Both the position numbers and the translations under genes were made by a program. This document shows positions 1 to 64,000 of a DNA stretch of 64,000 bases, one piece after another. The stretch is taken from contig CALQZS010000001.1 in the NCBI GenBank assembly GCA_943349945.1, positions 130,803-194,802 on the forward strand, written 5' to 3'. This DNA comes from Candidatus Nomurabacteria bacterium (GTDB lineage: Bacteria > Patescibacteriota > Minisyncoccia > Phycocordibacterales > SBAW01). The notes beneath the pieces are model-generated. The model was not told the origin of the DNA. It made no database searches and was given only the letters and a program-made list of their open reading frames with translations. Within the stretch, counting starts at the first letter, position 1. Every line of letters begins with the position of its first letter.

Positions 1-472
1 CTTCCAGCTTACGGTCACCGTTACTGACTGCTCGTCCGTGTTGCTTGCTACAGAAGAAATAGTAACTTTGCGGGTAAAGATGGTTGGCTTAATCGTATCT
101 GTGGAGACCGTGGAGTCGTACGTGTACCAACTTTTTGTTTCGTTGTAGTTAAGTACAGGACACGTGCCGGTGCAAGCTACAATGGTATTTTCCCGAGAGT
201 CTACGCGGCAACCATCCGCCCCTGTGCATCCACCCATACCAGCCAAGTAGTCGAGATCTTTTAGTTTGTTAGTGTCGCGCACAAACCGCATATATTCCAC
301 TGCATCCTGCGCCAAGAAAAATGCGATGGTCTGGTCTTTAGCGATAAGTGCCGAGCTCATGGCCTTGGCCGCAATGGTCAAAGGCGCCGCCAAAGACACC
401 GCCAAAATAAGCACCGCGAGCAGTGTTTCAATAAGAGTGAATCCCCGTGCCGCACGCTCTGTATGTGTGTGA
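1..472 (-). CDS. prepilin-type pilin/pseudopilin, partial (3' end beyond window)
   Basis: Minus-strand ATG at 470-472 gives MISNHTHTERAARGFTLIETLLAVLILAVSL..., a class III signal peptide (G/FTLIE motif). Reading frame stays open to position 1. Not in the ORF track because no stop is in the window. Confidence 0.55.
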
Positions 473-1078
473 TTAGAGATCATAAATGCGTTGGGTCACA
501 CTTGTTTGTAAATTAAACCACGATCTTTGCGTCGACTTTATCACCACGTACGCCCGTACCAAAATAGTGACCTTGGGTTGCGTGGTGTCAGCCGACGCCG
601 CTTGCTTGGGCTCTGCACCGGTTACATAAAAGCTCAAGTTCTCGACCACAATGTCCGGAGCCGTCAGCGGCAAAAACACCGACGATGCACAGTTGGTACT
701 GAGCGACCCCGGAACACCTGCCTGTATCACTTGCCGCTTTATCGCCCCATCATCAAAACAGTAGGCAACCTTGGCACCATCTGCCGCAACAAACGCTATG
801 TAGGTACCCGGCGTGGTGCCGCTTGCCCCACCCGCACCACAGTCTTTGGGTGTCGCCAGGGTACCTCCGGTGGTGCAGTGGTAGTTAGTGCCGGTGCGCA
901 GTGCGCGCGACATACTGTCGAGCGCGAAGCTCACGTTGTTTATAGATGCATTCAGCAAGTCGGCTTTGCGATTTGCTTCAGAGAGCGAGAGTAGGGCGCC
1001 CAGTGCAATAACCATCACCACAGTAAACACTGCGGTCGACACCAAAAGTTCTATCAAAGTAAATCCGCGTTTTATCAT
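473..1078 (-). CDS. type IV pilin-like protein (prepilin N-terminal methylation domain)
   Basis: [22 protein letters not shown]..., a canonical prepilin leader plus hydrophobic helix. Confidence 0.8.
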   Translation of the reverse strand: MIKRGFTLIELLVSTAVFTVVMVIALGALLSLSEANRKADLLNASINNVSFALDSMSRALRTGTNYHCTTGGTLATPKDCGAGGASGTTPGTYIAFVAADGAKVAYCFDDGAIKRQVIQAGVPGSLSTNCASSVFLPLTAPDIVVENLSFYVTGAEPKQAASADTTQPKVTILVRAYVVIKSTQRSWFNLQTSVTQRIYDL

Positions 1079-1722
1079 ATAGGGTCGGTATTAGGCGCCA
1101 ACACACTCACCTGGCCTGTTGCATACACAAGTACGTTGCGGTAGGTGCCTTCATTGGAGCGTATCTGAATATATGCGCTTGCATACAACTCGCCAGGGAA
1201 TGCGCTTCCTCCTGCATTGAGCAGCAAAAACTGTGCATCAGGATTGGGACGTTTAAACAAAATCTGGAGCGACCCCACAGCACTGTCACCCGGCGAGCAG
1301 TGGTAGTTTGAGGCAAGTCGAGCGCACAACTTGCTGATGCGGTAGTTGTTGCCCAACGAAAATACTTTTATCTCTTCGCCCGCATCGTATCTGCCGTTTA
1401 CGGGAGCTTGGTCGGCAAACAGTGTGTAGTAGTCATTATCAGTTGCAGAAAAATGTACGCCGTATGCAGGGGCAAACGCGGTGTCGCTTGCGCCGGTACC
1501 CAGCACACTAGTGCCGTACACTTGCGCTTGCCGCACCGACAACGCGGTGCTGTAGGCCAAGCTGCGCAAAATGGTGGCACTATCAAACCGCGACTGCTGG
1601 AACAAAAACACCGCAGTCAAAATCATAATGATTGCCGCGACCACAAGCATCTCTATCAAGGTGAATCCGGCACAGACGGCGCGTTTACCAAAGAAGCGAG
1701 ATTGTTGAGAAGAAATTAACAT
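1075..1722 (-). CDS. type IV pilin-like protein
   Basis: Internal ATG at 1720-1722 gives MLISSQQSRFFGKRAVCAGFTLIEMLVVAAIIMIL.... The track ORF 1075..2079 carries a spurious Cys/Arg-rich N-terminus and overlaps pilD. Confidence 0.7.
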   Translation of the reverse strand: MLISSQQSRFFGKRAVCAGFTLIEMLVVAAIIMILTAVFLFQQSRFDSATILRSLAYSTALSVRQAQVYGTSVLGTGASDTAFAPAYGVHFSATDNDYYTLFADQAPVNGRYDAGEEIKVFSLGNNYRISKLCARLASNYHCSPGDSAVGSLQILFKRPNPDAQFLLLNAGGSAFPGELYASAYIQIRSNEGTYRNVLVYATGQVSVLAPNTDPI

Positions 1723-2503
1723 TGAAAAAATATACGAGCGCCGCACCAGCAGCCAAGAACGGTGCAAACGGTATCTCGCTCTTAATTGTAAGCTGCCCGC
1801 CAGGCAAATGAAAGGCTTTTTGTAGCCACACTGTGGAAGAGTGTTTGCTCTGTGCCAAACGCTGCAACGCCATGAGTAACAGTCCAGCAGCAGCCCCAAA
1901 CCACACCGCAAGCATGAGCGCAGTGAGCCCCATAGACAACCCAAGCAGCCAGCCCAAAGACAATTCAAACGCACTGTCCCCCCACCCCATCCACGTGCCG
2001 CGCGATACCAGCGAAAGCAGGAACAGGGGCAAAGCCAACAAAGGCCCGGCAAGCAGCGCCCACATGTCCGGCGCACCACCTACAAACAAAGACACGAACG
2101 CGACACCCATAAGCGTGAGCGAGAAGGTCCACGGTATTATGGTGTGCCGCAAATCATACACGCCAATAAACAGTATGGTGAGCCACGCAAACAAGAACAG
2201 CGTGTACAACCCTGGAGTCGGCGAGACGAAGTACACACCAACAGACAGTAGTGCGGCACACACTTCAACAAGCGGGTACTGAGGCGACAACTTTGCCCCG
2301 CAGTAGCGGCACTTGCCGCCAAGCCACACATACGAGAGCACCGGCACCAAGTCTTTGGCTGCAAGCGTATGCCCACAGCACATACACCGAGACCGTCCGC
2401 CCATGCCGCGGCCCGTGTTAAAGCGGAAAGACAGGGCGTTTAAAAAACTCCCCAGTATGGCGCCAAGTACCGCTGCCGCCACTACCAACAATGGGTCATG
2501 CAT
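1685..2503 (-). CDS. pilD: prepilin peptidase (A24 family)
   Basis: N-terminal CxxC...CxxC zinc-binding motif, multiple TM segments, and the GWGD-like aspartyl protease motif (WMGWGDS). Confidence 0.85.
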   Translation of the reverse strand: MHDPLLVVAAAVLGAILGSFLNALSFRFNTGRGMGGRSRCMCCGHTLAAKDLVPVLSYVWLGGKCRYCGAKLSPQYPLVEVCAALLSVGVYFVSPTPGLYTLFLFAWLTILFIGVYDLRHTIIPWTFSLTLMGVAFVSLFVGGAPDMWALLAGPLLALPLFLLSLVSRGTWMGWGDSAFELSLGWLLGLSMGLTALMLAVWFGAAAGLLLMALQRLAQSKHSSTVWLQKAFHLPGGQLTIKSEIPFAPFLAAGAALVYFFNVNFFSTISLLW

Positions 2504-2511
2504 ACTAGTGG

Positions 2512-3114
2512 CTAGTTGGTTACGTCGTAGCAGGTCTCGGGATTAGTGGTGCCTGGTGCTGCTGCGCCCGCAGCACCCGAACACATCTTAGGCGTAGCGG
2601 TGTAGCTCAAGCCAGAAAAGTCGCTGTTTACGCTAGTCGAGCATTGCGAGTATGCAACACCGCCCACGGTTGGGTTTGCAGCCTGGTCGGCATCTTGCAG
2701 GAGACTCGCATTGTTAGACAACTCAAGCGAGGCGCCAAGGTGGTACCTGTCGGACAAAGAACAAGAGCCCCCCGCAGGAGAAAGCGCCGCATATATATAG
2801 CAACTTACTTGTGTACCGCTGGTACAAGCGGCACTACTGTTTGGGTCGCTAGGTACTGTAGCTAGATATACTGATGTTTTGTTGAGCGAGCCGTTGGCCG
2901 TGCCATATACGCTAGTTGGGTACGACAAGTTGTCGCTATAGTACGTCTCGAGCGCAAGCTGAATTGTTTTCACATCCACAATACGTCGCGCGTCGCGCGC
3001 CTTTTGTCGTGCAGTCACCAAAGACACCATCACCACCGAAGACAAGATGCCGATAATAGCAATTACCACCAGGAGCTCTATAAGAGTAAAACCTCTTTGC
3101 TTTTTTATACGCAT
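2512..3114 (-). CDS. type IV pilin
   Basis: ATG at 3112-3114 gives [28 protein letters not shown].... The upstream extension in the track ORF is probably spurious. Confidence 0.8.
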   Translation of the reverse strand: MRIKKQRGFTLIELLVVIAIIGILSSVVMVSLVTARQKARDARRIVDVKTIQLALETYYSDNLSYPTSVYGTANGSLNKTSVYLATVPSDPNSSAACTSGTQVSCYIYAALSPAGGSCSLSDRYHLGASLELSNNASLLQDADQAANPTVGGVAYSQCSTSVNSDFSGLSYTATPKMCSGAAGAAAPGTTNPETCYDVTN

Positions 3115-3195
3115 ATACATACCCACAAGTATACCCCCAAAATCAAAATCCCCACCGCAAGGGTGGGGATTTTGCATACACAAGAGTGCGAGTGC

Positions 3196-3723
3196 TTAGC
3201 AGCCAGCAACTACGCTGCCGCCAGTGCCGCTACTGACATGTACTGAGCCAAAAGTTGCTGCAGTACCTCCGTAAGTAACGTTACCTGCCTCTAGCACTGT
3301 GCAGATTTTGTAGTTTTGGGTTGTTGCACCTGCTGCAGGCGCTGCACCTACCGCTGTGTCTGTACCTATAACGTACTGACATGCTGCTGATGCAACTGCG
3401 CTACTTGCCGCTGGTGCACATGCTGTACCTGCTGTACCTACTGTTGGGTCTCCATATGCAGAGAAGCTTACAGGACTTGGGCCAGTACAGGTGTTTGCTT
3501 TTGCACTTGCGCCTGTGCAGGTTGCCAAGGCAACTGCGGGGTCAGTGTCGGCAAGCTGTATTGCCTTTGCCATTTCTTTAAGTGACGAGACGCGTTCTGC
3601 ATCACGTGCCTTGCCGCGAGCACTATTAAGAGAAACCAGCACAATAGATGCCAAGATACCGATGATGGCGATAACCACCAAGAGTTCTATAAGGGTGAAA
3701 CCTTTCGTAAACGTTTTGCGCAT
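3196..3723 (-). CDS. type IV pilin (major pilin candidate, Ala/Gly/Thr-rich C-terminal domain with Cys pairs)
   Basis: [28 protein letters not shown].... Confidence 0.8.
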
Positions 3724-3828
3724 AGAAATCTTCTATTTATTAATAATCTGCCATTAATAGTGACTCGCAGATATGCCGTAAGTATATCCTACCCCGCTTT
3801 GCCGCCAGGCCGCTTGTGTGGATAAGCC

Positions 3829-3872
3829 CACCCGCGGGTTAAACCCGCAGGTGGAATGTGTGGTGTAATATA
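3829..3872. repeat. REP-like palindromic repeat, family A (left copy)
   Basis: cacccgcgggttaaacccgcaggtggaatgtgtggtgtaatata contains the palindrome gcgggtt-a-aacccgc. A near-identical copy lies at 4575-4618. Confidence 0.6.
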
Positions 3873-3875
3873 CTT

Positions 3876-4556
3876 ATGTCAAATCGGGCACCCATAGCCA
3901 CGGGCGAGTGGTACCATTGCTACACTCGCGGAGTGGACAAGCGTATCGTCTTTGAAACCCGATCTGACTATGAGCGTTTCTTGGCATACCTTTATATAGG
4001 AAACGGTACCAACCTGCTCCGTCTTTCAAACATACAAGACAAGCGTTTGGTGTCCGTACTCACCAATACACGTCTGCAGCGCGGAGAGCCCTTGGTCGAC
4101 ATAGGCGCATACACCCTTATGCCTAATCATGCGCATTTTATATTACGACAAACACACGACCAGGGCATCGCCACCTTTATGCAGCGAGTTTTTACTGGAT
4201 ATACACAATACTTCAACAACAAACACGAACGGACGGGAGCGCTCTTTTCAGGAACATACAAGTCGAAACACATACTGGACGACCGCTATCTAAAGCAAGT
4301 AACTGCCTATGTATTGCTAAACCCGGTGGAATTATTTGAACCCGCATGGAAAGAAGGAGTGGGCAACTTGAACCACATCGAAAAACAGGTTCGCACCTAT
4401 CCTTATTCTAGTCTCGTTGATTTTTATGGGTCACAGCGCCCAGAAAGCAGTATCACGACAAACACGCTGCACGCGTACTATGATCAGCGTCCTAGCCTTA
4501 CAGACATGCTTGCGGACGCGCAGGCATTTTATAGAGAACACGAGCCTAAAGCTTGA
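3876..4556 (+). CDS. REP-associated tyrosine transposase-like (RAYT, IS200/IS605-family Y1 HUH) protein
   Basis: HUH motif YTLMPNHAHFIL with a catalytic-Tyr region. It is flanked by family-A REPs. The start is probably MSNRAPIATGEWYH at 3876. Confidence 0.75.
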   Translation: MSNRAPIATGEWYHCYTRGVDKRIVFETRSDYERFLAYLYIGNGTNLLRLSNIQDKRLVSVLTNTRLQRGEPLVDIGAYTLMPNHAHFILRQTHDQGIATFMQRVFTGYTQYFNNKHERTGALFSGTYKSKHILDDRYLKQVTAYVLLNPVELFEPAWKEGVGNLNHIEKQVRTYPYSSLVDFYGSQRPESSITTNTLHAYYDQRPSLTDMLADAQAFYREHEPKA

Positions 4557-4574
4557 AACACCGCCCGCTCCCCC

Positions 4575-4618
4575 ACCTGCGGGTTAAACCAGCAGGTGAA
4601 ATGTGTGGTGTAATATAT
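4575..4618. repeat. REP-like palindromic repeat, family A (right copy)
   Basis: cacctgcgggttaaaccagcaggtgaaatgtgtggtgtaatata, a direct repeat of 3829-3872. Confidence 0.6.
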
Positions 4619-4655
4619 TTTGAGAAGTAAAAAGGGAGGGGTTGTTTGTGTTGTG

Positions 4656-5870
4656 CTAGATGCTGGTGGTGCTGCTGTAGATAGGGAGCAAGACTGCCGC
4701 CAACAAAAAGCCCACACCCACCGCAAGCGCCACAATAAGCACAGGTTCGATGAGCGACACCAAAGTGTCGACCGCTGCATTTACCTCGCGGTTATAGAAC
4801 TTGGCCATACGCTCCAAAATGTTGCCCAACTCGCCTGTTTCTTCACCGATCTGGAGCATCTGCACCATAATGGCTGGTATTTCGTCTGGATATTGCGCAA
4901 GCGTCTGCGACATAGGACTACCGGCCTTCACTCCTTCGAGCGCTTCGAGCAAAATGGTTTGGTAGACTGCGTTTTCTATAACTGACGAAGTGATTTCGAG
5001 TGAGCGTACTGCCGATATACCGGAAGACAACATCACATGCATGTTGTCTGCAAAGCGAGACAGGTAGAGTTTTTGGTAGAGTGTGCCCACGTACGGAATA
5101 GAGAGCTTTGCACGCGCCATACTAAGTCGTCCACGCGGCGTCTGGCTGTAGCGATACAAAAAGTATCCGCCGATAATAAGCGCCACGAACAAGAATATGC
5201 CATAGTCGGTCAAAAACGCACTAAAGCCAAGTATGACTTTGGTGTATACGGGCAACTCCTGCCCACTTTCCGACAAAATAGAACCTATTTTTGGAATAAC
5301 CACCGTAAGCATCAGCGTCATCACCGCAAAGAAAGTAAAGAGAATGAACGCCGGGTAGATGAGCGCATTGCGAGCCTTGGAAGTCAGCTCGTAGGAGCGG
5401 TCTATGTAGTCGGCCAAAAATTGGAAGGTCTGGTCGAGCTTGCCGGACTCCTCGCCTGCACGAACCATGTTGACATAAAAGTCAGAAAAAACTTTAGGGT
5501 GCTTTACCAGCGCTTTGGAGATGCTGTTACCCGCCTGCAAGTCGTCGCTTATTTCGGTAAGAACCGTGCGCAAGTAGGGCTTTTCTGCCTGCTCGGCCAA
5601 CAAACGGAAAATACGCAGTGCAGAAACTTGCGCCTCGAACAAGGTCGCCAACTGGCGAGAAAGGAGCACCACATCGCGGCCAGTTACGCCGCCAAAAAAT
5701 GGCAGCTGCACGGTCAAACCATGTAGTCCTTTTGGCGCATCGCTGGTGAGCGCCGTGATGGTAAATCCTTTGCGCTGCAGCGACTCAATAGCCGCGTCTT
5801 GTGTGGCAGCGTTTACTACACCGGCTTGTGCCTTTCCTGCTTGGTCGAGTGCTTCGTATTTAAATTCCAT
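4656..5870 (-). CDS. pilC: type IV pilus assembly inner-membrane platform protein (GspF/PilC family)
   Basis: 404 aa with two T2SSF-like domains and a TM topology typical of PilC. Confidence 0.9.
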   Translation of the reverse strand: MEFKYEALDQAGKAQAGVVNAATQDAAIESLQRKGFTITALTSDAPKGLHGLTVQLPFFGGVTGRDVVLLSRQLATLFEAQVSALRIFRLLAEQAEKPYLRTVLTEISDDLQAGNSISKALVKHPKVFSDFYVNMVRAGEESGKLDQTFQFLADYIDRSYELTSKARNALIYPAFILFTFFAVMTLMLTVVIPKIGSILSESGQELPVYTKVILGFSAFLTDYGIFLFVALIIGGYFLYRYSQTPRGRLSMARAKLSIPYVGTLYQKLYLSRFADNMHVMLSSGISAVRSLEITSSVIENAVYQTILLEALEGVKAGSPMSQTLAQYPDEIPAIMVQMLQIGEETGELGNILERMAKFYNREVNAAVDTLVSLIEPVLIVALAVGVGFLLAAVLLPIYSSTTSI

Positions 5871-5907
5871 AAATCTGTGCTAAGTGAGTGAAATAAACAT
5901 GCTTCGA

Positions 5908-6975
5908 TTATAACAGCCGCTCAAGGGTCTTTGGATTCCAACTAAGGTTGTATGCGCTCTCGACTGTTATCTCGCCTGCACGCACAAGTTCTGCAAGAGA
6001 GCGGTTCATGTCTATCATACCCTCTTCGGCACCGGTCTCTATCACCGTCTGGAGTTCGTGCGTGCGCTTTTCTCGGATAAGGTTGGCGACTGCGTTGTTG
6101 TTTATAAGCAGCTCGCACGCAGGCACCAGCCCGCCAGAAATGCGCGGCACCAAACGCTGCGAAAAGATACCTGCCAACGACCCCGCCAGCTGGATACGAA
6201 TTTGGTCTTGTTGCCCCGCGGGGAACGAGTCGATGATGCGGTCGATGGTTTGTGCTGCGTTGTTGGTGTGGAGTGTTGAAAACACCAAGTGCCCCGTCTC
6301 GGCGGCAGTTACGGCTGTGGCCATGGTCTCGGGCGTGCGCATCTCACCTATCATCAACACGTTTGCATCCTGACGAAACACCGAGCGCAGCGCCGAGTCA
6401 AAGTCGGCCGTGTCCACACGAACCTCGCGCTGGTCTATGAGTGACTTTTTATTTTCGAACAAGTATTCAATAGGGTCTTCTATGGTGACAATATGCTCGG
6501 TACGTTCGGTGTTTATCTTCTCGAGCAATGCAGCAAGTGTCGTAGTTTTACCCATACCCACCGGCCCCACCACCAAAAAGAACCCCTGTTTGCGTGACGC
6601 AAACGTCTCCAAAATTGGAGGCAACCCAAGCTCGCTGAGCGAGCGTATTACCTTGGGGATAAGACGCAGCGCCACGGCGACGTGCCCGCGCTCGACAAAC
6701 CCGTTGCCACGGAAGCGCGTTTTTTCTTGGTGCGAGTAGGAAAAGTCTATTTCTTGTGTCTCTAAAAAGCGTTTTTTGTGCTCGGGGCTCAACATCTCCG
6801 ATAACAGGCCGATAATTTCGTCGTTCGTTAAGACCGACTCAGACAAAATAGGTGTCAGCGCACCCGACACACGTATGATGGGTTGTGCACCCACAGACAA
6901 GTGCAAGTCCGAAGCACCTTGCGCGACCAACAAATCAACCAACTCTGCTACTTTCTTTTTAAAATCAGTTATCAT
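5908..6975 (-). CDS. pilT: twitching motility ATPase PilT
   Basis: 355 aa with Walker A GPVGMGKTTT in a PilT-like AAA+ secretion ATPase. Confidence 0.9.
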   Translation of the reverse strand: MITDFKKKVAELVDLLVAQGASDLHLSVGAQPIIRVSGALTPILSESVLTNDEIIGLLSEMLSPEHKKRFLETQEIDFSYSHQEKTRFRGNGFVERGHVAVALRLIPKVIRSLSELGLPPILETFASRKQGFFLVVGPVGMGKTTTLAALLEKINTERTEHIVTIEDPIEYLFENKKSLIDQREVRVDTADFDSALRSVFRQDANVLMIGEMRTPETMATAVTAAETGHLVFSTLHTNNAAQTIDRIIDSFPAGQQDQIRIQLAGSLAGIFSQRLVPRISGGLVPACELLINNNAVANLIREKRTHELQTVIETGAEEGMIDMNRSLAELVRAGEITVESAYNLSWNPKTLERLL

Positions 6976-8846
6976 ACTTGGACTTCTTTTACATTTTCAT
7001 CAGGGATATCTTCTTCTCTTAGTGCTTCTGGCTTGGCGACAGGTTGTTCCAGTGGCGGAGCTTCATCTGCCAAGTCGTACTCGCCGCCGAGTGTGTTCAC
7101 TTCTTCAAACGGAATAACCCCTTTGGCTGATTTTATAATAGCATCTTCTTTCATTGTAAACATGCCACTTTTGCGCACTGTTGCGAACATCTCTTCTTCG
7201 GGTTTGTTGGCAAGTATGGCACGCTCAAGTTCTGGATTCATCTCAAATGCCTCAAACACCGCAATACGGCCCTTGGTACCCGTTGGGCAGTCGGCTGTAG
7301 GGTTTAGGCGATACACTTCGTCTAGTGGAGGAATATTTTTTTCGTATGCAGGAGGTAAGTCGGCAAACTCTTTTTTAAACATCTCTTGCATACTGGCATC
7401 GACCTTCATCTTTTTGCCACCGCCCGGGCACAAGGTGCGCACCAAACGCTGCGCCATGCCCAAAATAAGCACCGGAGGTATAAGGTAGGGCTCGATACCC
7501 ATGTCGAGCAAGCGAGGCACAATACCCACAGCGTTGTTGGTGTGGATGGTAGACAACACAAGGTGGCCGGTGAGCGCGGCTTGCACAGCCAAGTCTGCTG
7601 TCTCACTGTCGCGGATCTCGCCGACCATGATGATGTTTGGGTCTTGGCGGAGTGTAGTGCGGAGCCCTGTGGCAAACGTGTAGCCAATTTCGGGCCGCAC
7701 CTGACTTTGCGACACGCCGGGTATGGTGTATTCCACCGGGTCTTCAAGCGACAGCACGTTCTGCCTTTCTCGGTCTATCTCGTTCAAAATCGCATAGAGT
7801 GTGGTGGATTTACCCGAACCGGTTGGCCCCGACACCAGCACGAGCCCGTAGGGTTTTTTAATTGCTGCGCGTATAAGCGCCAAGTCGCGGTCAGAAAACC
7901 CAAGACTGTCCAACCGCAGGTCCTTTGCGGCCGAACCCAAAATACGCATCACCACCTTTTCGCCATAGTACGTGGGGAATGTGGATACACGGAAGTCTAC
8001 TTTGTTGCCGCCCACCCGGGCAGAAAAGCGGCCGTCTTGCGGTTTGCGTTTTTCGTCGAGTCGCATGTTGGAAAGCACCTTAATACGTGCCACCACCGAG
8101 CTGTGTACCTTGGACGGCAAGGTGATGTTGACTATGAGCACACCGTCGATACGAAACCGCACCCGTGTTTGGTCGACCATAGGCTCAATGTGGATGTCGG
8201 ACGCGCGCTGCTCGGCAGCATGGCGCAGCACCGTAGCCACAATCTTGGTTACCGGTGCGTCTTCGGTAATAGCGGCAGCTTCGGTGTCGGTTATCTGGTC
8301 TTCTTCGACCGATATGTTGCGTTTGTCATTCTTTCCCAGCTTCTTAGCGTCTACTCCTATTTCTGTCTCTAGCTCGCTCAGTGCTTTGCCCACTTCGCCC
8401 GAGAGACCTTTGTACTGTGTGAGCAGTTTTTCGAAGTCGGTTTCGTTTATCAAAAAAACTTTGTACGGCATGCCCACCTTGGCCGAAATAAAAGACAAGG
8501 CGTCCCGCGCCTCCAAGTTGTCTGGGTCGGTGACCCCAACCTCAAGCACGCCGTCGGCGAGCCCCAAAGGGGCGAGCCTGTAGTGCCGCGCCGACTCCTC
8601 GGGTATGTAGCCCAAAATATCAAACGGCACCGACCTGTCGCCCAACTCGCGCGTCGGCACACCAAAATAGTCTCCCTTGGCTTTAAGCAGCGCCGCCGGG
8701 GTAATACCCGCAGTTTCAAGCGCCAACTCTGTCTTAGCCGGAGAGTCCCCTGCCGCGGTTTTTGACTTACTTAAAGTGGCGCGCAGCTCGGTAGCCCGAG
8801 CTTTGTCCACGACGCCGCCTTCTTCCAAAACAGTTACCAGATCCAT
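6972..8846 (-). CDS. pilB: type IV pilus assembly ATPase PilB (GspE family)
   Basis: 624 aa with Walker A GPTGSGKSTTL and an N-terminal GspE_N-like region. It overlaps pilT by 4 nt. Confidence 0.9.
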   Translation of the reverse strand: MDLVTVLEEGGVVDKARATELRATLSKSKTAAGDSPAKTELALETAGITPAALLKAKGDYFGVPTRELGDRSVPFDILGYIPEESARHYRLAPLGLADGVLEVGVTDPDNLEARDALSFISAKVGMPYKVFLINETDFEKLLTQYKGLSGEVGKALSELETEIGVDAKKLGKNDKRNISVEEDQITDTEAAAITEDAPVTKIVATVLRHAAEQRASDIHIEPMVDQTRVRFRIDGVLIVNITLPSKVHSSVVARIKVLSNMRLDEKRKPQDGRFSARVGGNKVDFRVSTFPTYYGEKVVMRILGSAAKDLRLDSLGFSDRDLALIRAAIKKPYGLVLVSGPTGSGKSTTLYAILNEIDRERQNVLSLEDPVEYTIPGVSQSQVRPEIGYTFATGLRTTLRQDPNIIMVGEIRDSETADLAVQAALTGHLVLSTIHTNNAVGIVPRLLDMGIEPYLIPPVLILGMAQRLVRTLCPGGGKKMKVDASMQEMFKKEFADLPPAYEKNIPPLDEVYRLNPTADCPTGTKGRIAVFEAFEMNPELERAILANKPEEEMFATVRKSGMFTMKEDAIIKSAKGVIPFEEVNTLGGEYDLADEAPPLEQPVAKPEALREEDIPDENVKEVQV

Positions 8847-8852
8847 AGGCGG

Positions 8853-9197
8853 CTAGTAGGCGTTAAGTGGCCGTATTGAAGAATTTGTTGGACCAACTGC
8901 CGTGTACGGCAAGAATGGATTTCGACGACCAATAGGCTCTTGCGGGATAACTACACCAAAGTCGCTCAAAGACATAAAGATTGGGTCTCTAAAAATGGCA
9001 TCATTGAGCTCTATAGAGCGCAAGTTCGACAGTGTAACCAGCAGCTCTTGCGTAACCGGTGATGCTCCGGTTACATCTGTCTCGGTCAAAAGCGAGTCTG
9101 TGCTGCTTGCGGCAAATACAAAGTAGTAGAGCAACACCCCAAGCCCCAGCACCGCTGCGCCTGAAAGTAGTTTGTTTTGTTTGATAAAATCAATCAT
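8853..9197 (-). CDS. small membrane protein in the type IV pilus operon (function unknown; PilP-like position)
   Basis: 114 aa with a single N-terminal TM helix, lying between pilO and pilB. Confidence 0.4.
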   Translation of the reverse strand: MIDFIKQNKLLSGAAVLGLGVLLYYFVFAASSTDSLLTETDVTGASPVTQELLVTLSNLRSIELNDAIFRDPIFMSLSDFGVVIPQEPIGRRNPFLPYTAVGPTNSSIRPLNAY

Positions 9198-9200
9198 ATA

Positions 9201-9752
9201 TTACTGTAGCCAATAGGTACGGATAGTAAATTCATAGCTATTGCGTATAGCGCTCTCTGCACTAAAGTTTACCTCTATCACATCCACGATGCGCAAACTG
9301 TGCTCGAGGTCTTGCAAAAATGCCAGGTAACCGTCGTAGTCTGCAAGCAAGGTAAAGCCCACTTCCACCGAGCCAATTGGATCCCCTGAAGATCCAACGG
9401 CGCCGTCTGCACGCGGTGCGCTGCGGTCTGATATCTCGCCAAGCGACACGTCGGTCAAGGTTAGGTTGTGTCGCACGGCAATGTTGTTGATGTCTATGAT
9501 GAGTCGGATGTTGTCGACGTTGTCGGGCAGCATGCGTTCAAGCTTGACCACATCGCTGTTGGCAAAGGCATTACGCTTTTGGAGCAAGGTGTCACGTACC
9601 GTCCGCAGCTCTTGCGCTTTGACCAGCGCGTCTTCATACGCGTCCGCCTGCACCGCCAAAGGCTGTGTGCTTTTGTACACCGGGTTGGTATACATCACAA
9701 AGAGGCCTATAGCGGCTATGACGAGTATGAGAGGTATAAAAAATCGTGCCAT
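9201..9752 (-). CDS. pilO: type IV pilus assembly protein PilO-like
   Basis: 183 aa with an N-terminal TM helix and a coiled-coil, positioned between the pilN-like gene and pilB. Confidence 0.6.
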   Translation of the reverse strand: MARFFIPLILVIAAIGLFVMYTNPVYKSTQPLAVQADAYEDALVKAQELRTVRDTLLQKRNAFANSDVVKLERMLPDNVDNIRLIIDINNIAVRHNLTLTDVSLGEISDRSAPRADGAVGSSGDPIGSVEVGFTLLADYDGYLAFLQDLEHSLRIVDVIEVNFSAESAIRNSYEFTIRTYWLQ

Positions 9753-9758
9753 ATAATT

Positions 9759-10457
9759 TTATTGAAATGCTGATGATGTGGCCATGCTTGGGGTCGATGA
9801 CGAGACGGTAGTCTGTACTATTGGCGTCGTGGTTGCTTGTGGCTGCACCGCTGCCCCTGGCACCATATTAAGGTTTTTGCCGTAGTTAATAAGAGATGGG
9901 TCCACCGTTGCGGTTACGGTAAAGGTCACCTTGCCCTGTGGGTCGACGGCGATGTCTGAGAACACAATATCCTTGAGCGCTTTGCTTGCGGCAAACTGGT
10001 CGCTCTGTAGCGCCACAGTAGAAAAGCCCGCGGCAATACCCTCGAGCTCTACCTCAGCCGACCCGTCGTCTTGGAGTGCGTAGTTAAAGCTGGTGAATTG
10101 TAGGTTTTGGAGCGTCTGGAGCGAAAGGAAAGAGAATATAGCCGACGCTGCAACGTGGCGCTGCAACAAGGTACCCGCTTGTTTGATACGCAGGTCGATA
10201 CGCAGAAGGTTTTCTATAGCAGAGAGGTCGAAGGCTTCTTTTGTTTTTTGGAGTGAGGCGCTTTTGTCGGCGATAGATTTGACCAAGTATCCTTTGTAGG
10301 CAAAGGTAGCGCCCGCCGCAACGATGGATACTATAAATAGAAAGACACCGACCAAAAACAGTAAGCCTCCGAGCGCGCCGCTATTGCGCGCGCGAGCGCT
10401 AGTATCGAGCGACTTTTTTGGAATAAAAGATGCCGGCGTCTGCGGGTCCATGTACAC
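9759..10457 (-). CDS. pilN: type IV pilus assembly protein PilN-like
   Basis: 232 aa with an N-terminal TM helix, directly downstream of pilM on the same strand. Confidence 0.6.
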   Translation of the reverse strand: MYMDPQTPASFIPKKSLDTSARARNSGALGGLLFLVGVFLFIVSIVAAGATFAYKGYLVKSIADKSASLQKTKEAFDLSAIENLLRIDLRIKQAGTLLQRHVAASAIFSFLSLQTLQNLQFTSFNYALQDDGSAEVELEGIAAGFSTVALQSDQFAASKALKDIVFSDIAVDPQGKVTFTVTATVDPSLINYGKNLNMVPGAAVQPQATTTPIVQTTVSSSTPSMATSSAFQ

Positions 10458-10528
10458 CTAGTATATACTCATTTTTTTGTCCACCAGTATAAAGTTGTGG
10501 CAGTGTGGGGACAAACTAAAAACAACAC

Positions 10529-11629
10529 TTACCCTATTTCTTGCAAACGACGGAGTGCCAAGCCCACTGCCACACAAAACTCTGGTCCTGCTTCTTTTAA
10601 AATCTCTTCCAAAAATGCGGGCGCCTCTGTTTTACCAAAAGGGTCTGCAAGACGGATTTCTGTTTGTATTTTGCCTTGTGCAAAAGCCTGCATACCTTTA
10701 AGCGTGGCGCCACCACCAGTCAAAATGAGCGCACTCAAAGACTGATTCATCCGCGCCTCGTATGCCGCCACCGTGCGCGAAATATCGGACAACAAAGGAG
10801 ACAGAGAAAGTTCGAGTGATTTTTGTAGCTCTGCCCAGCCGCCCGGGTCTGTAGCAGACCCACCACCAGTAAGCCCGAATTTGCGCTTGCGTTCTTCTGC
10901 TTCGGCAACAGAAATATTGAGCGCACGCGAAGCCGCAAGTGTAAGGTCTTGGCTGCCGTGGTTGATGATGTGACTCTCGTGTATAAGCCCGCGCTCGACG
11001 ACATAAAACTTGGTAGTGGCCGCACCCATGTCGACCACAGCCACCGGTGCTATGCCATGGTCGAGCGCGGCACGCACTGCACTAAAGACCTCTATCTCAA
11101 AAAATCCAGTAACCAACCCGGCGTCGCTAGATATAGTACGGAACTTGGCCAGTGTGTCGTTGTGTATAGCAACAAGCAAAACTTCTATTTTGTCGGATGG
11201 CTCGGCGCTTTTACCTCCGCCACCCACCACAAACCAGTCGAGCATTACCTCGTTAATAGGCACGGGGATGTATTTGCGCGCCTCAATAGGCACCACTTGC
11301 GCCAGCTGTTTTTCTACGGACGCAGGTAGGCGCAAAATTGAGATCAAGCTCGACGAGTATGGTATAGCGATGCCCGCGTCTGTGGTGGTTACGTTTGCCT
11401 CGCGTATGACGTCTTTAAGCGCCTCGGCGATTTTCTCAGCAGGAAGGGCAGTGGCGCGGCCAATTTCTATATCGGCATACGGCCCAAGCGCTATGGCGCC
11501 ATACGTCTCGAGTATCACCTTACCCCTATCGCGCCGCAGTTGTACAACCTTAATGGACGAGGTGCCAATGTCGACACCAAGTACACTTTTTTGCGGCTTA
11601 TTAAAGAATGTTGAAAAGGAAAATGCCAT
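10529..11629 (-). CDS. pilM: type IV pilus assembly protein PilM (actin-like ATPase fold)
   Basis: MAFSFSTFFNKPQKSVLGVDIGTSSIKVVQL..., a typical PilM N-terminus. Confidence 0.85.
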   Translation of the reverse strand: MAFSFSTFFNKPQKSVLGVDIGTSSIKVVQLRRDRGKVILETYGAIALGPYADIEIGRATALPAEKIAEALKDVIREANVTTTDAGIAIPYSSSLISILRLPASVEKQLAQVVPIEARKYIPVPINEVMLDWFVVGGGGKSAEPSDKIEVLLVAIHNDTLAKFRTISSDAGLVTGFFEIEVFSAVRAALDHGIAPVAVVDMGAATTKFYVVERGLIHESHIINHGSQDLTLAASRALNISVAEAEERKRKFGLTGGGSATDPGGWAELQKSLELSLSPLLSDISRTVAAYEARMNQSLSALILTGGGATLKGMQAFAQGKIQTEIRLADPFGKTEAPAFLEEILKEAGPEFCVAVGLALRRLQEIG

Positions 11630-11659
11630 ACTAGCTTACGTTTGTTACCATTATATACT

Positions 11660-12271
11660 ATGTGGGAATCTTTTTTATCTTCCCTACTCGACTACCTAGT
11701 ACTGCCGCGCAAAACAGACCAGATCGTGCGCACACTAACACTCGACGAGCTCTACTCGTTAGTGTTGCACTCTGAAGACCAGGGGCTGTTGCCCTACCAA
11801 GACGAGCGCGTGCGCGCCTTGGTGTGGGAGCTTAAATACTATGCAAATAAACACGCCGCAGCGCTTGCCGCCCTCGTCTTGCATGAAACCCTCATAACAA
11901 TAGCCTCAGAGGAGTTGGGCAAGCCACTACTTATCCCCGTCCCCATGCACAAGGCCCGCAGGCGCGCACGAGGCCATAACCAAACAGAGGTATTGTGTGA
12001 AGCGCTGCTCGCCCATGTGGGCGAGTTTTTTGTATACGCACCAGATGTGTTGGTGCGCCATATGCATACCGAGCAACAGCAGGGGCTGCAAAAAGATAGG
12101 CGGCTCAAAAATGTTGCGGGCTCTATGCACAGCAAGCCGCAGGTCCAAGGCCGCACGTGCGTGGTCGTAGACGACGTCACAACCACCGGTGCCACGTTTG
12201 CCGAGGCCACGCGCGCACTCAAAGAGGCCGGGGCACAGCGCGTGATATGCGTTGCTTTGGCAAAATCGTGA
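11660..12271 (+). CDS. comFC: ComF family protein (phosphoribosyltransferase-type competence protein ComFC)
   Basis: C-terminal PRTase motif VVVDDVTTTGATFAEA. Start uncertain: TTG at 11642 or ATG at 11660. Confidence 0.7.
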   Translation: MWESFLSSLLDYLVLPRKTDQIVRTLTLDELYSLVLHSEDQGLLPYQDERVRALVWELKYYANKHAAALAALVLHETLITIASEELGKPLLIPVPMHKARRRARGHNQTEVLCEALLAHVGEFFVYAPDVLVRHMHTEQQQGLQKDRRLKNVAGSMHSKPQVQGRTCVVVDDVTTTGATFAEATRALKEAGAQRVICVALAKS

Positions 12272-12760
12272 CTAATTGGAAACTTGGAAGTATATATTCG
12301 ACCCGTTTGGTCCTGCAGCCGCGGCAGCAAATGCGCCTGTGCCGCCGCCCGGCGTAGGCGCGGTTATAGACAGCGTCGTAGGCGTCTCTGCTTTTTCTAA
12401 ATTGGTATAGAGCGCGCACGCGCTGCCCGACACCACATACCTGTAGTGCGTTTGCGTAGCGCTACCGATACTTGGGTCTTTGGGGACTTGTGCCAACTGT
12501 GCAGCATATTGTGGATATTTGGCCGCAAGTTCGGGCACCAAGTCTGCCAAGTCATAGTTGCCTGCACCCGCAACAGGCGTATAGCACGCCCCGGTGAGTA
12601 AACGCCCCATTTGCGACACTTCTGCTTTGCGGCGTGCATCACGTGCACCCTCGCGCGCACCACCAAGCGCCACAAACACAATCGAGGCCAAGATACCGAT
12701 AATAGCGATGACTACCAACAGCTCCACTAACGTGAATCCTTTATGAGAAATACGTTGCAT
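12272..12760 (-). CDS. type IV pilin / competence pilin-like
   Basis: ATG at 12758-12760 gives [30 protein letters not shown].... The longer track ORF N-terminus is spurious. Confidence 0.75.
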
Positions 12761-12865
12761 ATACATAACTATAGCTGCAAAATAGCATCTTCGTAAGAGA
12801 AGTTTGACACACACCACCCCATAGCGGACACTGGGCCTAGATGATCTTCGAAAGGAGACTTTATT

Positions 12866-13453
12866 ATGCCCAAAGGGGTACAAACAAGCCCACGCATAGA
12901 CTGGAACGACGACATTCTTGCCCGTCTGCGCCTACTATGGAGCCAAGGCCTGAGCACCGCAAAAATTGGCCGGCGCCTGGGAGTCAGCAAAAATGCCATA
13001 ATCGGCAAAGCTAAGCGGATCGGCCTGCCCGAACGCCAATCACCCATACGCCGCAGTAGCAATAAAGGAGCGCCCCGCACCCGCCAGACAAAAGCCCCCG
13101 CAACCCTGCCGCCACTGACAAGCTTGGCGCAGCCTGTCGTGCATCCAAAGCCCGCCCCCCTTGCGACAGAGCCCGAGGCGCCAGCGCCACCAGTGCTAAC
13201 GGCGGCGGAGATAGTACACGAAAATCCGCTACCTCCTCGCCCTATGTACGTGCCGCCCATCGAAAGTACACAGGCGGCCCACACCACTGAGCAACGCAGT
13301 TGTTGTTGGCCGCTGGGCGACGTGGGCACGCGGAGTTTCCGCTTTTGTGATGCACCAATAGCGACAAGGAAGCCGTATTGCAGCACACACGCCAAAGAAG
13401 CGTATGTAAAAGCACGTGACAGACGTGAGAACGCAGACGCTTTTATACAATAA
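12866..13453 (+). CDS. gcrA: GcrA-like cell cycle regulator family protein
   Basis: The N-terminus ([39 protein letters not shown]) matches the GcrA DNA-binding domain. The C-terminus (CCWPLGD...FRFCDAPI...KPYCSTHA) matches the GcrA sigma70-interaction domain. Strong RBS aaaggag. Confidence 0.75.
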
Positions 13454-13478
13454 GACCCCAACGGGTCTTATTTTTTTA
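13454..13478 (+). terminator. rho-independent terminator after gcrA-like gene
   Basis: agaccccaacgggtct followed by TTATTTTTTT. Confidence 0.6.
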
Positions 13479-13484
13479 TAGAAA

Positions 13485-14027
13485 TTAAACTTTTGAAGAC
13501 AAGAAATCTTTGAGTGCGGCGAAGGGTTTTATTTGCAAATATGTTTTTTCGTACTCAGCCTCGTTCATTTGCGCACGGGTTTGTGTGCAGCCGCTTGGAA
13601 TAAATATTTTGTCCCAGCCGTATCCTCCATCCCCCATTGGGGTTTGCGCTACCTCGCCGTCCATAGCACCTTCAAAAAGTTTGAGTGTCTCGCCGTCGTA
13701 ATATCCAAACACACACTTGGCCGTCGCTTTGCGGTTTTTGTCATTAAGCATCGAACAGATACTTTCAAACGAGAGGCGCTCGATAAAGAATTTTATAAAC
13801 GGCCCGGGCAAACCGCCCAACGCCTCAAACTCGAGCGACACGTCTTCGACAATAACGGGCGTCTTAATTTTCTCATACGCCTGCCGTACCTTGTGCCCCA
13901 CAATCTCTTTTAAATCCATCGATTGCAGCTCGTCCAAGTCGAGCTTTACATGGCTCACAGGCAACCCCAAATACCGGGCCAAGTAGTCGGCCTTTTTTTG
14001 GTTACCGGTGATGAAGGTGATTTGCAT
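13485..14027 (-). CDS. rdgB: non-canonical purine NTP pyrophosphatase (RdgB/HAM1 ITPase)
   Basis: MQITFITGNQKK...LPGPFIKFF..., Ham1 family motifs. Confidence 0.85.
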   Translation of the reverse strand: MQITFITGNQKKADYLARYLGLPVSHVKLDLDELQSMDLKEIVGHKVRQAYEKIKTPVIVEDVSLEFEALGGLPGPFIKFFIERLSFESICSMLNDKNRKATAKCVFGYYDGETLKLFEGAMDGEVAQTPMGDGGYGWDKIFIPSGCTQTRAQMNEAEYEKTYLQIKPFAALKDFLSSKV

Positions 14028-14036
14028 TGTGGTAAA

Positions 14037-14474
14037 TTACATCTTCCTCGAGTCATACGCCCAATGCAACAGCGCTTGCCGCTGTTTTGGGCGACAAAAA
14101 ATATCTCCAGTTCTACAATTATTTTTGATTTGCATTATATGCCTACGCATAGCGAGCCACCTTTTTATTTGCTTCTCGTCATCATCGGTCCTACGACCCA
14201 TAAAATATCTGCAGTACCACTGAAACCACCCGCGCGGGTCTTGCGGATGTATCCAGCCTTTTGCCTGCCATACCGCAAGCGACTGACTCGCGTTTATGCC
14301 AAAGTAATTCAGCTCTTTGTGCCGCTTCCCATCGGGTGATAATTTTGCACTCTTCCACCAACCTTTTGGGAACTCCTTTGGCTTGTCAGAAAAATATAAT
14401 CCACCGAACACACCAAGCTCGAGCATCTCTTTTGGCGTCAGGTCCGGCGTAAAGCGCGGGTCGAATTTCGTCAT
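14037..14474 (-). CDS. hypothetical protein (Trp-rich, conserved-looking)
   Basis: 145 aa with good coding potential and no recognisable family. Confidence 0.5.
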   Translation of the reverse strand: MTKFDPRFTPDLTPKEMLELGVFGGLYFSDKPKEFPKGWWKSAKLSPDGKRHKELNYFGINASQSLAVWQAKGWIHPQDPRGWFQWYCRYFMGRRTDDDEKQIKRWLAMRRHIMQIKNNCRTGDIFCRPKQRQALLHWAYDSRKM

Positions 14475-14480
14475 AGTTTG

Positions 14481-15245
14481 TTATTTCCTCGGCAATGGGA
14501 TAAATATACTTGTTTTCCTTTTGTACTCTGCAAACTCAGGGTTCCCCTCCAGTTTCTTTTCAAGCATCGGAACGCCAGACACTTTCAAGATCAAAAAAGT
14601 TATAGTCATAGGCCCAACAATACCAAGCCAGGCGCCGGGTACAGAGAGAGCGATGAGCCACAGCCCCCACCACTGCACTACCTCGCCAAAATAATTTGGA
14701 TGACGAGTGTACGCCCACAACCCGCTTTGCATCAACTTTCCCTTGTTCTCTGGATTTTTAATAAACCGCGCAAGTTGTGCATCGCCCAAAGCTTCAAAAT
14801 AAAAACCAACAAGCCACACAGCTACGCCTAGAAAATCGAGCAGCACAAGACTCGGCCCAGCATTTTTGTTGATAAGCAGTACCGGCGAAACAATGAGGAA
14901 CAAAAACAGGCCTTGCAAAAGATACACTTGAAAATACGAACGGATATAAAACCACTTGCCCCATTCTTTCCTCCAAGCTAGATAGCGATAGTCCTCTGCT
15001 TTGCCTTTGTTGCGTCTGTGTATGTGCCACGCTAAACGCAAACCCCAAATACTTACCAACACTCCTACCAACATCCCTCGTATACCAGAATCACCGGAAA
15101 GAAAAAAGGATGCCCCTGTCATCAGTACAAACCCGAGCCCCCACGCCACATCGGCCACATCGTTTCTTTTCCTAATCAAAGAAACCACGAACCATAGGCT
15201 CATGTACACAAGCAGTATGGCGATAAGAGTTACAAAATAACTCAT
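14481..15245 (-). CDS. DUF1295 / steroid 5-alpha-reductase-like membrane protein
   Basis: C-terminal RHPNYFGE motif and multiple TM segments. Start moved to MSYFVTL (15243-15245), giving an ATGA overlap with the upstream gene. Confidence 0.65.
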   Translation of the reverse strand: MSYFVTLIAILLVYMSLWFVVSLIRKRNDVADVAWGLGFVLMTGASFFLSGDSGIRGMLVGVLVSIWGLRLAWHIHRRNKGKAEDYRYLAWRKEWGKWFYIRSYFQVYLLQGLFLFLIVSPVLLINKNAGPSLVLLDFLGVAVWLVGFYFEALGDAQLARFIKNPENKGKLMQSGLWAYTRHPNYFGEVVQWWGLWLIALSVPGAWLGIVGPMTITFLILKVSGVPMLEKKLEGNPEFAEYKRKTSIFIPLPRK

Positions 15246-15640
15246 AAACCGATCTTGGTTGCGATGAAGTAGGTTACCGCAGAAACAGACGCCGCGAGCA
15301 CTGCACCCCACACTAAGTCAACGATGGTTACAAGAAGCGGCCAATCTTTGGTGACGGCAAGGTTAGTAAGGTCGTACGTTGCATAACAAACCAAACCAAA
15401 TAGCGCACCGAACAAAAGTGCGTGCGTCCATGAATTCTTCTCTATGGCCGGCATAATTACAAAAACCACAAGACCGACAACAAACAAAAGATAAAAGATA
15501 ATAGCCGCCGTCCAGTTTACATCTGGCTTTAGGAGCGGACCGATTTGTTTAGCGTAAAAACCCTTTGCAACGAGTCCAAGCCACACCATGTCGATGGCAA
15601 AGAAAACAGGGAGTGCTATTGCATAGAGTTTTATGAACAT
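15242..15640 (-). CDS. small integral membrane protein (DUF2177-like)
   Basis: 132 aa, 4 TM helices. Confidence 0.55.
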   Translation of the reverse strand: MFIKLYAIALPVFFAIDMVWLGLVAKGFYAKQIGPLLKPDVNWTAAIIFYLLFVVGLVVFVIMPAIEKNSWTHALLFGALFGLVCYATYDLTNLAVTKDWPLLVTIVDLVWGAVLAASVSAVTYFIATKIGL

Positions 15641-15651
15641 AAAAGATAGGA

Positions 15652-16302
15652 TTAATTAATAATTTCCACCAACACTTCATTGCGATACATCCACGGTGGA
15701 GTCCATGGTGCGCTGTATCCAGCGTATGCAGTGCTTCCCTTTGTCGCCACTCCATCACGGGCAAGTGCCGAAGCTAATTTTTCTTGCATGTCTTTTACCC
15801 GCGTATCCGAGCGATACCCCGAGAATTGCAGTACTGCATATTTCTTGGTAGGGATCATCACGATTTTCACTCTCGGATCATTTGGTGTCGGTAATGTTTC
15901 AAGGGTGTACGAGCGGGGCATACCAAAAGATATTATTTGCGAGTCACCATCAGTCGTCGCTACTACCGGTGCAGTCATAGCAATATTTTCTGATGTTTTT
16001 TCGCCTCCTACTTTTTGCGCGATGACTGGAACGGTCATCGCTATACTTTCTTTTTTTGTATTTCCGCCAAAGATATACCCAGCAACAATTCTAAAACCAT
16101 TATTCATAGATTCTCCATAAGAACCCTTTACCGTAGTCTGCGCTACGATATGTGCCGGATATTCTCGTATTTCATATCCATCTTTTATCTCAATGACAGT
16201 ATAGTCAGCTTGCTCAACACGCGAACCAAAAAATCCTGAGATAGACCAAAGCACCACAATAACAAGCAAAGCGATAAGTATAGTGCTCATATTTTTATTC
16301 AT
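15652..16302 (-). CDS. SOUL heme-binding protein family protein
   Basis: N-terminal TM helix plus the SOUL/HBP fold signature (YEIREYPAHIVAQT...AGYIFGGN). Confidence 0.7.
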   Translation of the reverse strand: MNKNMSTILIALLVIVVLWSISGFFGSRVEQADYTVIEIKDGYEIREYPAHIVAQTTVKGSYGESMNNGFRIVAGYIFGGNTKKESIAMTVPVIAQKVGGEKTSENIAMTAPVVATTDGDSQIISFGMPRSYTLETLPTPNDPRVKIVMIPTKKYAVLQFSGYRSDTRVKDMQEKLASALARDGVATKGSTAYAGYSAPWTPPWMYRNEVLVEIIN

Positions 16303-16345
16303 ATAGCTTTAGTATATAATAGTATATACTAAACTATAATAATAT
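16297..16345. promoter_or_regulatory. divergent promoter region with TAGTATATA direct/inverted repeats (candidate operator)
   Basis: ttagtatataatagtatatactaaactataataatattagtttagtatat lies between the SOUL (-) and fasciclin (+) starts. It contains a 12-bp inverted repeat atatactaaact/agtttagtatat. Confidence 0.35.
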
Positions 16346-16393
16346 TAGTTTAGTATATGCATTAACAATATTTAATCAATTTAAAATAAATAT

Positions 16394-16795
16394 ATGCAAA
16401 ATATCGTAGAAACAGCTGTCGCAGCAGGATCATTTAAAACACTGGTCACTGCAGTGCAAGCGGCAGGATTAGTAGACACTCTATCTGGTGCAGGTCCCTT
16501 CACTGTATTTGCTCCAACTGATGAGGCTTTCGCCAAAATTCCAAAAGAGACTCTCGACGCAGTCCTTGCGGATAAAGCAAAGCTAACATCTATACTTACG
16601 TACCATGTGGTGGCAGGAAAAGTAATGGCTTCTGATGTAATGGGCCTGACTTCTGCAAAGACAGTACAAGGTGATGAAGTTAAAATAGAAACTGCAGATG
16701 GAGTTATGGTAAACGACGCCAAAGTAGTACAAACAGACATAGAATGCACAAACGGAGTAATCCATGTCATCGATTCAGTCTTGATGCCAAAATAA
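16394..16795 (+). CDS. fasciclin (FAS1) domain protein
   Basis: Typical FAS1 H1/H2 motifs ([10 protein letters not shown]...[11 protein letters not shown]). Confidence 0.8.
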
Positions 16796-16814
16796 ATACA
16801 TCCGAAATAAAAAT

Positions 16815-16844
16815 AAAAAACTCTAACTTTTGTTAGAGTTTTTT
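16815..16844. terminator. bidirectional rho-independent terminator
   Basis: aaaaaactctaacttttgttagagtttttt, with A-run and T-run on both sides, between convergent genes. Confidence 0.6.
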
Positions 16845-16855
16845 ATTTTTATTGA

Positions 16856-17245
16856 TTAGGCGTCTATTTTTGCCGCAAGAATAAAATCATTTTGAGAGAG
16901 TCCGTTAATTGCATGGGTGGACAGCGTGAGCTCTACAAATTTGTAGTTTTTCAGATATATGTCCGGATGATGCCCCTCTGATTCAGCCAAAACGCCAACC
17001 TTATTTACAAAAACAAGAGCTTCATTGAAGTCCTTAAAACTATATCGCTTGGCGATACTTTTAGCATCAAGCGAAATATCCCAGCCGGGAATTTGCTTGC
17101 ATAATATATCTGCCTCTATCTTTGAAAAAGGAATGACACCACCATCGCATGCCATGCATTTTTGTTGAGTCAGTGGCGAGTTAGTTTTAGGAGTAGGGGC
17201 CTGACTCTGTATAGTTGTATGTTCCATATGCTTGTAGTATAGCAA
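16856..17245 (-). CDS. phhB: 4a-hydroxytetrahydrobiopterin dehydratase (PCD/DCoH)
   Basis: EGHHPDI...ELTLSTHA motif. Confidence 0.8.
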   Translation of the reverse strand: MLYYKHMEHTTIQSQAPTPKTNSPLTQQKCMACDGGVIPFSKIEADILCKQIPGWDISLDAKSIAKRYSFKDFNEALVFVNKVGVLAESEGHHPDIYLKNYKFVELTLSTHAINGLSQNDFILAAKIDA

Positions 17246-17268
17246 AATTAAGAATGGCTACAAATTTT

Positions 17269-18939
17269 TTATTTCGTATCAATATGATTCCACGCAAAAC
17301 CCTTGTCTCCATACACTTTTTTACCTGGGTTTAAAATAGCAAGCGGGTCAAAAATATCTTTTGTCTTTTCAAAGAGACGTACGATCTCAGGGGTAAACAT
17401 CTGCGAAAGGTACGAGGTACGTAAAAGTCCGTCATTATGTTCTCCAGACATAGAACCTCCATACTGAAATACGAGAGTATAGACTTCATCCATGAGTGTA
17501 TGGAGAGTCTCAACTATTCCTTCTTTATGAATGTCAATAAGCGGAATAATATGAAAGTTTGCATCTCCCATATGTCCGGCCACAGTATAAATAAGATCAT
17601 ATTTCGAAAAAATAATTTCAAGTTTGGGAAGAAACTCCGGGAGATCTTTTGTGTGTACGACAATATCATCAATTGTGGGTGCCGTTCGATACCCTCGCAA
17701 CTTCTGGCGAAGCAGGTTGAAGCTTTCGCGCCTGAATGTCCAATACTTTTTTGCTTCTTGTTCCGAGTGCGTCAATGTAATAGGAAATCCGAATACCTTC
17801 ATCTCGTTATATGCTGACTGTACCTGCTCTGCAACTTCTTCTTCAGTATCCCCTGCAAATTCTGCCATGAGAATTATCTTTGGAACTCCGCCAGTGATTG
17901 CCATCCAAAACTCAGGCAAAAATTGGAACCCGAGCGTCAACATAGTACCCCCCATGCTTTTTGCAATTGAACCAAAGAATTTAATCGCTATTTTAAACGT
18001 ATGATCATCATAAGATTCGATGGTTTCAGGTGTATGTTTTAAAAGTCTTGGAATTATTTCTCCTAGTTGCGTTGTGGCTGGCAAAAACATAACGAGCATT
18101 CTGGAATGTTTTTTGGGGACAATTCCACTCAATGTCGCTTCAGTCACACAGGCAAGGGTTCCCTGACTGCCCACAACGAGCTTTGATAGGTCAAATACTC
18201 CTGATTCTTTATCGTAGACATTCCAAAGATAGTACCCTGAAGAATTTTTTGTTACTGTCGGTTTTGCTTGTTGCAGTACATCATAGTTGTCCTTTACAAG
18301 GGCAAATATCTCTCGATGAATGCGCCCGCTTTCAGTTTGTTCTTCGCATTTTGCGATAAGTTTCTCTGCATGAAGTGGTTCTAGAACATCTTCTTCTCCA
18401 TTTGCAAATACAACACGAAGCGAGCGAACATACTTTTCCGTCTTTCCATAGGTAAGTGTCTTTTCACCTCCTGAGTTATTAGAGACAATACCTCCAATCG
18501 CAGCCAAATCACGAGACGCCGGATAGCTTGGCAAAAGCCAGCCGTGCGCAAGAGTCTTTTTCTCAAAATCACTATAGTATACCCCCGGCTCTGTTATGGC
18601 TTCTGTGTCGGTGACAGAAAATACATGATTCATGTATCTCATTGTGTCTACGACGATGGATTCCGAAAGTGGGCCACCGGTCATACAGGTACCGGCGGCA
18701 CGCATGGTGAGGGATAACGGTACACCCTGATCTATATCTTTAGTTTTTTTTGCATGCACATAAGCAACAAGTTTTGCAATGTCTTCTTTACTTTTTGGGT
18801 AGACAACAATGCGGGGTTTTACATAAAAAAGGCTTGTGTCTCGCGCAGCTTTTTCTCGATCACTGTCTAAGATAGAAATATCTCCTTTGATTATTGTACG
18901 CAAATCACCAGCGACATCCGTATAAAAAATTTCATTCAT
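17269..18939 (-). CDS. FAD-linked oxidase (D-lactate dehydrogenase/glycolate oxidase GlcD-like)
   Basis: 556 aa with an FAD-binding PCMH domain and an FAD-oxidase C-terminal domain. Confidence 0.8.
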   Translation of the reverse strand: MNEIFYTDVAGDLRTIIKGDISILDSDREKAARDTSLFYVKPRIVVYPKSKEDIAKLVAYVHAKKTKDIDQGVPLSLTMRAAGTCMTGGPLSESIVVDTMRYMNHVFSVTDTEAITEPGVYYSDFEKKTLAHGWLLPSYPASRDLAAIGGIVSNNSGGEKTLTYGKTEKYVRSLRVVFANGEEDVLEPLHAEKLIAKCEEQTESGRIHREIFALVKDNYDVLQQAKPTVTKNSSGYYLWNVYDKESGVFDLSKLVVGSQGTLACVTEATLSGIVPKKHSRMLVMFLPATTQLGEIIPRLLKHTPETIESYDDHTFKIAIKFFGSIAKSMGGTMLTLGFQFLPEFWMAITGGVPKIILMAEFAGDTEEEVAEQVQSAYNEMKVFGFPITLTHSEQEAKKYWTFRRESFNLLRQKLRGYRTAPTIDDIVVHTKDLPEFLPKLEIIFSKYDLIYTVAGHMGDANFHIIPLIDIHKEGIVETLHTLMDEVYTLVFQYGGSMSGEHNDGLLRTSYLSQMFTPEIVRLFEKTKDIFDPLAILNPGKKVYGDKGFAWNHIDTK

Positions 18940-19154
18940 ACATTTATTATAACATTATCGGACTCATTTTACTTAGCGTTTGCTTCGAGTTTTTCTTCGC
19001 TGTATATACCAGTACACATAGAGAGAAAGTAGAAGGATTATATTCGGAATAAATATGATTGGTTGACCCCAGGATATTCCATTGATATGGAAGTCTGAAA
19101 TCGGCCACAAAAAAGGCGTTGGGAAAAAGGCAAAATCGTGTGTAGGTATATCAA

Positions 19155-19445
19155 CTAAAATATGAAGTGGCCACGCGAGCGTAAGCTTGGCAAAATGCTT
19201 TTTGCCAAGAATAACGCATAAACGACCAAGCTATGAGTAATACCATAGACGGTGAAGACGTACGGCGGAATCGTTTCTAAGCTTGGCCGACCCATTGCGC
19301 CACCAGAAACTAGATTTATTATAAAAAGAGGCGCGAACGCCAAGAGGTCTGGCCCTATACCAAAGAGAAATGCAGTCACATAATCCCGCCTGCGCATGCG
19401 ACCAAATGCAACACCTCCATATAATCCGTGAGAGATAATGTCCAT
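19155..19445 (-). pseudogene. possible truncated/frameshifted membrane-bound metal-dependent hydrolase (DUF457-like) remnant
   Basis: 96-aa ORF MDIISHGLYGG.... Additional hydrophobic reading frame continues after the stop in 18960-19150, with an overlapping alternative frame at 19231-19449. Confidence 0.3.
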
Positions 19446-19473
19446 ACATTTATTATACTATTTGTATGTGAAA

Positions 19474-20934
19474 TTATTTTTTAGACAGATACTCCTTTGC
19501 AATTTTTAAATAATTTTCTTTTTTCTTTTTTTCCATCTTATCAAAAAGTCTCGGCATCATCGATAGTCGATGATTACTTGTGAAAAAGTCACGGTGACTA
19601 GCTATGAAATTCCAATACAGTGCAGTCCACTTCTCTTCCCAATCGCCACCAGTATAATCTGACATTTTTTTAATGTAATTGCTACCCGAGATATATGGTT
19701 TGGTAGCAAAAATACCACCATCAGCGAACTGACTCATCCCATATACATTTGGTACCATTACCCAATCATACGCATCAACATACATTGCCATAAACCATTG
19801 ATACACATAATCGGGATTAACCTGAGAAAGCAACATAAAGTTACCGATAACCATCAATCGTTCGATATGATGATTGTATCCATAGTGCAGAGCTTTCTTG
19901 ATAGCGCTGTCGACCGGAGCAATACCAGTATCTCCAGTCCAAAATCCTATTGGCAAGTTGCGGGAATGTTTCCAAAAATTCTTCGTGCGCATGACGGCAC
20001 CATCACACTCATAGGAAGCGCGCATAAACTCACGCCACCCAATGATCTGTCGTACAAAACCTTCGAGTGAATTTATAGGTATAGCGTGAGTATCTGCATA
20101 TACTATTGCACTATCGATTACCTGCCTTGGGTCGAGCAATCCAATATTTATGAGAGCTGACAATGTAGAATGAAAAAGCCGTACGCTTTTCGTAGAAAGC
20201 GCGTCCTCATACACACCAAAATCTGCAAAGCGGTCTTCTAAAAATACCTGCAAAAATTTTTTGGCATCCTTGTGTGTATATGGTAGCCAGCAGGCTATCT
20301 CTCCATATTTTTCAGCTTGTATTGTATCGAGCCACTTCTTCATTTTTGATACATCAAAATCATTTTCAAAAACAGTATCCTTGGGGAGAGTTGTATCTCG
20401 AGCAAGTTTTTTTCGATTGTCTGCATCAAAGCTCCACGCTCCCCATCTGGGCTTTCCATGTCCGTCCATCAAGATACCCAAGTCCACTCGAATTTTCTTG
20501 TAGAACATCGCCATATTTTTCTTTGAGCTTTTGTATCTTGCTATTGATTCCTCCTTTGGCAAAATAAAAAGTGGTGACTCATACCAAACCCGCTTTATCT
20601 TGGAAGCTGTTATAGCCCGCTCCAAATAGAAGTCAGTAGTATCGACAATATGAAGTTCTTGTATCCCTTCTTTTTTTAAATAATCAAAAATATCTTTCGT
20701 CTTCGGATACTGTTCAATCGTCAGGCATTTTACTTTGTACCCCTCTTTTTTCAAAAGCTCTGCATATGCGCCCATACTTAATTTGTGCAAAATTAGCTTT
20801 TGATAATGAATGGGGTTGTGCGACAGAATCAAGGGCTCTTCAATCAAAAAAATAATCCGTGCTTTTTGTATAGCCGGTGATTTTATAAAAAGTTGATGAG
20901 GATAGACCAATGTTGCTTCTTTCATAGTATTCAT
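19474..20934 (-). CDS. cryptochrome/photolyase-related protein (COG3046-type)
   Basis: 486 aa with GWREF and NHHIERLMVIGNFMLL motifs, in an AT-rich gene. Confidence 0.8.
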   Translation of the reverse strand: MNTMKEATLVYPHQLFIKSPAIQKARIIFLIEEPLILSHNPIHYQKLILHKLSMGAYAELLKKEGYKVKCLTIEQYPKTKDIFDYLKKEGIQELHIVDTTDFYLERAITASKIKRVWYESPLFILPKEESIARYKSSKKNMAMFYKKIRVDLGILMDGHGKPRWGAWSFDADNRKKLARDTTLPKDTVFENDFDVSKMKKWLDTIQAEKYGEIACWLPYTHKDAKKFLQVFLEDRFADFGVYEDALSTKSVRLFHSTLSALINIGLLDPRQVIDSAIVYADTHAIPINSLEGFVRQIIGWREFMRASYECDGAVMRTKNFWKHSRNLPIGFWTGDTGIAPVDSAIKKALHYGYNHHIERLMVIGNFMLLSQVNPDYVYQWFMAMYVDAYDWVMVPNVYGMSQFADGGIFATKPYISGSNYIKKMSDYTGGDWEEKWTALYWNFIASHRDFFTSNHRLSMMPRLFDKMEKKKKENYLKIAKEYLSKK

Positions 20935-20937
20935 CTA

Positions 20938-21204
20938 TCAGGTTGATAGTATTAAAATCAAAATAGCGAAGTATACGATCAGATAAAAACGATAGAAATT
21001 AATCACCCGCAACTCTGCACTCTTCGTGCGCTGATGAAAGCCAAAAAGCACTTTGATCTCCTCCCAAAAAACGGGCTTTACATTAATCCACCAGCTATCA
21101 GTTTGATAGACCATCTTCCTAAATCGACTGCGAAACAATCCCAAAGGAAAACTCCAGATAAAAAACGCAACGATGGCAATCGTGTGTATGGTTATAGTAT
21201 CCAT
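20938..21204 (-). CDS. small membrane protein (translationally coupled to photolyase-related gene)
   Basis: 88 aa, two TM segments, with its stop 3 nt from the downstream start. Confidence 0.4.
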   Translation of the reverse strand: MDTITIHTIAIVAFFIWSFPLGLFRSRFRKMVYQTDSWWINVKPVFWEEIKVLFGFHQRTKSAELRVINFYRFYLIVYFAILILILST

Positions 21205-21325
21205 TTATGCCTCTTCAGTCCTTACTTCTATTATAAACTTTATTCTCTCAAGAGCTACCATTCCCTCCCCCTCCTTTTTGCGAACCTCGACCTTCAGGGG
21301 CAAAAGATACTTTGGCCATAAATTT

Positions 21326-22225
21326 TTACTCCACCGGACAGGTGTTTTTGCCCATCGCGGCGTAGAACCCACACCAGCTAAATATTGCTTCAAAGAATGC
21401 AAGGCCGGAGAAGAAGATGAGGATGGGGCTCCAGGTGGTGGTGATGGCCCATAGGAGCAATGCAATGCCAATGGCGAGGCGGACGAGTCGGTCGGACTTG
21501 CCGATATTTTTAGCAACTCCACGCACAGAGTTTTTAGCAACCTTTTTCAAAATCGCGCGGTAGACGAAGCCCACGATGAACGCAAGAATATATATAATGA
21601 CAATCAGTCCCCACCCAAAGGGCGAGAGGATAAAGCCGATTGGCGATTCGTTAAAAAAATCCTTTTTAATCTGCGGGATGAGCGTGAGTGCGTTTAAGCC
21701 TTCTTTGCCGTCAAACTTCTCTATCTCACCGATGGCGAGCGAGTACTTGCTGTCGTTGTTGGGGCTTGTCACACGGATCTCGTAGATGCCTACATCAGCA
21801 CGCGCTTTATACTCTGGTCCTTGCCAGTAGGTGTCGTAGCCAAATGGTTCAAAAAACTGTTTCCATGCAAATGTCGCGCCATCGAGCACGGCGATTTGCT
21901 TGCCGTCTTTTAGTACCACAGCGGAGACATCTTTCTTTTGCCCTGCAATGTCTGGCACCAAGACTCCGACATACAGATTAAACGCTTGCTTCGCATCTAT
22001 AGTATATACATCCGGCTCGCCCATGAGCTTGCCATAATATGCTTTGGAAACTTCGGGGTCAGTAACTGATGTAAGTCTATCCTCTGTAATTCGAGGCTGA
22101 TGTGCGGAAGCCAAGCTCGGAGTCAACGTAAATATAGAGACAAACAACGCAAGCAGCGTGAGTGATAGTAGTTTGGAATTTATGTTATATCCGAAAACGT
22201 TCAAGATGCACCTAGTATACAGCAC
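21326..22225 (-). CDS. secreted protein with C-terminal DUF2892-like transmembrane domain
   Basis: Signal peptide plus a C-terminal RLVRLAIG...SWCGFYAAMGKNTCP motif. Confidence 0.5.
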   Translation of the reverse strand: MLYTRCILNVFGYNINSKLLSLTLLALFVSIFTLTPSLASAHQPRITEDRLTSVTDPEVSKAYYGKLMGEPDVYTIDAKQAFNLYVGVLVPDIAGQKKDVSAVVLKDGKQIAVLDGATFAWKQFFEPFGYDTYWQGPEYKARADVGIYEIRVTSPNNDSKYSLAIGEIEKFDGKEGLNALTLIPQIKKDFFNESPIGFILSPFGWGLIVIIYILAFIVGFVYRAILKKVAKNSVRGVAKNIGKSDRLVRLAIGIALLLWAITTTWSPILIFFSGLAFFEAIFSWCGFYAAMGKNTCPVE

Positions 22226-22230
22226 CTAGT

Positions 22231-22599
22231 CTAGAAGTAAGGGATGAGTAAACTAAGTCCCTTCCCCATCAGAAAGCTGTATATCAGCAACCCAATGAAC
22301 GGTAGAGGCACCAGCCATAAAAACCATCTTGGATGGTCAGGTTTTTTTGAAAAAACCATGTACCAATTCAACGCAAATATAAGAGGTGTACAAATTGACA
22401 AGAGAGCACTTGTACCAAAACCGAGCAGTCCAAACACTTCCCCACTACTCCATACGAAAGAGTCGTCCTGCACAATAAACAAAAAGGCTACGCTCGACCA
22501 AACAACAGCTATTAGAAACACCTTTACTAAAAGCGCTTCGTAAATTCCAATAGCAGCCAAAACTATTTTTACAGGCGTGTTGATGGTGAATCTATGCAT
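22231..22599 (-). CDS. hypothetical membrane protein
   Basis: Start moved to ATG 22597-22599 (MHRFTINTPVKIV...), because the track ORF's N-terminus overlaps a tRNA on the same strand. Confidence 0.45.
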   Translation of the reverse strand: MHRFTINTPVKIVLAAIGIYEALLVKVFLIAVVWSSVAFLFIVQDDSFVWSSGEVFGLLGFGTSALLSICTPLIFALNWYMVFSKKPDHPRWFLWLVPLPFIGLLIYSFLMGKGLSLLIPYF

Positions 22600-22627
22600 G
22601 TAGGTAATTATATACCCATAACCGTTG

Positions 22628-22714
22628 CGGAGAGAGCGAGATTCGAACTCGCGGGCCCAATTAAGGGCCGACAGTTTAGTAAACTGTTGATTTAAACCAC
22701 TCATCCATCTCTCC
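22628..22714 (-). tRNA. type II (long variable arm) tRNA, Ser-like, anticodon apparently ACU
   Basis: Acceptor GGAGAGA/TCTCTCC, T-arm GCGAG-TTCGAAT-CTCGC, variable arm GGCCC-TTAATT-GGGCC, and anticodon stem ACAGT/ACTGT with loop TTACTAA. Confidence 0.7.
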
Positions 22715-22926
22715 ATATATTCGCACTGCTCAAATGGAGCTGCTCGGCGCAGATCGATGGAATCGTGGTCGGCACATGGTGCCGGCTTGAGAAGAAGCAG
22801 TTCTTCTCTTCGCCCATCTCATCCATCTCTCCTTGCCCTTGAGGATACTACAGTATATAGAGGAGCTCAATTAAAGCCTTTTTGAGCGTGTAAAGTAGCC
22901 CCTATTATGGTACTGTGGCGTGTATT

Positions 22927-23011
22927 GGAGACGTGTCAGAGTGGTCGAATGTGCCTCCTTGCTAAGGAGGTAGGGCGCAAGCCCTCGTGGGTTCGAATCC
23001 CACCGTCTCCG
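22927..23011 (+). tRNA. tRNA-Ser (GCU)
   Basis: Acceptor GGAGACG/CGTCTCC, anticodon loop TTGCTAA between CCTCC/GGAGG, long variable arm, and T-arm GTGGG-TTCGAAT-CCCAC. Confidence 0.85.
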
Positions 23012-23049
23012 CAAAGCTAAATTTTGATATATTCTCCTATCTAAATTTT

Positions 23050-23230
23050 GCTTATGTGTGAACGGGAGAGGGATTCGAAGGACGGAAGAAAAGCTCTGGG
23101 AGAGCTTTTCTGAGTCGGGGTCGCGAGATTTTTCAGCAGAAAAATACTTGTGACCGAATCCCACTGTCCACAAATACTACGCGGCGTAGAATTGAGTCGA
23201 AGCCGAATCGTTTTAATCGTCTCCGCTTAG
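23050..23230. repeat. degenerate tRNA-end fragments (possible att-site scars)
   Basis: gggagagggattcgaagg resembles the end of the minus-strand tRNA. gaccgaatcccactgtccaca and atcgtctccgc resemble the 3' end of tRNA-Ser(GCU), TTCGAATCCCACCGTCTCCGCA. Confidence 0.35.
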
Positions 23231-23298
23231 TTTTTTGTAGTGTTCTACTGTAGAGCATTTTATGTGGTATAAACAAGCCATATCATTAATTTTTTAAT

Positions 23299-23931
23299 AT
23301 GTCTCGACAAACGATATTAATATTAGTCCTTATTGTTTTGGTGGTTGGCGTAAGCGGGTATTGGTATTTTAGTCACCAAAGCAAGGTTACCGACGTACCT
23401 ACAGAGGTGGTTGCAACGACAAATACTACCCATGTAGAAGAAGTAAAGGTGGAAAATAATCGAAAAAGTGCCGTAACGTCTAATGGTTTGGAATTTGACC
23501 CGGCTAAGGTACAGCCCGGGGAAAAATTCGGTGCGTTTACAGTTATTGCTTCGAGCGCTTATACGATTGGCGATGAACACTCTTACTCAGTAAGTTTCAA
23601 AGGACCTGTAAATATCCAGGGTGTATTAAACAATTTTGAGCCTAGTATGTGTGGTGCAGTACTGGAGATTTCTACATCAACTTCCGAAACCTTGCCTAGA
23701 GTGAGCGGTGAAAAGGTGGGGAGCATGAATGTATACCTTGACCTAGATGGTTTGCCAGAGGCAGAGCGTGTTACTTATACGAGCGCCGGTTTTACAACCC
23801 CTTCCGGGCAACTACTCCAAGAGGGTGATGTGTTAGAAGTAACTGTTGATACGTTTTTGGCTTCGCACCAAGGGAAAGATTGTAGCGGCAAGAGGATACA
23901 GGTCACCTCATTTAAGAAGCTTTCTATCTAA
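23299..23931 (+). CDS. hypothetical secreted/membrane-anchored protein
   Basis: 210 aa with an N-terminal TM/signal anchor. Confidence 0.5.
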   Translation: MSRQTILILVLIVLVVGVSGYWYFSHQSKVTDVPTEVVATTNTTHVEEVKVENNRKSAVTSNGLEFDPAKVQPGEKFGAFTVIASSAYTIGDEHSYSVSFKGPVNIQGVLNNFEPSMCGAVLEISTSTSETLPRVSGEKVGSMNVYLDLDGLPEAERVTYTSAGFTTPSGQLLQEGDVLEVTVDTFLASHQGKDCSGKRIQVTSFKKLSI

Positions 23932-24022
23932 CTGCGCAGCAAAATAGAAAACTTCGCCTCAGTACATATTTGTGACCGAGTCTCACTCTCTCTCCGCCAT
24001 ACATATACAACTTTTTTAAGAG

Positions 24023-24070
24023 TTGATATCCGCATTGACAATATCAACTAAACAGTATAAACTGTTGACA
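24023..24070 (+). promoter_or_regulatory. promoter region of fic with two palindromic operator-like sites
   Basis: gttgatat-N10-atatcaac and aacagtataaactgtt overlap two TTGACA hexamers just upstream of the ATG. Confidence 0.4.
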
Positions 24071-24075
24071 TTCAT

Positions 24076-25257
24076 ATGAGCAACATCAATAGACCAAAAA
24101 TAGGTCGCTACGTAGCCCAAAAAGAGGGGTTCAAATCCTTCACCCCTTATGACTTTCCACCCAAGGAAGGCTTTGTTATTAGTCCTAAATTGTATAAAAA
24201 ACTTGAGGATGCGATTCGACTAGTCGGCAAGCTTGACGGTATCACTCGCCTGCTACCCGACAAAGACTTCTTTCTTCTTATGTTCATCAAAAAGGACGCC
24301 GCCTATTCAAGTCAAATAGAAGGCACCAAAGCTACCCTACAGGATGCCGTGGCGGCACCAGTTACAGAAGAAAAATCACGTCGACATCCTGATGTAGATG
24401 ACATAGTCCATTATGTTGAGGCCGTAAACTATGGCATCAAACGAAGCGAGACACTCCCTATTTCTCTGCGGTTAGTACGAGAGATACACGAGAAGTTAAT
24501 GACAGGTGCACGCGCCACACAACATGCCTATCCTGGCGAATTTAGACGTTCCCAAAATTGGATTGGGGGTAAAATTCCTCAAGATGCCTCCTTTGTGCCA
24601 CCTGCGCCGCACGATATGGACAAATCACTGGATGATTTGGAAAAATTCATCCATGCAAAAGATGATTACCCCTCACTTATAAAAGCGGGTCTTTTGCATG
24701 CCCAATTCGAAACAATTCACCCATTTACAGACGGCAACGGACGTACAGGACGCATGCTTATTGCTATGTACATGCACCACACAAAACTTCTTGAATTACC
24801 TATATTGTATCTATCTAGTTACTTCAAAAAGTATCAAAAACTCTACTACCAAAAGCTTCAGAATTACCATGAGGAAGATTCCGATATAGAAGGTTGGCTA
24901 GAGTTCTTTCTTGAAGGTGTTGCTGAAATTGCTGAATCTTCAATCGAAACCTGTACTAATATCACAGCCCTTCGAGACCGAGACTTTGCGAAAATGCAAA
25001 AACTTGGCAAACAGTCTGCTGAATCAACACTCGAAGTGGTGCGCAAACTCTTCAGCCAACCAATAGTCGGGGTTGCAGAAATAATAAATTGGACTGGGTT
25101 TAGCCCACAAGGGGCGTACAACATGATTGAGCGACTTAAAGCTCTAGGAATTCTAGAGCCTCTTGGTGATGCAGAATATGGACAAAAATACATCTATGCA
25201 GACTACTACAGGCTCTTTGATGATACTTTTAATACAACAAAAGTAAGCAAAAAATAG
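24076..25257 (+). CDS. fic: Fic family protein (AMPylator/adenylyltransferase), class II with N-terminal inhibitory motif
   Basis: Active-site HPFTDGNGRTGR (HxFx(D/E)GNGRxxR) and the inhibitory helix motif SSQIEG ((S/T)xxxE(G/N)). C-terminal wHTH-like region. Confidence 0.85.
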   Translation: MSNINRPKIGRYVAQKEGFKSFTPYDFPPKEGFVISPKLYKKLEDAIRLVGKLDGITRLLPDKDFFLLMFIKKDAAYSSQIEGTKATLQDAVAAPVTEEKSRRHPDVDDIVHYVEAVNYGIKRSETLPISLRLVREIHEKLMTGARATQHAYPGEFRRSQNWIGGKIPQDASFVPPAPHDMDKSLDDLEKFIHAKDDYPSLIKAGLLHAQFETIHPFTDGNGRTGRMLIAMYMHHTKLLELPILYLSSYFKKYQKLYYQKLQNYHEEDSDIEGWLEFFLEGVAEIAESSIETCTNITALRDRDFAKMQKLGKQSAESTLEVVRKLFSQPIVGVAEIINWTGFSPQGAYNMIERLKALGILEPLGDAEYGQKYIYADYYRLFDDTFNTTKVSKK

Positions 25258-25258
25258 T

Positions 25259-25828
25259 ATGAAAAAACTCATCCTCGCTTCTACATCACCCCGACGCAAG
25301 GAGGTGCTCGAGAAAACAGGCCTATCGTTTGAGATTGTGCCAAGCGACTACGAAGAAGACATGACCCTCGACATGCCGCCCGAGGAGTTGGCCGAGTATC
25401 TTTCGGCTGGCAAGGCGCGGGCCGTTGCGGCCAAAAACCCAGGAGCCGTAGTTATTGCGGCCGACACCTTTGTAGTGCACGAGCATCATCGCCTGGGCAA
25501 GCCACACACCAACGAGCGCGCAAAAGAGATGCTAGAGATGCTCAGCGGCAAAGCACACTATATAGTAACCGGTGTGACTATTGTCGCTGGCGACCAAGTG
25601 TGCTCCTTCCACGAAAAGACTTCGGTGCACATGGCAGAGTTGTCGGAAGCGTTAATAGAGCAATATATAGCCACCGGCGAGCCACTCGACAAAGCTGGCG
25701 CCTATGCGCTGCAAGAGCTGGGCGCTATGCTTATAGAAAAAACAGAGGGTGACTTTTTTAATGCCATGGGCCTGCCGCTCCGCCGGCTTGTGCACGAGCT
25801 CCGGGCCTTTGGGGTGGAGGTTTTGTAA
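25259..25828 (+). CDS. maf: Maf-like nucleoside triphosphate pyrophosphatase (septum formation protein Maf)
   Basis: LILASTSPRRKEVL...IAADTFV.. Maf signature. It starts 1 nt after the fic stop. Confidence 0.85.
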   Translation: MKKLILASTSPRRKEVLEKTGLSFEIVPSDYEEDMTLDMPPEELAEYLSAGKARAVAAKNPGAVVIAADTFVVHEHHRLGKPHTNERAKEMLEMLSGKAHYIVTGVTIVAGDQVCSFHEKTSVHMAELSEALIEQYIATGEPLDKAGAYALQELGAMLIEKTEGDFFNAMGLPLRRLVHELRAFGVEVL

Positions 25829-25858
25829 GACAGAACATAACCTCTTGCGGTACTTATA

Positions 25859-26149
25859 ATGCATGGTACTGTATCGCCAGTAGCCGTGCGTATTCCATTA
25901 CCCACAAAAGTTGGAGAGGAACGATCCATGAACAGCGCGCACATCTCCGGCTCGCAACACACTCCTACGACAGTAGGCGGGGGCACGCTCCACGACATCG
26001 CCGAGGACACGGTCTCATCTACCAACGACCCTTCCTTATTTCCTCGGTCTGTAACAGGCTCCACCTTCACCTGCGACCATGGAAATTGCGGGTGCATGGT
26101 GCAAATCGTGTTCAGGACGGTCACCCGAAACAACCCCTTCGACAACTGA
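25859..26149 (+). CDS. hypothetical small Cys-containing protein (uncertain)
   Basis: 96-aa ORF ending CDHGNCGC..., followed directly by a terminator. Coding status unproven. Confidence 0.3.
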   Translation: MHGTVSPVAVRIPLPTKVGEERSMNSAHISGSQHTPTTVGGGTLHDIAEDTVSSTNDPSLFPRSVTGSTFTCDHGNCGCMVQIVFRTVTRNNPFDN

Positions 26150-26155
26150 CCCACC

Positions 26156-26187
26156 GCCGGCCCACAAGCCGGCGTTTCTTTTTTTGT
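26156..26187 (+). terminator. rho-independent terminator
   Basis: cgccggcccacaagccggcg followed by TTTCTTTTTTT. Confidence 0.55.
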
Positions 26188-26188
26188 A

Positions 26189-27643
26189 TTAAAACTCGAT
26201 CTTTCTATATTCAGGTTTAAACGCACACCCTGCACATGCCACGTCGGACACAGCAGCACCTTGCGCAATCGCCTCGCCCAACCAGCCGGTAAGCCGCGTC
26301 GTGTCTTCCGTATAGTCACTCGAGCGCAACACAATAACCGCCACTCTGTGTTTTTCTGGCCCGTTTGATACGGTAAATACCGACACCATGGTCTCGCCTG
26401 CCGCAGTCGTCTGCCCCACCTTGCCGCCCACAAAGCTTTTTTCGCCCGAAAAGATATTGAGGTTTTGGAGCGCATATACCGCGCCATCGTTTGCTTTAAT
26501 CGTCTTGGCCGGAGCGCGCGTAATATCCCACACAAACGACTTTTTATTTGCCAAGTACATAGCTAAACGAAACAGATCGTCGGGAGTTGATTTGTTGTAT
26601 GGCGACATGCCGCTTGGGTCGGCAAACTGGGTCGCAGTCATCCCCAGTGCCTCTGCGGTAGTATTCATCCATTCTACAAAACCCTTCGTACCATAAAAAC
26701 TGGCCAACATGTCGGCCACGTGGTTGTTAGACTCCATCAAAAGTGGGTACAGCAAGTCGCCGATAAAAAATCTTTTCTGCTCTGTACTGCTTGCAAGCGC
26801 GCGCGACAGCTCCCCTTCCCGCACGGGCACCTCCTTTTCAAAACTGATTATCTCGCTGGCCACCAGTGCGGTCATGAGCTTGGCTACAGACGCCACAGGC
26901 ATCTCTCGGTCTGCGTTGCGCTCGAGGTACACATCGCCGGAGTCTATGTCGGCCACCAAGTAGGCTTCGGCCGAAACAAGCGGCGCTTCCAACTGTGCCA
27001 ACACCCACGGCGTAGTAGACGCCGCCCCATGCGCATCATAGACAAACAATCCCGTACCCTTGTCGGCAAAAGCAAAAATCTCTTGTGCATCTTCGGTCGA
27101 GAGCCGTATGCACCCACCCGAGAATGTCGAGGCCACCGGCGTGCCGTCTGGATAGGTTGGCCACCCATGGATAAAGTAGTTGCCATAAAACTGCATGCTG
27201 TAGGGCATGTTGACGCTCCCTATGGTCGAGAAGTGATTCTCTTCTTTTGTTTGTACCGAATAAAATCCGCTTGGCGTCTCCCACGGCGTCCCCGGCTTGC
27301 CTTTGGTCAAAATGGGGTACGTGGCGGTGGTGGTGCCATTTTCATACAAAGACACCTGCATAGCATCCAGGTCGGCGACCACAAACTTGCCTGTGTGCGG
27401 CACCACCTGTGCAATAGACAGCGCGTTAATTACCCGCTTGGGTGTGCGCGGCGTTATTACGGGTGTGGACGTCGCAAGCGGCACTTCCGCAACAGTCGCC
27501 ACAGATTGTGTGTTTGGCCATGTTTGCAAGTACAGCAGCCCCGCACGCCCACCCAACCCCACCACAAGCACTAGCGCCACAAAAATACCCACAAAGTACA
27601 AACCTCGCTTGTCGACTGCATGCTCTATACCACCGTACTCCAT
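26189..27643 (-). CDS. fused L,D-transpeptidase (YkuD) / D-alanyl-D-alanine carboxypeptidase (PBP5-like serine peptidase) membrane-anchored protein
   Basis: N-terminal TM helix. The LDT catalytic region is HGWPTYPDG...STFSGGCIRL. The DD-CPase motifs are SVAK (SxxK), SNN (SxN) and GKVGQT (KTG-like). Confidence 0.75.
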   Translation of the reverse strand: MEYGGIEHAVDKRGLYFVGIFVALVLVVGLGGRAGLLYLQTWPNTQSVATVAEVPLATSTPVITPRTPKRVINALSIAQVVPHTGKFVVADLDAMQVSLYENGTTTATYPILTKGKPGTPWETPSGFYSVQTKEENHFSTIGSVNMPYSMQFYGNYFIHGWPTYPDGTPVASTFSGGCIRLSTEDAQEIFAFADKGTGLFVYDAHGAASTTPWVLAQLEAPLVSAEAYLVADIDSGDVYLERNADREMPVASVAKLMTALVASEIISFEKEVPVREGELSRALASSTEQKRFFIGDLLYPLLMESNNHVADMLASFYGTKGFVEWMNTTAEALGMTATQFADPSGMSPYNKSTPDDLFRLAMYLANKKSFVWDITRAPAKTIKANDGAVYALQNLNIFSGEKSFVGGKVGQTTAAGETMVSVFTVSNGPEKHRVAVIVLRSSDYTEDTTRLTGWLGEAIAQGAAVSDVACAGCAFKPEYRKIEF

Positions 27644-27644
27644 A

Positions 27645-28472
27645 CTATATATGTGGCTGCAGCACAGGCACCAAAGCGCCCTCTGGGGTTATGTCGTAGG
27701 TGATGCCCAACGGGTCTTGCGGCAGCTCGCGCAACACACCCGCCCGCACCAAGTCTTCTAGAGTACTTGGGTACGCCCCCACAGCGCTGTGGTATTGCTC
27801 GACCGCCTGCTCCAGCATGCTGCGCAGCTCTATATGCAGCACATTATGTAGCGCCTGGGCGCGCACCACCTCGTCGGCAGAGTTTTCATAAATAGCTATC
27901 CAGATTTGTTTTGTCTCTTCTCGGATGTCACCCCGCAACCCATAGTTGTGCGCAGACAGTTTGATACCCTCGGGCACGCCCGGGGTGTTTGCAGCGATGT
28001 TCATATACAGTGCTGCATTTGTTGAGTCTTTGAGCGCCAGATGGTACGCAGTGGCTACGTAGTATGGTATGCGCCAGTCGCCCAAGTTTTGTGCGACTCC
28101 TTGCCGGCCAATGGCTATGGCGCGCTCTGTTGCCTCTTGGTCGTTGTGCGGCGCCATCAAAGTTACAAAAGCATACAGGTAGCTAAACTGCGGGTCCAGA
28201 GCCACCATGGCCGCTATGCGCATGGCCGCACTGTCGAGCGCCGCGCCGCCTGTGCCGCCTATGTCTTGTATGAGCCCGAGCCAAAGCAGCGACGCCATAG
28301 CCGAAGACAAACCCAGCGTAGCGCCACGCAACACCGGGGCCGGGAGTGGCTGGTGCGGTTGGTATGGCACCGACGTTTGGTATTTGTCGTGTACCAGCTG
28401 CACAGCAGCCACCGCACACAAGAGTGCCACCAGCACTGCGCCGCATATGGTTTGTATATGCCACTTTGCCAT
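27645..28472 (-). CDS. hypothetical membrane-anchored protein
   Basis: 275 aa with an N-terminal TM helix. It is packed 1 nt from the downstream LDT/CPase gene. Confidence 0.45.
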   Translation of the reverse strand: MAKWHIQTICGAVLVALLCAVAAVQLVHDKYQTSVPYQPHQPLPAPVLRGATLGLSSAMASLLWLGLIQDIGGTGGAALDSAAMRIAAMVALDPQFSYLYAFVTLMAPHNDQEATERAIAIGRQGVAQNLGDWRIPYYVATAYHLALKDSTNAALYMNIAANTPGVPEGIKLSAHNYGLRGDIREETKQIWIAIYENSADEVVRAQALHNVLHIELRSMLEQAVEQYHSAVGAYPSTLEDLVRAGVLRELPQDPLGITYDITPEGALVPVLQPHI

Positions 28473-28475
28473 AGG

Positions 28476-29246
28476 CTATAGTTCGCGCTTACCCAGCAAA
28501 AGCGACGCGCCAAACAAAAGCACCCCCGCGTAGAGCACCGCGTAGGCAACAGTGGTGAGCATGTGCGCCGTGGTGGGCACCCCGCCGTACAGCACCAACT
28601 CGCGCACGTTAAACTTTTCGAGGTTGGGCAATATGTAGTAGAGGCTCGTCAGCACCGGCTGCAGCGCGGCAGGCGCCGACAGCGCCGGCAAGAGCGACAA
28701 AGAATGCCCGATGTATAAACAGACAATAGTGTAGACCGTGGACGCAAGCGGCCGCGCAAAGGTAGAAAAAAATATAGCCAACGCGATGATGAGCCCTAGC
28801 TCCAACAATTCGTACCCCACGGCAAACATAGCCCCCGTATCTACCCCGCCGCCGCCGTACCACACCAGCCCCAGGTATACCGCGAGCATCCCCGCCACCG
28901 ACACCGCCACGCTGGCAAGCAGGCCACTAAACTTGCCCACCACCATTTGCCAACGGCTCACCGGCTTGGACAAAATAAAGTATGCGGTTTTTCTTTCGAG
29001 CTCTTTAAACACCAAGGACGTCGCCAAAAAGATGGTGATGAGCAAGCCAAAGAGATACATCCCCGCCAACCCCAAACTCCGCACTATGTGCAAGTTTTCG
29101 CCCAGCGATATCGAACCCAAAAACAGCGTAAAGGTGCTAAAGATAAACGCAAAAATCCAGATGCCGTACAGCACCTTGTCGCGCACATTTTCTATAAACG
29201 TGCTCTGCATCAATACAAACAGGGTATGTGCTATGCGGGATATCAT
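28476..29246 (-). CDS. ABC-2 family transporter permease
   Basis: 256 aa with 6 TM segments. It overlaps the ATPase gene by 4 nt. Confidence 0.7.
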   Translation of the reverse strand: MISRIAHTLFVLMQSTFIENVRDKVLYGIWIFAFIFSTFTLFLGSISLGENLHIVRSLGLAGMYLFGLLITIFLATSLVFKELERKTAYFILSKPVSRWQMVVGKFSGLLASVAVSVAGMLAVYLGLVWYGGGGVDTGAMFAVGYELLELGLIIALAIFFSTFARPLASTVYTIVCLYIGHSLSLLPALSAPAALQPVLTSLYYILPNLEKFNVRELVLYGGVPTTAHMLTTVAYAVLYAGVLLFGASLLLGKREL

Positions 29247-29953
29247 GCTGTTTTGGTTATGGCGGTAATGGTGTCTACAAACTGCTCTTCGAGCGAGCGT
29301 CCGTGGGTAAACGCGTCGACCGCCCCCGCATACACCAGTGAACCCCGGTGCAAGATGCCTATCTGGTCGCAGATTTCTTCCATATCAAACAAAATATGCG
29401 AGTTAAAGAAAACTGTTTTGCCTTGTGCCTTGAGGTCGAGGATTATTTTTTTTAATTCCAAGCGGCCAATAGGGTCCAAGCCGTCGAGCGGCTCATCCAA
29501 AAAGATATAGTCGGGGTCGTTGACTATTGCTTGGGCAAACCCCAGGCGCTGCTTCATACCTTTGGAGTAGTCGGCTATGGTGAGGTCGCGCGCCTCGTAT
29601 ATCCCCACCCGCTCTAACAACTCGCCGCAGGCCTGTTTTGTTTTAGGGTAGCGAAAGAGGTGCGAACAAAAACACAAAAACTCTAGACCCGTCAGGTGGC
29701 CATAGTAGTGCGGCGTCTCGGGCATAAAGCCGATGCGCTCGCGCACCGAGCGGTGCGTCGGCGCCACTTTGTCTATCAAAATAGAGCCTGCATTTGGCTG
29801 GTTGAGCCCCACCAGCATTTTGATGGTGGTGGTTTTGCCCGCGCCGTTTTGCCCCAAAAAACCAAACACCGTGCCTTGCGGCACGGTAAACGAAACGTTA
29901 TCGATCACAACTCGACCAAGGATTTTTTTGTGTATACCCTGCACTTCTAGCAT
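29243..29953 (-). CDS. ABC transporter ATP-binding protein
   Basis: Walker A GQNGAGKTTT, signature LSGGMKQRL-like (YSKGMKQRL), and Walker B IFLDEP. Confidence 0.9.
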   Translation of the reverse strand: MLEVQGIHKKILGRVVIDNVSFTVPQGTVFGFLGQNGAGKTTTIKMLVGLNQPNAGSILIDKVAPTHRSVRERIGFMPETPHYYGHLTGLEFLCFCSHLFRYPKTKQACGELLERVGIYEARDLTIADYSKGMKQRLGFAQAIVNDPDYIFLDEPLDGLDPIGRLELKKIILDLKAQGKTVFFNSHILFDMEEICDQIGILHRGSLVYAGAVDAFTHGRSLEEQFVDTITAITKTA

Positions 29954-29985
29954 AGAGCTATTATACGCAGTGCAGGTGCCCCGTG

Positions 29986-31104
29986 CTAGTCATTGTCTGG
30001 CAGCAAATCAATATCGCCCACGCGTGGCAGCGCGCCATCAAAGCGTCGCTCCGCCTTGAGGTACGTCTCGAGTTCTACAGCGCTCTGCAGCGCAGTATCA
30101 AACTGCACCACCGCCGTGTCATAGTCGGCTGCACCAAAGGCAGTGTCGCCCGCACTCATCAGCACGCTGGTCGAAGCAAGCACGGTTTGGACATACTCTG
30201 CCAATTTTTCATCTTTTAGAGAAAGAGCGTGGATACGCCCAAGCACCAAACGCGTACGCGCCTTCAATTGTGCTGCAACAGCTTGGCCACTAAGCGACCC
30301 TTCGTCTGGCGCCGGCGCAGCCACCTGCGGCACTGGCTCGCTGGTTGTTGCCGCTATGGACATCACTTTGGCTGCTTTTGCAGCCACTGCCACAGGCTCG
30401 CTCCGGCGCTCCAAGACCACACGCTTACTTTCTTTGACAGGCTTGTTTGCCTCTGCTGCTGCGGTGGCGTGCATCCGCACCCGTACCGCAAACTTTCGCG
30501 ATGTGTTTTTTGTTTCTTCGTCGGGACTTTGTTCGCCCAAGTGGCTCAACACTGCATCGTTGACCGCCAAGGACGACGCGAGTTGCGTGCTAATTTGTGC
30601 TGCGGCACCTGGGTCCTCTATCTCGAGCACCTCTGTCAAAGACTGCGCTGCCGCCACATGCTCGTCGAGCTGCAGCTGCAGCTGCTCTGCCACGGTGGTC
30701 GTAAACTTGCCCTGCGAGGCAAGATCTTGTGCCTCTTCTACGCGACGCTCGGCCAATACTGCTTGCGCCTCGGCTTTGGCGGTGGGCGTTGTGGCAAGTG
30801 CTATTTCTACAAACTCGTTTACGTGGATCTTCACCGCGTACAGCAAGTCGCCAGGCAATGCGGTTTGTGCCGCGTAGCTGGTGCCGCCGCCGCTACCCGC
30901 TACAAACACAAACAATATGAGTGCCGCGAAGGTACGCTGCAATACTACATGGTTGAATATAAAAAAGTGATACGGACTTTGCACCAAGGGAGACGCGGGG
31001 TTAAGCGCCATGCGCTCGCTCAGGCGGGCACGCAAAGTAGCCTTCTCTTGTACAGTAAGGCGGACACGCAAACCTTCGTTTTTAAATTCTTCGGTAAATT
31101 TCAT
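29986..31104 (-). CDS. putative anti-sigma factor (single TM, Ala/Glu-rich coiled-coil extracytoplasmic domain)
   Basis: ATGA overlap with the upstream ECF sigma gene. N-terminal cytoplasmic segment, then a TM helix at about residues 60-80. Confidence 0.5.
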   Translation of the reverse strand: MKFTEEFKNEGLRVRLTVQEKATLRARLSERMALNPASPLVQSPYHFFIFNHVVLQRTFAALILFVFVAGSGGGTSYAAQTALPGDLLYAVKIHVNEFVEIALATTPTAKAEAQAVLAERRVEEAQDLASQGKFTTTVAEQLQLQLDEHVAAAQSLTEVLEIEDPGAAAQISTQLASSLAVNDAVLSHLGEQSPDEETKNTSRKFAVRVRMHATAAAEANKPVKESKRVVLERRSEPVAVAAKAAKVMSIAATTSEPVPQVAAPAPDEGSLSGQAVAAQLKARTRLVLGRIHALSLKDEKLAEYVQTVLASTSVLMSAGDTAFGAADYDTAVVQFDTALQSAVELETYLKAERRFDGALPRVGDIDLLPDND

Positions 31105-31637
31105 GATTGTGCTTCTGGTTCCATGAGCGTACGGAGCTTTTTGAGCCCGCGGTGTATCCGCACCGATACCACATTTTCGCTCTCTTCTATCGACTCTGCA
31201 ATCTCTTTTGGACTAAAGCCCTCTATATAGCGCAGCGCCAACACCTCGCGGTATGGGTCGGCCAACTTGGCCAGCGCCGCGAGCGCGCGCTTGCCGTCGA
31301 AGCGGTCCATAGCAGCTTCGAGCGCGTTTGTCTCGTCGGCAGGTAAAAGGGACTCCACCGTCTCGCCGCCCTCGCCGCTTTCGACCATCTGTTCGAGCGA
31401 TGTGGTTTTGTGCTTGCGGTACTCGTCGACAATAAGGTTATGTAGCGTGCGGTAAAAGAAGGGACGGTAGTCGTGGATTTCTTCGCCGCGCGAGACATAG
31501 GCCCACGCACGCAGAAAAGTCTCTTGCGTCAAGTCGAGCGCCCGCTCCCTGTCGGAGAGCCTGAGTGTCGCATGCCGGAAAAGCTCGTCGGCATACCGCT
31601 CAAAGGCAGCAGTAAATTGTTTTTCTGTGTCTACCAT
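31101..31637 (-). CDS. ECF-type RNA polymerase sigma factor (sigma-70 family)
   Basis: Region 2 (DLTQETFLRAW) and region 4 (YIEGFSPKEIAESIE...VRIHRGLKKLR) motifs. Confidence 0.85.
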   Translation of the reverse strand: MVDTEKQFTAAFERYADELFRHATLRLSDRERALDLTQETFLRAWAYVSRGEEIHDYRPFFYRTLHNLIVDEYRKHKTTSLEQMVESGEGGETVESLLPADETNALEAAMDRFDGKRALAALAKLADPYREVLALRYIEGFSPKEIAESIEESENVVSVRIHRGLKKLRTLMEPEAQS

Positions 31638-31710
31638 ATATAGAGACGGATGAGAGCCTCTACTCTTTCATCGCCTACCTATTCTACCCTATACAACCCG
31701 TACACTAGAC

Positions 31711-31745
31711 GCAAAAACACCACCCCTAAACAGGGTGGTGTTTTT
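31711..31745. terminator. bidirectional rho-independent terminator (terminates the minus-strand hammerhead-containing transcript)
   Basis: caccacccctaaacagggtggtg flanked by an A-run and a T-run (gcaaaaa / ttttt). Confidence 0.6.
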
Positions 31746-31855
31746 AAACATCCATAGGGCCACGAGCCATGCACAGTGGTTAGAGGAGAGAGTTTTTTGC
31801 TCCGTCTTGGCTAGTGCAATTTGGAGCTTCTCACACAGCGTGACTCATGACCCTA

Positions 31856-31909
31856 TAGAGATTTTTACCTTTTCGTCCTTTTGGACTCATCAGCCCGGGC
31901 ACACACCCG
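31856..31909 (-). ncRNA. hammerhead ribozyme, type III topology
   Basis: Minus-strand RNA: GACUUUC^CUCGGG-UGUGUG-CCCGGG-CUGAUGA-GUCC-AAAA-GGAC-GAA-AAGGU. All core nucleotides are present: C3-A9 CUGAUGA, G12A13A14, A15.1:U16.1, cleavage-site C17, and G10.1:C11.1. Stem I is a 6-bp hairpin, stem II a 4-bp hairpin, and stem III is an open 5-bp helix. Predicted cleavage is between window positions 31903/31902. Confidence 0.7.
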
Positions 31910-32009
31910 AGGAAAGTCGGACGACACGCAGCGTTGTTGCGCCGTGTCGCCCGTTAGCCCCGGACTAGCCGGGGCGGCCGGGGATGATTTTGCGGTAATC
32001 ATCCTGTTG

Positions 32010-32402
32010 TTAGGTGCCGCATATAGCGGCCACGAACTGCTTCGCAAGTTCTTGGCGATTCAGTTCTGACGCCCGATCGTCGCTGGGGACGCACGGGGAC
32101 TTAGTTAACCCGTACGCCAAAGAAGCGTAACTCACCGCCATCGACGGATTGTAACCGCCCCAAAAGCGAGCGGCCTCAGCCGCTGCCAGAACGGCGAACT
32201 TCTTCGCCGCCTGTGAGTCCTCAATGGACACATCGAATGGTCGGTCAGCGTGACCGAAAACCCCAAAAAGGGCCCTTTCGATTTCATAGAGTACCCGCTC
32301 TGAAATCTCTCCACCCACTATCATCCATTGGACGACCTGTGGGTTGGGCATCCACAGCCCAGCGACAACAAGCGCTGCCATTCGCGCATGTACTATTGTC
32401 AT
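32010..32402 (-). CDS. hypothetical protein (130 aa) embedded in the ribozyme/leader locus
   Basis: RBS ACGGAGAG 5 nt before the ATG. Third-position GC is about 59%, comparable to a neighbouring real gene (Maf, about 63%). No recognisable family. Coding status needs confirmation. Confidence 0.45.
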   Translation of the reverse strand: MTIVHARMAALVVAGLWMPNPQVVQWMIVGGEISERVLYEIERALFGVFGHADRPFDVSIEDSQAAKKFAVLAAAEAARFWGGYNPSMAVSYASLAYGLTKSPCVPSDDRASELNRQELAKQFVAAICGT

Positions 32403-32592
32403 TTTACTCTCCGTTTTTTTGAGCGTTGGATTTTGCCAACGCTCGGGTTTAGAACATCAGGGTGCAATTTCTTGCGATCCCTCTTGCCGCACCGAGCATT
32501 AGAGTGCATCCATCTGCACTAGGCAGACAGGCTCATGACTCGGTAAGGCGAAGAGGAACAACAAAGGTGATCTTTCGATCGTTTGTTATTTC

Positions 32593-32634
32593 CCGACGCC
32601 AATATTTGGGTCGGGATCCCGACTTTGCGGGATC
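32593..32634 (-). promoter_or_regulatory. mutually exclusive hairpin set in 5' leader (attenuator/riboswitch-like expression platform)
   Basis: Three overlapping alternative helices: cccgac...gtcggg, gtcgggatcccgac, and gatcccg-acttt-cgggatc. Confidence 0.35.
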
Positions 32635-32773
32635 TATTCGCTATTCTTTTGTCAAAGAATGTCTCTCTTTCGAGAGAAGTCGGATGGCAAAATGGGCCAA
32701 ATATAAAAGATGTGCCTTTTGCCGTCCGGCTTCTCCCTACGACTCTCTCCTCTAAGAGGTAATCGTTAAACCC

Positions 32774-32802
32774 ATTATACCCCCTTATTCCGAGTTTGTC
32801 AA
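32774..32802 (-). promoter_or_regulatory. consensus sigma70 promoter (TTGACA-17-TATAAT) driving leader and 130-aa ORF
   Basis: Minus strand reads cTTGACAaactcggaataagggggTATAATggg, a perfect -35 and -10 with a 17-nt spacer. It lies about 360 nt upstream of the ORF start. Confidence 0.6.
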
Positions 32803-32889
32803 GTAGTTCGAGGCGCTCATAACCAAACAGGCAAAATAGCCCTATACATAAGGCTTTTTAGGCACTCTAGAGCCTGCCTTGCTTTGTAG

Positions 32890-34056
32890 CTACCGCACAG
32901 CCTTTGCAACCGCCTCCATGACCCCTTTGTCGAAGGGCCCAGGGATTATTTTGTCTGCCGTAGGCTTTTTGACCAGCGCAGCCAAGTTGTGGGCGGCAGC
33001 CAACTTCATCTTGTCGGTGATTTTGGTGACCTTGTGGTCGAGCGCTCCGCGGAAGATGCCGGGGAATGCTAGCGAATTGTTGATTTGGTTTGGGAAGTCG
33101 CTCCGCCCTGTGGCCACCACAGCTGCCCCTCCCCGCATAGCATCGCCCGGCATAATTTCGGGAGTCGGGTTGGCAAGCCCAAAAACAATCGCACGCGGTG
33201 CCATCATTTGCACGTGCCGCGCCTGCATCAGCCCCGGGCCAGAAACCCCCACCACAGCGTCCGCCCCCGCAAGCGCATCTTCTAAACCTCCCTGTATCTT
33301 GCGTGGGTTTGTGTGTTTGGCCAGCGCCTGCTTGTGCGGCTCGTTACTATTCACCGTGATGATTCCTTTACTGTCGAGGACGATTACATCTTTAACACCC
33401 GCCAAGAGCAGCAGCTTGGTTACGGCGGTGCCTGCAGCACCCGCGCCAGCCACTACTACTTTTAATTTCTTTAGATCTTTCTTTACCACCTTTGCTGCGT
33501 TAATGAGCGCTGCGAGCACCACAATTGCTGTGCCGTGCTGGTCGTCGTGCATCACGGGGATGTTGAGCGCCGCCTTTACCCTGTCTTCTATCTCAAAACA
33601 ATTGGGCGCAGTAAAGTCTTCGAGGTTGATGCCACCGAATGCGGGCGCAATGCGCACAATAGTCTCGACAATCTCGTCGACGTTTTGTGTATCGAGCACA
33701 ATCGGGAATGCGTCTACGTCTGCAAACGACTTAAACAGCGCAGCCTTACCCTCCATAACCGGCAGCGCACCATAGGGCCCGATGTTGCCCAACCCCAACA
33801 CTGCCGAGCCGTCGGAGATAACCGCGACCATGCGTTTTTTTATTGTGTATTCTTTTGCGAGCGTCTCTTGTTTTTTTGTTGGGTGGAGTTTGCCTTTAGT
33901 GCCCGCGACAAGTGTCGACACCGCCGCCACGCCCGGCGTGTATACCAAACTCAAGTCGTCTCTGTTTGTAACGGGCGCTGCTGCCTGGATGCGAATTTTA
34001 CCCCCGAGTTTTTTGTGTAATGCAATTGCCTTTGCTGCGGTGTCGTTTTTTGCCAT
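32890..34056 (-). CDS. maeB: NAD(P)-dependent malic enzyme
   Basis: Malic enzyme NAD-binding and N-terminal domains (GAGAAGTAV...). Start moved to MAKNDTAAKAIALHKKLGGKI (34054-34056) to remove a 5' overlap with recG. Confidence 0.85.
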   Translation of the reverse strand: MAKNDTAAKAIALHKKLGGKIRIQAAAPVTNRDDLSLVYTPGVAAVSTLVAGTKGKLHPTKKQETLAKEYTIKKRMVAVISDGSAVLGLGNIGPYGALPVMEGKAALFKSFADVDAFPIVLDTQNVDEIVETIVRIAPAFGGINLEDFTAPNCFEIEDRVKAALNIPVMHDDQHGTAIVVLAALINAAKVVKKDLKKLKVVVAGAGAAGTAVTKLLLLAGVKDVIVLDSKGIITVNSNEPHKQALAKHTNPRKIQGGLEDALAGADAVVGVSGPGLMQARHVQMMAPRAIVFGLANPTPEIMPGDAMRGGAAVVATGRSDFPNQINNSLAFPGIFRGALDHKVTKITDKMKLAAAHNLAALVKKPTADKIIPGPFDKGVMEAVAKAVR

Positions 34057-34116
34057 GCGGTTGGTCAGATAAATGGATATGCCTTTATTGTAGCAAGCTT
34101 TTGGTATGATTGTTGC

Positions 34117-36378
34117 ATGGAGCTTGCCGACCTGCTTACCCAACACTTCCGCCTGAGCGAGCCACACAGGCAAGCGCTGCACAAGCTCGGCATACACAGC
34201 ATTGGCGACCTTGTGCACCACTTCCCCTCTCGCTATGAGGCGCCAGGCAATGAGTCGGCCATTGCGGGGCTCACTCTTGGCATGGACGCAGCCGTTACCG
34301 GGGTACTAGAAAAATTGGAGACAAAAAAGTCGTGGAAGCGGCGCATCCCCGTGTCGGAAGGATATTTGCGTGACAGCAGCGGACACATCAAGCTGATGTG
34401 GTTTAACCAGCCATACATAGCCAAGATGTATATGGACGGCACGACGGTGCGTGCCACGGGCAAAGTGTCGGGCTCGGCCGGAAAACTCTACCTCGCCAAC
34501 CCGCAGCTGGAAAAAGTTTCTGCTACAGAAGACGAATTGTTTACGGAGCAGCAGCATCCTGAAGAAAATGGTCTGGCCTCGCTTGCCCGACGTCCCGGCT
34601 CGCCGGGACTTGCGGGCGACGAGGAGAACCGAGGACCTTTTCGGAAGGATGCTGCTGCGAAGTTGTTCGCCGTCTATCCCGAAAGCCGCGGGGTTACATC
34701 GCTGTGGCTACGGCACGCAATACAAAAAATACTCTCCCACTCTGTACAAGGGTTACCCTTGGTAGAGCAGGTGCAAGACCCCATCCCGCCCGAGATTTTA
34801 AAACGCTACAACCTCCCCACCCTTAAAGCCGCTTTGGTGTGGATCCACACCCCCGAAAAACAAAAAGACGCCGACGCGGCGCGCAAGCGCTTTGCCTTTG
34901 AAGAAGTTTTTTTGATCCAGCTCGAGCGCAGGCAAGAGCGCATGCGCGCACTGCACGAGCAAAGCTTTGCGGTGGATGCACCGCCCCAGGCAATTGCCGA
35001 GTTTATGCAGACCTTCCCCTTTGCGGCAACGGGTGCGCAGCAGCGCGCGGTCGAACATATATTGACCGACATGCGCTCCGGCCAACCTATGTCGCGCCTG
35101 CTCGAGGGCGACGTAGGCAGCGGCAAAACTGCAGTAGCCGCCACCGCCGCATACGCGGCGGTACGCACACGCCCCACAAACCAAAACTTCGGCACACTCC
35201 AAGTAGCCTACATGGCGCCCACCGAGATTTTGGCCAAGCAACATTTCGAGTCGTTTATAAAATATTTTGTCCCCTTCCCCATAAACATCGGACTCATCAC
35301 CGGCTCGGGCTGTTTTAAATTCCCCTCTAAAGCGAGGCGAGGCGAAGCCACCACCATCTCGCGCACGCAACTGCTCAAGTGGGTGGCGGGGGGCGAAATT
35401 CCAATTTTAATTGGCACGCATGCACTTATTGAAAAGGCAGTGCAGTTTAAACACCTGAGTCTGGTGGTGATAGACGAGCAGCATCGCTTTGGCACCAACC
35501 AGCGCAAAAAGCTTGCCCGCAAAAACGGCGACGCGCGGATCCCCCACCTTCTTTCTATGACCGCCACCCCAATACCCCGCACCTTGGCGCTGACCGCCTA
35601 CGGCGACCTAGACCTGACGCTACTCGACGAGATGCCCGCAGGCCGCAAACCAATTATTACGGAAATTGTAAAACCCACAGAGCGTTCGCGAGCGTACGCA
35701 AAAATGCACGAGCAGCTGGCGGAAGGTCGCCAAGCGTATGTGATTTGCCCGCGCATAGACGAACCAGACCCAGAAAAAGCATTCGCTCTTCAAGCCAAGT
35801 CTGTCACCGCCGAGGCCAAGCGACTTAAAAAAGAGGTCTTCCAACAATATGAACTTGCGATATTACACAGCAAGATGACCCCAAAAGAAAAAGACGAGGT
35901 TATGGCGCGCTTTGCCCGGCACGAGATAGACATCCTGGTGGCCACGTCTGTGGTCGAGGTGGGGGTCAACGTGCCCAACGCGACTATGATCTTTATCGAA
36001 GGTGCCGAGCGTTTTGGCCTAGCCCAGCTGCACCAGCTGCGCGGGCGCGTGGTACGCTCCAACCACCAGGCATACTGTTTTGTCTGCCCCGAAAGCCGCG
36101 GAGAACATACACTCGCAAGACTCAAAGCCTTGGTAACGGCAAAAAATGGGTTCGAGTTGGCCGAGCAGGACTTGATGCAGCGCGGCCCCGGCGAACTTTC
36201 GGGCCGCAAACAATGGGGCATCTCGGACATCGGCATGGAAGCGCTTAAAAATATAAAACTGGTAGAAGCGGCACGCACTGAAGCGCTCAACATAATAGAA
36301 ACAGATGCCGAGCTTGGGCACTACCCACTCCTTAAAGAGGCACTTGCCCTAAGGGCCAAGGCACTACATTTCGAGTGA
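34117..36378 (+). CDS. recG: ATP-dependent DNA helicase RecG
   Basis: 753 aa with a wedge domain and helicase motifs (GDVGSGKT, DEQHRFG). Confidence 0.9.
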   Translation: MELADLLTQHFRLSEPHRQALHKLGIHSIGDLVHHFPSRYEAPGNESAIAGLTLGMDAAVTGVLEKLETKKSWKRRIPVSEGYLRDSSGHIKLMWFNQPYIAKMYMDGTTVRATGKVSGSAGKLYLANPQLEKVSATEDELFTEQQHPEENGLASLARRPGSPGLAGDEENRGPFRKDAAAKLFAVYPESRGVTSLWLRHAIQKILSHSVQGLPLVEQVQDPIPPEILKRYNLPTLKAALVWIHTPEKQKDADAARKRFAFEEVFLIQLERRQERMRALHEQSFAVDAPPQAIAEFMQTFPFAATGAQQRAVEHILTDMRSGQPMSRLLEGDVGSGKTAVAATAAYAAVRTRPTNQNFGTLQVAYMAPTEILAKQHFESFIKYFVPFPINIGLITGSGCFKFPSKARRGEATTISRTQLLKWVAGGEIPILIGTHALIEKAVQFKHLSLVVIDEQHRFGTNQRKKLARKNGDARIPHLLSMTATPIPRTLALTAYGDLDLTLLDEMPAGRKPIITEIVKPTERSRAYAKMHEQLAEGRQAYVICPRIDEPDPEKAFALQAKSVTAEAKRLKKEVFQQYELAILHSKMTPKEKDEVMARFARHEIDILVATSVVEVGVNVPNATMIFIEGAERFGLAQLHQLRGRVVRSNHQAYCFVCPESRGEHTLARLKALVTAKNGFELAEQDLMQRGPGELSGRKQWGISDIGMEALKNIKLVEAARTEALNIIETDAELGHYPLLKEALALRAKALHFE

Positions 36379-36531
36379 CAAGAAGAAAGGGATTTCCCCT
36401 TACAGGGGCAGTACAGGTCTCGTATCGCACTTCATAAACTTTATGCGATATACTCGACCTTTTCAATCCCTGCACATACAGTGCATAGGCACTGTATTCG
36501 CGCCAATACTCGCTATGCTCGTTCTATTGTG

Positions 36532-36603
36532 TGGGCGCGGCAGGGATTGAACCTGCGACCAGTCGTGTATAAGACGACCGCTCTACCACTGAGCTACGCG
36601 CCC
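36532..36603 (-). tRNA. tRNA-Ile (UAU)
   Basis: Acceptor GGGCGCG/CGCGCCC, D-arm GCTCAGTGGTAGAGC, anticodon stem GTCGT/ACGAC with loop CTTATAC, and T-arm GCAGG-TTCAATC-CCTGC. Confidence 0.75.
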
Positions 36604-36681
36604 GTGCTTCATACTCTATCTCAAACTAGGTCTTCATGCTATCCTGCCGGAGGTATCAACAGTACACAAGGAGGACTACCC

Positions 36682-37599
36682 ATGAAAGCTCCAAAAAGGC
36701 GTCTCCAGCACGTCCTCGAAGCGCAGCAGTTCGGGAATGACCCAGAGTTGCTGGGCGAAGTCTTCAAGTTGGCCCAATTCTTCCAAAAAGGAGGAGAGAG
36801 CGACTGCATGCGGGGTAGAATACTCGCGTCGCTCTTTTATGAGCCCAGCACGCGGACAAGACTCTCTTTCGAATCTGCTGCACTCAGACTGGGCGGCGGT
36901 GTCATCGGCACAGAAAGTGCCGAGCAATTCTCCTCGGTCGTCAAAGGCGAATCGCTACCTGACACTATCCGCATTATAAGTGCGTATGCGGATGTTATCG
37001 CACTGCGACACAAAGACAACAACGCCGCAGAAGATGCCGCTCGGGTAGCCACCGTACCCATCATCAACGCCGGCTCCGGTGCACACCAACACCCGACCCA
37101 AGCCCTGCTCGACTTGTACACCATCGAGCAGGAATGCGGTACGTTTGAAGGACTCACCGTAGCCTTTGTGGGCGACCTCAAACACGGTCGCACAGTGCGG
37201 TCGCTGGCGTACTTGCTGGGCAAGTTCCCGCAAAGAAAAATCGTCTTCTCTTCACCTGTGGACTTGCGTATTGGCAAAGACATCAAAGACTATCTCGACG
37301 AGAGAGGCGTCCAGTATGTCGAGACGGACATACTGGGTACCGAAGTACTACAAGCAGACGTGGTCTACATGACCCGCATGCAGACAGAGCGGCACGCCAG
37401 CACACACAACAGAGACTACAGCCAGTTCCATTTGACTGGCCGGGTAGCTCGGTCTGTGCGAGGCGCCATACTGCACCCGCTGCCGCGCAATAGCGAACTC
37501 GACCCGGTGATAGACACTCGCCCGAATGCAGCGTACTTTCGCCAAGCGCGAAACGGACTCTACGTCCGGATGGCGCTACTGCACATCCTCTTCGCCTAA
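36682..37599 (+). CDS. pyrB: aspartate carbamoyltransferase catalytic subunit
   Basis: STRTR, HPTQALLDL and HPLP motifs. RBS aaggagga. The start was re-called because the track ORF runs through the tRNA. Confidence 0.85.
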   Translation: MKAPKRRLQHVLEAQQFGNDPELLGEVFKLAQFFQKGGESDCMRGRILASLFYEPSTRTRLSFESAALRLGGGVIGTESAEQFSSVVKGESLPDTIRIISAYADVIALRHKDNNAAEDAARVATVPIINAGSGAHQHPTQALLDLYTIEQECGTFEGLTVAFVGDLKHGRTVRSLAYLLGKFPQRKIVFSSPVDLRIGKDIKDYLDERGVQYVETDILGTEVLQADVVYMTRMQTERHASTHNRDYSQFHLTGRVARSVRGAILHPLPRNSELDPVIDTRPNAAYFRQARNGLYVRMALLHILFA

Positions 37600-37619
37600 A
37601 CTGTGGCCTTGTGCCACAA

Positions 37620-37648
37620 CCCGCCTCACAATGAGGCGGGTATTTTTT
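37620..37648 (+). terminator. rho-independent terminator
   Basis: cccgcctcacaatgaggcggg followed by TATTTTTT. Confidence 0.6.
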
Positions 37649-37709
37649 ATCGCACAATATTTTTTGCTATGGTAGGCTTTTGGGCAGACGAACAACCCAG
37701 GAGCAGAAC

Positions 37710-38714
37710 ATGATACTGCGCAACATCGACTTTGGCCCCTGCTTGGATGCAGCCGGCACGAGGGGATTTTTTGGCCGGGGATATCCAGCGCATCGGATCC
37801 CGGTCTTAGGACCTTGGCTGTGGAACTTTACCGGCTCGACCTTTGTGGCGAAGACCACGACCACGCCCATACAGTACGGCAATATGCCGCTCAGGGGCAG
37901 CGAGTATGACTTCGAGCCCGAAGGTTGGTTCCCTCAGTGCATTTGGTCAGACATGCAGGACCAAATAGCACTAAACGCGGTCGGCCTCTCGGGCCCAGGC
38001 GCGTACCAACTGATGGCGCAGCAAAAATGGCAAAAGCATAAAGAGCCATTTATGGTGTCGTGGGCGCCCGTGGGGCCAGAAAAGGAGTGGGAGGCTCAAG
38101 CGCGGAAGTTTGCATACAACTGGGACATATACATGTCCGGGCAAAAGCTACAGGTCGGGCTGCAGGTCAACATAAGCTGCCCCAACACAGGCACAGACCT
38201 TGCAAGACTTGTGCAACAAACACACGTGCTGCTCGATATCTTGCGCAAACTCTGCATACCACTTGTCGTCAAGCTGAATTTGCTTGTCGACCCTGCCCGC
38301 GCAGTCGAGATCTCAGAGCACCCTGCGTGCGACGCTCTGTGTGTCTCGAACACCATACCCTTTGGGGAGTTGCCCAATGAGATAGATTGGGATCAATTCT
38401 TCCCTATCGGCTCGCCGCTCGTACGACGCAACCCCGCCTTTGGTAACGGTGGACTCTCGGGCAAGCCGTTGTTGCCGTTGGTTATCGAGTGGCTGCGGCA
38501 CGCTTTTGACGCCGGGCTCAAAAAGCCAGTCAACGCCGGCGGCGGCATACTCGAAGCCAACGACGTCGACTTTTTGGTCGAAAACGCATCTCTTCGACCA
38601 GGCATCGACTCGATATTTATTGGGTCGATAGCAATACTCAACCCGCTGGGCATCCGCTCGACCATACGCCGTGCACACAAACTGCTTGGATCACAAAAAC
38701 CCGCCTCAACATGA
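37710..38714 (+). CDS. pyrD: dihydroorotate dehydrogenase family protein (divergent class 1 PyrD-like)
   Basis: FGPCLDAAG and NISCPNTG motifs. RBS aggag before ATG 37710. Confidence 0.6.
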   Translation: MILRNIDFGPCLDAAGTRGFFGRGYPAHRIPVLGPWLWNFTGSTFVAKTTTTPIQYGNMPLRGSEYDFEPEGWFPQCIWSDMQDQIALNAVGLSGPGAYQLMAQQKWQKHKEPFMVSWAPVGPEKEWEAQARKFAYNWDIYMSGQKLQVGLQVNISCPNTGTDLARLVQQTHVLLDILRKLCIPLVVKLNLLVDPARAVEISEHPACDALCVSNTIPFGELPNEIDWDQFFPIGSPLVRRNPAFGNGGLSGKPLLPLVIEWLRHAFDAGLKKPVNAGGGILEANDVDFLVENASLRPGIDSIFIGSIAILNPLGIRSTIRRAHKLLGSQKPAST

Positions 38715-38727
38715 GGCGGGTAATTTT
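38698..38727 (+). terminator. rho-independent terminator (near-identical to the one at 37620)
   Basis: cccgcctcaacatgaggcggg followed by TAATTTTTT. The stop codon lies inside the hairpin. Confidence 0.6.
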
Positions 38728-38747
38728 TTATATATTGAGAGAAAGGT

Positions 38748-40727
38748 TTAGAAATCGACCACCACCGGCTTTGGTTCTATGTCTTGCTTCTTTTTTGGGG
38801 TGATGCCGTGGGCTATGAGTATAGTCTCAAACTCCTCGCGCTCGAGCGTCTCTACTTCTACCAAGCGCTCGGCTATAGCATCCAGTACTTTGCGCTGGTG
38901 GGTAATGATGTCGTGCGCTTTTTTGTATGCACCGTCTATGATGTGCTTGACCTCTGCATCAATCTCGCCCGACACCTTTTCGGAATACTCGCGGCCATCC
39001 ACCCCCGCACCAAACATAGCGCGGCCGCCGTCGCCCACCAACGCAATAGTGCCCACTTTGTCGGACATACCCCAACGGGTCACCATGTTGCGTGCCAAGT
39101 TGGTAAGCACCTGTATGTCGTTTGAAGGGCCAGTGGTGACGTCGCCAAAGACCTCTTTTTCGGCAACATAGCCACCAAGCGACATCGCGATATCATCCAA
39201 AAACTCTTTTTTGCTCTGCATGCGCTTGTCTTCGAATGGGAGCTTGAGGGTGTAGCCCGCTGCGCGGCCACGAGAGATGATGGAGATTTTGTGCACAGGG
39301 TCGGCGTAGGGCAACACGGACGCAACGAGCGCGTGCCCTGCTTCGTGGTATGCGGTTATCTCTTTCTCGCGGGCGTTCATCACGTTGGTCTTGCGCTCGG
39401 GGCCAAGCATCACCTTTTCTATAGAGCGGATGAGGTCGAACTGTGCGACGGTTTTGCGGTTTTCGCGTGCTGCAAGGATGGCAGCCTCGTTCATCAGGTT
39501 GGCCAAGTCGGCGCCACTAAACCCAGGCGTGCGCTCGGCTATGACGGCCAAGTTTACATCTTCGGCCAGTGGCTTTTTGCGCGCATGGATGTGCAAAATC
39601 TCGACGCGGTCTTGGCGGTCGGGCAGGTCTATCATCACGCGACGGTCAAAGCGGCCCGGGCGCACCAGCGCTGGGTCCAAAACGTCGGGGCGGTTGGTTG
39701 CAGCCATCACAATTACCTTTTCGTTTGGCTCAAAGCCGTCCATCTCGACCAGTATTTGGTTGAGTGTCTGCTCGCGTTCGTCGTTGCCCCCGCCTACACC
39801 CGTGCCGCGCACGCGGCCCACGGCATCAATTTCGTCGACAAAGATAATAGCGGGTGCTGCGCGCTTGGCTGTCAAAAAGAGGTCGCGCACACGACTTGCG
39901 CCCACACCCACAAACATCTCGACGAACTCCGAACCCGAGATAGAGAAGAAGGGCACCCCCGCCTCGCCCGCCACCGCGCGCGCAAGCAAGGTCTTGCCTG
40001 TGCCGGCTGAGCCCATCAACAAAATACCCTTGGGGATGCGTGCACCAATGTCCAGAAACTTCTTTGGGTTTTTAAGAAAGTCGACAATCTCCAAAAGCTC
40101 TATCTTTGCTTCTTTGGCGCCTGCAACATCTTTAAAGGTTACGCGCGAGCCCTTGTCGTTGGGGTCGGTTACTTTGGGGCGGCTTTGCCCAAACGAGAAT
40201 GCCTGCATCCCCGCCCCCTTTACTTGGCGCGAGAGATACCAGACAAAAAACGCAATCAAAAGTAGCGGCACCAAAAACGGCGCAAGCGCGGTGAGCCAAA
40301 ACTGCCACGAGCTTTGGCGCTTGATAGTAACCTCTACTTTGTCGAGTGCCTCTTTAGAGACGCTGTAGTTGGTGAGTGTTTGCGACAGCGCGGCGTCTGG
40401 CTCTTTTTTGGATACCTTTTCTATTGCCTCGGCGCCCTCGGATTCGGGGACATAAGTGATGGTGAGGTCGTTACCGTCGACAAGCACCTTGGACACAGTG
40501 CCTGCTTGGATGTCGGCCGCCAATTGCGAGATAGGTATGTCGACGGGCTTTTTTTCATCGCTAACAAAGTAGGTGTACGCACCCGCCAAGAGCATCAGCA
40601 CCAACACGCTGCTGGCCAAGTTGACCCAAAACGAATCACCCTGGGGCATCTGCGGCATAGGCATGCGCGGTCCACCCTTTTTTTGCTGAGGAGATTTTTG
40701 TTCGGCCATTGCTTTACATACTAGCAT
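38748..40727 (-). CDS. ftsH: ATP-dependent zinc metalloprotease FtsH
   Basis: 659 aa with an AAA+ Walker A GSAGTGKT, the SRH, and the HEAGHA zinc motif. Confidence 0.95.
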
Positions 40728-40777
40728 CTACCCTGCGGTGGAGCAAAAAGAATTTCTAATCGTGGTATATTCAGCTC

Positions 40778-41239
40778 GTGAGCCTTATAGAAAGTAAAAA
40801 AGCCCGGCTAAACTATGACATCCTCGAGGAATTTGAGGCGGGGTTGGAATTGGTGGGTAGCGAGGTAAAGAGTGTCCGCGCCGGCCACGGCAAGCTCGAC
40901 GGTGCACATATTATTGTGCGCCCCACCGCGCGCGCAGGGGGCCTAGAGGCATACGTGGTGGGCATGTCTGTGCCTCCATACCAAGCCACCAACACCCCCG
41001 CCGACTACGAACCCGAGCGCACACGCAAACTCCTGCTGACTAAAAAAGAATTGCAAACGTTGGCCGGGTTTGAAAAGCAGAGCGGCTTGACAATAGTGCC
41101 ACTTTCGGTGTATAATAAAGGGAGAGTACTGAAGCTGCGTTTGGCGGTAGCCCGCGGCCGTAAGAAATACGACAAGCGCGCCGTCTTAAAGGAAAGAGAC
41201 ACCAAGCGCGACATACAAAGGCTAAAACGACAATTATGA
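40778..41239 (+). CDS. smpB: SsrA-binding protein SmpB
   Basis: 153 aa, typical SmpB. Confidence 0.9.
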   Translation: MSLIESKKARLNYDILEEFEAGLELVGSEVKSVRAGHGKLDGAHIIVRPTARAGGLEAYVVGMSVPPYQATNTPADYEPERTRKLLLTKKELQTLAGFEKQSGLTIVPLSVYNKGRVLKLRLAVARGRKKYDKRAVLKERDTKRDIQRLKRQL

Positions 41240-41286
41240 AATTTGTCGTTCGCCCGACAAATAGCTATGCTATTTGTTTAGGGACT
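41220..41286 (+). repeat. direct repeat copy 1 (includes last 7 codons of smpB) flanking GIY-YIG cassette
   Basis: ggctaaaacgacaattatgaaatttgtcgttcgcccgacaaatagctatgctatttgtttaggg. The second copy is at 41591-41656. Both contain the hairpins atttgtcg/cgacaaat and acaaat/atttgt. Confidence 0.5.
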
Positions 41287-41325
41287 TTGAAAAAAGAATA
41301 AACAGACCTGGCCGTCGCCTAAAAT

Positions 41326-41586
41326 ATGTCTTGGACTGTATATATCCTATATAGCTTAAAAGATAAGAGGTTGTATGTAGGCTGTACTTCTGATCTTGAG
41401 AAAAGGATTGGGAGGCACAGCAAAGGATATGTATTAGCCACTTCTCATCGAAGACCTTTGGTTTTGATTCATTCAGAATTATTCAAACAAAAAGGAGAAG
41501 CTTTTCAACGAGAGAGATTTTTGAAAAGCCTTTGGGGAGCACGAGAAAAGAAAAAGATTCTAAAAAAGTACTTAGAATCAGAATGA
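41326..41586 (+). CDS. GIY-YIG nuclease family protein (small, homing-endonuclease-like)
   Basis: YILYSLKDKRLYVGCTSDLEKRIGRH GIY-YIG motif, in an AT-rich insert. Confidence 0.8.
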   Translation: MSWTVYILYSLKDKRLYVGCTSDLEKRIGRHSKGYVLATSHRRPLVLIHSELFKQKGEAFQRERFLKSLWGAREKKKILKKYLESE

Positions 41587-41590
41587 ATTG

Positions 41591-41656
41591 GGCTAAAACG
41601 ATTACCATGCAATCGTTCGCCCGAACAAATCTTGGCACAAGATTTGTTTTAGGGGG
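41591..41656 (+). repeat. direct repeat copy 2 (duplicated smpB 3' end remnant) abutting ssrA
   Basis: ggctaaaacgattaccatgcaatcgttcgcccgaacaaatcttggcacaagatttgttttaggggg. Confidence 0.5.
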
Positions 41657-42018
41657 ATGCCAGGCCTAGACAATGAAGACGCCTGTTGAATGCGCGCAGT
41701 AGAAGTCTGGACCTTCTTAAAAATCCGGAAACAATAACTGCAAAAAACAGTGTTTCGCCGTATTTCGCGGCGAACGACTTCCAGTTCGCGTTCGCGCGAG
41801 CGTAAGTCGCATCTACCCTTCCTCTCTCTTGCGGGTTGGGATAGGTGTTATATAGCAAGAGTATAGTTGCAAGAGCCGCTCTGACTTGCATCCGAACATA
41901 AGAGCTGCAGGAAGTTATGATTTCGTTTGCTTTGCCCATAACAGCCTAAAGAAACAACAAGCGAACTACACTACGTAGAAGCTTCAGCAGCACTTCATTG
42001 CACGGCGGTTCAATTCCG
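41653..42018 (+). ncRNA. ssrA: tmRNA (ssrA)
   Basis: 5' GGGGAUG pairs with 3' CAUCUCC-A, including a G3:U wobble. T-arm GGCGG-UUCAAUU-CCGCC. The tag ORF GCG GCG AAC GAC UUC CAG UUC GCG UUC GCG CGA GCG UAA encodes (A)ANDFQFAFARA. A terminator follows. Confidence 0.8.
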
Positions 42019-42319
42019 CCCATCTCCACATAAAAATAAAACGCGCCCATAGTTGGGTGCTTTTTATTTTCCCTGTCACCTCTGCCCCACTCGGCGAGTT
42101 GTCATAAGTGTCTAGCAATAAAACAAACACACCATGGAACACTTGAGTTAAGCCGAGGAGGCTGCCACCCCAAGGGGACGCGGCCTCCTCGGCGCACATG
42201 GTGCGTTTTGCACCCCTGTTTTTTGCATATGCACACAGATGGTGGTATGTTCAAAAAACGTACAGCGTTTGTTTGTTACGTACTGCACGTCCTAACTCAA
42301 GACTATTTGGGGAAAGCCG

Positions 42320-42496
42320 TTGAAAATCATACTAGCAAAGGGTGTAGCGGCAGGTATTGCCCTGCTACTCATACCCACAAGTACATCCAAAGCTGGCCAA
42401 GTGTGGCCAAGCCAAACACCCCTGATCCTTGCAGGCGGGGTGCTGTTGATCTTTCTATTGACGATATTACTAGGCCACCGGCGCAACAAGCGCTAG
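42320..42496 (+). CDS. possible small membrane peptide (58 aa, TTG start)
   Basis: RBS gggaaag, then (M)KIILAKGVAAGIALLLIPTSTSKAGQVWPSQTPLILAGGVLLIFLLTILLGHRRNKR, with a terminator immediately after the stop. Not in the ORF track. Confidence 0.3.
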   Translation: MKIILAKGVAAGIALLLIPTSTSKAGQVWPSQTPLILAGGVLLIFLLTILLGHRRNKR

Positions 42497-42502
42497 CGAC
42501 CA

Positions 42503-42535
42503 ATCCCCCTACCGCTGCAGTAGGGGGATTTTTTA
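42503..42535 (+). terminator. rho-independent terminator
   Basis: atccccctaccgctgcagtagggggat followed by TTTTTT. Confidence 0.55.
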
Positions 42536-43039
42536 TAACTCCCCTTTTATCTTTTCTATCAAAGGCCCCGGCTCCAAGCGGATAATAAGCCCGCTGGGCA
42601 GTGTGATGTCGTGCGTGGTGTGGTGCGGGCGCTCCACGTGGACAAGCTGCTCGCCCCCTTTCTGTAGCAAGTCCACCAACATGTCGTACGTAGTAGGCGC
42701 CACAGGGTAGAGTTCGAGGTGGTCCAGCCCGCTGCTTTGGCTGCCATCTGGCTTTTGGTCTGAAAGTTCGACAAACCACACATCCCCCAAACCGGTTGGC
42801 AATGGGGCCGCCAACTTTACATAGGCAATGCGCCGGCCCGATATAGTTGCCTGGTGCATATATGCAGCACCTTTCTCTAATATGGCACGCACTTCTTCAA
42901 ACTCCTTGGCCGAGCCGCACTTGTAGCACACATGGTCTGCCAAAGCCAAACCGCCAAGCCCGTGTTTTTTAAAAAAGAGGTCAAAGTGCTCGGTGGCCTC
43001 TTTTGCCTGCGCATAAAAGCTCAATAGGTCGTCTACCAT
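42533..43039 (-). CDS. YecM-like / VOC-fold family protein (uncertain)
   Basis: 168 aa. The ...HVCYKCGS...VWFVELSDQ... pattern resembles E. coli YecM. Confidence 0.45.
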   Translation of the reverse strand: MVDDLLSFYAQAKEATEHFDLFFKKHGLGGLALADHVCYKCGSAKEFEEVRAILEKGAAYMHQATISGRRIAYVKLAAPLPTGLGDVWFVELSDQKPDGSQSSGLDHLELYPVAPTTYDMLVDLLQKGGEQLVHVERPHHTTHDITLPSGLIIRLEPGPLIEKIKGEL

Positions 43040-43098
43040 ACATATATTGTATCACCTACACAAAAAGTCGATACTCTGGTATAGTGTTGGCAACCGCT

Positions 43099-43614
43099 TT
43101 GGATACCACCCGCATTAATCACCAGATCCGCGCAACAGAAGTGCGCGTCATAGGCCCCGAGGGGGAGAATTTTGGCGTTTTAGCCGTATCTGAGGCTATT
43201 GCCAAGGCAGAGGAGCTGGGGTTCGACCTTATTGAAATATCCCCTGGCGCCGTCCCACCAGTTGCAAAAATAATGGAATATGGTAAATTCCAATACGAGC
43301 AGGAGAAGAAACGCCGAGAAATAAAGGCCAAATCCCACACTACGGAGACCAAAAGTGTCCAGGTAAAGATAGGCACCGGCGAAAACGACCTTAATTTGAA
43401 GGCAAAAAGGGCGGCAGCGTGGCTCAAAGAGGGGCACCGGGTCAAAATAGACCTTTTTCTGTGGGGGCGATACAAGTACATGGAGTTTGGCTTCCTAAAA
43501 GAGCGTTTGGAGCGATTTTTGAAACTTATCCCCGAGGAATACAAGATAGGCGACCCTATAGCCAAAAGCCCCAAAGGCCTGACCACCGTTATCGAGCGCG
43601 CAGCTAAAAAGTAA
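43099..43614 (+). CDS. infC: translation initiation factor IF-3
   Basis: IRATEVRVIGPEGENFGV...KIDLFLWGR..., with a likely non-ATG start (TTG 43099 or ATT 43114), as is typical for infC. Confidence 0.85.
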   Translation: MDTTRINHQIRATEVRVIGPEGENFGVLAVSEAIAKAEELGFDLIEISPGAVPPVAKIMEYGKFQYEQEKKRREIKAKSHTTETKSVQVKIGTGENDLNLKAKRAAAWLKEGHRVKIDLFLWGRYKYMEFGFLKERLERFLKLIPEEYKIGDPIAKSPKGLTTVIERAAKK

Positions 43615-43623
43615 GAAATTACC

Positions 43624-43824
43624 GTGAAAACAAATAAATCATTTACGAAACGTCTCAAACTTACCCGCAACGGCAAGGTTATTGCGCGCAAGCCAGGACA
43701 GAACCATTTCAACGCAAAGGAGGACCGCTCGGGCCAGATGAGCACACGCCGCACCCAGCTCCTCACCCTCACCAAAAAGGTCTCTCAACGTTTTATCAAG
43801 ACAGTAACGCCCTCAAAGCGCTAA
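43624..43824 (+). CDS. rpmI: 50S ribosomal protein L35
   Basis: 66 aa, basic, in the canonical position between infC and rplT. Confidence 0.8.
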   Translation: MKTNKSFTKRLKLTRNGKVIARKPGQNHFNAKEDRSGQMSTRRTQLLTLTKKVSQRFIKTVTPSKR

Positions 43825-43847
43825 CTTAATCGACTTATCACACCACT

Positions 43848-44216
43848 ATGGCACGCGTAAAAGGAGGAACAACCGCGCTCAAGCGCCGCAAAAACATCTT
43901 GGCGATGACCAAGGGCTACCGCTTTGGCCGCTCGACCAAGACCAAGCAAGCTAAAGAGGCTATATTCCACGCAGGTAAGTACGCCTTTGCACACCGCAAA
44001 GACAAAAAGAACGACTTCCGCCGCCTGTGGAATGTACGCATCAACGCAGGTCTCGACACCTCGGGCGCACTCGCCTCAACAGGCAAGCCACTTTCGTACA
44101 GCCGCCTTATAAACGCGCTCAAAACAGCAAACATCACCCTCAACCGCAAAATGCTCGCAACGCTTGCCGAGCAGTCCCCCGCAACGTTTGATCGTATTGT
44201 TAAAAAAGTATCATAG
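43848..44216 (+). CDS. rplT: 50S ribosomal protein L20
   Basis: MARVKGGTTALKRRKNILAMTKGYRFGRS.... Confidence 0.9.
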   Translation: MARVKGGTTALKRRKNILAMTKGYRFGRSTKTKQAKEAIFHAGKYAFAHRKDKKNDFRRLWNVRINAGLDTSGALASTGKPLSYSRLINALKTANITLNRKMLATLAEQSPATFDRIVKKVS

Positions 44217-44274
44217 TTAATCCCGACGTTTCAGTCGGGACCCCGACCAAAGCGTCGGGGAAAGGTCTCCTAAC

Positions 44275-44304
44275 AAAAAACTCCCTACGGGGAGTTTTTT
44301 GTTT
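44275..44304. terminator. bidirectional rho-independent terminator
   Basis: aaaaaactccctacggggagttttttgtttt. It is preceded by stacked hairpins cccgacgtttcagtcggg and ccccgaccaaagcgtcgggg. Confidence 0.6.
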
Positions 44305-44306
44305 TA

Positions 44307-44969
44307 CTACTCTGTGGGCTGCACAAACCGGAATGACGCCCGGTTTATTTTGTCTTTTTGTACCAGCTCTATCACCCGCTCTACCAGTGCCTTTGGGTCC
44401 GAGTCGAACACGATACGGTCGTTGGGGCGATGGCCACTTTTGAGTATCCCTTTAATGACCTCGTCCGTCTCCCAATCTGCCTCTAAAATGCCAATAGGCT
44501 TTTTGTCTTCAAACGCGATAGTAAATTCGTGTATGGTCCCTATGCGTCCGCAGCCAAAAAGCAGCGCGTCAGACGACCGGGTAAAAATCAGGTCCCGCCC
44601 AGGGAAGCCAAACCCCGTGTACACAATAACGTCCATGTATTCCACCGGTAGGTTATACATCTCGATGTGCTCTTTTTCTGAGTTAGCAGGAGAAAACCCA
44701 ACGGACACCCCGCCCAATTCCTTGGCGCCCATAGCCGACCACAAGGGGAAGCCCGTAGTCGCCCCCGTTACAAGCACCGCGCCGTGGCGTGCCACTTCGC
44801 GGCCCAGCTCCAAACCTTTGTCGTACGCATCAATGCCGCAGTGGCCTGTTTCTGCCGCGCCCGAGACACCCAACTTTATCTGCAGATGCGGATGATTAGG
44901 CGACATAGGCTGCACAGTACCTGCTTCTTTTGTCTCTGGAGCAGGCGCAGTAGTAGTGGTCATATGCAC
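44307..44969 (-). CDS. LOG/SLOG-like Rossmann-fold protein (TIGR00725-type)
   Basis: ...LVTGATTGFPLWSAMGAKELGGVSVGFSP...IVYTGFGFPGRD...FGCGRIGTIHEF pattern. Confidence 0.55.
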   Translation of the reverse strand: MHMTTTTAPAPETKEAGTVQPMSPNHPHLQIKLGVSGAAETGHCGIDAYDKGLELGREVARHGAVLVTGATTGFPLWSAMGAKELGGVSVGFSPANSEKEHIEMYNLPVEYMDVIVYTGFGFPGRDLIFTRSSDALLFGCGRIGTIHEFTIAFEDKKPIGILEADWETDEVIKGILKSGHRPNDRIVFDSDPKALVERVIELVQKDKINRASFRFVQPTE

Positions 44970-44979
44970 TATTCTAGCA

Positions 44980-46371
44980 TTAGAAATTAATTATCGCGCT
45001 GTCCCCAGCTTCGGGTGCGGTGGCTTTTACCCCCAAGTAGTCGCGCACCCGCTGCACCAAAAACCCCGACGCTGCTGGCTCCCCCATCACCACAAACGCC
45101 TGCTCAAGCACGCCGCCTCCTTGCGGTGGGTTGGCCACACTGTTTACAAACTCAAGCAGCTGTTCGCTGTCCATGTGTGCCGAATAGCCATACATAGCAG
45201 CTACGGTGCAGCGCACCGCCACTTCCTCGCCCCGGATTTCTACTTTTTTTGCACCCTCGATGAGCTTGCGGCCCAAACTCCCCGCAGACTGGTAGCCCAC
45301 AATAAGCAGCGTCGAGTGCTCGTCGGGCAAGAGCGCCGCCTCGTGCGCCACAACCCGGCCGCCGTTGCTCATACCCGAGCCTGCCAAAATAATCTTCGGC
45401 CCCGGTTTGTTACGCATGTTTTCCGACTCGGCAGCACCTTCGACAAACTGCAACTCAGGAAAGTCGAAAATATGCTCGCCTCCTGCAATGCGCTTTTGCA
45501 TCTCGTCGCTAAAGTATTGGGGATGTGCCAGGTAGGCAGCGGTGATTTTTTGTGCCAAGGGTGAGTCCAGATACACCGGCATAGACGGCACGCGTTTTTC
45601 TAAAAAGAGCGAGCGGATTTCAAACAGCAAGTCTTGCGTACGCTCGGTCGAAAACGCAGGGATAAGCAGCGTGCCGCCTTTTGCAGCCACGTTTTCTATA
45701 TGGTTTTCCAATATATCACGCCTGTGTGCATCCTCTTGCCGCACACGGTCTCCGTACACACTCTCGACCACCAGGTGGGCTATGTCCCCCGGGACCTCTG
45801 TCTTGGCCAACAGCGGCGAGTTACCCCCGCCCAAGTCGCCCGTAAAGGCCACCTTGCTGCTGTCTGGCTGCGCCTTGCGGCTGAGCACCGCTATGGCCGA
45901 GCCCAAGATGTGCCCCGCATCAAACAGCTCCAAGGTTACCCCGCCGCCCACATCCTCGAGCTGGTGGTAGGGTATCCCCTTCCATTGCCGCATAGCCTGT
46001 GCGATATCTTTTTCTGTATACAAAGGCTCTTTGCCCAAGCGCTCTGCAGTGCGCGCAGCAAGCTCCATAGCGTCCAGCAAGAGCGGCTCCGCGAGCGCGC
46101 GGGTAGCCTCGGTGGATATAATGGGCCCCCGGAAACCGTCTTTTACTAGTTTGGGGATACGGCCAATATGGTCGATGTGTGCGTGCGTGTTTATAAGCAC
46201 CGACACTTCTGCCGGGTTATACGGAAAAGGGTCCCAGTTGGTGTTTTCGAAAGAGTGCTTGCCCTGGAAGAGCCCACAGTCGACGGCAATTTTGACCTCT
46301 CCTGTATCGAGCAAAAAGTTAGACCCCGTTACCGACCCTGCCCCGCCGTAAAAGTATATGGTTGATTGCAT
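44980..46371 (-). CDS. beta-CASP family MBL-fold ribonuclease (CPSF73/RNase J-like)
   Basis: HxHxDH motif (NTHAHIDHIGRIP) with downstream beta-CASP motifs. 463 aa. Confidence 0.8.
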   Translation of the reverse strand: MQSTIYFYGGAGSVTGSNFLLDTGEVKIAVDCGLFQGKHSFENTNWDPFPYNPAEVSVLINTHAHIDHIGRIPKLVKDGFRGPIISTEATRALAEPLLLDAMELAARTAERLGKEPLYTEKDIAQAMRQWKGIPYHQLEDVGGGVTLELFDAGHILGSAIAVLSRKAQPDSSKVAFTGDLGGGNSPLLAKTEVPGDIAHLVVESVYGDRVRQEDAHRRDILENHIENVAAKGGTLLIPAFSTERTQDLLFEIRSLFLEKRVPSMPVYLDSPLAQKITAAYLAHPQYFSDEMQKRIAGGEHIFDFPELQFVEGAAESENMRNKPGPKIILAGSGMSNGGRVVAHEAALLPDEHSTLLIVGYQSAGSLGRKLIEGAKKVEIRGEEVAVRCTVAAMYGYSAHMDSEQLLEFVNSVANPPQGGGVLEQAFVVMGEPAASGFLVQRVRDYLGVKATAPEAGDSAIINF

Positions 46372-46419
46372 CAGTGCATTATACGTTTTTTACTACCCTT
46401 CGACTATTCTTTAGGCACA

Positions 46420-46457
46420 AAAAAACCCGCACCAGGAGCCCGGTGCGGACTTTTTTC
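46420..46457. terminator. bidirectional rho-independent terminator
   Basis: aaaaaaacccgcaccaggagcccggtgcggacttttttc. Confidence 0.5.
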
Positions 46458-46620
46458 GGACTCCGGAAGCAAGTGTCTACCGTGTATTAGGTGGGTGCTC
46501 TAAGCGGTACACCACGGTGCCCCGCCACAGCGAGCTCCCGGTAGATTCACTTAAGGACATTTGCCTCCGGGGTCCTGCCGCTATTGTATCAAATTTTTAC
46601 TACAATCCCCCACCCCTTCT

Positions 46621-46645
46621 AACCCACAAGTCTGACTTGTGGGTT
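46621..46645. repeat. REP-like palindrome, family B (copy 1)
   Basis: aacccacaagtctgacttgtgggtt, a 10-bp perfect stem (cccacaagtc/gacttgtggg). Confidence 0.65.
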
Positions 46646-46675
46646 TAGGTTTTACCCGAGCTATAATCTATAGAC

Positions 46676-47539
46676 TTATTTTGTCACAGCAGCCTTTCGC
46701 ATATATACAGAGACGTCTCCATATACGCCCCCAAGCAATGCTCCATCTTTTCCTGATGCCACCAGAAGTTCTATGTTTTTATCTTTAAGGGCAGCAAGAA
46801 TTGCATCGCCACGCACATCTCCCAGTGTGGCGTACATGCGACGAAATGCCTCAAAATCTTTAATAAAACAATCGCCCCCAGCCCCACGTCCTCCACTATG
46901 TACAGGGTTAGTGTGGCTAGCACCGACACGAGGGTCATGCACCAACGCATCGCGCACTCCTTCCCAGTCTCCTCCTTTCGCTTGCACCAGGTCATAGAGC
47001 AAGTTAGTAAACATGACTTTGGTGTATAAAAAACAATTGCCTGCATATTTGACCAACTCTGCATCACAGGCCAAAAGTATACGCGCGTACGGCGCCTCAG
47101 GCAGCACACTAAGCACTGCGCGGGCTTTTTCTTGGTACACAGCAGAGTCTACGGGGATTCCTACAATATTACGATGAGGGTGCGCTGCATCATGCGCCGC
47201 CGTAGCCTCGGTCAAAAACTCAGGGCTGTGTAGCACAAAAATGTCAGGGTATATTTGCTGAAACATCTCTGTCGTGCCTGGCAGTATGGTTGACTTAATG
47301 ACCGCCACTTTTCCTTTGCCCACAAGAGGCAGTACGCGCGCAATAATGGAGCTGTCGAACCCCTCTGGAGTGGTAGGGGTTGGCACCGCAATAAACACAA
47401 TGTCGCACCGGGCTATACGATCTTTGTTTGCTCGATATGGCTCTTCAAGCGCGTAACGTACAACCGTATAGCCACGGTTTTCAAAATCATCTGCATAATG
47501 TCTGCCGATCCACCCCTGCCCAATAAATCCTATGTGCAT
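46676..47539 (-). CDS. nucleotide-sugar dehydrogenase family protein (UDP-glucose/GDP-mannose dehydrogenase-like, short)
   Basis: N-terminal Rossmann fold (GFIGQGWIGRHYA) and the catalytic-Cys motif GGDCFIKD (compare GGSCFPKD). It is bracketed by family-B REPs. Confidence 0.6.
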   Translation of the reverse strand: MHIGFIGQGWIGRHYADDFENRGYTVVRYALEEPYRANKDRIARCDIVFIAVPTPTTPEGFDSSIIARVLPLVGKGKVAVIKSTILPGTTEMFQQIYPDIFVLHSPEFLTEATAAHDAAHPHRNIVGIPVDSAVYQEKARAVLSVLPEAPYARILLACDAELVKYAGNCFLYTKVMFTNLLYDLVQAKGGDWEGVRDALVHDPRVGASHTNPVHSGGRGAGGDCFIKDFEAFRRMYATLGDVRGDAILAALKDKNIELLVASGKDGALLGGVYGDVSVYMRKAAVTK

Positions 47540-47596
47540 TCCCTAGTAACTCGACGACTGAACACAAAGTTACTCGTCGACACCAAACCAGTGTCC

Positions 47597-47621
47597 AACC
47601 CACAAGTCAGACTTGTGGGTT
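47597..47621. repeat. REP-like palindrome, family B (copy 2)
   Basis: aacccacaagtcagacttgtgggtt, 2 nt from the RAYT stop. Confidence 0.65.
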
Positions 47622-47622
47622 A

Positions 47623-48321
47623 TTATTCCAGAATCGCCAAACTGCTCAATTCTGGCACACGTCCCAAGATTAAATCTTGAGCATTCGTACGAAAATCTGC
47701 CGGTGAACAAAATATTTCTGCGAGAATATCCTTTTCAACAACTGCCGCATATATAGAGTTTTCTCCAGCATACTCTTTTAAGCTCGAAAAAGGATACGTA
47801 TCGACAGCCCACTTCCACGCCTCATTAAAATTTTTTGCAGCAGTCACATATCCCCCTGGATATAATTCGAACACATTTTTTACTACTATATACGGGACCA
47901 CGTAACGCAAATGTCGGTCTGTCTCAACTGTACGACTACGATATGCACCTTGGAAAATACTACCTCGCTCACTATATTTTTCGTTAAAATATCGGGACAT
48001 ACTGCCACAAACACTTTGCATAAATCGCGCCACCCCTCTTTCTTGAGTTTCTTTAAGCAAAAGGTGGAAATGGTTCGGCATCAACGTCCAAGCAAGTACC
48101 TTTACTAATGGTCGACGTTCTGGCCAAACAGCAGGGCGTTCAAACATTCCCAGATCACAAATATCTCTCTCCCAAAAATCGGAGCGATGTTCGTCGTTTA
48201 AATAATAAAGGAGTTTTACAAAACGCCGCTTATCAGCCTCATCACGAGTGATAGGCATGCCGCGCGCTCCGCGTTTAACAACATGAACAAAAGAACCCAC
48301 TTCATGAGGTTCCACTCTCAT
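47623..48321 (-). CDS. REP-associated tyrosine transposase-like (RAYT, IS200/IS605-family Y1 HUH) protein, second paralog
   Basis: HUH motif WTLMPNHFHLLL. Divergent paralog of the gene at 3876. Confidence 0.75.
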   Translation of the reverse strand: MRVEPHEVGSFVHVVKRGARGMPITRDEADKRRFVKLLYYLNDEHRSDFWERDICDLGMFERPAVWPERRPLVKVLAWTLMPNHFHLLLKETQERGVARFMQSVCGSMSRYFNEKYSERGSIFQGAYRSRTVETDRHLRYVVPYIVVKNVFELYPGGYVTAAKNFNEAWKWAVDTYPFSSLKEYAGENSIYAAVVEKDILAEIFCSPADFRTNAQDLILGRVPELSSLAILE

Positions 48322-48346
48322 ACCCTTATAGTAGCCCCAAAATCTA

Positions 48347-48370
48347 AACCCACAAGTCAGACTTGTGGGT
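48347..48370. repeat. REP-like palindrome, family B (copy 3)
   Basis: aacccacaagtcagacttgtgggt, 26 nt upstream of the RAYT start. Confidence 0.65.
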
Positions 48371-48377
48371 GCAAAAA

Positions 48378-48962
48378 CTACTCGTCGATGCCGAAGCGCT
48401 TGTACTTGAAGATGGTTTGTTTACCAAACCAGTGCTCGATTTCGTGCTTTGCTTCCTCTGGAGTCTCAGACGCATGGACCAAGTTGTAGACTGCGCGTTT
48501 TTCGATGTTTGCAGAAATAGCAGAGTCTGCCGAGTAGTCGCCGCGGATGGTGCCCATCTCTGCCAAGTACGGCATAGTAGGCCCCACGATTTTGCGCACC
48601 ATGTCCACCGCGTGCACGCCCTGCACCACCATCTTGACCATAGGGGCCGAGATCATAAAGTCGATAAGCCAGCCGCGTACCACTTTACCAATTTTAAGAA
48701 GGTCGTCGGTACCAAAGTCTTTTTTCACATCATGTCCGTACTTTTGGTAGGTGCCGGTTGTCTTTTCGCCAATGCGCTTGAGCCACGCCTCGTCTTTGGG
48801 ATAGTGTTTGTCCATCTCGGCCTTAGACGGCTGGAACATCTCTAGAGCTACGACTTTGAGGTCGCGCTGCTCCATGCGTTTAATGATCTCGCCCGTGAGC
48901 CCTTTGCGTACGCCGTCGGGCTTTATGAGCACAAAAGTTTTTTCCTCCTTGGGATGTTGCAT
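48378..48962 (-). CDS. ndk: nucleoside diphosphate kinase
   Basis: Start at ATG 48960-48962 (MQHPKEEKTFVLIKPDGV...). The NDK active-site His region is present. Confidence 0.85.
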   Translation of the reverse strand: MQHPKEEKTFVLIKPDGVRKGLTGEIIKRMEQRDLKVVALEMFQPSKAEMDKHYPKDEAWLKRIGEKTTGTYQKYGHDVKKDFGTDDLLKIGKVVRGWLIDFMISAPMVKMVVQGVHAVDMVRKIVGPTMPYLAEMGTIRGDYSADSAISANIEKRAVYNLVHASETPEEAKHEIEHWFGKQTIFKYKRFGIDE

Positions 48963-48999
48963 GCGAGCACTATACAATAGTATGTAAGATTTTGCAATA

Positions 49000-49764
49000 T
49001 CAAAACGGCGTCAACACCTCGCACCCGTCTTTTGTCACCATCAGCGTTTGCTCAAACTCAGTACTGCGCAAACCGTCGCGCGTGTGGTAGGTCCACTCGT
49101 CTTTTGCCAAGGTGATGTGCGGCTTACCCTCGCAAAAAATAGGCTCTATGGCGATGATTAACCCTTCTTTAAGAATCTCCCCCGTGCCCGCCTCCCCTTC
49201 GTTTGGTATGTAGGGTTTTTCGTGCGGGACTTTACCCAGCGCGTGGCCCCCTAGGTCTTTTGCAATAGTAAAGTTGTATTTGCGGGCAACACGCTCGATA
49301 GCCGCACCGATGTCGCCCACATGCGCACCCGCTTTGACCACCTTGAGCGCCTCGGCAAGCGCCTCGCGCGAGGCATTAAGGAGCTTCATCCCCTCTGCAT
49401 CTACCGCGCCCACCGGCACCGTCAGCGCTGCGTCGGCAAAAAAGCCATTGTAAGAAACCCCAAGGTCGAGCATCACCAAGTCGCCGTCTTTGACTACCTT
49501 GTCTTCTGTGGGGATGCCGTGCACCACTTCGTCGTTTATAGAAACACACAGCACGGCAGGAAACGGGTACGCAGCCCCGCTTGGTTTGTAGTTTAAAAAC
49601 GCGGGCTTGCCACCCTGCTCTTGTATGATGCGCTCGGCAGCCAAGTCGAGCTCCGCAGCAGTGACCCCAGGCACCACCAGCTTTGCCGTCTCGGTGAGCG
49701 CATGCGCCAAGATGCTGCCTGCTTTGCGCAAATTATCTATGTCTGACTGGGCGGTTGCTATCAT
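49000..49764 (-). CDS. map: type I methionine aminopeptidase
   Basis: 254 aa, MetAP type I metal-binding residues. Confidence 0.9.
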   Translation of the reverse strand: MIATAQSDIDNLRKAGSILAHALTETAKLVVPGVTAAELDLAAERIIQEQGGKPAFLNYKPSGAAYPFPAVLCVSINDEVVHGIPTEDKVVKDGDLVMLDLGVSYNGFFADAALTVPVGAVDAEGMKLLNASREALAEALKVVKAGAHVGDIGAAIERVARKYNFTIAKDLGGHALGKVPHEKPYIPNEGEAGTGEILKEGLIIAIEPIFCEGKPHITLAKDEWTYHTRDGLRSTEFEQTLMVTKDGCEVLTPF

Positions 49765-49767
49765 AGT

Positions 49768-50367
49768 CTACGCGAGCCCTAGTTTGGCCAAAATGTCGGC
49801 GTGGATTGCTTCGACAGTGCGCTCGCCGTCTATGTCGACCACACGGTACAGTGGGTTTGCACGGAACCACTCGATGTTAGGCATCGTATCTTTGCGCGAC
49901 CAAGCAAGCCGTTTGCGGATACTCTCTTCGGTGTCGTCATGGCGGCCGCGCTTAAGCAGCCGGGCAACTGCCTCGTCGTCCGAAATGTTGATGCACACCA
50001 CCGTAGGCATGTCGCGTTTATAAAACTCCACCAAGGCCGAGTCCAGCGTAGGCACCTGTGTGGCCGTGCGCGGAAAGCCGTCGATGATCAAATCCTCCTC
50101 TCCGGTGTGCATAGTGTCCATCAGATATTGTGCAAACAAACTTGCACTTATGGCGTACGGTATCAAACCACCCTGCTGCAATATTTCATTCGTTAGCCGC
50201 CCCGTGTAGTCGTCTTTTGTAGCAAGCTCGCGCAGCTGTTTGCCCATCTCGAAGTGGACTATTTTGCGCGTCGCATCTTGCGCCACCATTGCCTCTTTAA
50301 GCAGCTGTATTTGCGTCCCCTTGCCCGAGCCTTGTGGCCCTAAAAAAATTGCAGTGAGTTTGTTCAT
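49768..50367 (-). CDS. adk: adenylate kinase
   Basis: P-loop GPQGSGKGTQ. 199 aa. Confidence 0.9.
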   Translation of the reverse strand: MNKLTAIFLGPQGSGKGTQIQLLKEAMVAQDATRKIVHFEMGKQLRELATKDDYTGRLTNEILQQGGLIPYAISASLFAQYLMDTMHTGEEDLIIDGFPRTATQVPTLDSALVEFYKRDMPTVVCINISDDEAVARLLKRGRHDDTEESIRKRLAWSRKDTMPNIEWFRANPLYRVVDIDGERTVEAIHADILAKLGLA

Positions 50368-50966
50368 GCGTGTATATTGTACCCTTCTTTTTCAAGAATA
50401 GAGATCGTTGCCAGGACGGCATCTTCTAATTTACCGTTTGCGTTTACGACCTCATAATCATAAAAAGATCGCTCATCGCGCACCTCACTCACTGCATTTT
50501 CGTATCTTTTTGCGATTTCCTCCTCCGACATTTCTGGATTGCGGGCACGAAGCCGTGCTGGCAACTCATTTAAATCACCTGGCAAAATAAAAATGGTAGT
50601 TGCGTTGTAGCGCTCTTTATAAAACTTCGCCCCTACAATATCAGGGTTCACTAGGACAATGTTTCCTTTTGCTAATTTATCTGCCAAATCTGGCCCATAG
50701 GCGCCGTAGTACGTATCTCGATTTTCAATATACGTTACTTCAAGTATCTCTCCTGCTTGCTGTTTTTGTAAAAAATCTTCTTTGCTAAAAAAATAGTAGT
50801 CTTTACCATGTTCTTCTCCGGCGCGAGGAGTGCGCGTGGTTGCCGTAACTAGTCGGGCAGCATTTGGGCATCTATCGATTATCGCTTTTGTGATAGTGCT
50901 CTCGCCGCTCCCGGTCGGCCCTGCTATCACCGCAATCTGTTTTGGTTTAGCAGTAGGAATAGTCAT
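50364..50966 (-). CDS. gmk: guanylate kinase-like P-loop kinase
   Basis: P-loop GPTGSGEST and a TTRTPRAGEEHGKDYYF motif. Confidence 0.7.
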   Translation of the reverse strand: MTIPTAKPKQIAVIAGPTGSGESTITKAIIDRCPNAARLVTATTRTPRAGEEHGKDYYFFSKEDFLQKQQAGEILEVTYIENRDTYYGAYGPDLADKLAKGNIVLVNPDIVGAKFYKERYNATTIFILPGDLNELPARLRARNPEMSEEEIAKRYENAVSEVRDERSFYDYEVVNANGKLEDAVLATISILEKEGYNIHA

Positions 50967-50976
50967 GACAATAGTG

Positions 50977-52248
50977 TTAGTACTCCCGGATGGAGATTTG
51001 CGCGTCGATACGACGCGAGAGGTCGAGCACCACCGACACTACGATGAGCAGCGCGGTACCGCCCAAGGTAAGCGACTGGATGCCTGTGAGTGACTGCATA
51101 GCGATTGGCAAGACAGCGATAAGACCCAAGAAGAATGCTCCTACGAAGGTGATGCGGGTGATGACTTTGCTCAAGTGGTCGACCGTCGAGCTGCCTGGTC
51201 GGACACCTGGCACAAAGGCGCCGTTTTTCTGCAAGTTTTCTGCTATTTGGTGCGGGTCGAAGGTTACTGCGGTGTAGAAGTACGTAAAGAAGAACACCAA
51301 GGTAAAGTATAGGAGTCCGTAGATGCCTAGGTGCTGCAAGGCTTGAAGTACAAAATTGGCAGCCTGCGCCACCCACACCAAAGATGAGGTAGCAAAAAAG
51401 GTAGCCACCATTTGCGGCACCAACAAAAGCGACAAGGCGAAGATGATTGGGATAACGCCAGCCTGGTTAAGGCGCAGTGGCAAGTAAGTTGCAGAGCCGC
51501 CAAAAGTCTTCATCCCGCGTACCTGCTTGGCGTACGTAACAGGGACAGGACGCTCTGCTTCGGTAACCACCACCACAGCGGCCACCACGGCCACTGCAGC
51601 CGCTATAAACGCCAAGTATATAGGCAGCTGTGACGGTACAAAAGAGAACAGCGCTTGGCTCACGGTACTTGGCAAGCTTGCGACGATGCCGCCGAAGATA
51701 ATAACCGAGACACCATTGCCCAACCCAAATTCAGAAATAAGCTCGCCCAGCCACATTAGGAACATCGACCCTGCCACCACCACCAAGAGGTTAACCCCAA
51801 ATTGGAAGGCGCTGAGGTCTGGCAACACGCCTTGGCGCTCCAAAATAAGCAAAAAGCTGATGCCTTGCAGCACCGCGAGCGGCAACGACAGCATGCGTGT
51901 GTATTGGCTAAAGCGTTGGCGTCCTGCCTCACCCTCTTCTTGATAGAGCTGTTTGAGGCGCGGCACCATGATGGTCGACACCTGCATGATGATGGACGCG
52001 GTGATGTATGGCCCAACGCCAAGCAGCACTATAGACAAGTTGGCGAGCCCACCGCCAGAGAATAGGTTAAGTAGGCCAAAAAATTGGTTGCTTGCAAAAA
52101 AAGCTTGGAGCTGCAGTGTGTCTATACCTGGCACTGGCATTGCCGCCAACAGACGAAACACGGCGAGTACTCCCACCACAAACAGCAATCGGTTGCGGAG
52201 TGACCGGTCTGCAAACAAGAGTTTGAGTTTTTGACTAAAAGTACCCAT
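50977..52248 (-). CDS. secY: preprotein translocase subunit SecY
   Basis: 423 aa, 10 TM segments, in the canonical position after rplO. Confidence 0.95.
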   Translation of the reverse strand: MGTFSQKLKLLFADRSLRNRLLFVVGVLAVFRLLAAMPVPGIDTLQLQAFFASNQFFGLLNLFSGGGLANLSIVLLGVGPYITASIIMQVSTIMVPRLKQLYQEEGEAGRQRFSQYTRMLSLPLAVLQGISFLLILERQGVLPDLSAFQFGVNLLVVVAGSMFLMWLGELISEFGLGNGVSVIIFGGIVASLPSTVSQALFSFVPSQLPIYLAFIAAAVAVVAAVVVVTEAERPVPVTYAKQVRGMKTFGGSATYLPLRLNQAGVIPIIFALSLLLVPQMVATFFATSSLVWVAQAANFVLQALQHLGIYGLLYFTLVFFFTYFYTAVTFDPHQIAENLQKNGAFVPGVRPGSSTVDHLSKVITRITFVGAFFLGLIAVLPIAMQSLTGIQSLTLGGTALLIVVSVVLDLSRRIDAQISIREY

Positions 52249-52277
52249 TAGATATTGGTGGGGCCAGTGACCCCGAA

Positions 52278-52718
52278 CTATGCTACCGAACCGCCCGCTG
52301 CTTCTATCTTTGTCTTTGCACTTGCCGACACCACACAGCCCGAGATGTTTAGTTTTTTGGCAAGCTCGCCATCGCCCAAGATCTTAACGACTGGTGCAGA
52401 TTTTTTCGGCGTACGCACCAACCCACGTTCTACCAAAACACTAGGAGTTATAGTATCACCTGCAGCGAATGCTGCATTAAGAGCCGCCACGTTTACTACC
52501 AATGGCTTGTTTTGGATACTTATCAAACCTTGGATACCACGACCACGGAGTTTAGGAATCTTCTTGAGCTGCTCGCGGATGTCTGGGCGGATAGAGTGGC
52601 CTGCGCGCGCCTTCTGACCCTTGGTGCCGCGACCCGAAGTCTTACCACGCCCACCACCGCGGCCCACGCGCTTTGCGGTTTTGTTTGGGGTTGCTCGTTT
52701 AAGTTCGTGAAGTTGCAT
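52278..52718 (-). CDS. rplO: 50S ribosomal protein L15
   Basis: Gly/Arg-rich N-terminus, typical of L15. Confidence 0.9.
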   Translation of the reverse strand: MQLHELKRATPNKTAKRVGRGGGRGKTSGRGTKGQKARAGHSIRPDIREQLKKIPKLRGRGIQGLISIQNKPLVVNVAALNAAFAAGDTITPSVLVERGLVRTPKKSAPVVKILGDGELAKKLNISGCVVSASAKTKIEAAGGSVA

Positions 52719-52727
52719 ATAAATTTT

Positions 52728-53360
52728 TTACGCCTTGAGTTTTTTAAGCGCCTCAATTGCTGCACGCGCGTTGTTGAGTCCGTTTTTACTGCCCGAGTGG
52801 ACTTTCGCAACCACGTTGGTTACACCCGCAAGCTCAAGCACTGGACGCACCGACGAACCTGCCACCAAACCGCGACCATGCGCTGGCATCATAGAGATGC
52901 GTGCGGCGCAGTACTTTGCCTCGGTTTCGTGTGTGATTGAGTTGTCCTTGGTAAGCGCCACAGTGATCATGTGCTTTTTTGCATCACGCACTGCTTTGTC
53001 TATAGCCAAGGTAGTGTCCCCTGCTTTGCCAAGACCCACACCTACTTTGCCTTTTTTGTTGCCGATAATAATCGCAACCGAGAAAGAGAAGCGGCGACCG
53101 CCGGCGACCACACGCGACACGCGACGGATGGTGATCATCTTTTGGTCAAACTCGCTGCGCGCACGTGGAGGGCGAGACGAGGCACGGTTTGGACGGCCAC
53201 CACGCTCGCCGCCGCGGCCACGCAAAGGGCGGTTTGCACCACGGCGGTCTTCTGGGGCTGCAGGTGCTGCAGGCACAGCCGCAGCCTCTGCCACAGCAGC
53301 AGGCTCCGCGGCAAGCGGTGCAGTCTCTTCGATTATGTCTTTTTCTGTTTCCATATGCAT
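52728..53360 (-). CDS. rpsE: 30S ribosomal protein S5 (with Ala/Pro/Arg-rich N-terminal extension)
   Basis: S5 dsRBD and C-terminal domain. No L30 gene lies between this gene and rplO. Confidence 0.9.
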   Translation of the reverse strand: MHMETEKDIIEETAPLAAEPAAVAEAAAVPAAPAAPEDRRGANRPLRGRGGERGGRPNRASSRPPRARSEFDQKMITIRRVSRVVAGGRRFSFSVAIIIGNKKGKVGVGLGKAGDTTLAIDKAVRDAKKHMITVALTKDNSITHETEAKYCAARISMMPAHGRGLVAGSSVRPVLELAGVTNVVAKVHSGSKNGLNNARAAIEALKKLKA

Positions 53361-53719
53361 TAAAATTTCAACCCGCCCTCTCGTGCTGCCTCTGCTACTG
53401 CTGCAACTCGGCCAGTATAGCGGAAACCGCCTCGGTCGAACACCACCGACTCAATACCTGCAGCTTTTGCCTTTTTGGCCAACTCCGCACCAAGCGCTTT
53501 TGCAGCTTCGCCTTTTTTTGCGGCCACCTTTGCACCTACCTCTTTGGTGCTGCCTGCTACCAAGGTTTTGCCTGCAGCGTCGTCGATAATTTGCGCATGA
53601 ACGTAGCGGTTAGACTTGTATACCGCCAAACGTGGGCGCGCTGCCGTACCCACCACGCTCTTGCGGATGCGGTTGTGTCGACGCTCTCGTCCTAATTGTT
53701 TTTTGCTTGCGGTATTCAT
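53360..53719 (-). CDS. rplR: 50S ribosomal protein L18
   Basis: 119 aa. Confidence 0.9.
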
Positions 53720-53725
53720 ACTAGT

Positions 53726-54259
53726 TTATGCGGTCTTTTTACCTTGTTTGCGGCGGATAACCTCGCCATCATAGCGGATGCCTTTACCTTTGTACGGCTC
53801 TGGTTTTTTGAGTGCGCGCACATTTGCAGCAAACTGCCCGACCATCTCTTTGTCAAAGCCCGAAATAGTAAGTGCGTTCTTCTCGGCAACCACGGTCAAT
53901 CCTTCTGGGATTGCCATAGTTACGGGGTGAGAAAACCCAAGAGACAAATTAAGTGTCTTGCCCGACACATCCCACTTAAAGCCCACACCTTCGACAATGA
54001 GCTTTTTTGCAAAACCCTCTGTAACCCCGTGCAACATGTTGCGCACGTGTGATGCGTAGGTGCCCAAGGCTGCACGCGCTTCGATAGAGGTGCCTTTAGG
54101 GCTCACCTGCACGCCTTCTGGAGTCACCTCGATAGCAATAAGGCGGTGACCACGCTTCTCTAGCGTGCCTTTAGGGCCTTTGACGCGGATGTCCCCTTCC
54201 GAAACGGTAATTTCGGCTTGTTTGGGAATTGCGATTGGTCGTTTTGCTAAGCGTGACAT
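53726..54259 (-). CDS. rplF: 50S ribosomal protein L6
   Basis: Start MSRLAKRPIAIP at 54257-54259. Confidence 0.9.
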   Translation of the reverse strand: MSRLAKRPIAIPKQAEITVSEGDIRVKGPKGTLEKRGHRLIAIEVTPEGVQVSPKGTSIEARAALGTYASHVRNMLHGVTEGFAKKLIVEGVGFKWDVSGKTLNLSLGFSHPVTMAIPEGLTVVAEKNALTISGFDKEMVGQFAANVRALKKPEPYKGKGIRYDGEVIRRKQGKKTA

Positions 54260-54266
54260 ATATTTT

Positions 54267-54656
54267 TTACCAAATTTCAAACAGGGCTTCTCCGCCAACG
54301 CGCTTTATCTGCGCCTCTTTGCCTGTGGCTATACCCGCTGGAGTCGAGAGCACCAACAGACCGTGGCCGCGCTTGACTGGGCGCACATCGCGCACACCCA
54401 TGTAGATGCGGCGAGATGGCTTGGAGATGCGCTTTACGCCTTGGATAGTTGGCTTGCCGTCTTTGTAGGCAAGGACCACAGACAACACGCCACCTTTTTT
54501 AGACTTTTTGTCGACCGAAGCGATGTAGCCTTCGCGCTCCAAGATTTCGGCTATCGCAAACTTCATTTGAGAAAACGGCAAAGAAACAGTCTCTTTGCCC
54601 GCGCGAGACGCGTTTTGGAGGCGGATTATAAAGTCTGAAATTGAGTCAGTTACCAT
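54267..54656 (-). CDS. rpsH: 30S ribosomal protein S8
   Basis: 129 aa. Confidence 0.9.
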
Positions 54657-54835
54657 GATGATTTACGGACGCCCGGGATAAGCCCTTCGTTGGCTGCCTC
54701 GCGGAAGCAGGCGCGGCACATACCGAAGTCGCGCATAAAGGCGCGCTTACGGCCGCAGCGGAAACAACGACGAACAACACGCGAAGCGAACTTCGGTGTT
54801 TTGTTAGAGCGAGCTATAGTGGATTTTTTGGCCAT
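54650..54835 (-). CDS. rpsZ: 30S ribosomal protein S14 type Z (zinc-binding, 61 aa)
   Basis: [33 protein letters not shown]...C..C. Confidence 0.85.
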
Positions 54836-55018
54836 TATTGAATGGTTACTCCCCATGCCTTGGGAGTTACGATTCTGTCGGTTTGCCTCGCCTTGCGACT
54901 AAGCGGCACCTAACAGAAAAAAGGAGCCCTATGGGGCTAGAGGGATACTAGCACAGCCCCCCTTGGGGTGCAAGCAAAGGGCCAAAAACGCCTAGCTTAG
55001 GAGGATAATTGACAAAGC

Positions 55019-55046
55019 TGTGCGTAATGCTATAATTAATAAAAGA
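55019..55046 (+). promoter_or_regulatory. near-consensus sigma70 promoter (TTGACA-16-TATAAT) for the RlpA-like gene
   Basis: aaTTGACAaagctgtgcgtaatgcTATAATtaat. Confidence 0.45.
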
Positions 55047-55101
55047 GGAGGCGTGCGGCGAAATACTCGCATCTTCCCCACCACTGCAAGGACGTCGGTT
55101 A

Positions 55102-55521
55102 ATGAAGTCTGTACTAGTACTTATCGCTTTTGCACTGGCCACGCTACCCAGCCTCGCTAGGGCAGCATGTCCACTACAAGAGGGAGTACTGGTTGCGCGT
55201 GCAACCTACTACAACCTGCCGGGCAAACAGATGGCCAATGGCCGCAAGTTTGACCCAAAAAACAGTGCCATGGCAGCAACTCCAAAGAATTTCTTTCCTT
55301 TGGGGACAGTGCTGCTTGTCACCAACCCGTCGACCAGCAAATCTATCATTGTCCGCGTGACTGATAGGATGCCAAAAATACAGAGGTGGCGCATGCCCCC
55401 AAAAGCACAGCACATTACAACCAAGCAACGTCTAGACTTAACGCCACGCGGCGCGGACATCTTAGGGTTTTACCCGACCCAAGGTGTCGCCTGCGTCGAA
55501 GTCCGACCCCTTAGGGGGTAA
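55102..55521 (+). CDS. rlpA: RlpA-like double-psi beta-barrel (DPBB) lipoprotein/lytic transglycosylase-like protein
   Basis: Signal peptide, then ATYYNLPGKQMANGRKFDP...LPLGTVLLVTNPSTSKSIIVRVTDRMP. It lies antisense within the ribosomal protein cluster. Confidence 0.7.
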   Translation: MKSVLVLIAFALATLPSLARAACPLQEGVLVARATYYNLPGKQMANGRKFDPKNSAMAATPKNFFPLGTVLLVTNPSTSKSIIVRVTDRMPKIQRWRMPPKAQHITTKQRLDLTPRGADILGFYPTQGVACVEVRPLRG

Positions 55522-55524
55522 TTA

Positions 55525-55556
55525 AAAAGCCGTCGCAATTGCGACGGCTTTTCCCT
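55525..55556 (+). terminator. rho-independent terminator (first of two tandem hairpins)
   Basis: aaaagccgtcgcaattgcgacggcttttcc. A second hairpin, atacataggccgggcctatgtat plus a T-run, follows at about 55561-55592. Confidence 0.55.
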
Positions 55557-55582
55557 TTAAATACATAGGCCGGGCCTATGTA

Positions 55583-56122
55583 TTATTTTTTGAATGGGAG
55601 CCCCAAGTGCGCCAAGTAGGCGTGCGCTTGTTTTTTGCCTTTTGCAGTAGTAACGATAGTTACCGCCATGCCGAATACGTCCTTAAGCTCTTCGTCTGCA
55701 GTCTCGGGGAACACTGAGTGCTCGCGGATACCTAGGGTGTAGTTGCCCATCTCGTCGATTGCGGTTGCAGAGATGCCTTTAAAGTCTTTGGTGCGAGGAA
55801 GTGCCACGTGTATGAGGCGGTTAAGGAAGTCTTGTGCGCGTTTACCGCGGAGTGTTACTTGGTAGCCTACGCGGTCGCCGATACGTGTCTTGTAGGTAGC
55901 GATGGACTTCTTTGCACCGCGAGTCACCGGCTTTTGGCCAGTAATGGTTGCAAGACGCTTTGCCACCAGCTCGACTTTTTGCTTGTCCTTTGCCATCTTA
56001 CCCACACCCACAGAGACAACCACCTTGGCTACCTTAGGTACTTGCATGACGTTCTTCCACCCAAAGTCGGCTTTGAGCGCATCAAATGTTGTTTTTTGCT
56101 GTTCTTGTAAAAGGTTTGCCAT
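55583..56122 (-). CDS. rplE: 50S ribosomal protein L5
   Basis: 179 aa. Confidence 0.9.
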   Translation of the reverse strand: MANLLQEQQKTTFDALKADFGWKNVMQVPKVAKVVVSVGVGKMAKDKQKVELVAKRLATITGQKPVTRGAKKSIATYKTRIGDRVGYQVTLRGKRAQDFLNRLIHVALPRTKDFKGISATAIDEMGNYTLGIREHSVFPETADEELKDVFGMAVTIVTTAKGKKQAHAYLAHLGLPFKK

Positions 56123-56125
56123 ATA

Positions 56126-56410
56126 CTATTTTGTCTTAGCCGCTTTCTTACTGCCTGCCTGCGCAGACAGGCGCTCTTTGTGTGCTGCTGCGAGCATGAC
56201 CTTGCTTGCGCTGATAGGGTGCTGCTTGTCTATCACTTGGCCCTGCTGTCCTTCGCGACGAGGCTTTTGGTGCTTTTTGCGCATCCCTACCCCCTCCACA
56301 AGCACCATGCCAGTTTTTGGAAATACTTCCGTAACCTTGCCGGTCTTGCCCTTTTCGTTGCCCGAAAGGACGACCACCGCATCACCTTTTTTAATGTGTA
56401 GAGTATTCAT
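56126..56410 (-). CDS. rplX: 50S ribosomal protein L24
   Basis: KOW motif. Confidence 0.9.
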   Translation of the reverse strand: MNTLHIKKGDAVVVLSGNEKGKTGKVTEVFPKTGMVLVEGVGMRKKHQKPRREGQQGQVIDKQHPISASKVMLAAAHKERLSAQAGSKKAAKTK

Positions 56411-56421
56411 ATTGGTATGCG

Positions 56422-56802
56422 TTACACGACTTCTGGTGCGCGAGAGATAATAGTCTGGTAACCAAGCTCTTGCAGCTCGCGAGGTATTGGGCCAAAGATG
56501 CGACCTGCCTTTGGCTCTTTAGGACCCTTGCCGGTACCTTCGATAATAACCACGGCATTGTCGTCGAAGCGCAAGTACGAACCGTCTTTGCGACGAAATG
56601 GCTTGCGCTGGCGCACCACCACAGCCTTAAGCACGTCTTTTTTCTTGACCGCTTTGCGAGGCTCTGCAGTCTGCACAGACAACACCACTATCTCGCCTAT
56701 CTCTGCGTAGCGTTTCTTAGAACTTCCGGGAATCTTGAAAATGCGTCCAATCTTGGCGCCTGAGTTATCTGTAACTACAACGAGTGAGCGATCTTGAATC
56801 AT
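56422..56802 (-). CDS. rplN: 50S ribosomal protein L14
   Basis: 126 aa. Confidence 0.9.
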   Translation of the reverse strand: MIQDRSLVVVTDNSGAKIGRIFKIPGSSKKRYAEIGEIVVLSVQTAEPRKAVKKKDVLKAVVVRQRKPFRRKDGSYLRFDDNAVVIIEGTGKGPKEPKAGRIFGPIPRELQELGYQTIISRAPEVV

Positions 56803-56808
56803 ATAATT

Positions 56809-57054
56809 TTATGCAAACACAATTTCAAACGACTTACGCTTGGACAGCGGGCGGCACGAGCGGATGGTCACCTTCTCCCCTTCCTTGGCACGGTTGCCCG
56901 GGTTGTGCGCGTGGTATCGCTTGGTCTGGCGCATGTACTTTTTGTACTTAGGGTGCTTCACATAGCGCATCACCGACACCACAGCAGTATCCTGCATCTT
57001 GTCAGATACCACAGTGCCTTGGAGTGTTTTTTTGTTTGGGGTAGTTTTTTCCAT
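56809..57054 (-). CDS. rpsQ: 30S ribosomal protein S17
   Basis: 81 aa. Confidence 0.9.
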   Translation of the reverse strand: MEKTTPNKKTLQGTVVSDKMQDTAVVSVMRYVKHPKYKKYMRQTKRYHAHNPGNRAKEGEKVTIRSCRPLSKRKSFEIVFA

Positions 57055-57055
57055 A

Positions 57056-57256
57056 TTACTTTGTGTCGACTGGGCGCAGCTGCAGCTCGGTCAAGCCTCG
57101 CGCAATGGTTTTGCGGAGAGTCCGAGCAAGCTTCACATTGCGATTTTTACTCCCTGCGACGGAAAAACGCAAGGTGCGCAGTTCTTCACGCTTGGCAGCA
57201 ACCAAGGTTTGTATGTCTTGTGGAGTATGCTTTTTGAGTGTTGTTTTTTTAGTCAT
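57056..57256 (-). CDS. rpmC: 50S ribosomal protein L29
   Basis: Start MTKKTTLKKHTPQDIQTLVAAKREELRTLRF. The track ORF's N-terminal extension was discarded. Confidence 0.8.
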   Translation of the reverse strand: MTKKTTLKKHTPQDIQTLVAAKREELRTLRFSVAGSKNRNVKLARTLRKTIARGLTELQLRPVDTK

Positions 57257-57263
57257 GATGGTA

Positions 57264-57689
57264 TTAGTGGCCCGAGCGAGAAACAACTTTAGCCTTAAGT
57301 GGCAGCTTTTTAGCCGCACCTACAAGCGCTTTGGTAGCCACCGCGTCAGATACGCCGTCCACCTCGAACAAAACGCGGCCTGGCCAAATGTCTACCTCGT
57401 AGCCCACTGGGTCGCCCTTGCCTTTGCCGAGCTTAACCTCTGGAGGCTTCTGGGTAAAGGGCTTGTCTGGGAAGATGCGCACCCATGACTTGCCGGTTTT
57501 GCCCAAGTTGCGGGCAATAACCTTGCGGGCGCTCTCTATCTGGTTAGACCGCAAACGTGCGTGTGTTACCGCCTTGAGCGCATGGCTACCGAAGGCCACC
57601 GTAATACCACGAGACGCCACCATGTCTCGCTTGGGGTTGCGGCGCATAGTGTGCCATTTTCTAAATTTTACTTTTTTGGGGAATAACAT
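57264..57689 (-). CDS. rplP: 50S ribosomal protein L16
   Basis: 141 aa. Confidence 0.9.
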   Translation of the reverse strand: MLFPKKVKFRKWHTMRRNPKRDMVASRGITVAFGSHALKAVTHARLRSNQIESARKVIARNLGKTGKSWVRIFPDKPFTQKPPEVKLGKGKGDPVGYEVDIWPGRVLFEVDGVSDAVATKALVGAAKKLPLKAKVVSRSGH

Positions 57690-57706
57690 ACGGTTTTATA
57701 GATCGC

Positions 57707-58375
57707 TTACTCGTCCTTGCTGCCGGCAGCAAATACCTCGCCGCGGTAGATCCACACCTTGATGCCTATAACACCAAGCGGTAGGTTTGCGCGCTCGCGA
57801 GCATAGTCGATGTCTGAGCGGAAGGTTTGTAGCGGGATGCGGCCTTTCTTGAGCTCTTCTTTGCGTGACATAGAGCCGCCGCCGAGCATACCGCCCAAAG
57901 AGATACGCACACCCTTAACGTCGCGGTTTGCCATCACTTTTTCGATAGTCTGCTTGAGCACGCGGCGGAAAGGCATACGCTTTTCAAGCCCTTCGGCCAC
58001 CATGTAGGCCACAATAGCGGCGTTACTCTCGGGCGAGCGGATCTCTTCGATATCAAGCTTGATTTCCGGAGTTGGAAGTTTGCGTTTTGTAAGAAAAGAG
58101 ACGATTTTGTTTTTGAGCTTGAGTGAGCCCTCGCCTGAGCGGCCGATGATGAGGCCCGGGCGAGAGGTTTGTATCATGATGCGGAGTGTTTTTTCATTGC
58201 GCTCTATCTCGATGCCGCCAATGTGCATACCGCGAAGGTCTTTTTGCAAAAATTCACGGAGCAGGATGTCTGCTTTGAGATTCTGTTGGTACTTCTCGCC
58301 CACCGCAAACCAGCGATGACGCCAGTCACGCAAAATTCCTAAACGGTGTGCAAATGGGTGTACGATTTTAGACAT
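57707..58375 (-). CDS. rpsC: 30S ribosomal protein S3
   Basis: KH domain plus S3 C-terminal domain. Confidence 0.9.
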   Translation of the reverse strand: MSKIVHPFAHRLGILRDWRHRWFAVGEKYQQNLKADILLREFLQKDLRGMHIGGIEIERNEKTLRIMIQTSRPGLIIGRSGEGSLKLKNKIVSFLTKRKLPTPEIKLDIEEIRSPESNAAIVAYMVAEGLEKRMPFRRVLKQTIEKVMANRDVKGVRISLGGMLGGGSMSRKEELKKGRIPLQTFRSDIDYARERANLPLGVIGIKVWIYRGEVFAAGSKDE

Positions 58376-58379
58376 AATA

Positions 58380-58760
58380 TTATTTATCCTCCTCTGGCTG
58401 TGCCACAGAGGTTTTTGCTGCTTTTTTAGGCGCCTTTGGCCCTACGGTCAAAGTGATTTTGCTGCTCTTTTTGCGGATAGCCGATGCGCGACCGCGTGCG
58501 CGAGGCATCGAACGACGAAACACTACCCCACTGTTTACCTCGATAGTGGAGATAACCAGGTTTCGTGCGCCGCCCTCTATCCCAGCGTTTGCAACTGCAG
58601 ACTGGATGAGTTTTGCCATAGGCTCTGCGGCGCGCTTGGGCAAAGCAGAAAGCAGCGCGAGTGCGTGCTCCGCAGTTTTACCACGAACCAAGTCAGCAAC
58701 CAAGCGCACCTTGCGGGGCGACTGACGGTAGTTTTGAAGTGATGCGGTTGCGGTTGCCAT
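58380..58760 (-). CDS. rplV: 50S ribosomal protein L22
   Basis: 126 aa. Confidence 0.9.
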   Translation of the reverse strand: MATATASLQNYRQSPRKVRLVADLVRGKTAEHALALLSALPKRAAEPMAKLIQSAVANAGIEGGARNLVISTIEVNSGVVFRRSMPRARGRASAIRKKSSKITLTVGPKAPKKAAKTSVAQPEEDK

Positions 58761-58763
58761 AAA

Positions 58764-59120
58764 TTATTTCTTCTTTGCAGCGTCCTTGGTGCTTGCGGCA
58801 GCCTTGGCAGCCTGGGCTGAAGCAATTTCAGACTCCTTGGCCTTTTGCTCCATCTCTTTCTGCATTTTACCGCCGTGACGTACGAACTTCTTGGTAGGAG
58901 AAAATTCGCCCAAACGGTGGCCTACCATGTCTTCCGATACCAAGACCTCGACGTGTACGCGGCCGTTGTAGACCCCAAATTTAAAGCCAACCATCTCTGG
59001 GGCAATCTGGGAGCGGCGTGCCCACGTCTTAATAACCGCTGCGGTTTGCGGCTTTTGCCCCTCAAGCTTTTTGAGGAGTTTTTCATCTACGTATGGGCCT
59101 TTTTTGAGACTGCGTGCCAT
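58764..59120 (-). CDS. rpsS: 30S ribosomal protein S19 (with Lys/Ala-rich C-terminal extension)
   Basis: Start [12 protein letters not shown] at 59118-59120. Confidence 0.85.
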
Positions 59121-59226
59121 GTTTTCGAAAATAAAACCCGCCAAGCGGGATTGGTGAGATAGTACAGGAAAGGGATTGAAGAGTCAACTAAAATGCAAAA
59201 CCCGGCTTTTTGCCGGGTTTTGTTTG

Positions 59227-60075
59227 TTACTGCTTCTTGCTTCGTTTGCCAACTTTGCGACGAGAGACGATAAGGTAGTTTGAATATTTCTTTGGAGAAC
59301 GGGTTTTTTGGCCCTTGCCCGATGGCTTACCCCAAAGGGTCTTTGCCCGGCGGAGACCGCGGCCCTGGCGGCCTTCACCGCCGCCGTGTGGGTGGTCTAC
59401 AGGGTTCATAGCGGTACCGCGCACAGTAGGGCGGATGCCCTTCCAGCGCGAGCGTCCTGCCTTGCCGAGTGTCACCAAGTGATGCTCGTCGTTGGACACC
59501 TCGCCCACTGTTGCCCAGCAAGTCTCCAACACTTTGCGTACCTCGCTGGATGGCATTTTGAGGTCTACATAGCCATTGTCGCGGGCAATAACCTCGATGT
59601 GTGTACCTGCCGAACGGCCAAGCTTGCCGCCGTTGCCGGGCTTGAGCTCGACGTTGTAGACAAAGCCACCGATAGGGATATTTTTAAGCTGTGTGCGGTT
59701 GCCGGGTGCAATTGGCGCATCCTCTGCAGTCACAATAGTGCTGCCGGCAATAACGGTGCCCGGGAGCAGTGCGTAGCGGCGCTCGCCGTCTTTGTAGAGC
59801 AAGAGGCCGATAAAGCCCGAGCGGTTTGGATCGTATTCGACAGTCTCCACAACTGCTGGGACGAGTTTTTTGTATGTAAAGTCTACCGCACGGTAGAGGC
59901 GTTTGTGTCCGCCGCCTTTGTGGCGCACGGTGATGCGGCCCGCGTTGTTGCGGCCCATGTAGCGTTTGCCGCCCTGGGTAAGGGCTTTGTGCGGCTCTGA
60001 CGCAGTCAGCTTGTCTTTAAAGCTGATGGTCGTCATGTGCCGACGTGATTTTGTGTATGGTTTGTATTTTTTCAT
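59227..60075 (-). CDS. rplB: 50S ribosomal protein L2
   Basis: 282 aa. Confidence 0.95.
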   Translation of the reverse strand: MKKYKPYTKSRRHMTTISFKDKLTASEPHKALTQGGKRYMGRNNAGRITVRHKGGGHKRLYRAVDFTYKKLVPAVVETVEYDPNRSGFIGLLLYKDGERRYALLPGTVIAGSTIVTAEDAPIAPGNRTQLKNIPIGGFVYNVELKPGNGGKLGRSAGTHIEVIARDNGYVDLKMPSSEVRKVLETCWATVGEVSNDEHHLVTLGKAGRSRWKGIRPTVRGTAMNPVDHPHGGGEGRQGRGLRRAKTLWGKPSGKGQKTRSPKKYSNYLIVSRRKVGKRSKKQ

Positions 60076-60082
60076 ACGATTA

Positions 60083-60370
60083 TTACACTACTTCAATAGT
60101 CTCTCCTTTTTTGAGGTAGACGTAGGCTTTTTTGCCACCAGCAGTTTGCCCCATGCGGTTACTCCCGCGTGCGCGCACCTGTTTGCGAGGCAAAGTAACC
60201 ATGCGCACCAGACGAGGCATCACCTTGTACAGTTCATGTACTGCTGCAGCCACCTCAAACTTGTTTGCGCCAGGAGCTACGTTAAATACGTACGCACCTT
60301 GTGCAGACAGGTAGGCACCCTTTTCGGTAATGCGTGGCGAGAGGATAATTTTTCCAGTGTGTTTTTGCAT
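60083..60370 (-). CDS. rplW: 50S ribosomal protein L23
   Basis: 95 aa. Confidence 0.9.
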   Translation of the reverse strand: MQKHTGKIILSPRITEKGAYLSAQGAYVFNVAPGANKFEVAAAVHELYKVMPRLVRMVTLPRKQVRARGSNRMGQTAGGKKAYVYLKKGETIEVV

Positions 60371-60374
60371 AGTA

Positions 60375-61088
60375 TTATTGCGCCTTTACTATCTTTTTCT
60401 TCGACAGCGTCTCAAACGCAGCCTCAGGGTTGGCGATGATGAGGTACTTGGTGGAAAGGACGCTGAGTGGGTTTAGGTTACGCACCTCTTCCACCACTAC
60501 GTTACCGATGTTACCAAAGCTCTTCATGGTTGGGATATGTGCTACTGGCAAGGCCAGCAATGCTGCGTTGCGCTTTTTGTCGAGCGCAAACCCTGCCTTA
60601 GACAAGCCATGCATGATGTTTTTTGCCTGTGCAGTCTTTGGCACCTCAAGTTCGAGAGAGTCAACAAAAATAATCTCTCCGTCTTTTGCTTTGCGCGACA
60701 ACACCACGAGCAATGCCTTTTGGCGTGCCTGGCGGTTTATCTTTTGTGCGTAAATCTTTTCGTTGCGAGGACCGTGTGTCATACCGCCGCCCTTCCAAAT
60801 TGGAGAACGTGATGAACCATGGCGGGCACGGCCGGTGCCTTTTTGCTTCCAAGGCTTTTTGCCGCCGCCTTGCACCTCGCCACGGTCTTTGGTGTGCGCA
60901 ATAGGGCCGCGTGCATTTGCCTGCATCGCAGTGGTGGTCAAGTGCACCAAGTCAGCATTCCAAGGAAGGCCGAAGATGCTCTCGGGCAAGTCCACTGTCC
61001 CCTTCTGTACACCAGCACTGGTGTACAGTGGCGCTTGAAGCGCACCTGTAGGCATTTTTTCTTTTTTTGTTTTAGTAGTCTTTTCCAT
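60375..61088 (-). CDS. rplD: 50S ribosomal protein L4
   Basis: 237 aa. Confidence 0.9.
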   Translation of the reverse strand: MEKTTKTKKEKMPTGALQAPLYTSAGVQKGTVDLPESIFGLPWNADLVHLTTTAMQANARGPIAHTKDRGEVQGGGKKPWKQKGTGRARHGSSRSPIWKGGGMTHGPRNEKIYAQKINRQARQKALLVVLSRKAKDGEIIFVDSLELEVPKTAQAKNIMHGLSKAGFALDKKRNAALLALPVAHIPTMKSFGNIGNVVVEEVRNLNPLSVLSTKYLIIANPEAAFETLSKKKIVKAQ

Positions 61089-61102
61089 AAAAATATTCTG
61101 GT

Positions 61103-61768
61103 CTAGCCACGCACTTCGACAAGCGTGCCTGGGCGACCAGGTATTGCCCCCGCTATCACCAGCTCGTTTGTGCCAGGATGCACCTGCAGCACACGCAAAT
61201 TGCGCACTGTTACTTTGTCGCTACCCATGCGGCCTGCCATGCGCATACCCTTGGCCACACGACCGCCGGCACGACCACCGCCGCCGCCGATAGAACCAGG
61301 CGAGCGCTCGGAGTGCTTTTGACCGTGGGAGCGTGGGCCGCCGTGGAATCCATGGCGCTTTATAACACCTTGGAAGCCTTTACCTTTGGAGGTTGCCGAC
61401 ACCGTAACGGTGTCCCCTTCTGCAAAAGCCGACACATCGACTGTTGCACCTGCTTCAACGCCTGCAGGCAGTTGACCGTCGCGCTGGCGCATTTCTTTAA
61501 AGTGTTTGAGCGCTTTGCCCTTAGCGTGGCCAAGCTGTGCTTTGTTGACACGGACGTCTTTTGTTTCGACTGCGCCAATTTGCACCGCGTTGTAGCCGTC
61601 TTTTTCGACTGTTTTGACTTGAGTCACCAAAACGGGTGCTGCCACCACCACGGTTGCAGCAAAAGCCCGGCCGTCTTCTGTAAAGACGGTCGTCATTTTA
61701 CCTTTTGTGCCAAGTATAAATTTAACCATGTTGTCTATTGGTCCCTTCTGGGCAAGCGCCCGGGACAT
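61103..61768 (-). CDS. rplC: 50S ribosomal protein L3
   Basis: 221 aa. Confidence 0.9.
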   Translation of the reverse strand: MSRALAQKGPIDNMVKFILGTKGKMTTVFTEDGRAFAATVVVAAPVLVTQVKTVEKDGYNAVQIGAVETKDVRVNKAQLGHAKGKALKHFKEMRQRDGQLPAGVEAGATVDVSAFAEGDTVTVSATSKGKGFQGVIKRHGFHGGPRSHGQKHSERSPGSIGGGGGRAGGRVAKGMRMAGRMGSDKVTVRNLRVLQVHPGTNELVIAGAIPGRPGTLVEVRG

Positions 61769-62068
61769 GGATCAACTCTATGTGAGAGTCCAAGAGACTA
61801 TACACCAGGGCAATTTAGTATGCAAGGCCACGGGGCACACACAACAAAACCCACCAAAATGGTGGGTTTTGTTGTAGAAATTTCTTTTATTGGTACTCGA
61901 TGCCACGACGTCCACCTTGGAAACCCTAAGAAAGACGTACCCTCGGGCTGTTTGAGACCCAATAAAAAAATCCGAGACATTCTCTCAGACGAAATTCTGA
62001 CTTGCTCGTGATCACGAACTAATGAGCAACTTTTATTGAGTATACAGCAAACCATACATGTTGCAAAC

Positions 62069-62096
62069 AAAAAACTCCGCCAAAGCGGAGTTTTTT
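62069..62096. terminator. rho-independent terminator between rpsJ and rplC
   Basis: aaaaaactccgccaaagcggagtttttt. Confidence 0.55.
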
Positions 62097-62111
62097 GTGG
62101 ATAGAGGTTAC

Positions 62112-62483
62112 TTAGACCATTTTGACATCAATCGTCACACCCGATGGGAGCGACAAGTTTGTCAGCGCTTCAATAACTTTTGGCGCTGGGTCTAGGATGT
62201 CTATCAATCGTTTATGAATGCGCATCTCAAACTGCTCGCGTGCGTCTTTGTAGACGAAGGTTGAGCGGTTTACGGTGTACTTTTTTATCTCTGTAGGAAG
62301 CGGTATCGGGCCTGCAATTTTGGCATCATAGCGGAGCGCCGTGTCCATGATTTGGCGCACTGACGTATCAAGCACCTTGTGCTCGTAGGCACGTACTTTG
62401 ATGCGCAGACGCTGTACTTGGGCAGGAGCTGCTGCCTTGCGAGGCCGCTTTACGGGAGTCTTTTTTGTTTCTTCGGTAGCCAT
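62112..62483 (-). CDS. rpsJ: 30S ribosomal protein S10 (with basic N-terminal extension)
   Basis: 123 aa. Confidence 0.9.
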   Translation of the reverse strand: MATEETKKTPVKRPRKAAAPAQVQRLRIKVRAYEHKVLDTSVRQIMDTALRYDAKIAGPIPLPTEIKKYTVNRSTFVYKDAREQFEMRIHKRLIDILDPAPKVIEALTNLSLPSGVTIDVKMV

Positions 62484-62588
62484 ATTTTTTATTGAGTCTA
62501 GTTCTCTCCGACCTTGCGGAGTAACCTATACCCGGTTAGCTTACTCACTAATAACAGTACGCAACTTCTATTTAATTTAAAATAGTCG

Positions 62589-63788
<1,200 letters not shown>

Positions 63789-64000
63789 ATACTAACTACT
63801 TCTAAATCGATTAATAAGTGCCGAGATTAAACCCTTCGTTTGCCATACATCCGCCCCAAGGGAGCTAGATTTCTGAACAAACAAACAGGGCAAACAAAGG
63901 AAAACCACGCACGGATGCGTTCTCGCCATGATAGCAAACCCACACAAAGAGTCAATGCGCCCACCCCTATCCGGGAGTAGGCGCATCGCGCTTTTTAGAG

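Follow-up and report, generated by a model that had tools for sequence, protein, structure and literature searches.

A conserved tRNA-Ile(UAU) gene and removal of tilS from the ftsH locus suggest lysidine-independent AUA decoding in a large clade of Minisyncoccia

Most bacteria read the codon AUA with a tRNA that has cytidine at position 34 (C34), which the enzyme TilS turns into lysidine. TilS is regarded as near-universal, essential and specific to bacteria, and has been considered as a drug target. The anticodon UAU, on the other hand, pairs directly with AUA. TilS-free decoding of AUA by a tRNA-Ile2(UAU) has been demonstrated experimentally in Mycoplasma mobile (Taniguchi et al., 2013; PMC3575796), where acceptance of U34 by the type 1 isoleucyl-tRNA synthetase (IleRS) depends on Arg865 (PMC3575796). 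In 2013 the UAU system was on record in nine species from three clades, and tRNADB-CE had such genes for 19 species (PMC3575796). Bifidobacterium and Neorickettsia are tilS-less and have a tRNA-Ile(TAT) together with a eukaryote-type, i.e., type 2, IleRS, and both AUA systems are kept in Lactobacillus casei and Cyanothece (PMC3575796). In Bacillus subtilis, a suppressor of tilS proved to be a G34U mutation in tRNA-Ile1 (Fabret, 2011; Kohrer, 2014; PMC3919564). A 2026 preprint still speaks of TilS-independent AUA decoding as ‘rare cases’, and we found no paper, in open-access main text, that links lysidine or tilS to the Patescibacteria/CPR (including Parcubacteria, Paceibacteria and OD1). TilS-independent decoding itself is thus already known; what is new here is the lineage, its breadth and the synteny trail of the loss of tilS.

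The gene under study was found in a 64-kb stretch of DNA, referred to as the window, which was analyzed over its whole length. ARAGORN placed a tRNA-Ile with the anticodon tat on the minus strand of the window at 36531-36603, and Rfam RF00005 matched from 36603 to 36532, covering model positions 1-71 of 71 (74.0 bits, E 2.5e-14, gathering score 29). The minus-strand sequence of the gene is GGGCGCGUAGCUCAGUGGUAGAGCGGUCGUCUUAUACACGACUGGUCGCAGGUUCAAUCCCUGCCGCGCCCA. All helix positions form canonical pairs, with none flagged as non-canonical in the Rfam match, and the 72 nt align to the tRNA model without insertion, i.e., the gene is intron-less. A stem GUCGU/ACGAC carries the anticodon loop C-U-U-A-U-A-C, in which the anticodon U34-A35-U36 is flanked by C32, U33, A37 and C38. 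The initial annotation had read a loop CTTATAC within a stem GTCGT/ACGAC and a UAU anticodon; two independent detectors, ARAGORN and Rfam, return a tRNA with this anticodon, and direct reading of the letters agrees. It had given no strand for the gene, which lies on the minus strand. The CCA end is not encoded, and CAC follows in the genome. The window copy contains the pairs C4-G69, U12-A23 and C29-G41, which reportedly belong to the identity set of Escherichia coli tRNA-Ile described by Nureki et al. in 1994; C29-G41, an identity pair for the E. coli IleRS, is present in the window copy but is not conserved clade-wide. A promoter scan found no sigma-70-like promoter directly upstream of the gene, its sole promoter-like match being downstream, and because the consensus may not fit CPR bacteria the missing site is not counted against expression of the tRNA. 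A GTG-started plus-strand ORF at 36481-37599, which would overlap the tRNA, was rejected as an artefact, given that pyrB starts at the ATG at 36682 with a GGAGG Shine-Dalgarno sequence. No real coding sequence is overlapped by the tRNA gene.

For comparison, we collected the 80 best FtsH matches among GTDB species representatives and took the region of ftsH ±10 kb of each as a locus (designated L with a number). The surroundings of the tRNA gene in the window are housekeeping genes (Table 1), with no mobile-element context. Further genes of the window include type IV pilus genes, the S10-spc ribosomal protein operon, secY, map and an ECF sigma factor, and ARAGORN found four structured RNA genes in it, i.e., tRNA-Ser(ACU), tRNA-Ser(GCU), the tmRNA and tRNA-Ile(UAU). 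In the relatives, the UAU tRNA usually follows ftsH on the same strand at a distance of 60-120 nt, and in several of them, e.g., L006 and L008, recG lies beyond it on the opposite strand. The distance of 2.1 kb in the window is due to the insertion of pyrB and the pyrD-like gene, which only the window and L005, its closest relative, have between ftsH and the tRNA. On the other side of ftsH, the arrangement of smpB and tmRNA seen in the window recurs within the core UAU clade at 10 or more loci, and the tmRNA adjoins ftsH in L005, L006, L009, L011, L021, L026, L031, L054 and others. The spacer between ftsH and smpB is the position at which tilS is found in tilS-bearing lineages; the window has no tilS there.

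Table 1. Features around the tRNA-Ile(UAU) gene in the window, and gene orders at related ftsH loci.
Feature	Position	Strand	Basis or remark
recG	34117..36378	+	NCBIfam RecG models, up to 708 bits; convergent with the tRNA gene
tRNA-Ile(UAU) gene	36532..36603	-	72 nt, discriminator A73; ARAGORN, Rfam RF00005, alignment of 31 copies
pyrB	36682-37599	+	NCBIfam TIGR00670, 298 bits
pyrD-like gene	37680-38714	+	weak dihydroorotate dehydrogenase matches
ftsH	38748..40727	-	NCBIfam TIGR01241, 783.8 bits; syntenic anchor
spacer 5' of ftsH	40728..40777		50 nt, bounded by divergent smpB; ORF map
smpB	40778..41239	+	NCBIfam NF003843; divergent from ftsH
tmRNA	41653-42029		after smpB; ARAGORN and Rfam
TilS-bearing order (L027, L032, L037, L043)			gyrA(-), small ORF(-), MBL-fold(-), S1-domain(+), nucleotide kinase in some, tilS(+), ftsH(+)
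early-branching UAU order (L035, L055)			gyrA, MBL-fold, S1-domain protein, ftsH, tRNA-Ile(UAU), tRNA-Val

Nearly all of the 80 FtsH relatives belong to the Patescibacteria/CPR, the closest being labelled Minisyncoccia, Taylor-, Nomura- and Kaiserbacteria and Paceibacterota. The EF-Tu protein of the window occurs in identical form on metagenome-assembled genomes, and the other genes of the window agree with an origin in these ultrasmall bacteria; we assign it to the class Minisyncoccia. The NCBI class Minisyncoccia, which equals the GTDB Paceibacteria, takes in Minisyncoccales, Phycocordibacterales, Moranbacterales and others. A tRNA with the anticodon tat was detected in 31 of the 80 loci, and all of these that bear a name are MAGs of Taylor-, Nomura-, Kaiser- or Jorgensenbacteria, Paceibacterota or Minisyncoccia/-ales. 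The anticodon is TAT, and never CAT, in the window and in 31/31 aligned copies. Together with U34, A35 and U36, the residues C32, U33, A37 and the discriminator A are invariant in this alignment; the core clade has C at position 38, and five of the eight early-branching copies have A there. RNAalifold recovered the cloverleaf from the 31 copies, with compensatory changes on both sides in 17 of 21 stem pairs. The invariant loop and these covarying pairs argue that the sequence is under selection as a tRNA. Thus, the UAU tRNA gene is real, conserved and structurally constrained.

Neighbour-joining analysis of FtsH placed all UAU loci in one clade, and the lone member of this clade in which no UAU tRNA was detected, L025, has a contig that stops just after ftsH. 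The Moranbacteria-type group, which carries tilS, is near the UAU clade and outside it. Bootstrap support was 100/100 for a 25-taxon core that includes the window and 100/100 for the Moranbacteria-type group; for monophyly of the whole UAU group it was 32/100, mainly because of one unstable taxon, L052, with 1.7 kb of sequence downstream of ftsH. From this one protein tree, with its 32/100, a single switch to UAU after the Moranbacterales had split off would be the most parsimonious reading. The initial annotation had described genomic UAU tRNA-Ile as restricted to a few lineages, a view that needs updating, as here this tRNA has become fixed in a CPR clade with a very large number of species.

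An ORF with the signature SGGxDS...AHVNY ends just 5' of ftsH in 11 of the 80 loci, and an HMM built from these ORFs added a twelfth locus, L079, and no further ones. The 12 TilS loci (L027, L028, L032, L037, L043, L044, L058, L066, L067, L068, L070 and L079) scored 269-456 bits with this home-built HMM and served as positive controls, and NCBIfam TIGR02432 confirmed the five TilS ORFs that were scanned with it, at 143-197 bits (cut-off 93.6). The 12 loci come from Moranbacteria-type genomes, Doudnabacteria, Kazan, Peregrinibacteria, one Patescibacteria single-cell genome and Chloroflexi. A UAU tRNA was present in 0/12 of these loci with tilS directly upstream of ftsH. With the L032 TilS as query, the named entries among the 120 best matches were Moranbacteria or the unspecific ‘Parcubacteria group’.

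In the window, the SGGxDS PP-loop motif was absent from every frame, and a six-frame, filter-free HMM search detected neither TilS nor a remnant of it (best E 2.4) in 589 kb of UAU-clade DNA, i.e., 33 sequences made up of 32 FtsH loci and the window. This search covered about 6-10% of the genome from which the window comes and some 2-3% of the genome of every relative, and since only about 0.7 randomly placed genes are expected in such a sample (genomes of about 0.6-1 Mb), absence outside the ftsH slot is weak evidence. At the slot itself, gene order could be compared directly: the early-branching UAU loci have the S1-domain protein gene followed by ftsH (Table 1), and the contig of L071, which begins at the S1 gene, also has S1 and ftsH without tilS between them. 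The spacer left between the two genes in L035, L055 and L071 is 110-180 nt. In the core clade, including the window, the region 5' of ftsH has been rearranged further, with smpB and the tmRNA there. These results show that tilS was deleted from the conserved S1 / tilS / ftsH slot in UAU-bearing genomes. The initial annotation had raised a possible loss of tilS: the gene is cleanly gone from the ftsH slot in the UAU loci, and its genome-wide loss is strongly suggested by the window and the ±10-kb loci. For the cultured class member Minisyncoccus archaeiphilus, the part of the annotation table available has no entry for lysidine, tilS, K04075 or PF01171, and this part is likewise without ValRS and ftsH.

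The tRNA scan found no CAU tRNA in the 31 UAU loci, in L025 or in the window, and neither tilS nor a CAU tRNA-Ile, the two genes on which the initial annotation had made its reading depend, was found in the window or in the 589 kb of UAU-clade DNA. Three tilS-bearing CPR loci, i.e., L032, L043 and L044, have a CAU tRNA downstream of ftsH. Its anticodon arm in L032 and L044, GCGAC-UCAUAAU-CGC..., is one that we take to resemble E. coli ileX, and the arm in L043 is presumably closer to B. subtilis tRNA-Ile2. In the Chloroflexi loci, a CAU tRNA of this kind is located directly upstream of tilS, beside the initiator tRNA. The order in the L032 cluster is tRNA-Val and then tRNA(CAU), and that in the early-branching UAU loci is tRNA-Ile(UAU) and then tRNA-Val; these clusters with tRNA-Val suggest that the UAU tRNA descends locally from tRNA-Ile2(CAU). 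An origin in situ by a C34-to-U change is therefore plausible. Similarity between tRNA sequences was dropped as a guide to this origin: identity to the 31 UAU tRNAs was 0.63-0.67 for the CAU tRNAs and 0.58-0.66 for tRNA-Val, and 0.54-0.67 over CAU, Met, Val, Lys and other tRNAs. Because these ranges overlap, sequence identity leaves the parentage undecided, and the argument is one of synteny alone.

The meaning of AUA was assessed in the ftsH genes of 32 UAU-clade sequences, at positions that are well conserved in 47 orthologues outside the clade. At these columns, 87 of the 117 AUA codons (74%) aligned with Ile, 16 with Val, 12 with Leu and 0 with Met. The profile of AUU and AUC was equal to that of AUA, and AUG aligned with Met in 123/181 cases. 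With 87/117 codons aligned to Ile and none to Met, AUA appears as isoleucine, not reassigned, in the UAU clade, and we infer that the tRNA is charged to match. In the window, AUA occurs at 19.6-20.8 per 1000 codons and makes up 32-33% of Ile codons, the values of 33% and 19.6 per 1000 coming from a crude ORF set and the 32% from 20 genes with family assignments; in tuf and the ribosomal-protein operon of the window its share is 16%, and AUC is preferred. Across loci, the AUA share falls as GC3 rises. The UAU loci are 0.084 above a common AUA-GC3 regression (t 4.3). Relative to a line fitted to the non-UAU loci, the share of 0.327 in the window compares with 0.116 expected, i.e., about threefold, and lies 2.8 residual standard deviations above the line (z +2.8). 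Because the loci are phylogenetically related, both statistics overstate independence. The frequency of AUG does not differ between the UAU and non-UAU groups. Codon usage, which the initial annotation had named as a check, is thus far above the GC3 prediction from tilS-bearing relatives.

Taken together, the UAU tRNA, the isoleucine meaning of AUA, the tilS-less slot and the raised AUA usage support the alternative AUA decoding strategy that had been proposed from the tRNA sequence, and we consider it likely that a large CPR clade has fixed TilS-independent decoding of the M. mobile kind. The main competing explanation is that tilS and tRNA-Ile2(CAU) are encoded elsewhere in the genome, with the UAU tRNA reading AUA alongside them as an additional decoder. 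Mixed genomes of this sort exist (Lactobacillus casei/plantarum, Cyanothece and Ferrimonas; PMC3575796), tilS could have moved elsewhere, and with the genome coverage given above, zero tilS in 589 kb is statistically not strong. However, tilS has disappeared without remnant from the S1 / tilS / ftsH slot in exactly the UAU genomes, the CAU tRNA is missing from all 31 UAU loci, L025 and the window, the UAU tRNA occupies the cluster in which a tilS-bearing relative holds its ileX-like CAU tRNA, and AUA usage is raised; a redundant decoder is hence unlikely. The alternative of a pseudogene, of a tRNA-like sequence that arose by chance or of a recent import by a phage or other mobile element has in its favour that tRNAs for rare codons are often phage-borne, as is generally known, and that no consensus promoter precedes the gene. 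Such a reading is refuted by synteny and covariation, i.e., by orthologues in 31 species-level genomes that keep the ftsH-recG position and whose stems covary, and it is further opposed by the full-length Rfam match of 74 bits and, as regards import, by the housekeeping neighbours, leaving it with a negligible probability.

Two further alternatives concern what the tRNA does with the codon. ARAGORN assigns identity by the anticodon alone, so that the tRNA might have another identity, with AUA reassigned, e.g., by Met charging as in many mitochondria. The conserved columns of ftsH, where 0/117 AUA codons align with Met and 74% align with Ile, with AUU and AUC giving the same profile, stand against this, as do the invariant A73 and A37 and the pairs C4-G69, U12-A23 and C29-G41 in the window copy, and we regard reassignment as extremely improbable. 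The other is a variant of the preferred explanation, in which U34 is modified (pseudouridine, an xm5U-type or a new modification), pairs with A only and provides a determinant for IleRS. Bare U34 would be expected to wobble onto AUG (PMC3575796), the invariant C32-U33-U34-A35-U36-A37 and the derived C38 of the core clade would fit a loop recognized by an enzyme, and Taniguchi et al. keep this option open for M. suis (PMC3575796). Within the window, though, no gene for a candidate enzyme is linked to the tRNA, and CPR genomes are generally known to be poor in modification enzymes; in addition, the tRNA of M. mobile, the sole experimental case, is unmodified (PMC3575796). A modified U34 is thus possible but rather doubtful.

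For decoding by a TilS-independent route, the following model may be drawn. The window gene would be the dedicated AUA-decoding tRNA-Ile of this bacterium, and, U34 being encoded in the genome, AUA would be read through plain U-A pairing. An ancestor would have lost tilS from its place between the S1-protein gene and ftsH after the Moranbacteria-type lineage split off, and since then the UAU tRNA would have been carried in the group of tRNA genes that follows ftsH, the same cluster that holds the ileX-like CAU tRNA in the tilS-keeping relative L032. The model predicts that tilS and tRNA-Ile(CAU) are absent genome-wide. It also predicts an IleRS that accepts U34, probably a type 2 (archaeal/eukaryote-like) enzyme; the other option would be Arg or Lys at the site of E. 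coli Trp905. In the window and in all UAU loci no IleRS was found, the ORFs of at least 700 aa being recG, gyrA, ribonucleotide reductase, Mg-ATPase and unknowns. The IleRS of M. archaeiphilus (MNSC_03180) is annotated with PF00133, PF19302 (DUF5915) and PF08264, without a zinc-finger domain, and its best eggNOG match is from a spirochaete, Treponema. PF19302 is, as we take it, the C-terminal domain of type 2 IleRS. As a lead, judged from domain annotation, the M. archaeiphilus enzyme may have a type 2-like architecture, which would match the subgroup of Bifidobacterium and Neorickettsia. At position 37, t6A is normal in tRNAs that read ANN codons; A37 of the UAU tRNA would probably carry it, and tsaD is annotated in M. 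archaeiphilus. Misreading of AUG may be held in check by competition from tRNA-Met together with the ribosome, as in M. mobile, or by some modification of U34. It is speculation that a tuned affinity for the A site is reflected in the derived C38 of the core clade and in a codon-anticodon helix made up of A and U only.

On the widest scale, most of the Minisyncoccia/Paceibacteria, which rank among the bacterial radiations richest in species, i.e., all sampled lineages but the Moranbacteria-type, might be lysidine-free through a single ancient event in which tilS was removed and UAU fixed, a claim for and against which we see the balance as even. The ‘rare cases’ would then be what is normal in a major lineage, and misreading of AUG might be avoided by a new U34 modification or by ribosomal adaptation. 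If a CPR clade of thousands of species is lysidine-free, it would offer a large natural experiment in telling AUA from AUG when the wobble base is unmodified. The clade would also be a dated, syntenically traceable case of the reorganisation path proposed by Taniguchi et al. (PMC3575796), and would account for AUA being common in these genomes despite their moderate GC. Because M. archaeiphilus is in culture, the biochemistry is open to experiment. The UAU clade should be handled separately by annotation pipelines and by estimators of completeness if these expect tilS or use default CAU/UAU labels.

Compared to the canonical tRNA-Ile2(CAU)/TilS system, the locus described here has an equal codon, amino acid and chromosomal neighbourhood (often tilS-ftsH), but its anticodon is TAT and not CAT, and locus and window are without tilS. 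It shares a UAU encoded in the genome with the eukaryotic tRNA-Ile(UAU) (PsiAPsi) and with the UAU tRNAs of the tiaS-less Nanoarchaeum and Korarchaeum, and differs from these in being intron-less, with bacterial tRNA features and in a bacterial context. The B. subtilis suppressor shows that one mutation, turning an anticodon into UAU, is enough to substitute for the lysidine system; that mutant was obtained in the laboratory from tRNA-Ile1(GAU), whereas the state seen here is natural, ancient and fixed. With Bifidobacterium and Neorickettsia it has in common a UAU tRNA without lysidine, and a possible likeness in IleRS that is drawn from M. archaeiphilus and not from the window genome. The closest resemblance in decoding is to M. 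mobile: in both, a bacterial, intron-less TAT tRNA reads AUA as Ile, tilS is missing at its expected place and the system is derived secondarily from a lysidine-using ancestor. Unlike M. mobile, which belongs to the Mollicutes and whose type is represented by few species, the bacteria described here belong to the CPR class Minisyncoccia/Paceibacteria, AUA is a common codon despite about 50% GC, and fixation of the UAU tRNA extends over a deep clade of many species.

Between ftsH and the tRNA-Ile(UAU) gene, which reads AUA, the window carries an insertion of pyrB and a weakly pyrD-like gene, and this insertion is confined to the window and its closest relative, L005 (L numbers denote the ftsH-anchored loci of 80 species-level relatives). 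Because genes of de novo pyrimidine synthesis are unusual in CPR genomes, the pair may be a recent acquisition. On the other side of the UAU tRNA, the spacer that separates it from recG has a predicted folding energy of -50.6 kcal/mol (z -3.8), a value equalled by none of 200 shuffled controls, and ends in a terminator-like hairpin. Comparison of the spacer with Rfam gave no match, and a counterpart is absent in L005, where only 8 nt lie between the UAU tRNA and recG. In the alignment of the 31 UAU tRNAs, 12 (L009, L010, L012, L013, L015, L017-L022 and L029) begin with C1-G72 in place of the usual G1-C72, a start that is unusual among bacterial elongator tRNAs and RNase P substrates.

Upstream of ftsH, a conserved row comprising gyrA (-), a small ORF, an MBL-fold protein (-), an S1-domain protein (+), tilS where present, and ftsH is common to Moranbacteria-type and early-branching Paceibacteria loci (L027, L032, L035, L037, L043, L047 and L055). 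As a synteny marker, this row is useful in this region of the CPR tree. Insertions within proteins were observed in relatives: RecG of L006 and L008 is about 870 aa long, with a GxxExxY-family domain (TIGR04256) inserted in mid-helicase, and the GyrA of L030 (1158 aa) contains an intein. The tmRNA tag shares its SPYF core with relatives, and the tag ends differ.

For many public MAGs the organism label conflicts with the FtsH phylogeny (L007, L009, L014 and L016, among others; L036, L046, L049, L050, L056 and L057; and L068). Labels of 'uncultured Candidatus Saccharibacteria' or 'Gammaproteobacteria' are attached to Paceibacteria-like contigs, and the Chloroflexi-like contig of L068 carries the name of an archaeon, 'Candidatus Nitrosopolaris'. 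These conflicts point to mislabelling or bin contamination.

Coordinates of features in the window and in relatives
Feature	Locus	Position	Strand	Remark
Low-GC stretch	window	16000-24000		
tRNA-Ser(ACU)	window	22627-22714	-	A34 anticodon
tRNA-Ser(GCU)	window	22927-23012		divergent from tRNA-Ser(ACU)
Fic/DOC protein	window	24076-25257		just past edge of low-GC stretch
Spacer	window	36379-36531	-	153 nt, UAU tRNA 3' end to recG stop codon
pyrB and pyrD-like gene	window	36682-38714	+	
tmRNA	window	41653-42029	+	tag peptide AKNSVSPYFAANDFQFAFARA
tRNA-Ser(ACU)	L011	14871-14960	+	
tRNA-Ser(ACU)	L012	14169-14256	-	
Long RecG	L006	9531-12152	-	
Long RecG	L008	3565-6174	-	

One stretch of the window has a GC content of 0.40-0.43, against about 0.52 in the rest, and may be an acquired island. 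Its protein-coding genes include those for an FAD-linked oxidase, a membrane protein similar to YgaP and a photolyase-related protein (DPRP), and it also contains two tRNA-Ser genes, tRNA-Ser(ACU) and tRNA-Ser(GCU), 212 nt apart. The former is also present in two relatives, L011 and L012. Since the anticodon loop UUACUAA is identical in all three aligned copies, and compensatory changes are found in their acceptor and anticodon stems, tRNA-Ser(ACU) is a conserved gene. If its A34 were deaminated to inosine, AGA (Arg) would be read as well. With the exception of Arg-ACG, bacterial A34 tRNAs are very rare, and the tRNADB-CE paper counts three bacterial tRNA-Ser with A34.

What the first reader, a model, noticed from the sequence alone, without database searches (positions are those of the whole stretch)
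41220..41656. GIY-YIG nuclease cassette inserted between smpB and ssrA with duplication of the smpB 3' end
The last 11 nt of smpB plus downstream sequence (ggctaaaacga...ttcgcccga.caaat...atttgtttaggg) occur twice: once at the true smpB end (41220-41286) and again 370 bp later, directly abutting the tmRNA 5' end (41591-41656). Between the copies is an AT-rich 86-aa GIY-YIG protein gene. This is the signature of a homing-endonuclease-type mobile insertion that split the normally adjacent smpB-ssrA pair. Each repeat also carries alternative hairpins (atttgtcg/cgacaaat and acaaat/atttgt).
Basis: seen in the sequence. Interest (0 to 1): 0.55.

Follow-up and report, generated by a model that had tools for sequence, protein, structure and literature searches.

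The report
Nuclease gene cassette with double-hairpin repeats
A small nuclease gene and a 64-base double-hairpin DNA element lie between smpB and the tmRNA gene in this Patescibacteria genome but are missing from its closest relatives; the same gene-plus-element pair sits at this spot in over 80 other Patescibacteria, which points to a site-bound selfish element and suggests a DNA substrate for a nuclease family of unknown function.

Summary
smpB (40778-41239), an 86-aa GIY-YIG ORF (41326-41586) and tmRNA (from 41653) lie in that order. A 64-nt sequence occurs twice (41220-41283 and 41591-41654).

The empty-site test is positive: the nearest relatives (SmpB 87-99% identical) have smpB, a 39-56 nt spacer (143 nt in one contig pair), then tmRNA, with no GIY gene and no repeat.

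The repeat is not a duplicated smpB end. The native smpB tail still lies after copy 1 (41284-41301). So copy 1 is an element inserted five codons before the old stop.

The repeat is a conserved double-palindrome motif: GGCTAAAnC-hairpin-TCGCCCGAAC-hairpin-GTTTTAGGG. It follows this GIY-YIG subfamily in all 82 loci with readable downstream sequence, always in the order smpB-GIY-motif-tmRNA. It is absent from all 87 GIY-less loci.

The stems are almost purely Watson-Crick (1193 pairs, one G·T), so the constraint is on DNA. Hairpin tips change between strains whose GIY genes are 99.6% identical. Extra copies lie at the smpB 3' end and inside tmRNA genes.

The protein is a single-domain UPF0213/SLX1-like nuclease, not I-TevI-like. 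Best reading: a site-bound selfish cassette whose nuclease acts on its own hairpin element. The cassette and its gain are well supported; the nuclease-motif link is inferred.

The parts
40778..41239 (+). smpB. Its last 20 nt (41220-41239, codons LKRQL plus stop, from the second base of the Arg codon onward) come from motif copy 1, so the gene has a chimeric 3' end.
   Evidence: PF01668 E 7.5e-43. Relatives end in ...DIQRTLKNK*, the window in ...DIQRLKRQL*.
41087..41116 (+). Perfect sigma-70-type promoter (TTGACA-N18-TATAAT) embedded in smpB codons. It is probably the ssrA promoter, which would place the cassette in the pre-tmRNA leader.
   Evidence: 12/12 consensus match. The 12/12 match is kept in 110 of 172 smpB loci and at least 10/12 in 167. 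Its function is inferred.
41220..41283 (+). Motif copy 1: a solo double-palindrome element inserted into smpB five codons before the native stop.
   Evidence: CM R1 58.5 bits. Absent at this site in L001-L009. Folds as two hairpins.
41284..41301 (+). Displaced native smpB tail (ACTTTGAAAAAAGAATAA = TLKKE*), now out of frame and untranslated.
   Evidence: 16 of 18 bases match the tail of L001/L002. The same tail follows smpB-end motif copies in L053 and L037.
41302..41325 (+). Left edge of the GIY cassette. It ends in GCCTAAAAT (41317-41325), a partial copy of the motif's 5' box, directly before the ATG.
   Evidence: About 8 of 18 bases differ from the L001 spacer by eye, against 7% background divergence. 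It resembles the pre-ATG segment of other GIY loci..TCGCCTAAAGC atg. 21 of 82 loci have this box within 3 nt of the start.
41326..41586 (+). 86-aa stand-alone GIY-YIG nuclease gene (UPF0213/SLX1-like).
   Evidence: PF01541 E 4.1e-15. PDB profile hits 1YWL and 1ZG2, E about 1e-9. AlphaFold pLDDT 96.5. Foldseek finds UPF0213, then SLX1 and HIGLE, with I-TevI weaker. GC 35% against 54% for smpB.
41591..41654 (+). Motif copy 2: the cassette's own double-palindrome element. Its last two G are the first two bases of tmRNA.
   Evidence: CM R1 64.9 bits. The same position in all 82 GIY loci with readable downstream sequence.
41653..42031 (+). tmRNA gene (tag AKNSVSPYFAANDFQFAFARA).
   Evidence: ARAGORN. 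Rfam RF00023 101.9 bits, full length. 98% identical to L001/L002.
42043..42070 (+). Terminator-like hairpin plus T-run after tmRNA, the likely end of the transcription unit.
   Evidence: Pattern scan; inverted repeat I3.

Best explanation
The locus holds a site-bound selfish cassette that is widespread in Patescibacteria. It has two components. The first is an 83-117 aa single-domain GIY-YIG nuclease of the UPF0213/SLX1-like branch. The second is one or more copies of a ~60-70 bp element made of two perfect DNA hairpins held between three conserved boxes (GGCTAAA / TCGCCCGA / TTTAGGG).

The cassette always sits between smpB and the first base of tmRNA. That is downstream of a promoter embedded in smpB, so it is probably transcribed as part of the pre-tmRNA leader. 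tmRNA would still be released by the usual 5' processing.

Shown:
- This genome's lineage gained the cassette after splitting from its nearest sampled relatives.
- The 'repeat' is two copies of the element. One is the cassette's own copy abutting tmRNA. The other is a solo copy inside smpB's last codons, which rewrote the SmpB C-terminus.
- The element is constrained as DNA.
- It also occurs in tandem, at the smpB end and inside tmRNA genes.
- Its hairpin tips turn over between near-identical strains.

Inferred:
- The nuclease recognises the folded element (hairpins on single-stranded DNA, or an extruded cruciform) by structure plus the conserved boxes, as SLX1-type enzymes recognise branched DNA.
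- Its cuts, followed by repair, drive local copying, tip flipping or conversion, and occasional transfer of the whole cassette into empty smpB-ssrA junctions.
For: (1) Gain. Relatives L001-L009 lack both gene and motif. Homology with L001/L002 stops at 41220 and resumes at 41653. The window is nested among GIY-less tips on the SmpB tree. Its smpB-minus-GIY GC gap is the largest of 78 loci, 54% against 35%.

(2) Fixed site. 79 of the 80 loci retrieved with the GIY gene as query show smpB directly upstream, and tmRNA is downstream wherever it is readable.

(3) Strict co-occurrence. The motif is found in all GIY loci with downstream sequence (79 of 79, plus the window, L090 and L172). It is found in none of the 9 + 78 GIY-less loci.

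(4) DNA-level palindromes. There are 1193 Watson-Crick pairs against 13 mismatches, with only one G·T. Predicted pairs and G·U counts are about the same on the two strands, and mean fold energies are close (-24.0 against -23.7 kcal/mol). 17 of 22 pairs show compensatory changes.

(5) Mobility and turnover. Copies lie in tandem, at the smpB end (8 other loci) and inside full-length tmRNA genes (8 loci). L081 and L082 have 99.6% identical GIY genes and identical flanks, yet differ by a flipped loop and a converted hairpin top. The window's two copies share genome-specific stem bases but have different tips.

(6) Protein. The nearest solved relatives are UPF0213 (E 2.5e-9) and SLX1/HIGLE, which are branched-DNA nucleases (TM 0.6-0.66). 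I-TevI is more distant. Y6, Y17 and R27 are invariant and H31 nearly so.

(7) No other mobility gene lies within +/-5 kb. No relative was found in phage contigs.

(8) Footprint-like spacers in L148, L152 and L101 suggest losses.
Against: - Nothing shows directly that the nuclease touches the motif. The link is co-occurrence plus fold analogy.
- The motif is not dispersed. Only the two local copies hit in 64 kb, which is unlike ordinary MITE or REP families.
- By my tally of the hits, nearly all copies lie on the transcribed strand (only a few on the other strand). This could reflect an RNA-level role or a strand-specific mechanism.
- GIY presence is strongly clustered on the SmpB tree (10 changes against about 44 at random). 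GIY identity rises with SmpB identity among close pairs. The cassette is therefore mostly inherited vertically.
- All 82 ORFs are intact. That fits a useful gene as well as a selfish one, though the search favoured intact copies.
- No donor-derived tract is seen in the flanks, and no close donor is in the databases (best 76% protein identity).
- Any target-site duplication is ambiguous (GG).
Confidence: 0.55

Rival explanations
1. Classical free-standing homing endonuclease. The GIY-YIG enzyme cuts a specific sequence at the empty smpB-ssrA junction (for example the conserved tmRNA 5' end), and the gene is copied in by recombinational repair. The double-hairpin motif is a passive passenger. 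It might be a 3' stabiliser or insulator for the nuclease mRNA, which would end in these hairpins after the tmRNA 5' end is cut.
For: - Presence/absence polymorphism at one fixed site between two conserved genes.
- A GC anomaly.
- GIY-YIG catalytic residues are conserved.
- The cassette lies in the pre-tmRNA leader behind a conserved promoter.
- Most copies lie on the transcribed strand.
Against: - The protein has no DNA-binding domain, only 83-117 aa in one fold. It is nearer to UPF0213 and SLX1 than to I-TevI.
- No co-conversion tract is seen: 2 mismatches in the last 73 nt of smpB and none in the first 55 nt of tmRNA.
- A passive RNA hairpin should tolerate G·U pairs, yet only 1 of 1193 pairs is G·T.
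- This model does not explain solo copies inside smpB and tmRNA, one of them inverted, or the tip turnover between near-identical strains.
Confidence: 0.22
2. A host-beneficial accessory of the trans-translation locus. The small nuclease and the leader hairpins act at the RNA level, for example in pre-tmRNA processing or in cutting mRNA on stalled ribosomes. Their conserved position reflects functional coupling with SmpB and tmRNA rather than selfish spread.
For: - The gene order smpB-GIY-tmRNA is invariant in 79 of 80 loci across many Patescibacteria lineages.
- All ORFs are intact and the sequence is well conserved, more so than SmpB (61% against 53% mean pairwise identity).
- GIY GC tracks host GC (r = 0.83).
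- Presence is phylogenetically clustered.
- Co-transcription from the embedded promoter is likely.
Against: - Only 2 of the 80 closest SmpB relatives carry it, and none of the four nearest lineages do. It is dispensable.
- The stems show a DNA signature, not an RNA one.
- The motif also inserts into the smpB coding sequence and into tmRNA itself, once inverted.
- From general knowledge, GIY-YIG enzymes are DNA nucleases.
- No match to a known RNA family.
Confidence: 0.12
3. A homing-type insertion duplicated the 3' end of smpB plus the downstream spacer, so the two repeats are a target duplication. Alternatively they are just two unrelated terminator hairpins.
For: Two similar 64-nt sequences bracket the ORF, and the first overlaps the smpB stop.
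Against: - Relatives' smpB ends and spacers contain nothing like the repeat.
- The native smpB tail survives downstream of copy 1.
- The same motif follows the GIY gene in 82 other or independent loci.
- The copies are far too different (about 70% identical) for a duplication younger than the 7% split from L001.
- Neither hairpin passes a terminator scan.
Confidence: 0.03

Closest known systems
Free-standing and intron-borne GIY-YIG homing endonucleases (I-TevI; T4 Seg proteins)
   Same: GIY-YIG catalytic core with conserved Tyr, Tyr, Arg and His. The gene lies between conserved genes and is present or absent among close relatives at one fixed site. Its base composition is foreign.
   Different: No DNA-binding domain or linker. 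Sequence and fold are closer to UPF0213 and SLX1. No co-conversion tract is seen. The gene is always accompanied by a specific double-hairpin DNA element.
UPF0213 / COG2827 stand-alone GIY-YIG proteins (EF2693 1YWL, BH0048 1ZG2, E. coli YhbQ)
   Same: Best sequence and fold match, the same ~90-aa single-domain architecture.
   Different: No substrate or genomic partner is described for that family in the literature searched. Here the subfamily has a fixed genomic address and a fixed DNA companion.
SLX1 / HIGLE structure-specific GIY-YIG nucleases
   Same: Fold match with TM 0.6-0.66 and rmsd about 2 A for the best chains. These enzymes cut branched or cruciform DNA by shape, which would suit a double palindrome.
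   Different: No RING/PHD domain and no SLX4-like partner. They are eukaryotic repair enzymes, not mobile elements. Any activity of the window's protein is untested.
Hairpin-recognising single-strand DNA systems: REP/BIME with RAYT, IS200/IS605 ends, integron attC cassettes
   Same: Conserved single-stranded boxes flank variable but perfectly paired stems. There is a strand bias and a layout of ORF plus hairpin site at its 3' end. Copies occur in tandem.
   Different: The enzyme is a GIY-YIG nuclease, not a HUH (Y1) transposase or a tyrosine integrase. Copies stay at one locus rather than dispersing. There is no GTAG head and no integron platform.
Mitochondrial double-hairpin elements and repetitive hairpin elements (Allomyces, sponges, yeast GC clusters)
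   Same: Short mobile two-hairpin elements that insert into intergenic DNA, gene ends and variable regions of structural RNA genes, and are tolerated there (PMC2800124, citing Paquin et al. 2000).
   Different: Those are organellar and dispersed. No dedicated nuclease was mentioned in the source read (PMC2800124). No sequence relationship was tested.
Non-intron insertion sequences with GIY-YIG ORFs in CPR rRNA genes (PMC11270868)
   Same: The same bacterial group. GIY-YIG ORFs lie in insertions that are not introns, within or beside structural RNA genes.
   Different: A different target (rRNA rather than smpB-ssrA). No hairpin motif was mentioned in the passages read. Whether the proteins or flanks are related was not tested.

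Membership tests
GIY-YIG nuclease superfamily (PF01541) | Sequence match to the catalytic domain above the curated threshold | tested here: met
   56.3 bits against a cutoff of 22.6, E 4.1e-15, residues 3-72.
GIY-YIG nuclease superfamily (PF01541) | Conserved catalytic Tyr (GIY), Tyr (YIG) and Arg, plus a three-stranded sheet with helices | tested here: met
   Y6, Y17, G19 and R27 are invariant and H31 is at least 90% conserved in 32 sequences. The model has strands 3-10, 16-21 and 45-53 and three helices, pLDDT 96.5.
I-TevI-type homing endonucleases | C-terminal DNA-binding domain joined by a linker | tested here: not met
   The 86-aa protein is entirely one GIY-YIG fold. The TIGR01453 match covers only residues 5-36, at 21 bits against a cutoff of 56.
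I-TevI-type homing endonucleases | Presence/absence polymorphism at a fixed site in otherwise collinear relatives | tested here: met
I-TevI-type homing endonucleases | Co-conversion of flanking markers from the donor | tested here: not met
   The flanks next to the insert are as similar to L002 as the rest, or more so. A conspecific donor would leave no trace, so this is weak evidence.
I-TevI-type homing endonucleases | Sequence-specific cleavage of the empty allele | not testable with these tools
   Needs enzyme assays.
UPF0213 / COG2827 | Closest sequence and structure relatives; ~90-aa single domain | tested here: met
   1YWL E 2.5e-9 and 1ZG2 E 4.6e-9. 1ZG2 is the top Foldseek hit.
SLX1-type structure-specific nucleases | GIY-YIG domain plus a RING/PHD zinc finger, acting with SLX4 | tested here: not met
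   Only the nuclease domain aligns (72-74 columns of chains of 249-298 residues). No further domain is present.
MITE (miniature inverted-repeat transposable element) | Terminal inverted repeats | tested here: met
   CTAAAAC...GTTTTAG ends are 87% complementary across 62 distinct copies. They are invariant, so covariation cannot test them.
MITE (miniature inverted-repeat transposable element) | Target-site duplication | tested here: inconclusive
   The insert boundaries are ambiguous by GG. Tandem units share one GG. The L049 site cannot be aligned upstream.
MITE (miniature inverted-repeat transposable element) | Many dispersed copies and a cognate transposase | tested here: not met
   Only the two local copies hit in 64 kb. 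There is no transposase within +/-5 kb. Copies in other genomes also stay at the locus.
REP/BIME with RAYT | HUH (Y1) transposase partner and a GTAG/CTAC-headed palindrome in high copy number | tested here: not met
   The partner is a GIY-YIG protein. The boxes are GGCTAAA / TCGCCCGA / TTTAGGG. Copy number is low.
Intrinsic terminators | G+C-rich stem followed by a T-run | tested here: not met
   Neither motif hairpin is listed by the scan. The real terminator-like site is at 42043.
Structured RNA family (Rfam) | Match to a curated model; G·U tolerance and strand asymmetry in the stems | tested here: not met
   No family other than tmRNA reaches its gathering score. There is 1 G·T in 1193 pairs, and pair and G·U counts are the same on both strands.

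The most novel reading that the evidence does not exclude
UPF0213-type GIY-YIG proteins of Patescibacteria are hairpin- or cruciform-specific DNA nucleases that propagate and continually rewrite their own double-hairpin element. This would be a nuclease-driven mobile element with no transposase, integrase or intron. It would live in the pre-tmRNA leader, seed copies into smpB and tmRNA, and diversify its hairpin tips by flipping and conversion.
Probability: 0.3. Interest if true: 0.8.

Novelty: new variant of a known kind. Interest (0 to 1): 0.62.

Why it matters
- It gives a function-unknown nuclease family (UPF0213/YhbQ-like, with structures solved in 2005) a concrete candidate DNA substrate that can be tested with oligonucleotides.
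- It shows that even very small Patescibacteria genomes carry a site-bound selfish cassette next to an essential RNA gene.
- It documents short hairpin insertions inside smpB and inside tmRNA genes. These lengthen the tmRNA gene to as much as 515 nt. ARAGORN missed seven of the eight such genes that Rfam finds, though it also missed about 20 other tmRNA genes in these loci.
- It reveals hairpin tips that change between near-identical strains. That points to an active DNA process which could be followed in long-read population data.
- A promoter embedded in smpB, noticed on the way, bears on how tmRNA is expressed in this group.

Tried and rejected
- Target duplication of the smpB end: rejected by the empty-site comparison.
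- Genome-wide repeat family: the covariance model found only the two copies in 64 kb.
- Known RNA family: an Rfam E-value scan found only tmRNA plus chance hits such as HIV_GSL3.
- Terminators: not flagged.
- Alternative folds (central hairpin, terminal closing stem): no covariation.
- Phage vector: all 41 pattern matches in viral contigs failed the model. Only two distant GIY relatives, at 35% and 52% identity over a partial match, were found there.
- Defence system: no PADLOC match.
- Neighbouring integrase or transposase: none; the neighbours are RecG, ATCase, DHODH, FtsH, YecM, IF3, L20 and a beta-CASP protein.
- Horizontal transfer tested by correlating SmpB and GIY pairwise identities: the correlation is weak (r 0.36-0.40), but the SmpB-tmRNA control is just as weak (0.34). 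The test has no power at these distances.
- Population polymorphism in the same organism: the two other assemblies are identical at the locus.
- A second close filled/empty pair: the next best is L011/L130 at 85.5% SmpB identity, too far apart for junction mapping.
- The apparent similarity of copy 1 to the tRNA-Ser region was a coordinate artefact of the palindrome matching itself.
Full report
**What is at the locus**

The window reads smpB (40778-41239), an 86-aa ORF (41326-41586) and tmRNA (41653-42029/42031), all on the + strand. Pfam confirms SmpB (E 7.5e-43) and a GIY-YIG domain (E 4.1e-15). Rfam gives a full-length tmRNA match at 101.9 bits.

The ORF region has 36-38% GC against 52-61% around it. 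Neighbours within 5 kb are housekeeping genes: RecG, ATCase, DHODH, FtsH, YecM, IF3, L20 and a beta-CASP protein. There is no integrase or transposase. SmpB homologues are named Paceibacterota, Adlerbacteria or Patescibacteria by their sources.

**The repeat is real**

- The copies share exact blocks GGCTAAAACGA and TCGTTCGCCCGA.
- The local alignment score is 37, against 14.9 +/- 2.3 for shuffles.
- Each copy folds into two adjacent hairpins well below shuffled energies.

**Empty-site test**

I fetched contigs that encode the closest SmpB proteins (99, 90, 88 and 87% identical). All have smpB, then a spacer of 39-56 nt (143 nt in L008/L009, which carry an extra 104-nt insertion), then tmRNA. 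None has a GIY gene.

L001/L002 align to the window at 92-93% up to base 41220 and at 98% from 41653. Nothing aligns in between.

In these relatives smpB ends ...CAAAGAACTTTGAAAAATAAATAA. In the window, ACTTTGAAAAAAGAATAA is still present, but after copy 1 (41284-41301). Copy 1 is therefore a ~62-nt insertion inside smpB, five codons before the old stop. It changed the C-terminus from TLKNK to LKRQL.

The GIY gene with copy 2 replaces the 51-nt spacer. The repeat is not a duplicated smpB end.

Two independent assemblies from other samples are 99.9% identical across the region, so it is not an assembly artefact.

**The cassette elsewhere**

A search of one genome per species with an alignment of GIY homologues returned 80 loci, mainly from Parcubacteria/Paceibacteria-type lineages. 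In 79 of them smpB lies directly upstream of the GIY gene. Wherever it is readable, tmRNA lies directly downstream.

Directly after the GIY ORF, abutting the first G of tmRNA, every locus has the same motif: GGCTAAAnC-hairpin 1-n'TCGCCCGAAC-hairpin 2-GTTTTAGGG. A covariance model built from 63 copies gave these results:

- It hits all 79 loci that have sequence downstream of the GIY gene, plus L090. L172 shows the motif by eye.
- It hits only the two copies in the 64-kb window (64.9 and 58.5 bits; next best 13).
- It hits nothing in the nine GIY-less contigs of the nearest relatives.

**How common it is near the window**

I also sampled by SmpB rather than by GIY, taking the 80 closest SmpB relatives in metagenome contigs (57-76% identity). 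Only two carry the GIY gene (L090, and L098, which is cut off). Only L090 has the motif. The other 78 have neither.

Gene and motif therefore co-occur strictly, and the pair is rare in the window's own clade. On an SmpB neighbour-joining tree the window is sister to L002, then L003, L005 and L009, all without the cassette. That means one gain, or at least four losses.

Across the whole tree, presence is clustered (10 changes against about 44 at random). The cassette is thus mostly inherited vertically, with occasional gains and losses. Some GIY-less spacers look like footprints, for example CCCCTAAAGT...TGTTTTAG|GGGG in L148.

The GIY gene's GC tracks the host's (r = 0.83) but is about 9 points lower. 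The window has the largest gap of 78 loci.

A correlation test of GIY against SmpB distances had no power, because the SmpB-tmRNA control was equally weak.

**Nature of the motif**

- Seventeen of 22 predicted pairs show compensatory changes.
- The stems are essentially perfect Watson-Crick palindromes of about 9-10 bp with loops of mostly 3-4 nt. There are 1193 Watson-Crick pairs, 13 mismatches and only one G·T. Pair and G·U counts are about the same on both strands, and mean fold energies are close. That is the signature of a constraint on DNA hairpins rather than on an RNA.
Nor does a closing stem between the inverted ends CTAAAAC/GTTTTAG.
- Neither hairpin looks like a terminator. No Rfam family matches.

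**Evidence that the motif moves and changes**

- Copies occur in tandem before tmRNA (for example L052, L053, L059).
- Copies occur at the smpB 3' end in eight other loci. In L053 and L037, as in the window, the copy sits just before the TLK codons.
- Copies lie inside tmRNA genes that still match the full Rfam model, in eight loci. L012 holds two copies, one of them inverted.
- L081 and L082 have GIY genes 99.6% identical and identical flanks. They differ only in the tips of one motif unit: one loop is flipped (TACT/AGTA), and the top of hairpin 2 is replaced by a copy of hairpin 1's top.
- Within single loci, copies typically share one hairpin or the stem bases and differ in the rest.

This explains the window. 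Its two copies share stem bases not seen in the other copies listed (AACGA...TCGTT; ACAAAT...ATTTGT) but have different tips. Both are absent from a relative only 7% diverged in DNA.

**Cassette edges**

The GIY ORF is often bracketed by the motif's 5' box. G(C/G)CTAAA(A/G)(C/T) lies directly before the ATG in 21 of 82 loci (GCCTAAAAT in the window). The stop codon is the TAA of GGCTAA in 15 loci.

The insert boundaries of copy 1 are ambiguous by GG. That would fit a 2-bp target duplication but does not prove one. From memory, not tested here, I-TevI-type GIY-YIG enzymes leave 2-nt 3' overhangs.

**The protein**

- A profile search of solved structures finds the stand-alone UPF0213 proteins 1YWL and 1ZG2 (E about 1e-9). 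I-TevI (0.03) and SLX1 (0.07) are far behind.
- The AlphaFold model is confident (pLDDT 96.5) and is a single GIY-YIG fold.
- Foldseek ranks UPF0213 first. Next come SLX1 and the plant Holliday-junction resolvase HIGLE (TM 0.6-0.66), then I-TevI (E about 0.4).
- There is no DNA-binding domain.
- Y6, Y17 and R27 are invariant and H31 nearly so.
- All 82 ORFs are intact, at 83-117 aa.
- There is no defence-system match. No close relatives occur in phage contigs.
- The literature searched does not link GIY-YIG with tmRNA or smpB and says little on UPF0213.
- One paper reports GIY-YIG ORFs in non-intron insertions of CPR rRNA genes (PMC11270868).
- Mobile double-hairpin elements are known from mitochondria (PMC2800124).

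**Expression context**

A perfect TTGACA-N18-TATAAT lies in smpB codons at 41087-41116. The 12/12 match is kept in 110 of 172 smpB loci. If this is the ssrA promoter, the cassette sits in the pre-tmRNA leader. It would be transcribed with tmRNA, which is then freed by 5' processing. This step is inferred.

**Verdict**

The best explanation is a site-bound selfish cassette made of a UPF0213/SLX1-like nuclease and its own double-hairpin DNA element. This lineage gained it, and a second copy of the element then entered smpB. That the nuclease acts on the folded element is an inference from strict co-occurrence, the DNA-level palindromes, the tip turnover and the fold relationship.

The rivals are classical homing with a passenger hairpin and a host-beneficial RNA-level role. 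Both remain possible and can be separated by simple enzyme assays and RNA end-mapping.

Noticed in passing
window 41087-41116 (+), inside smpB: A perfect sigma-70 consensus promoter (TTGACA-N18-TATAAT) is written in the L-T...Y-N codons of smpB. The 12/12 match is kept in 110 of 172 smpB loci and at least 10/12 in 167, which suggests an ssrA promoter embedded in the coding sequence.
   Followed up: partly
L008:1833-1936 and L009 (same insert), compared with L007:1941-1979: Contigs encoding the identical SmpB protein differ by a 104-nt insertion in the smpB-ssrA spacer. The insert has inverted ends (GGTCAAACGAAGTC / GACTTGTTTTACC) and CTTCG on both sides. It is a different small mobile element at the same spot.
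   Followed up: no
L092, L117, L131, L169 (smpB-tmRNA spacers of 430-500 nt): Other lineages carry unrelated 72-85 aa ORFs ending in (I/L)DKIF between smpB and tmRNA, so the spacer hosts several kinds of small genes.
   Followed up: no
L027:2278-2535, L068:2286-2531 (upstream of smpB); L012:4057-4302, L026, L032, L036, L037, L072, L093, L100 (downstream of tmRNA): A second, distant GIY-YIG paralogue (34-49% identical) often flanks the same locus on the other side of smpB or of tmRNA. In L012 it has no double-hairpin motif beside it; the other loci were not inspected.
   Followed up: partly
window 42030-42532: The ~500 nt after the tmRNA terminator have no counterpart in L001/L002 and lack the Bax1-I gene found here in L004/L007. 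The tmRNA 3' flank is also variable.
   Followed up: no
window 22627-22714 (-) and 36531-36603 (-): ARAGORN calls a tRNA-Ser with the unusual anticodon ACT (next to a normal tRNA-Ser GCT) and a tRNA-Ile with anticodon TAT.
   Followed up: no
L148:2939-2998, L152, L101 (GIY-less spacers): These spacers begin with the cassette's left box (CCCCTAAAGT) and end with its right end (TGTTTTAG) just before tmRNA. They look like deletion footprints of the cassette.
   Followed up: partly
L012:3404-3918, L013, L016, L046, L049, L077, L083, L088: tmRNA genes carrying one or two motif copies in the pseudoknot region still match the full Rfam model, but ARAGORN missed seven of the eight. ARAGORN also missed about 20 other tmRNA genes in these loci, so the link to the insertions is not established.
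   Followed up: partly

Follow-up and report, generated by a model that had tools for sequence, protein, structure and literature searches.

A probable REPtron-like unit in Patescibacteria: a RAYT-type Y1 HUH gene between two perfect palindromes

Classical REP sequences form an imperfect hairpin with a 5' GT[AG]G guide at its foot. To our knowledge, nearly all characterised RAYT/REP systems come from Proteobacteria or one of a few further cultured phyla, and a literature search found no paper on such systems in the Candidate Phyla Radiation. A REPtron consists of a RAYT (TnpA-REP) gene with flanking REPs, as for E. coli YafM (PDB 4ER8), and belongs to class 2 of TnpA-Y1 (PMC6006769; PMC5581495), for which the motif Y-x3-N-P is given (PMC6006769, Table 1). 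Copies of the repeat inside the Y1 gene itself have been reported for subclass 2.4 (PMC6006769). The TIRtron or TIRYT (PMC3733652) corresponds to subclass 2.1, which is Group 1 of Bertels. The flanking 16-mers of Group 1 have a mean of ~12 occurrences per replicon (PMC5581495), some TIRs are reported to be wholly self-complementary (PMC3733652), and no REP-like structures were found beside subclass 2.1 genes (Quentin et al. 2018, PMC6006769).

The window, i.e. the whole stretch of DNA analysed here, is 64 kb long and carries two Y1 HUH genes, one of them referred to as paralogue 1. The features considered are as follows.

3827..3872, plus strand: left one of the two 46-nt repeats of paralogue 1, with hairpin CCACCCGCGGGTT-AA-ACCCGCAGGTGG, then AATGTGTGGTGTAATATA
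3876..4556, plus strand: paralogue 1, Y1 HUH gene, 226 aa from ATG, with NHAH and canonical YVLLNP
4573..4618, plus strand: right one of the two 46-nt repeats, in direct orientation relative to the left one
46621..46645, no strand: PAL-c, solo palindrome, AACCCACAAGTC-T-GACTTGTGGGTT, 12-bp stem
46676..47539, minus strand: UDP-glucose/GDP-mannose dehydrogenase-family (UGDH-like) gene, 287 aa, a context gene outside the element
47546-47558: further degenerate copy of the ndk 3' end
47569..47596, minus strand: remnant copy of the ndk 3' end, ggaCACTGGTTTGGTgTCGACGAGTAAc (..HWFG..VDE and stop), directly outside PAL-b
47597..47621, no strand: PAL-b, palindrome downstream of the Y1 gene, AACCCACAAGTC-A-GACTTGTGGGTT, 12-bp stem
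47623..48321, minus strand: Y1 HUH gene, RAYT-like, 232 aa, containing WTLMPNHFHLLL, Pfam Y1_Tnp
48348..48370, no strand: PAL-a, palindrome upstream of the Y1 gene, ACCCACAAGTC-A-GACTTGTGGGT, 11-bp stem

Three copies of AACCCACAAGTC-N-GACTTGTGGGT were found at 46621-46645, 47597-47621 and 48348-48370, where a first-pass annotation of this DNA had placed them. The ORF at 47623-48321, its HUH motif and the palindromes on both sides of it were likewise seen as described. The stems are perfect, as had been claimed, but the length of 10 bp given for them was too short, the perfect stems being 12, 12 and 11 bp for the copies at 46621, 47597 and 48348, respectively, around a single free centre base. 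When the 24-nt palindrome pattern was scanned over the 64 kb with up to 3 mismatches tolerated, it matched these three sites only, and 100 dinucleotide-preserving shuffles gave no match. Folded as ssDNA, each palindrome gives a hairpin of 10-11 bp closed by a 3-nt loop (dG -10.3 to -11.1 kcal/mol), with z of -4.8 to -5.8 for all three copies. The centre bases on the plus strand are T, A and A in the same order, and, as judged by the centre base, the copy at 46621-46645 is inverted relative to the other two. In strain L020 (99% identical), the centre base of PAL-b is not the same as in the window.

PAL-a lies 7 nt past the ndk stop and ends 26 nt ahead of the Y1 ATG; on the minus strand, that of the Y1 gene, it is followed by TTAGATTTT and is terminator-like. 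PAL-b starts 1 nt from the Y1 stop, and PAL-c, with its opposite centre base, lies 31 nt past the stop of the UGDH-like gene. The flanks of the Y1 gene in the window are thus perfect palindromes of 23-25 nt with CCCACAAGTC arms. Neither the palindromes nor a conserved RNA adjoining them matched Rfam when the whole window was searched at gathering thresholds and 46372-46680 at E up to 1.

The 232-aa protein matches Pfam Y1_Tnp at 38 bits (cutoff 23). It contains the HUH residues H84/H86 (NHFH) and a putative catalytic residue, Y144, within YIVVKNV (Y-x4-N), so that the core features of a Y1 HUH protein, the HUH motif and the Tyr on a Y1_Tnp fold, are present. FQ (F123, Q124) and SS (S179, S180) motifs and a helical C-terminal extension of ~85 aa were also identified; the motif Y-x3-Q was not found, and Pfam gave no DNA-binding domain, even with E relaxed to 10. 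Throughout the homologue family the HUH residues and the Tyr are invariant, and the consensus of the Y motif is Y-[IV]-x-V-K-N-[VP], i.e. Y-x4-N.

The best structural match of the 232-aa protein is 4er8, and the protein scores 37.7 bits with the RAYT HMM NF047646 (cutoff 80) against 15.4 bits with the IS200 HMM NF033573 (cutoff 55), which supports its assignment as a RAYT-type and not an IS200-type Y1 protein. When PDB sequences were searched, neither the family profile nor paralogue 1 returned 4er8, and only marginal matches to ISDra2 came up (E 0.014); the RAYT relationship is therefore one of fold, not of sequence. The naming of the protein as a RAYT in the first-pass annotation thus holds as far as RAYT-type over IS200-type is concerned, but does not extend to the curated NF047646 threshold or the canonical Y-x3-NP.

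TIRYT (subclass 2.1) proteins resemble the clade in length (~232-238 aa, 232 in the window; subclass median 238 aa), in NH[YF]H, FQ and the SS tail, as compared by inspection with Table 1 of PMC6006769, in the conserved C-terminal extension and in flanking repeats of low genomic abundance. However, the C-terminus of the clade gave no HTH-like Pfam signal (Bac_DnaA_C/HTH_23/HTH_28), and TIRYTs, to which the clade is likened by motif inspection only, have long TIRs, many with GGGGWSAS, where short perfect palindromes are found here.

Paralogue 1 is 30% identical to the 232-aa protein, in agreement with the earlier view that the two are only distantly related, and scores 38.3 bits with NF047646, also under the cutoff of 80. 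The 46-nt hairpin repeat that flanks it is unlike the palindrome of the 47623-48321 gene. A different repeat for each gene had been proposed and is confirmed. The many dispersed copies expected of a REP family were not seen in the ~83 kb covered (the window plus ~19 kb of extra flank), which contain three palindromes, all at the Y1 gene, and none away from that locus. A near-identical duplicate of the Y1 gene was not found within the window.

In the relative L120, ndk directly adjoins the dehydrogenase gene without palindromes, and the empty site was seen in both L120 and L119. As compared with this empty site, the Y1 gene and its palindromes are an insertion between ndk and the UGDH-like gene. 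The adjacency in a palindrome-free relative also means that the dehydrogenase stood beside ndk ancestrally and is no bracketed cargo. The suggestion that the third copy brackets the sugar-dehydrogenase gene is therefore abandoned; the UGDH-like gene is highly conserved, and PAL-c, which is not present in relatives L117 and L120, is a solo insertion. An apparent second association of palindrome and UGDH, in L014, was ruled out as the palindrome there sits within a glycosyltransferase-like ORF. The remnant of the ndk 3' end directly outside PAL-b looks like a target duplication marking the right edge of the insert. The apparent target duplication is 40-65 nt long; Y1 peel-and-paste chemistry does not yield such a duplication, which counts against a REPtron-like reading. 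No tnpB was found near the Y1 gene, its neighbours being ndk and UGDH.

The gene-plus-palindrome unit recurs over the whole Patescibacteria radiation. A perfect odd palindrome is present on both sides of the Y1 gene in 54 of 80 homologous loci, and the upstream and downstream arms are identical in all 54. The median distance of the palindrome centre is 30.5 nt from the ATG on the upstream side and 13 nt from the stop on the downstream side. RGTC-N-GACY is the conserved centre, around which the proximal arm segments (7-9 nt) take the form of 36 distinct strings, the arms on the two sides changing in concert. The outer arms are lineage-specific and co-cluster with the protein tree: mean protein identity is 72% at identical arms and 53-55% at three or more arm mismatches (Spearman -0.38). 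The flanked arrangement together with this co-clustering supports the palindrome as the probable cognate partner of the Y1 gene, in line with the model of co-evolving RAYT-REP pairs put forward for this DNA. By their centre bases the flanking copies are not strictly inverted; only a weak bias was observed (T upstream and A downstream in 19 of 54 loci).

None of the 80 homologous loci is syntenic with the neighbours found in the window. Where a single homologue could be followed, the same two neighbouring genes accompany P0105, an identical homologue, at 10 of 10 listed places (24 contigs read). As judged on contigs, the Y1 gene is thus of low copy number and stable position, and this single genomic context indicates that it is not a multicopy IS.

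The homologue loci, 400 kb in all, contain 145 core-type palindromes, of which 128 lie no more than 150 nt from a Y1 gene and 17 are solo copies at a greater distance. The palindrome is not confined to its source genome, its exact 21-mer being found in ~16 other Patescibacteria MAGs of 33-59% GC. The first-pass annotation would have been contradicted by palindromes occurring in this window only and by IS200-like proteins; neither was observed. The 21-mer occupies 19 loci in the other genomes, 17 of them without a Y1 gene within 4 kb, and about half the time it lies in frame inside a gene. The most exact copies per MAG is 4 (5 with a one-mismatch neighbour), and no conserved target motif was evident beside solo copies. 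Palindromes also occur as REPIN-like doublets, inside the coding sequences of unrelated genes and in frame within the Y1 gene itself; housekeeping proteins gain inserts of 7-17 residues from them. Rickettsia palindromic elements (RPE) and intragenic REPs are similar as in-frame palindromic repeats that form short peptide loops in the housekeeping genes of a reduced genome, but window-type palindromes are far shorter, at 21-25 nt or 7-8 aa per unit, and tied to a dedicated Y1 gene.

The locus probably represents a REPtron-like unit from a clade of class-2 (RAYT-type) Y1 HUH nucleases specific to Patescibacteria. In this unit, a single-copy, host-resident gene between two cognate palindromes has been inserted between ndk and the UGDH-like gene, with a solo copy 1 kb off. 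Shared with REPtrons are the Y1 HUH fold, best matched in structure by 4er8, the small number of gene copies (two paralogues in the window, distantly related, and a constant context for P0105), the position of the gene between cognate palindromes with distant paralogues each having their own repeat, and the REPIN-like doublets and in-frame copies within genes, including the Y1 gene. On this reading, the locus is a low-copy form of the REPtron/TIRtron kind from a previously undescribed lineage, with putative catalysis and mobility.

Several features set the locus apart from REPtrons, and the HMM scores, the Y motif, the lack of a guide tag and the low copy number count against this reading. Both window proteins fall under the RAYT HMM cutoff, the Y motif of the clade is shifted to Y-x4-N[VP] from the Y-x3-NP of REPtrons (paralogue 1 keeps YVLLNP), and the copy number is very low, with a palindrome common to genomes that differ widely in GC. 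The palindrome in the window is perfect, takes its orientation from the centre base only and lacks both a bulge and the 5' GT[AG]G tag, and its GTC-N-GAC centre is kept family-wide while the arms vary. Without this guide tag, the mode of recognition cannot be taken over directly from the E. coli model.

A mechanism can be modelled on E. coli TnpA-REP and IS608 TnpA. The Y1 protein would bind the palindrome extruded as an ssDNA hairpin at the replication fork, a putative substrate with an 11-bp stem and a C-N-G loop; since the palindrome is perfect, either strand gives the same hairpin. Protein contacts common to the family may read the GTC/GAC pairs next to the loop, which are invariant, and lineage-specific contacts the outer stem. 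DNA beside the hairpin would then be cut and rejoined via a metal bound by H84/H86 and Y144, and this activity could keep the palindromes, homogenise them and now and then seed new ones, possibly to the benefit of the host.

Some of these features are also those of an autonomous IS200/IS605-like IS of ~775 bp, in which the two palindromes at the gene would be the subterminal hairpins of its left and right ends and the third palindrome the remnant of another copy. Set against the empty site of L120 the unit is inserted DNA, hairpins lie at both ends of a gene with the Y1 HUH transposase core, as in IS608 and ISDra2, the substrates are by analogy probably ssDNA, and the neighbours vary by lineage. 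Even so, an IS is unlikely given the one context of P0105 and the lack of a second identical copy within the window. The protein is longer than those of IS200 (~150 aa), having a C-terminal domain, lacks Y-x3-Q and any tnpB nearby, and scores only ~15 bits with the IS200 HMM. The same symmetric palindrome is present at both ends in place of distinct LE and RE hairpins, palindromes also exist without the gene, as solo copies and doublets, some inside ORFs, and the long target duplication is atypical for the family.

The REPtron-like reading was also weighed against a mainly cis-regulatory role, in which the palindromes would be a duplex operator for a protein dimer (autoregulation) and terminators or mRNA-end stabilisers, not a cleavage substrate, and their spread would be incidental. 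A perfect dyad would also suit a dsDNA-binding dimer as its target, and the two-fold symmetry about a free centre base, the conserved position relative to start and stop, the helical C-terminal domain, the terminator-like PAL-a in the gene direction and a possible Y1 promoter, made up of TTGTGG from the right arm of PAL-a and, 16 nt further downstream, TACTAT, all fit such a role. As the main function it is improbable, however, since a repressor has no need of HUH residues and a Tyr that are invariant family-wide, no DNA-binding domain was found with Pfam at E up to 10, and copies occur as doublets and in the coding sequences of unrelated genes. PAL-b and PAL-c have no T-tracts in the direction of transcription, and a canonical intrinsic terminator fits PAL-a only. 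The palindromes may additionally act as terminator, mRNA-end or promoter-proximal elements for a compact operon.

That the palindrome is the recognition site of another conserved Patescibacteria system (e.g. restriction-modification or recombination), with the Y1 gene adjacent by coincidence, would suit the 17 of 19 loci without a Y1 gene within 4 kb but is very improbable, as most core-type palindromes lie beside Y1 genes, arm sequences follow the lineage of the Y1 protein and no other conserved gene accompanies the palindromes.

It is possible, though doubtful, that the REPtron-like unit represents an ancient, radiation-wide, co-diversifying nuclease-hairpin system, in which symmetric, tag-less hairpins would be recognised in a mode other than the GTAG-guide mode of E. 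coli TnpA-REP, repeats would colonise the loops of essential proteins in genomes with almost no intergenic space, and replication-coupled insertion duplicating 40-65 nt of target would be a new Y1 mechanism. With an invariant centre and 36 arm strings that covary with the protein, the clade is a natural experiment on how a Y1 nuclease reads a hairpin. Any host function should be easier to isolate here because the system is found in ~1 Mb genomes in which repeats are scarce. Such genes are called 'transposase' in MAGs, yet P0105, the one homologue that could be checked, behaves as a fixed single-copy gene. Two further observations were made on related loci: a sister strain carries an additional GTC-N-GAC palindrome not in the window, and members of one Y1 sub-clade have an upstream PG-hydrolase-like gene in common.

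The three palindromes around the Y1 gene reported in the first-pass annotation were confirmed by sequence, and are listed here with the genes discussed.

46621-46645, PAL-c, solo palindrome near the UGDH-like gene, AACCCACAAGTC-T-GACTTGTGGGTT
46676-47539, minus strand, UGDH-like dehydrogenase gene
47597-47621, PAL-b, palindrome downstream of the Y1 gene, AACCCACAAGTC-A-GACTTGTGGGTT
47623-48321, minus strand, Y1 gene (paralogue 2)
48348-48370, PAL-a, palindrome upstream of the Y1 gene, ACCCACAAGTC-A-GACTTGTGGGT
3827-4618, paralogue 1 (second Y1 gene, 3876-4556, plus strand) with direct 46-nt repeats

A 24-nt palindrome pattern, with up to 3 mismatches allowed, matched only PAL-a, PAL-b and PAL-c in the 64 kb and nothing in 100 shuffles. 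In single-stranded form all three fold into hairpins with stems of 10-11 bp and a C-N-G loop; dG is around -10 to -11 kcal/mol and z near -5.

The Y1 gene encodes a 232-aa protein with an NHFH motif and a Pfam Y1_Tnp match (38 bits versus a cutoff of 23). Among 29 aligned homologues (54-65% identity), H84, H86, F123, Q124, Y144, N149 and S180 are invariant. In length, and in having NH[YF]H, FQ and SS motifs, the protein resembles subclass 2.1, the TIRYTs of PMC3733652, but it deviates from the class-2 TnpA-Y1 signature Y-x3-NP (PMC6006769) in having Y-x4-N[VP]. No HTH signal was found in the C-terminal domain. AlphaFold, run on the alignment, gave a confident model (pLDDT 89.5), and by the model's best PDB structure matches the protein is RAYT-type in fold. 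An all-against-all profile search gave 144 clusters at 50% identity (E 1e-30 or better); the Y1 family is therefore moderate-sized.

The best NCBIfam match is the curated RAYT model NF047646 (37.7 bits, below the cutoff of 80). A profile search of PDB sequences reached ISDra2 TnpA alone, marginally. The IS200 model scored 15.4 bits, below its cutoff of 55, and an autonomous IS200-like element is an improbable reading of the unit. No tnpB was found near the Y1 gene. The homologue P0105 was read, as an identical protein, on 24 contigs; in all 10 places shown, which come from independent metagenome samples, its gene lies between the same two genes. With this single context in the 10 places, and only 30% identity between the two Y1 genes of the window, the Y1 unit is not a multicopy IS.

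The pairing of gene and palindrome was assessed in 80 metagenomic loci encoding Y1 homologues (400 kb in all). A perfect odd palindrome occurs on both sides of the Y1 gene in 54 of these, and the upstream and downstream arms are identical in 54/54. Median distances of the centre are 30.5 nt ahead of the ATG and 13 nt beyond the stop codon. Nearly all the palindromes share the centre RGTC-N-GACY, with A or T as the central base in 92%. Among the outer arms, compared over proximal segments of 7-9 nt, there are 36 different strings, always self-complementary; examples are CCCACAAGTC, TGGGGAAGTC, TGGGAAGGTC, TGGGAGAGTC, TGACGGAAGTC, TAGTAGGTC, TACCGAAGTC and TGGAGGATC. Arm types co-cluster with the protein tree, mean protein identity being 72% for identical arms versus 53-55% for at least 3 arm mismatches. 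At some sites doublets form larger, REPIN-like hairpins. The palindrome is thus the cognate partner of the Y1 gene, in the arrangement that defines a REPtron, and the proposal of co-evolving RAYT-REP pairs is supported at the family level by the two-sided palindromes and by arms that track the protein tree.

We consider it probable that the Y1 protein is a nuclease of RAYT type whose substrate is the cognate hairpin in single-stranded DNA. The loop-proximal GTC/GAC would be read by conserved contacts and the distal stem by lineage-specific ones. The Y1 protein would bind and cleave the hairpin, and comparative anatomy suggests mobility and catalysis of the system. Two secondary roles are possible, that of a terminator for PAL-a alone and that of a promoter-proximal element for the palindromes. 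A dyad with a regulatory role only, bound as duplex DNA, is unlikely. Given that 128 of 145 core-type palindromes in the 400 kb lie within 150 nt of a Y1 gene, the site of an unrelated system is a very improbable explanation.

The exact 21-mer was sought in 185,579 species-representative genomes and found at 19 loci, 18 of them in Patescibacteria MAGs. About 1 match in the whole database is expected by chance (our estimate, from 20 specified bases and ~1.2e12 positions). The hosts include Saccharibacteria, Nomurabacteria, Paceibacterota and Kaiserbacteria (GC 33-59%). Flanks are unrelated, the centre position takes any base, and a Y1 gene lies within 4 kb at only 2 of the 19 loci. No MAG has more than 4 exact copies; counting a one-mismatch neighbour raises the maximum to 5. 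No further copies of the Y1 palindrome or the paralogue 1 repeat were found in the window and ~19 kb of extra flank, taken from this genome or one 97% identical to it. With these counts, and with the 21-mer recurring in other Patescibacteria MAGs, a classical REP family, abundant and species-specific, is not borne out.

About half of the 21-mer copies lie in frame within long ORFs, adding 7-17 residues (PQVRLVG, THKSDLW or PTSLTCG). These ORFs are GatB-like, TrmD-like, MnmA-like, glycosyltransferase-like and aminotransferase-like, and include another Y1 gene (just after the HUH motif); their orthologues lack the insert or have other sequence at that position. Copies within ORFs of other genomes are located as follows.

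L005, 6145-6165
L007, 3570-3590
L009, 5283-5330
L011, 4557-4577
L013, 5320-5366
L014, 1754-1774
L017, 7616-7660
L019, 2255-2275

The cognate palindrome also lies in frame inside two Y1-family genes (L037 ~5173 and L098 ~814), in the C-terminal domain of one and, in the other, N-terminally, ahead of the HUH strand; such insertions are reported for subclass 2.4 tnpA-REP genes. REPs lying in frame are documented both for genes at large and for tnpA-REP genes (PMC3733652, PMC6006769), and the in-ORF copies therefore fit a known kind.

An 11 kb part of the window is 100% identical to contig CBAVKF010000003.1 of a Patescibacteria genome, GCA_964805655.1. The gene order is L15-secY-gmk-adk-map-ndk-Y1-UGDH-like-beta-CASP, and the UGDH-like gene is highly conserved in Patescibacteria. 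In the related locus L120 (77% identical protein), UGDH follows ndk by 30 nt without a Y1 gene or palindromes. L119 has a kinase-like gene of 357 aa in place of ndk, 31 nt upstream of UGDH. No palindrome was found downstream of UGDH in L117 or L120. Because of these arrangements, the palindrome-Y1-palindrome unit is taken as an insertion between ndk and UGDH, and PAL-c is a separate solo copy. The dehydrogenase, described initially as bracketed by a third copy, is hence not cargo.

Directly outside PAL-b, at 47569-47596, part of the ndk 3' end persists as a remnant (HWFG..VDE*), within a partly degraded duplicated copy spanning 47546-47596 on the minus strand. In L024/L026, L021 and L036, the end of the upstream gene is likewise duplicated (20-42 nt, z 5-14), the copy abutting the downstream palindrome on its outer side. 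The right boundary of the insert is thereby fixed at the palindrome.

L024, 2371-2420, duplicated 3' end of a PG-hydrolase-like upstream gene
L021, 4545-4590, the same
L036, the same

The duplicated ends look like target duplications of 20-65 nt; they imply either that a long stretch of target was duplicated or that illegitimate recombination took place, facilitated by homology.

The central base of PAL-b is A in the window (47609) versus T in L020 (5434), or T versus A in gene orientation, while the Y1 proteins are 99% identical. Such a flip would be the expected product of hairpin-loop inversion; a point mutation would yield the same result. On sister-strain contig L121 one more GTC-N-GAC palindrome, whose arms differ (TGTAGAAGTC-T-GACTTCTACA, 14090-14110), comes right after the palindrome downstream of rplE; the contig stops 16 nt beyond, and the window sequence at ~55550-55560 is unrelated. 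The L020 and L121 differences hint that turnover of palindromes is ongoing.

Paralogue 1 has the canonical YVLLNP motif and, with its 46-nt direct repeats, is inserted in a type IV pilus/T2SS gene cluster, between the T2SSF and prepilin (N_methyl) genes on the opposite strand (3827-4618 in the window; L123, 6486-7250). The two Y1 genes of the window are 30% identical, in agreement with the distant relationship first noted, and the association of each with its own repeat holds: the 46-nt repeats of paralogue 1 carry a hairpin unlike that of paralogue 2. Relatives of paralogue 1 in L057 (4168-4898) and L003 (2143-2914) are also flanked by long palindromes of their own, e.g. CCACAAAACTTGGTCATC-G-GATGACCAAGTTTTGTGG, one copy in L003 lying inside the gene. 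Both Y1 families are present in L057 and L097, so coexistence is common.

The kind of system, REPtron/TIRtron, is already known. A literature search found no papers describing RAYT/REP systems in CPR; a 2026 preprint mentions only a KEGG term, for an archaeon. What is new is its occurrence in this lineage, together with a symmetric hairpin that has no tag and an invariant centre, a Y motif that is shifted, and a palindrome shared across lineages.

Two other perfect odd palindromes with 12-bp stems sit at the ends of genes: AATACATAGGCC-G-GGCCTATGTATT after rplE (55560-55584), and AAAATAGTCGCT-A-AGCGACTATTTT across the tuf stop codon at 62589 (62579-62603). Neither is related in sequence to the Y1-associated palindromes, and sister strains keep both. 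A conserved RNA-like element of ~135 nt (~46455-46585, minus strand) lies between UGDH and the beta-CASP gene; a promoter-like TTTGATACAAT precedes it, and there is an intrinsic terminator at 46427-46448. L117 and L120 keep the element, with compensatory changes in 7 of 42 predicted pairs. It matches nothing in Rfam and may be an SRP-like or 6S-like RNA that has escaped annotation.
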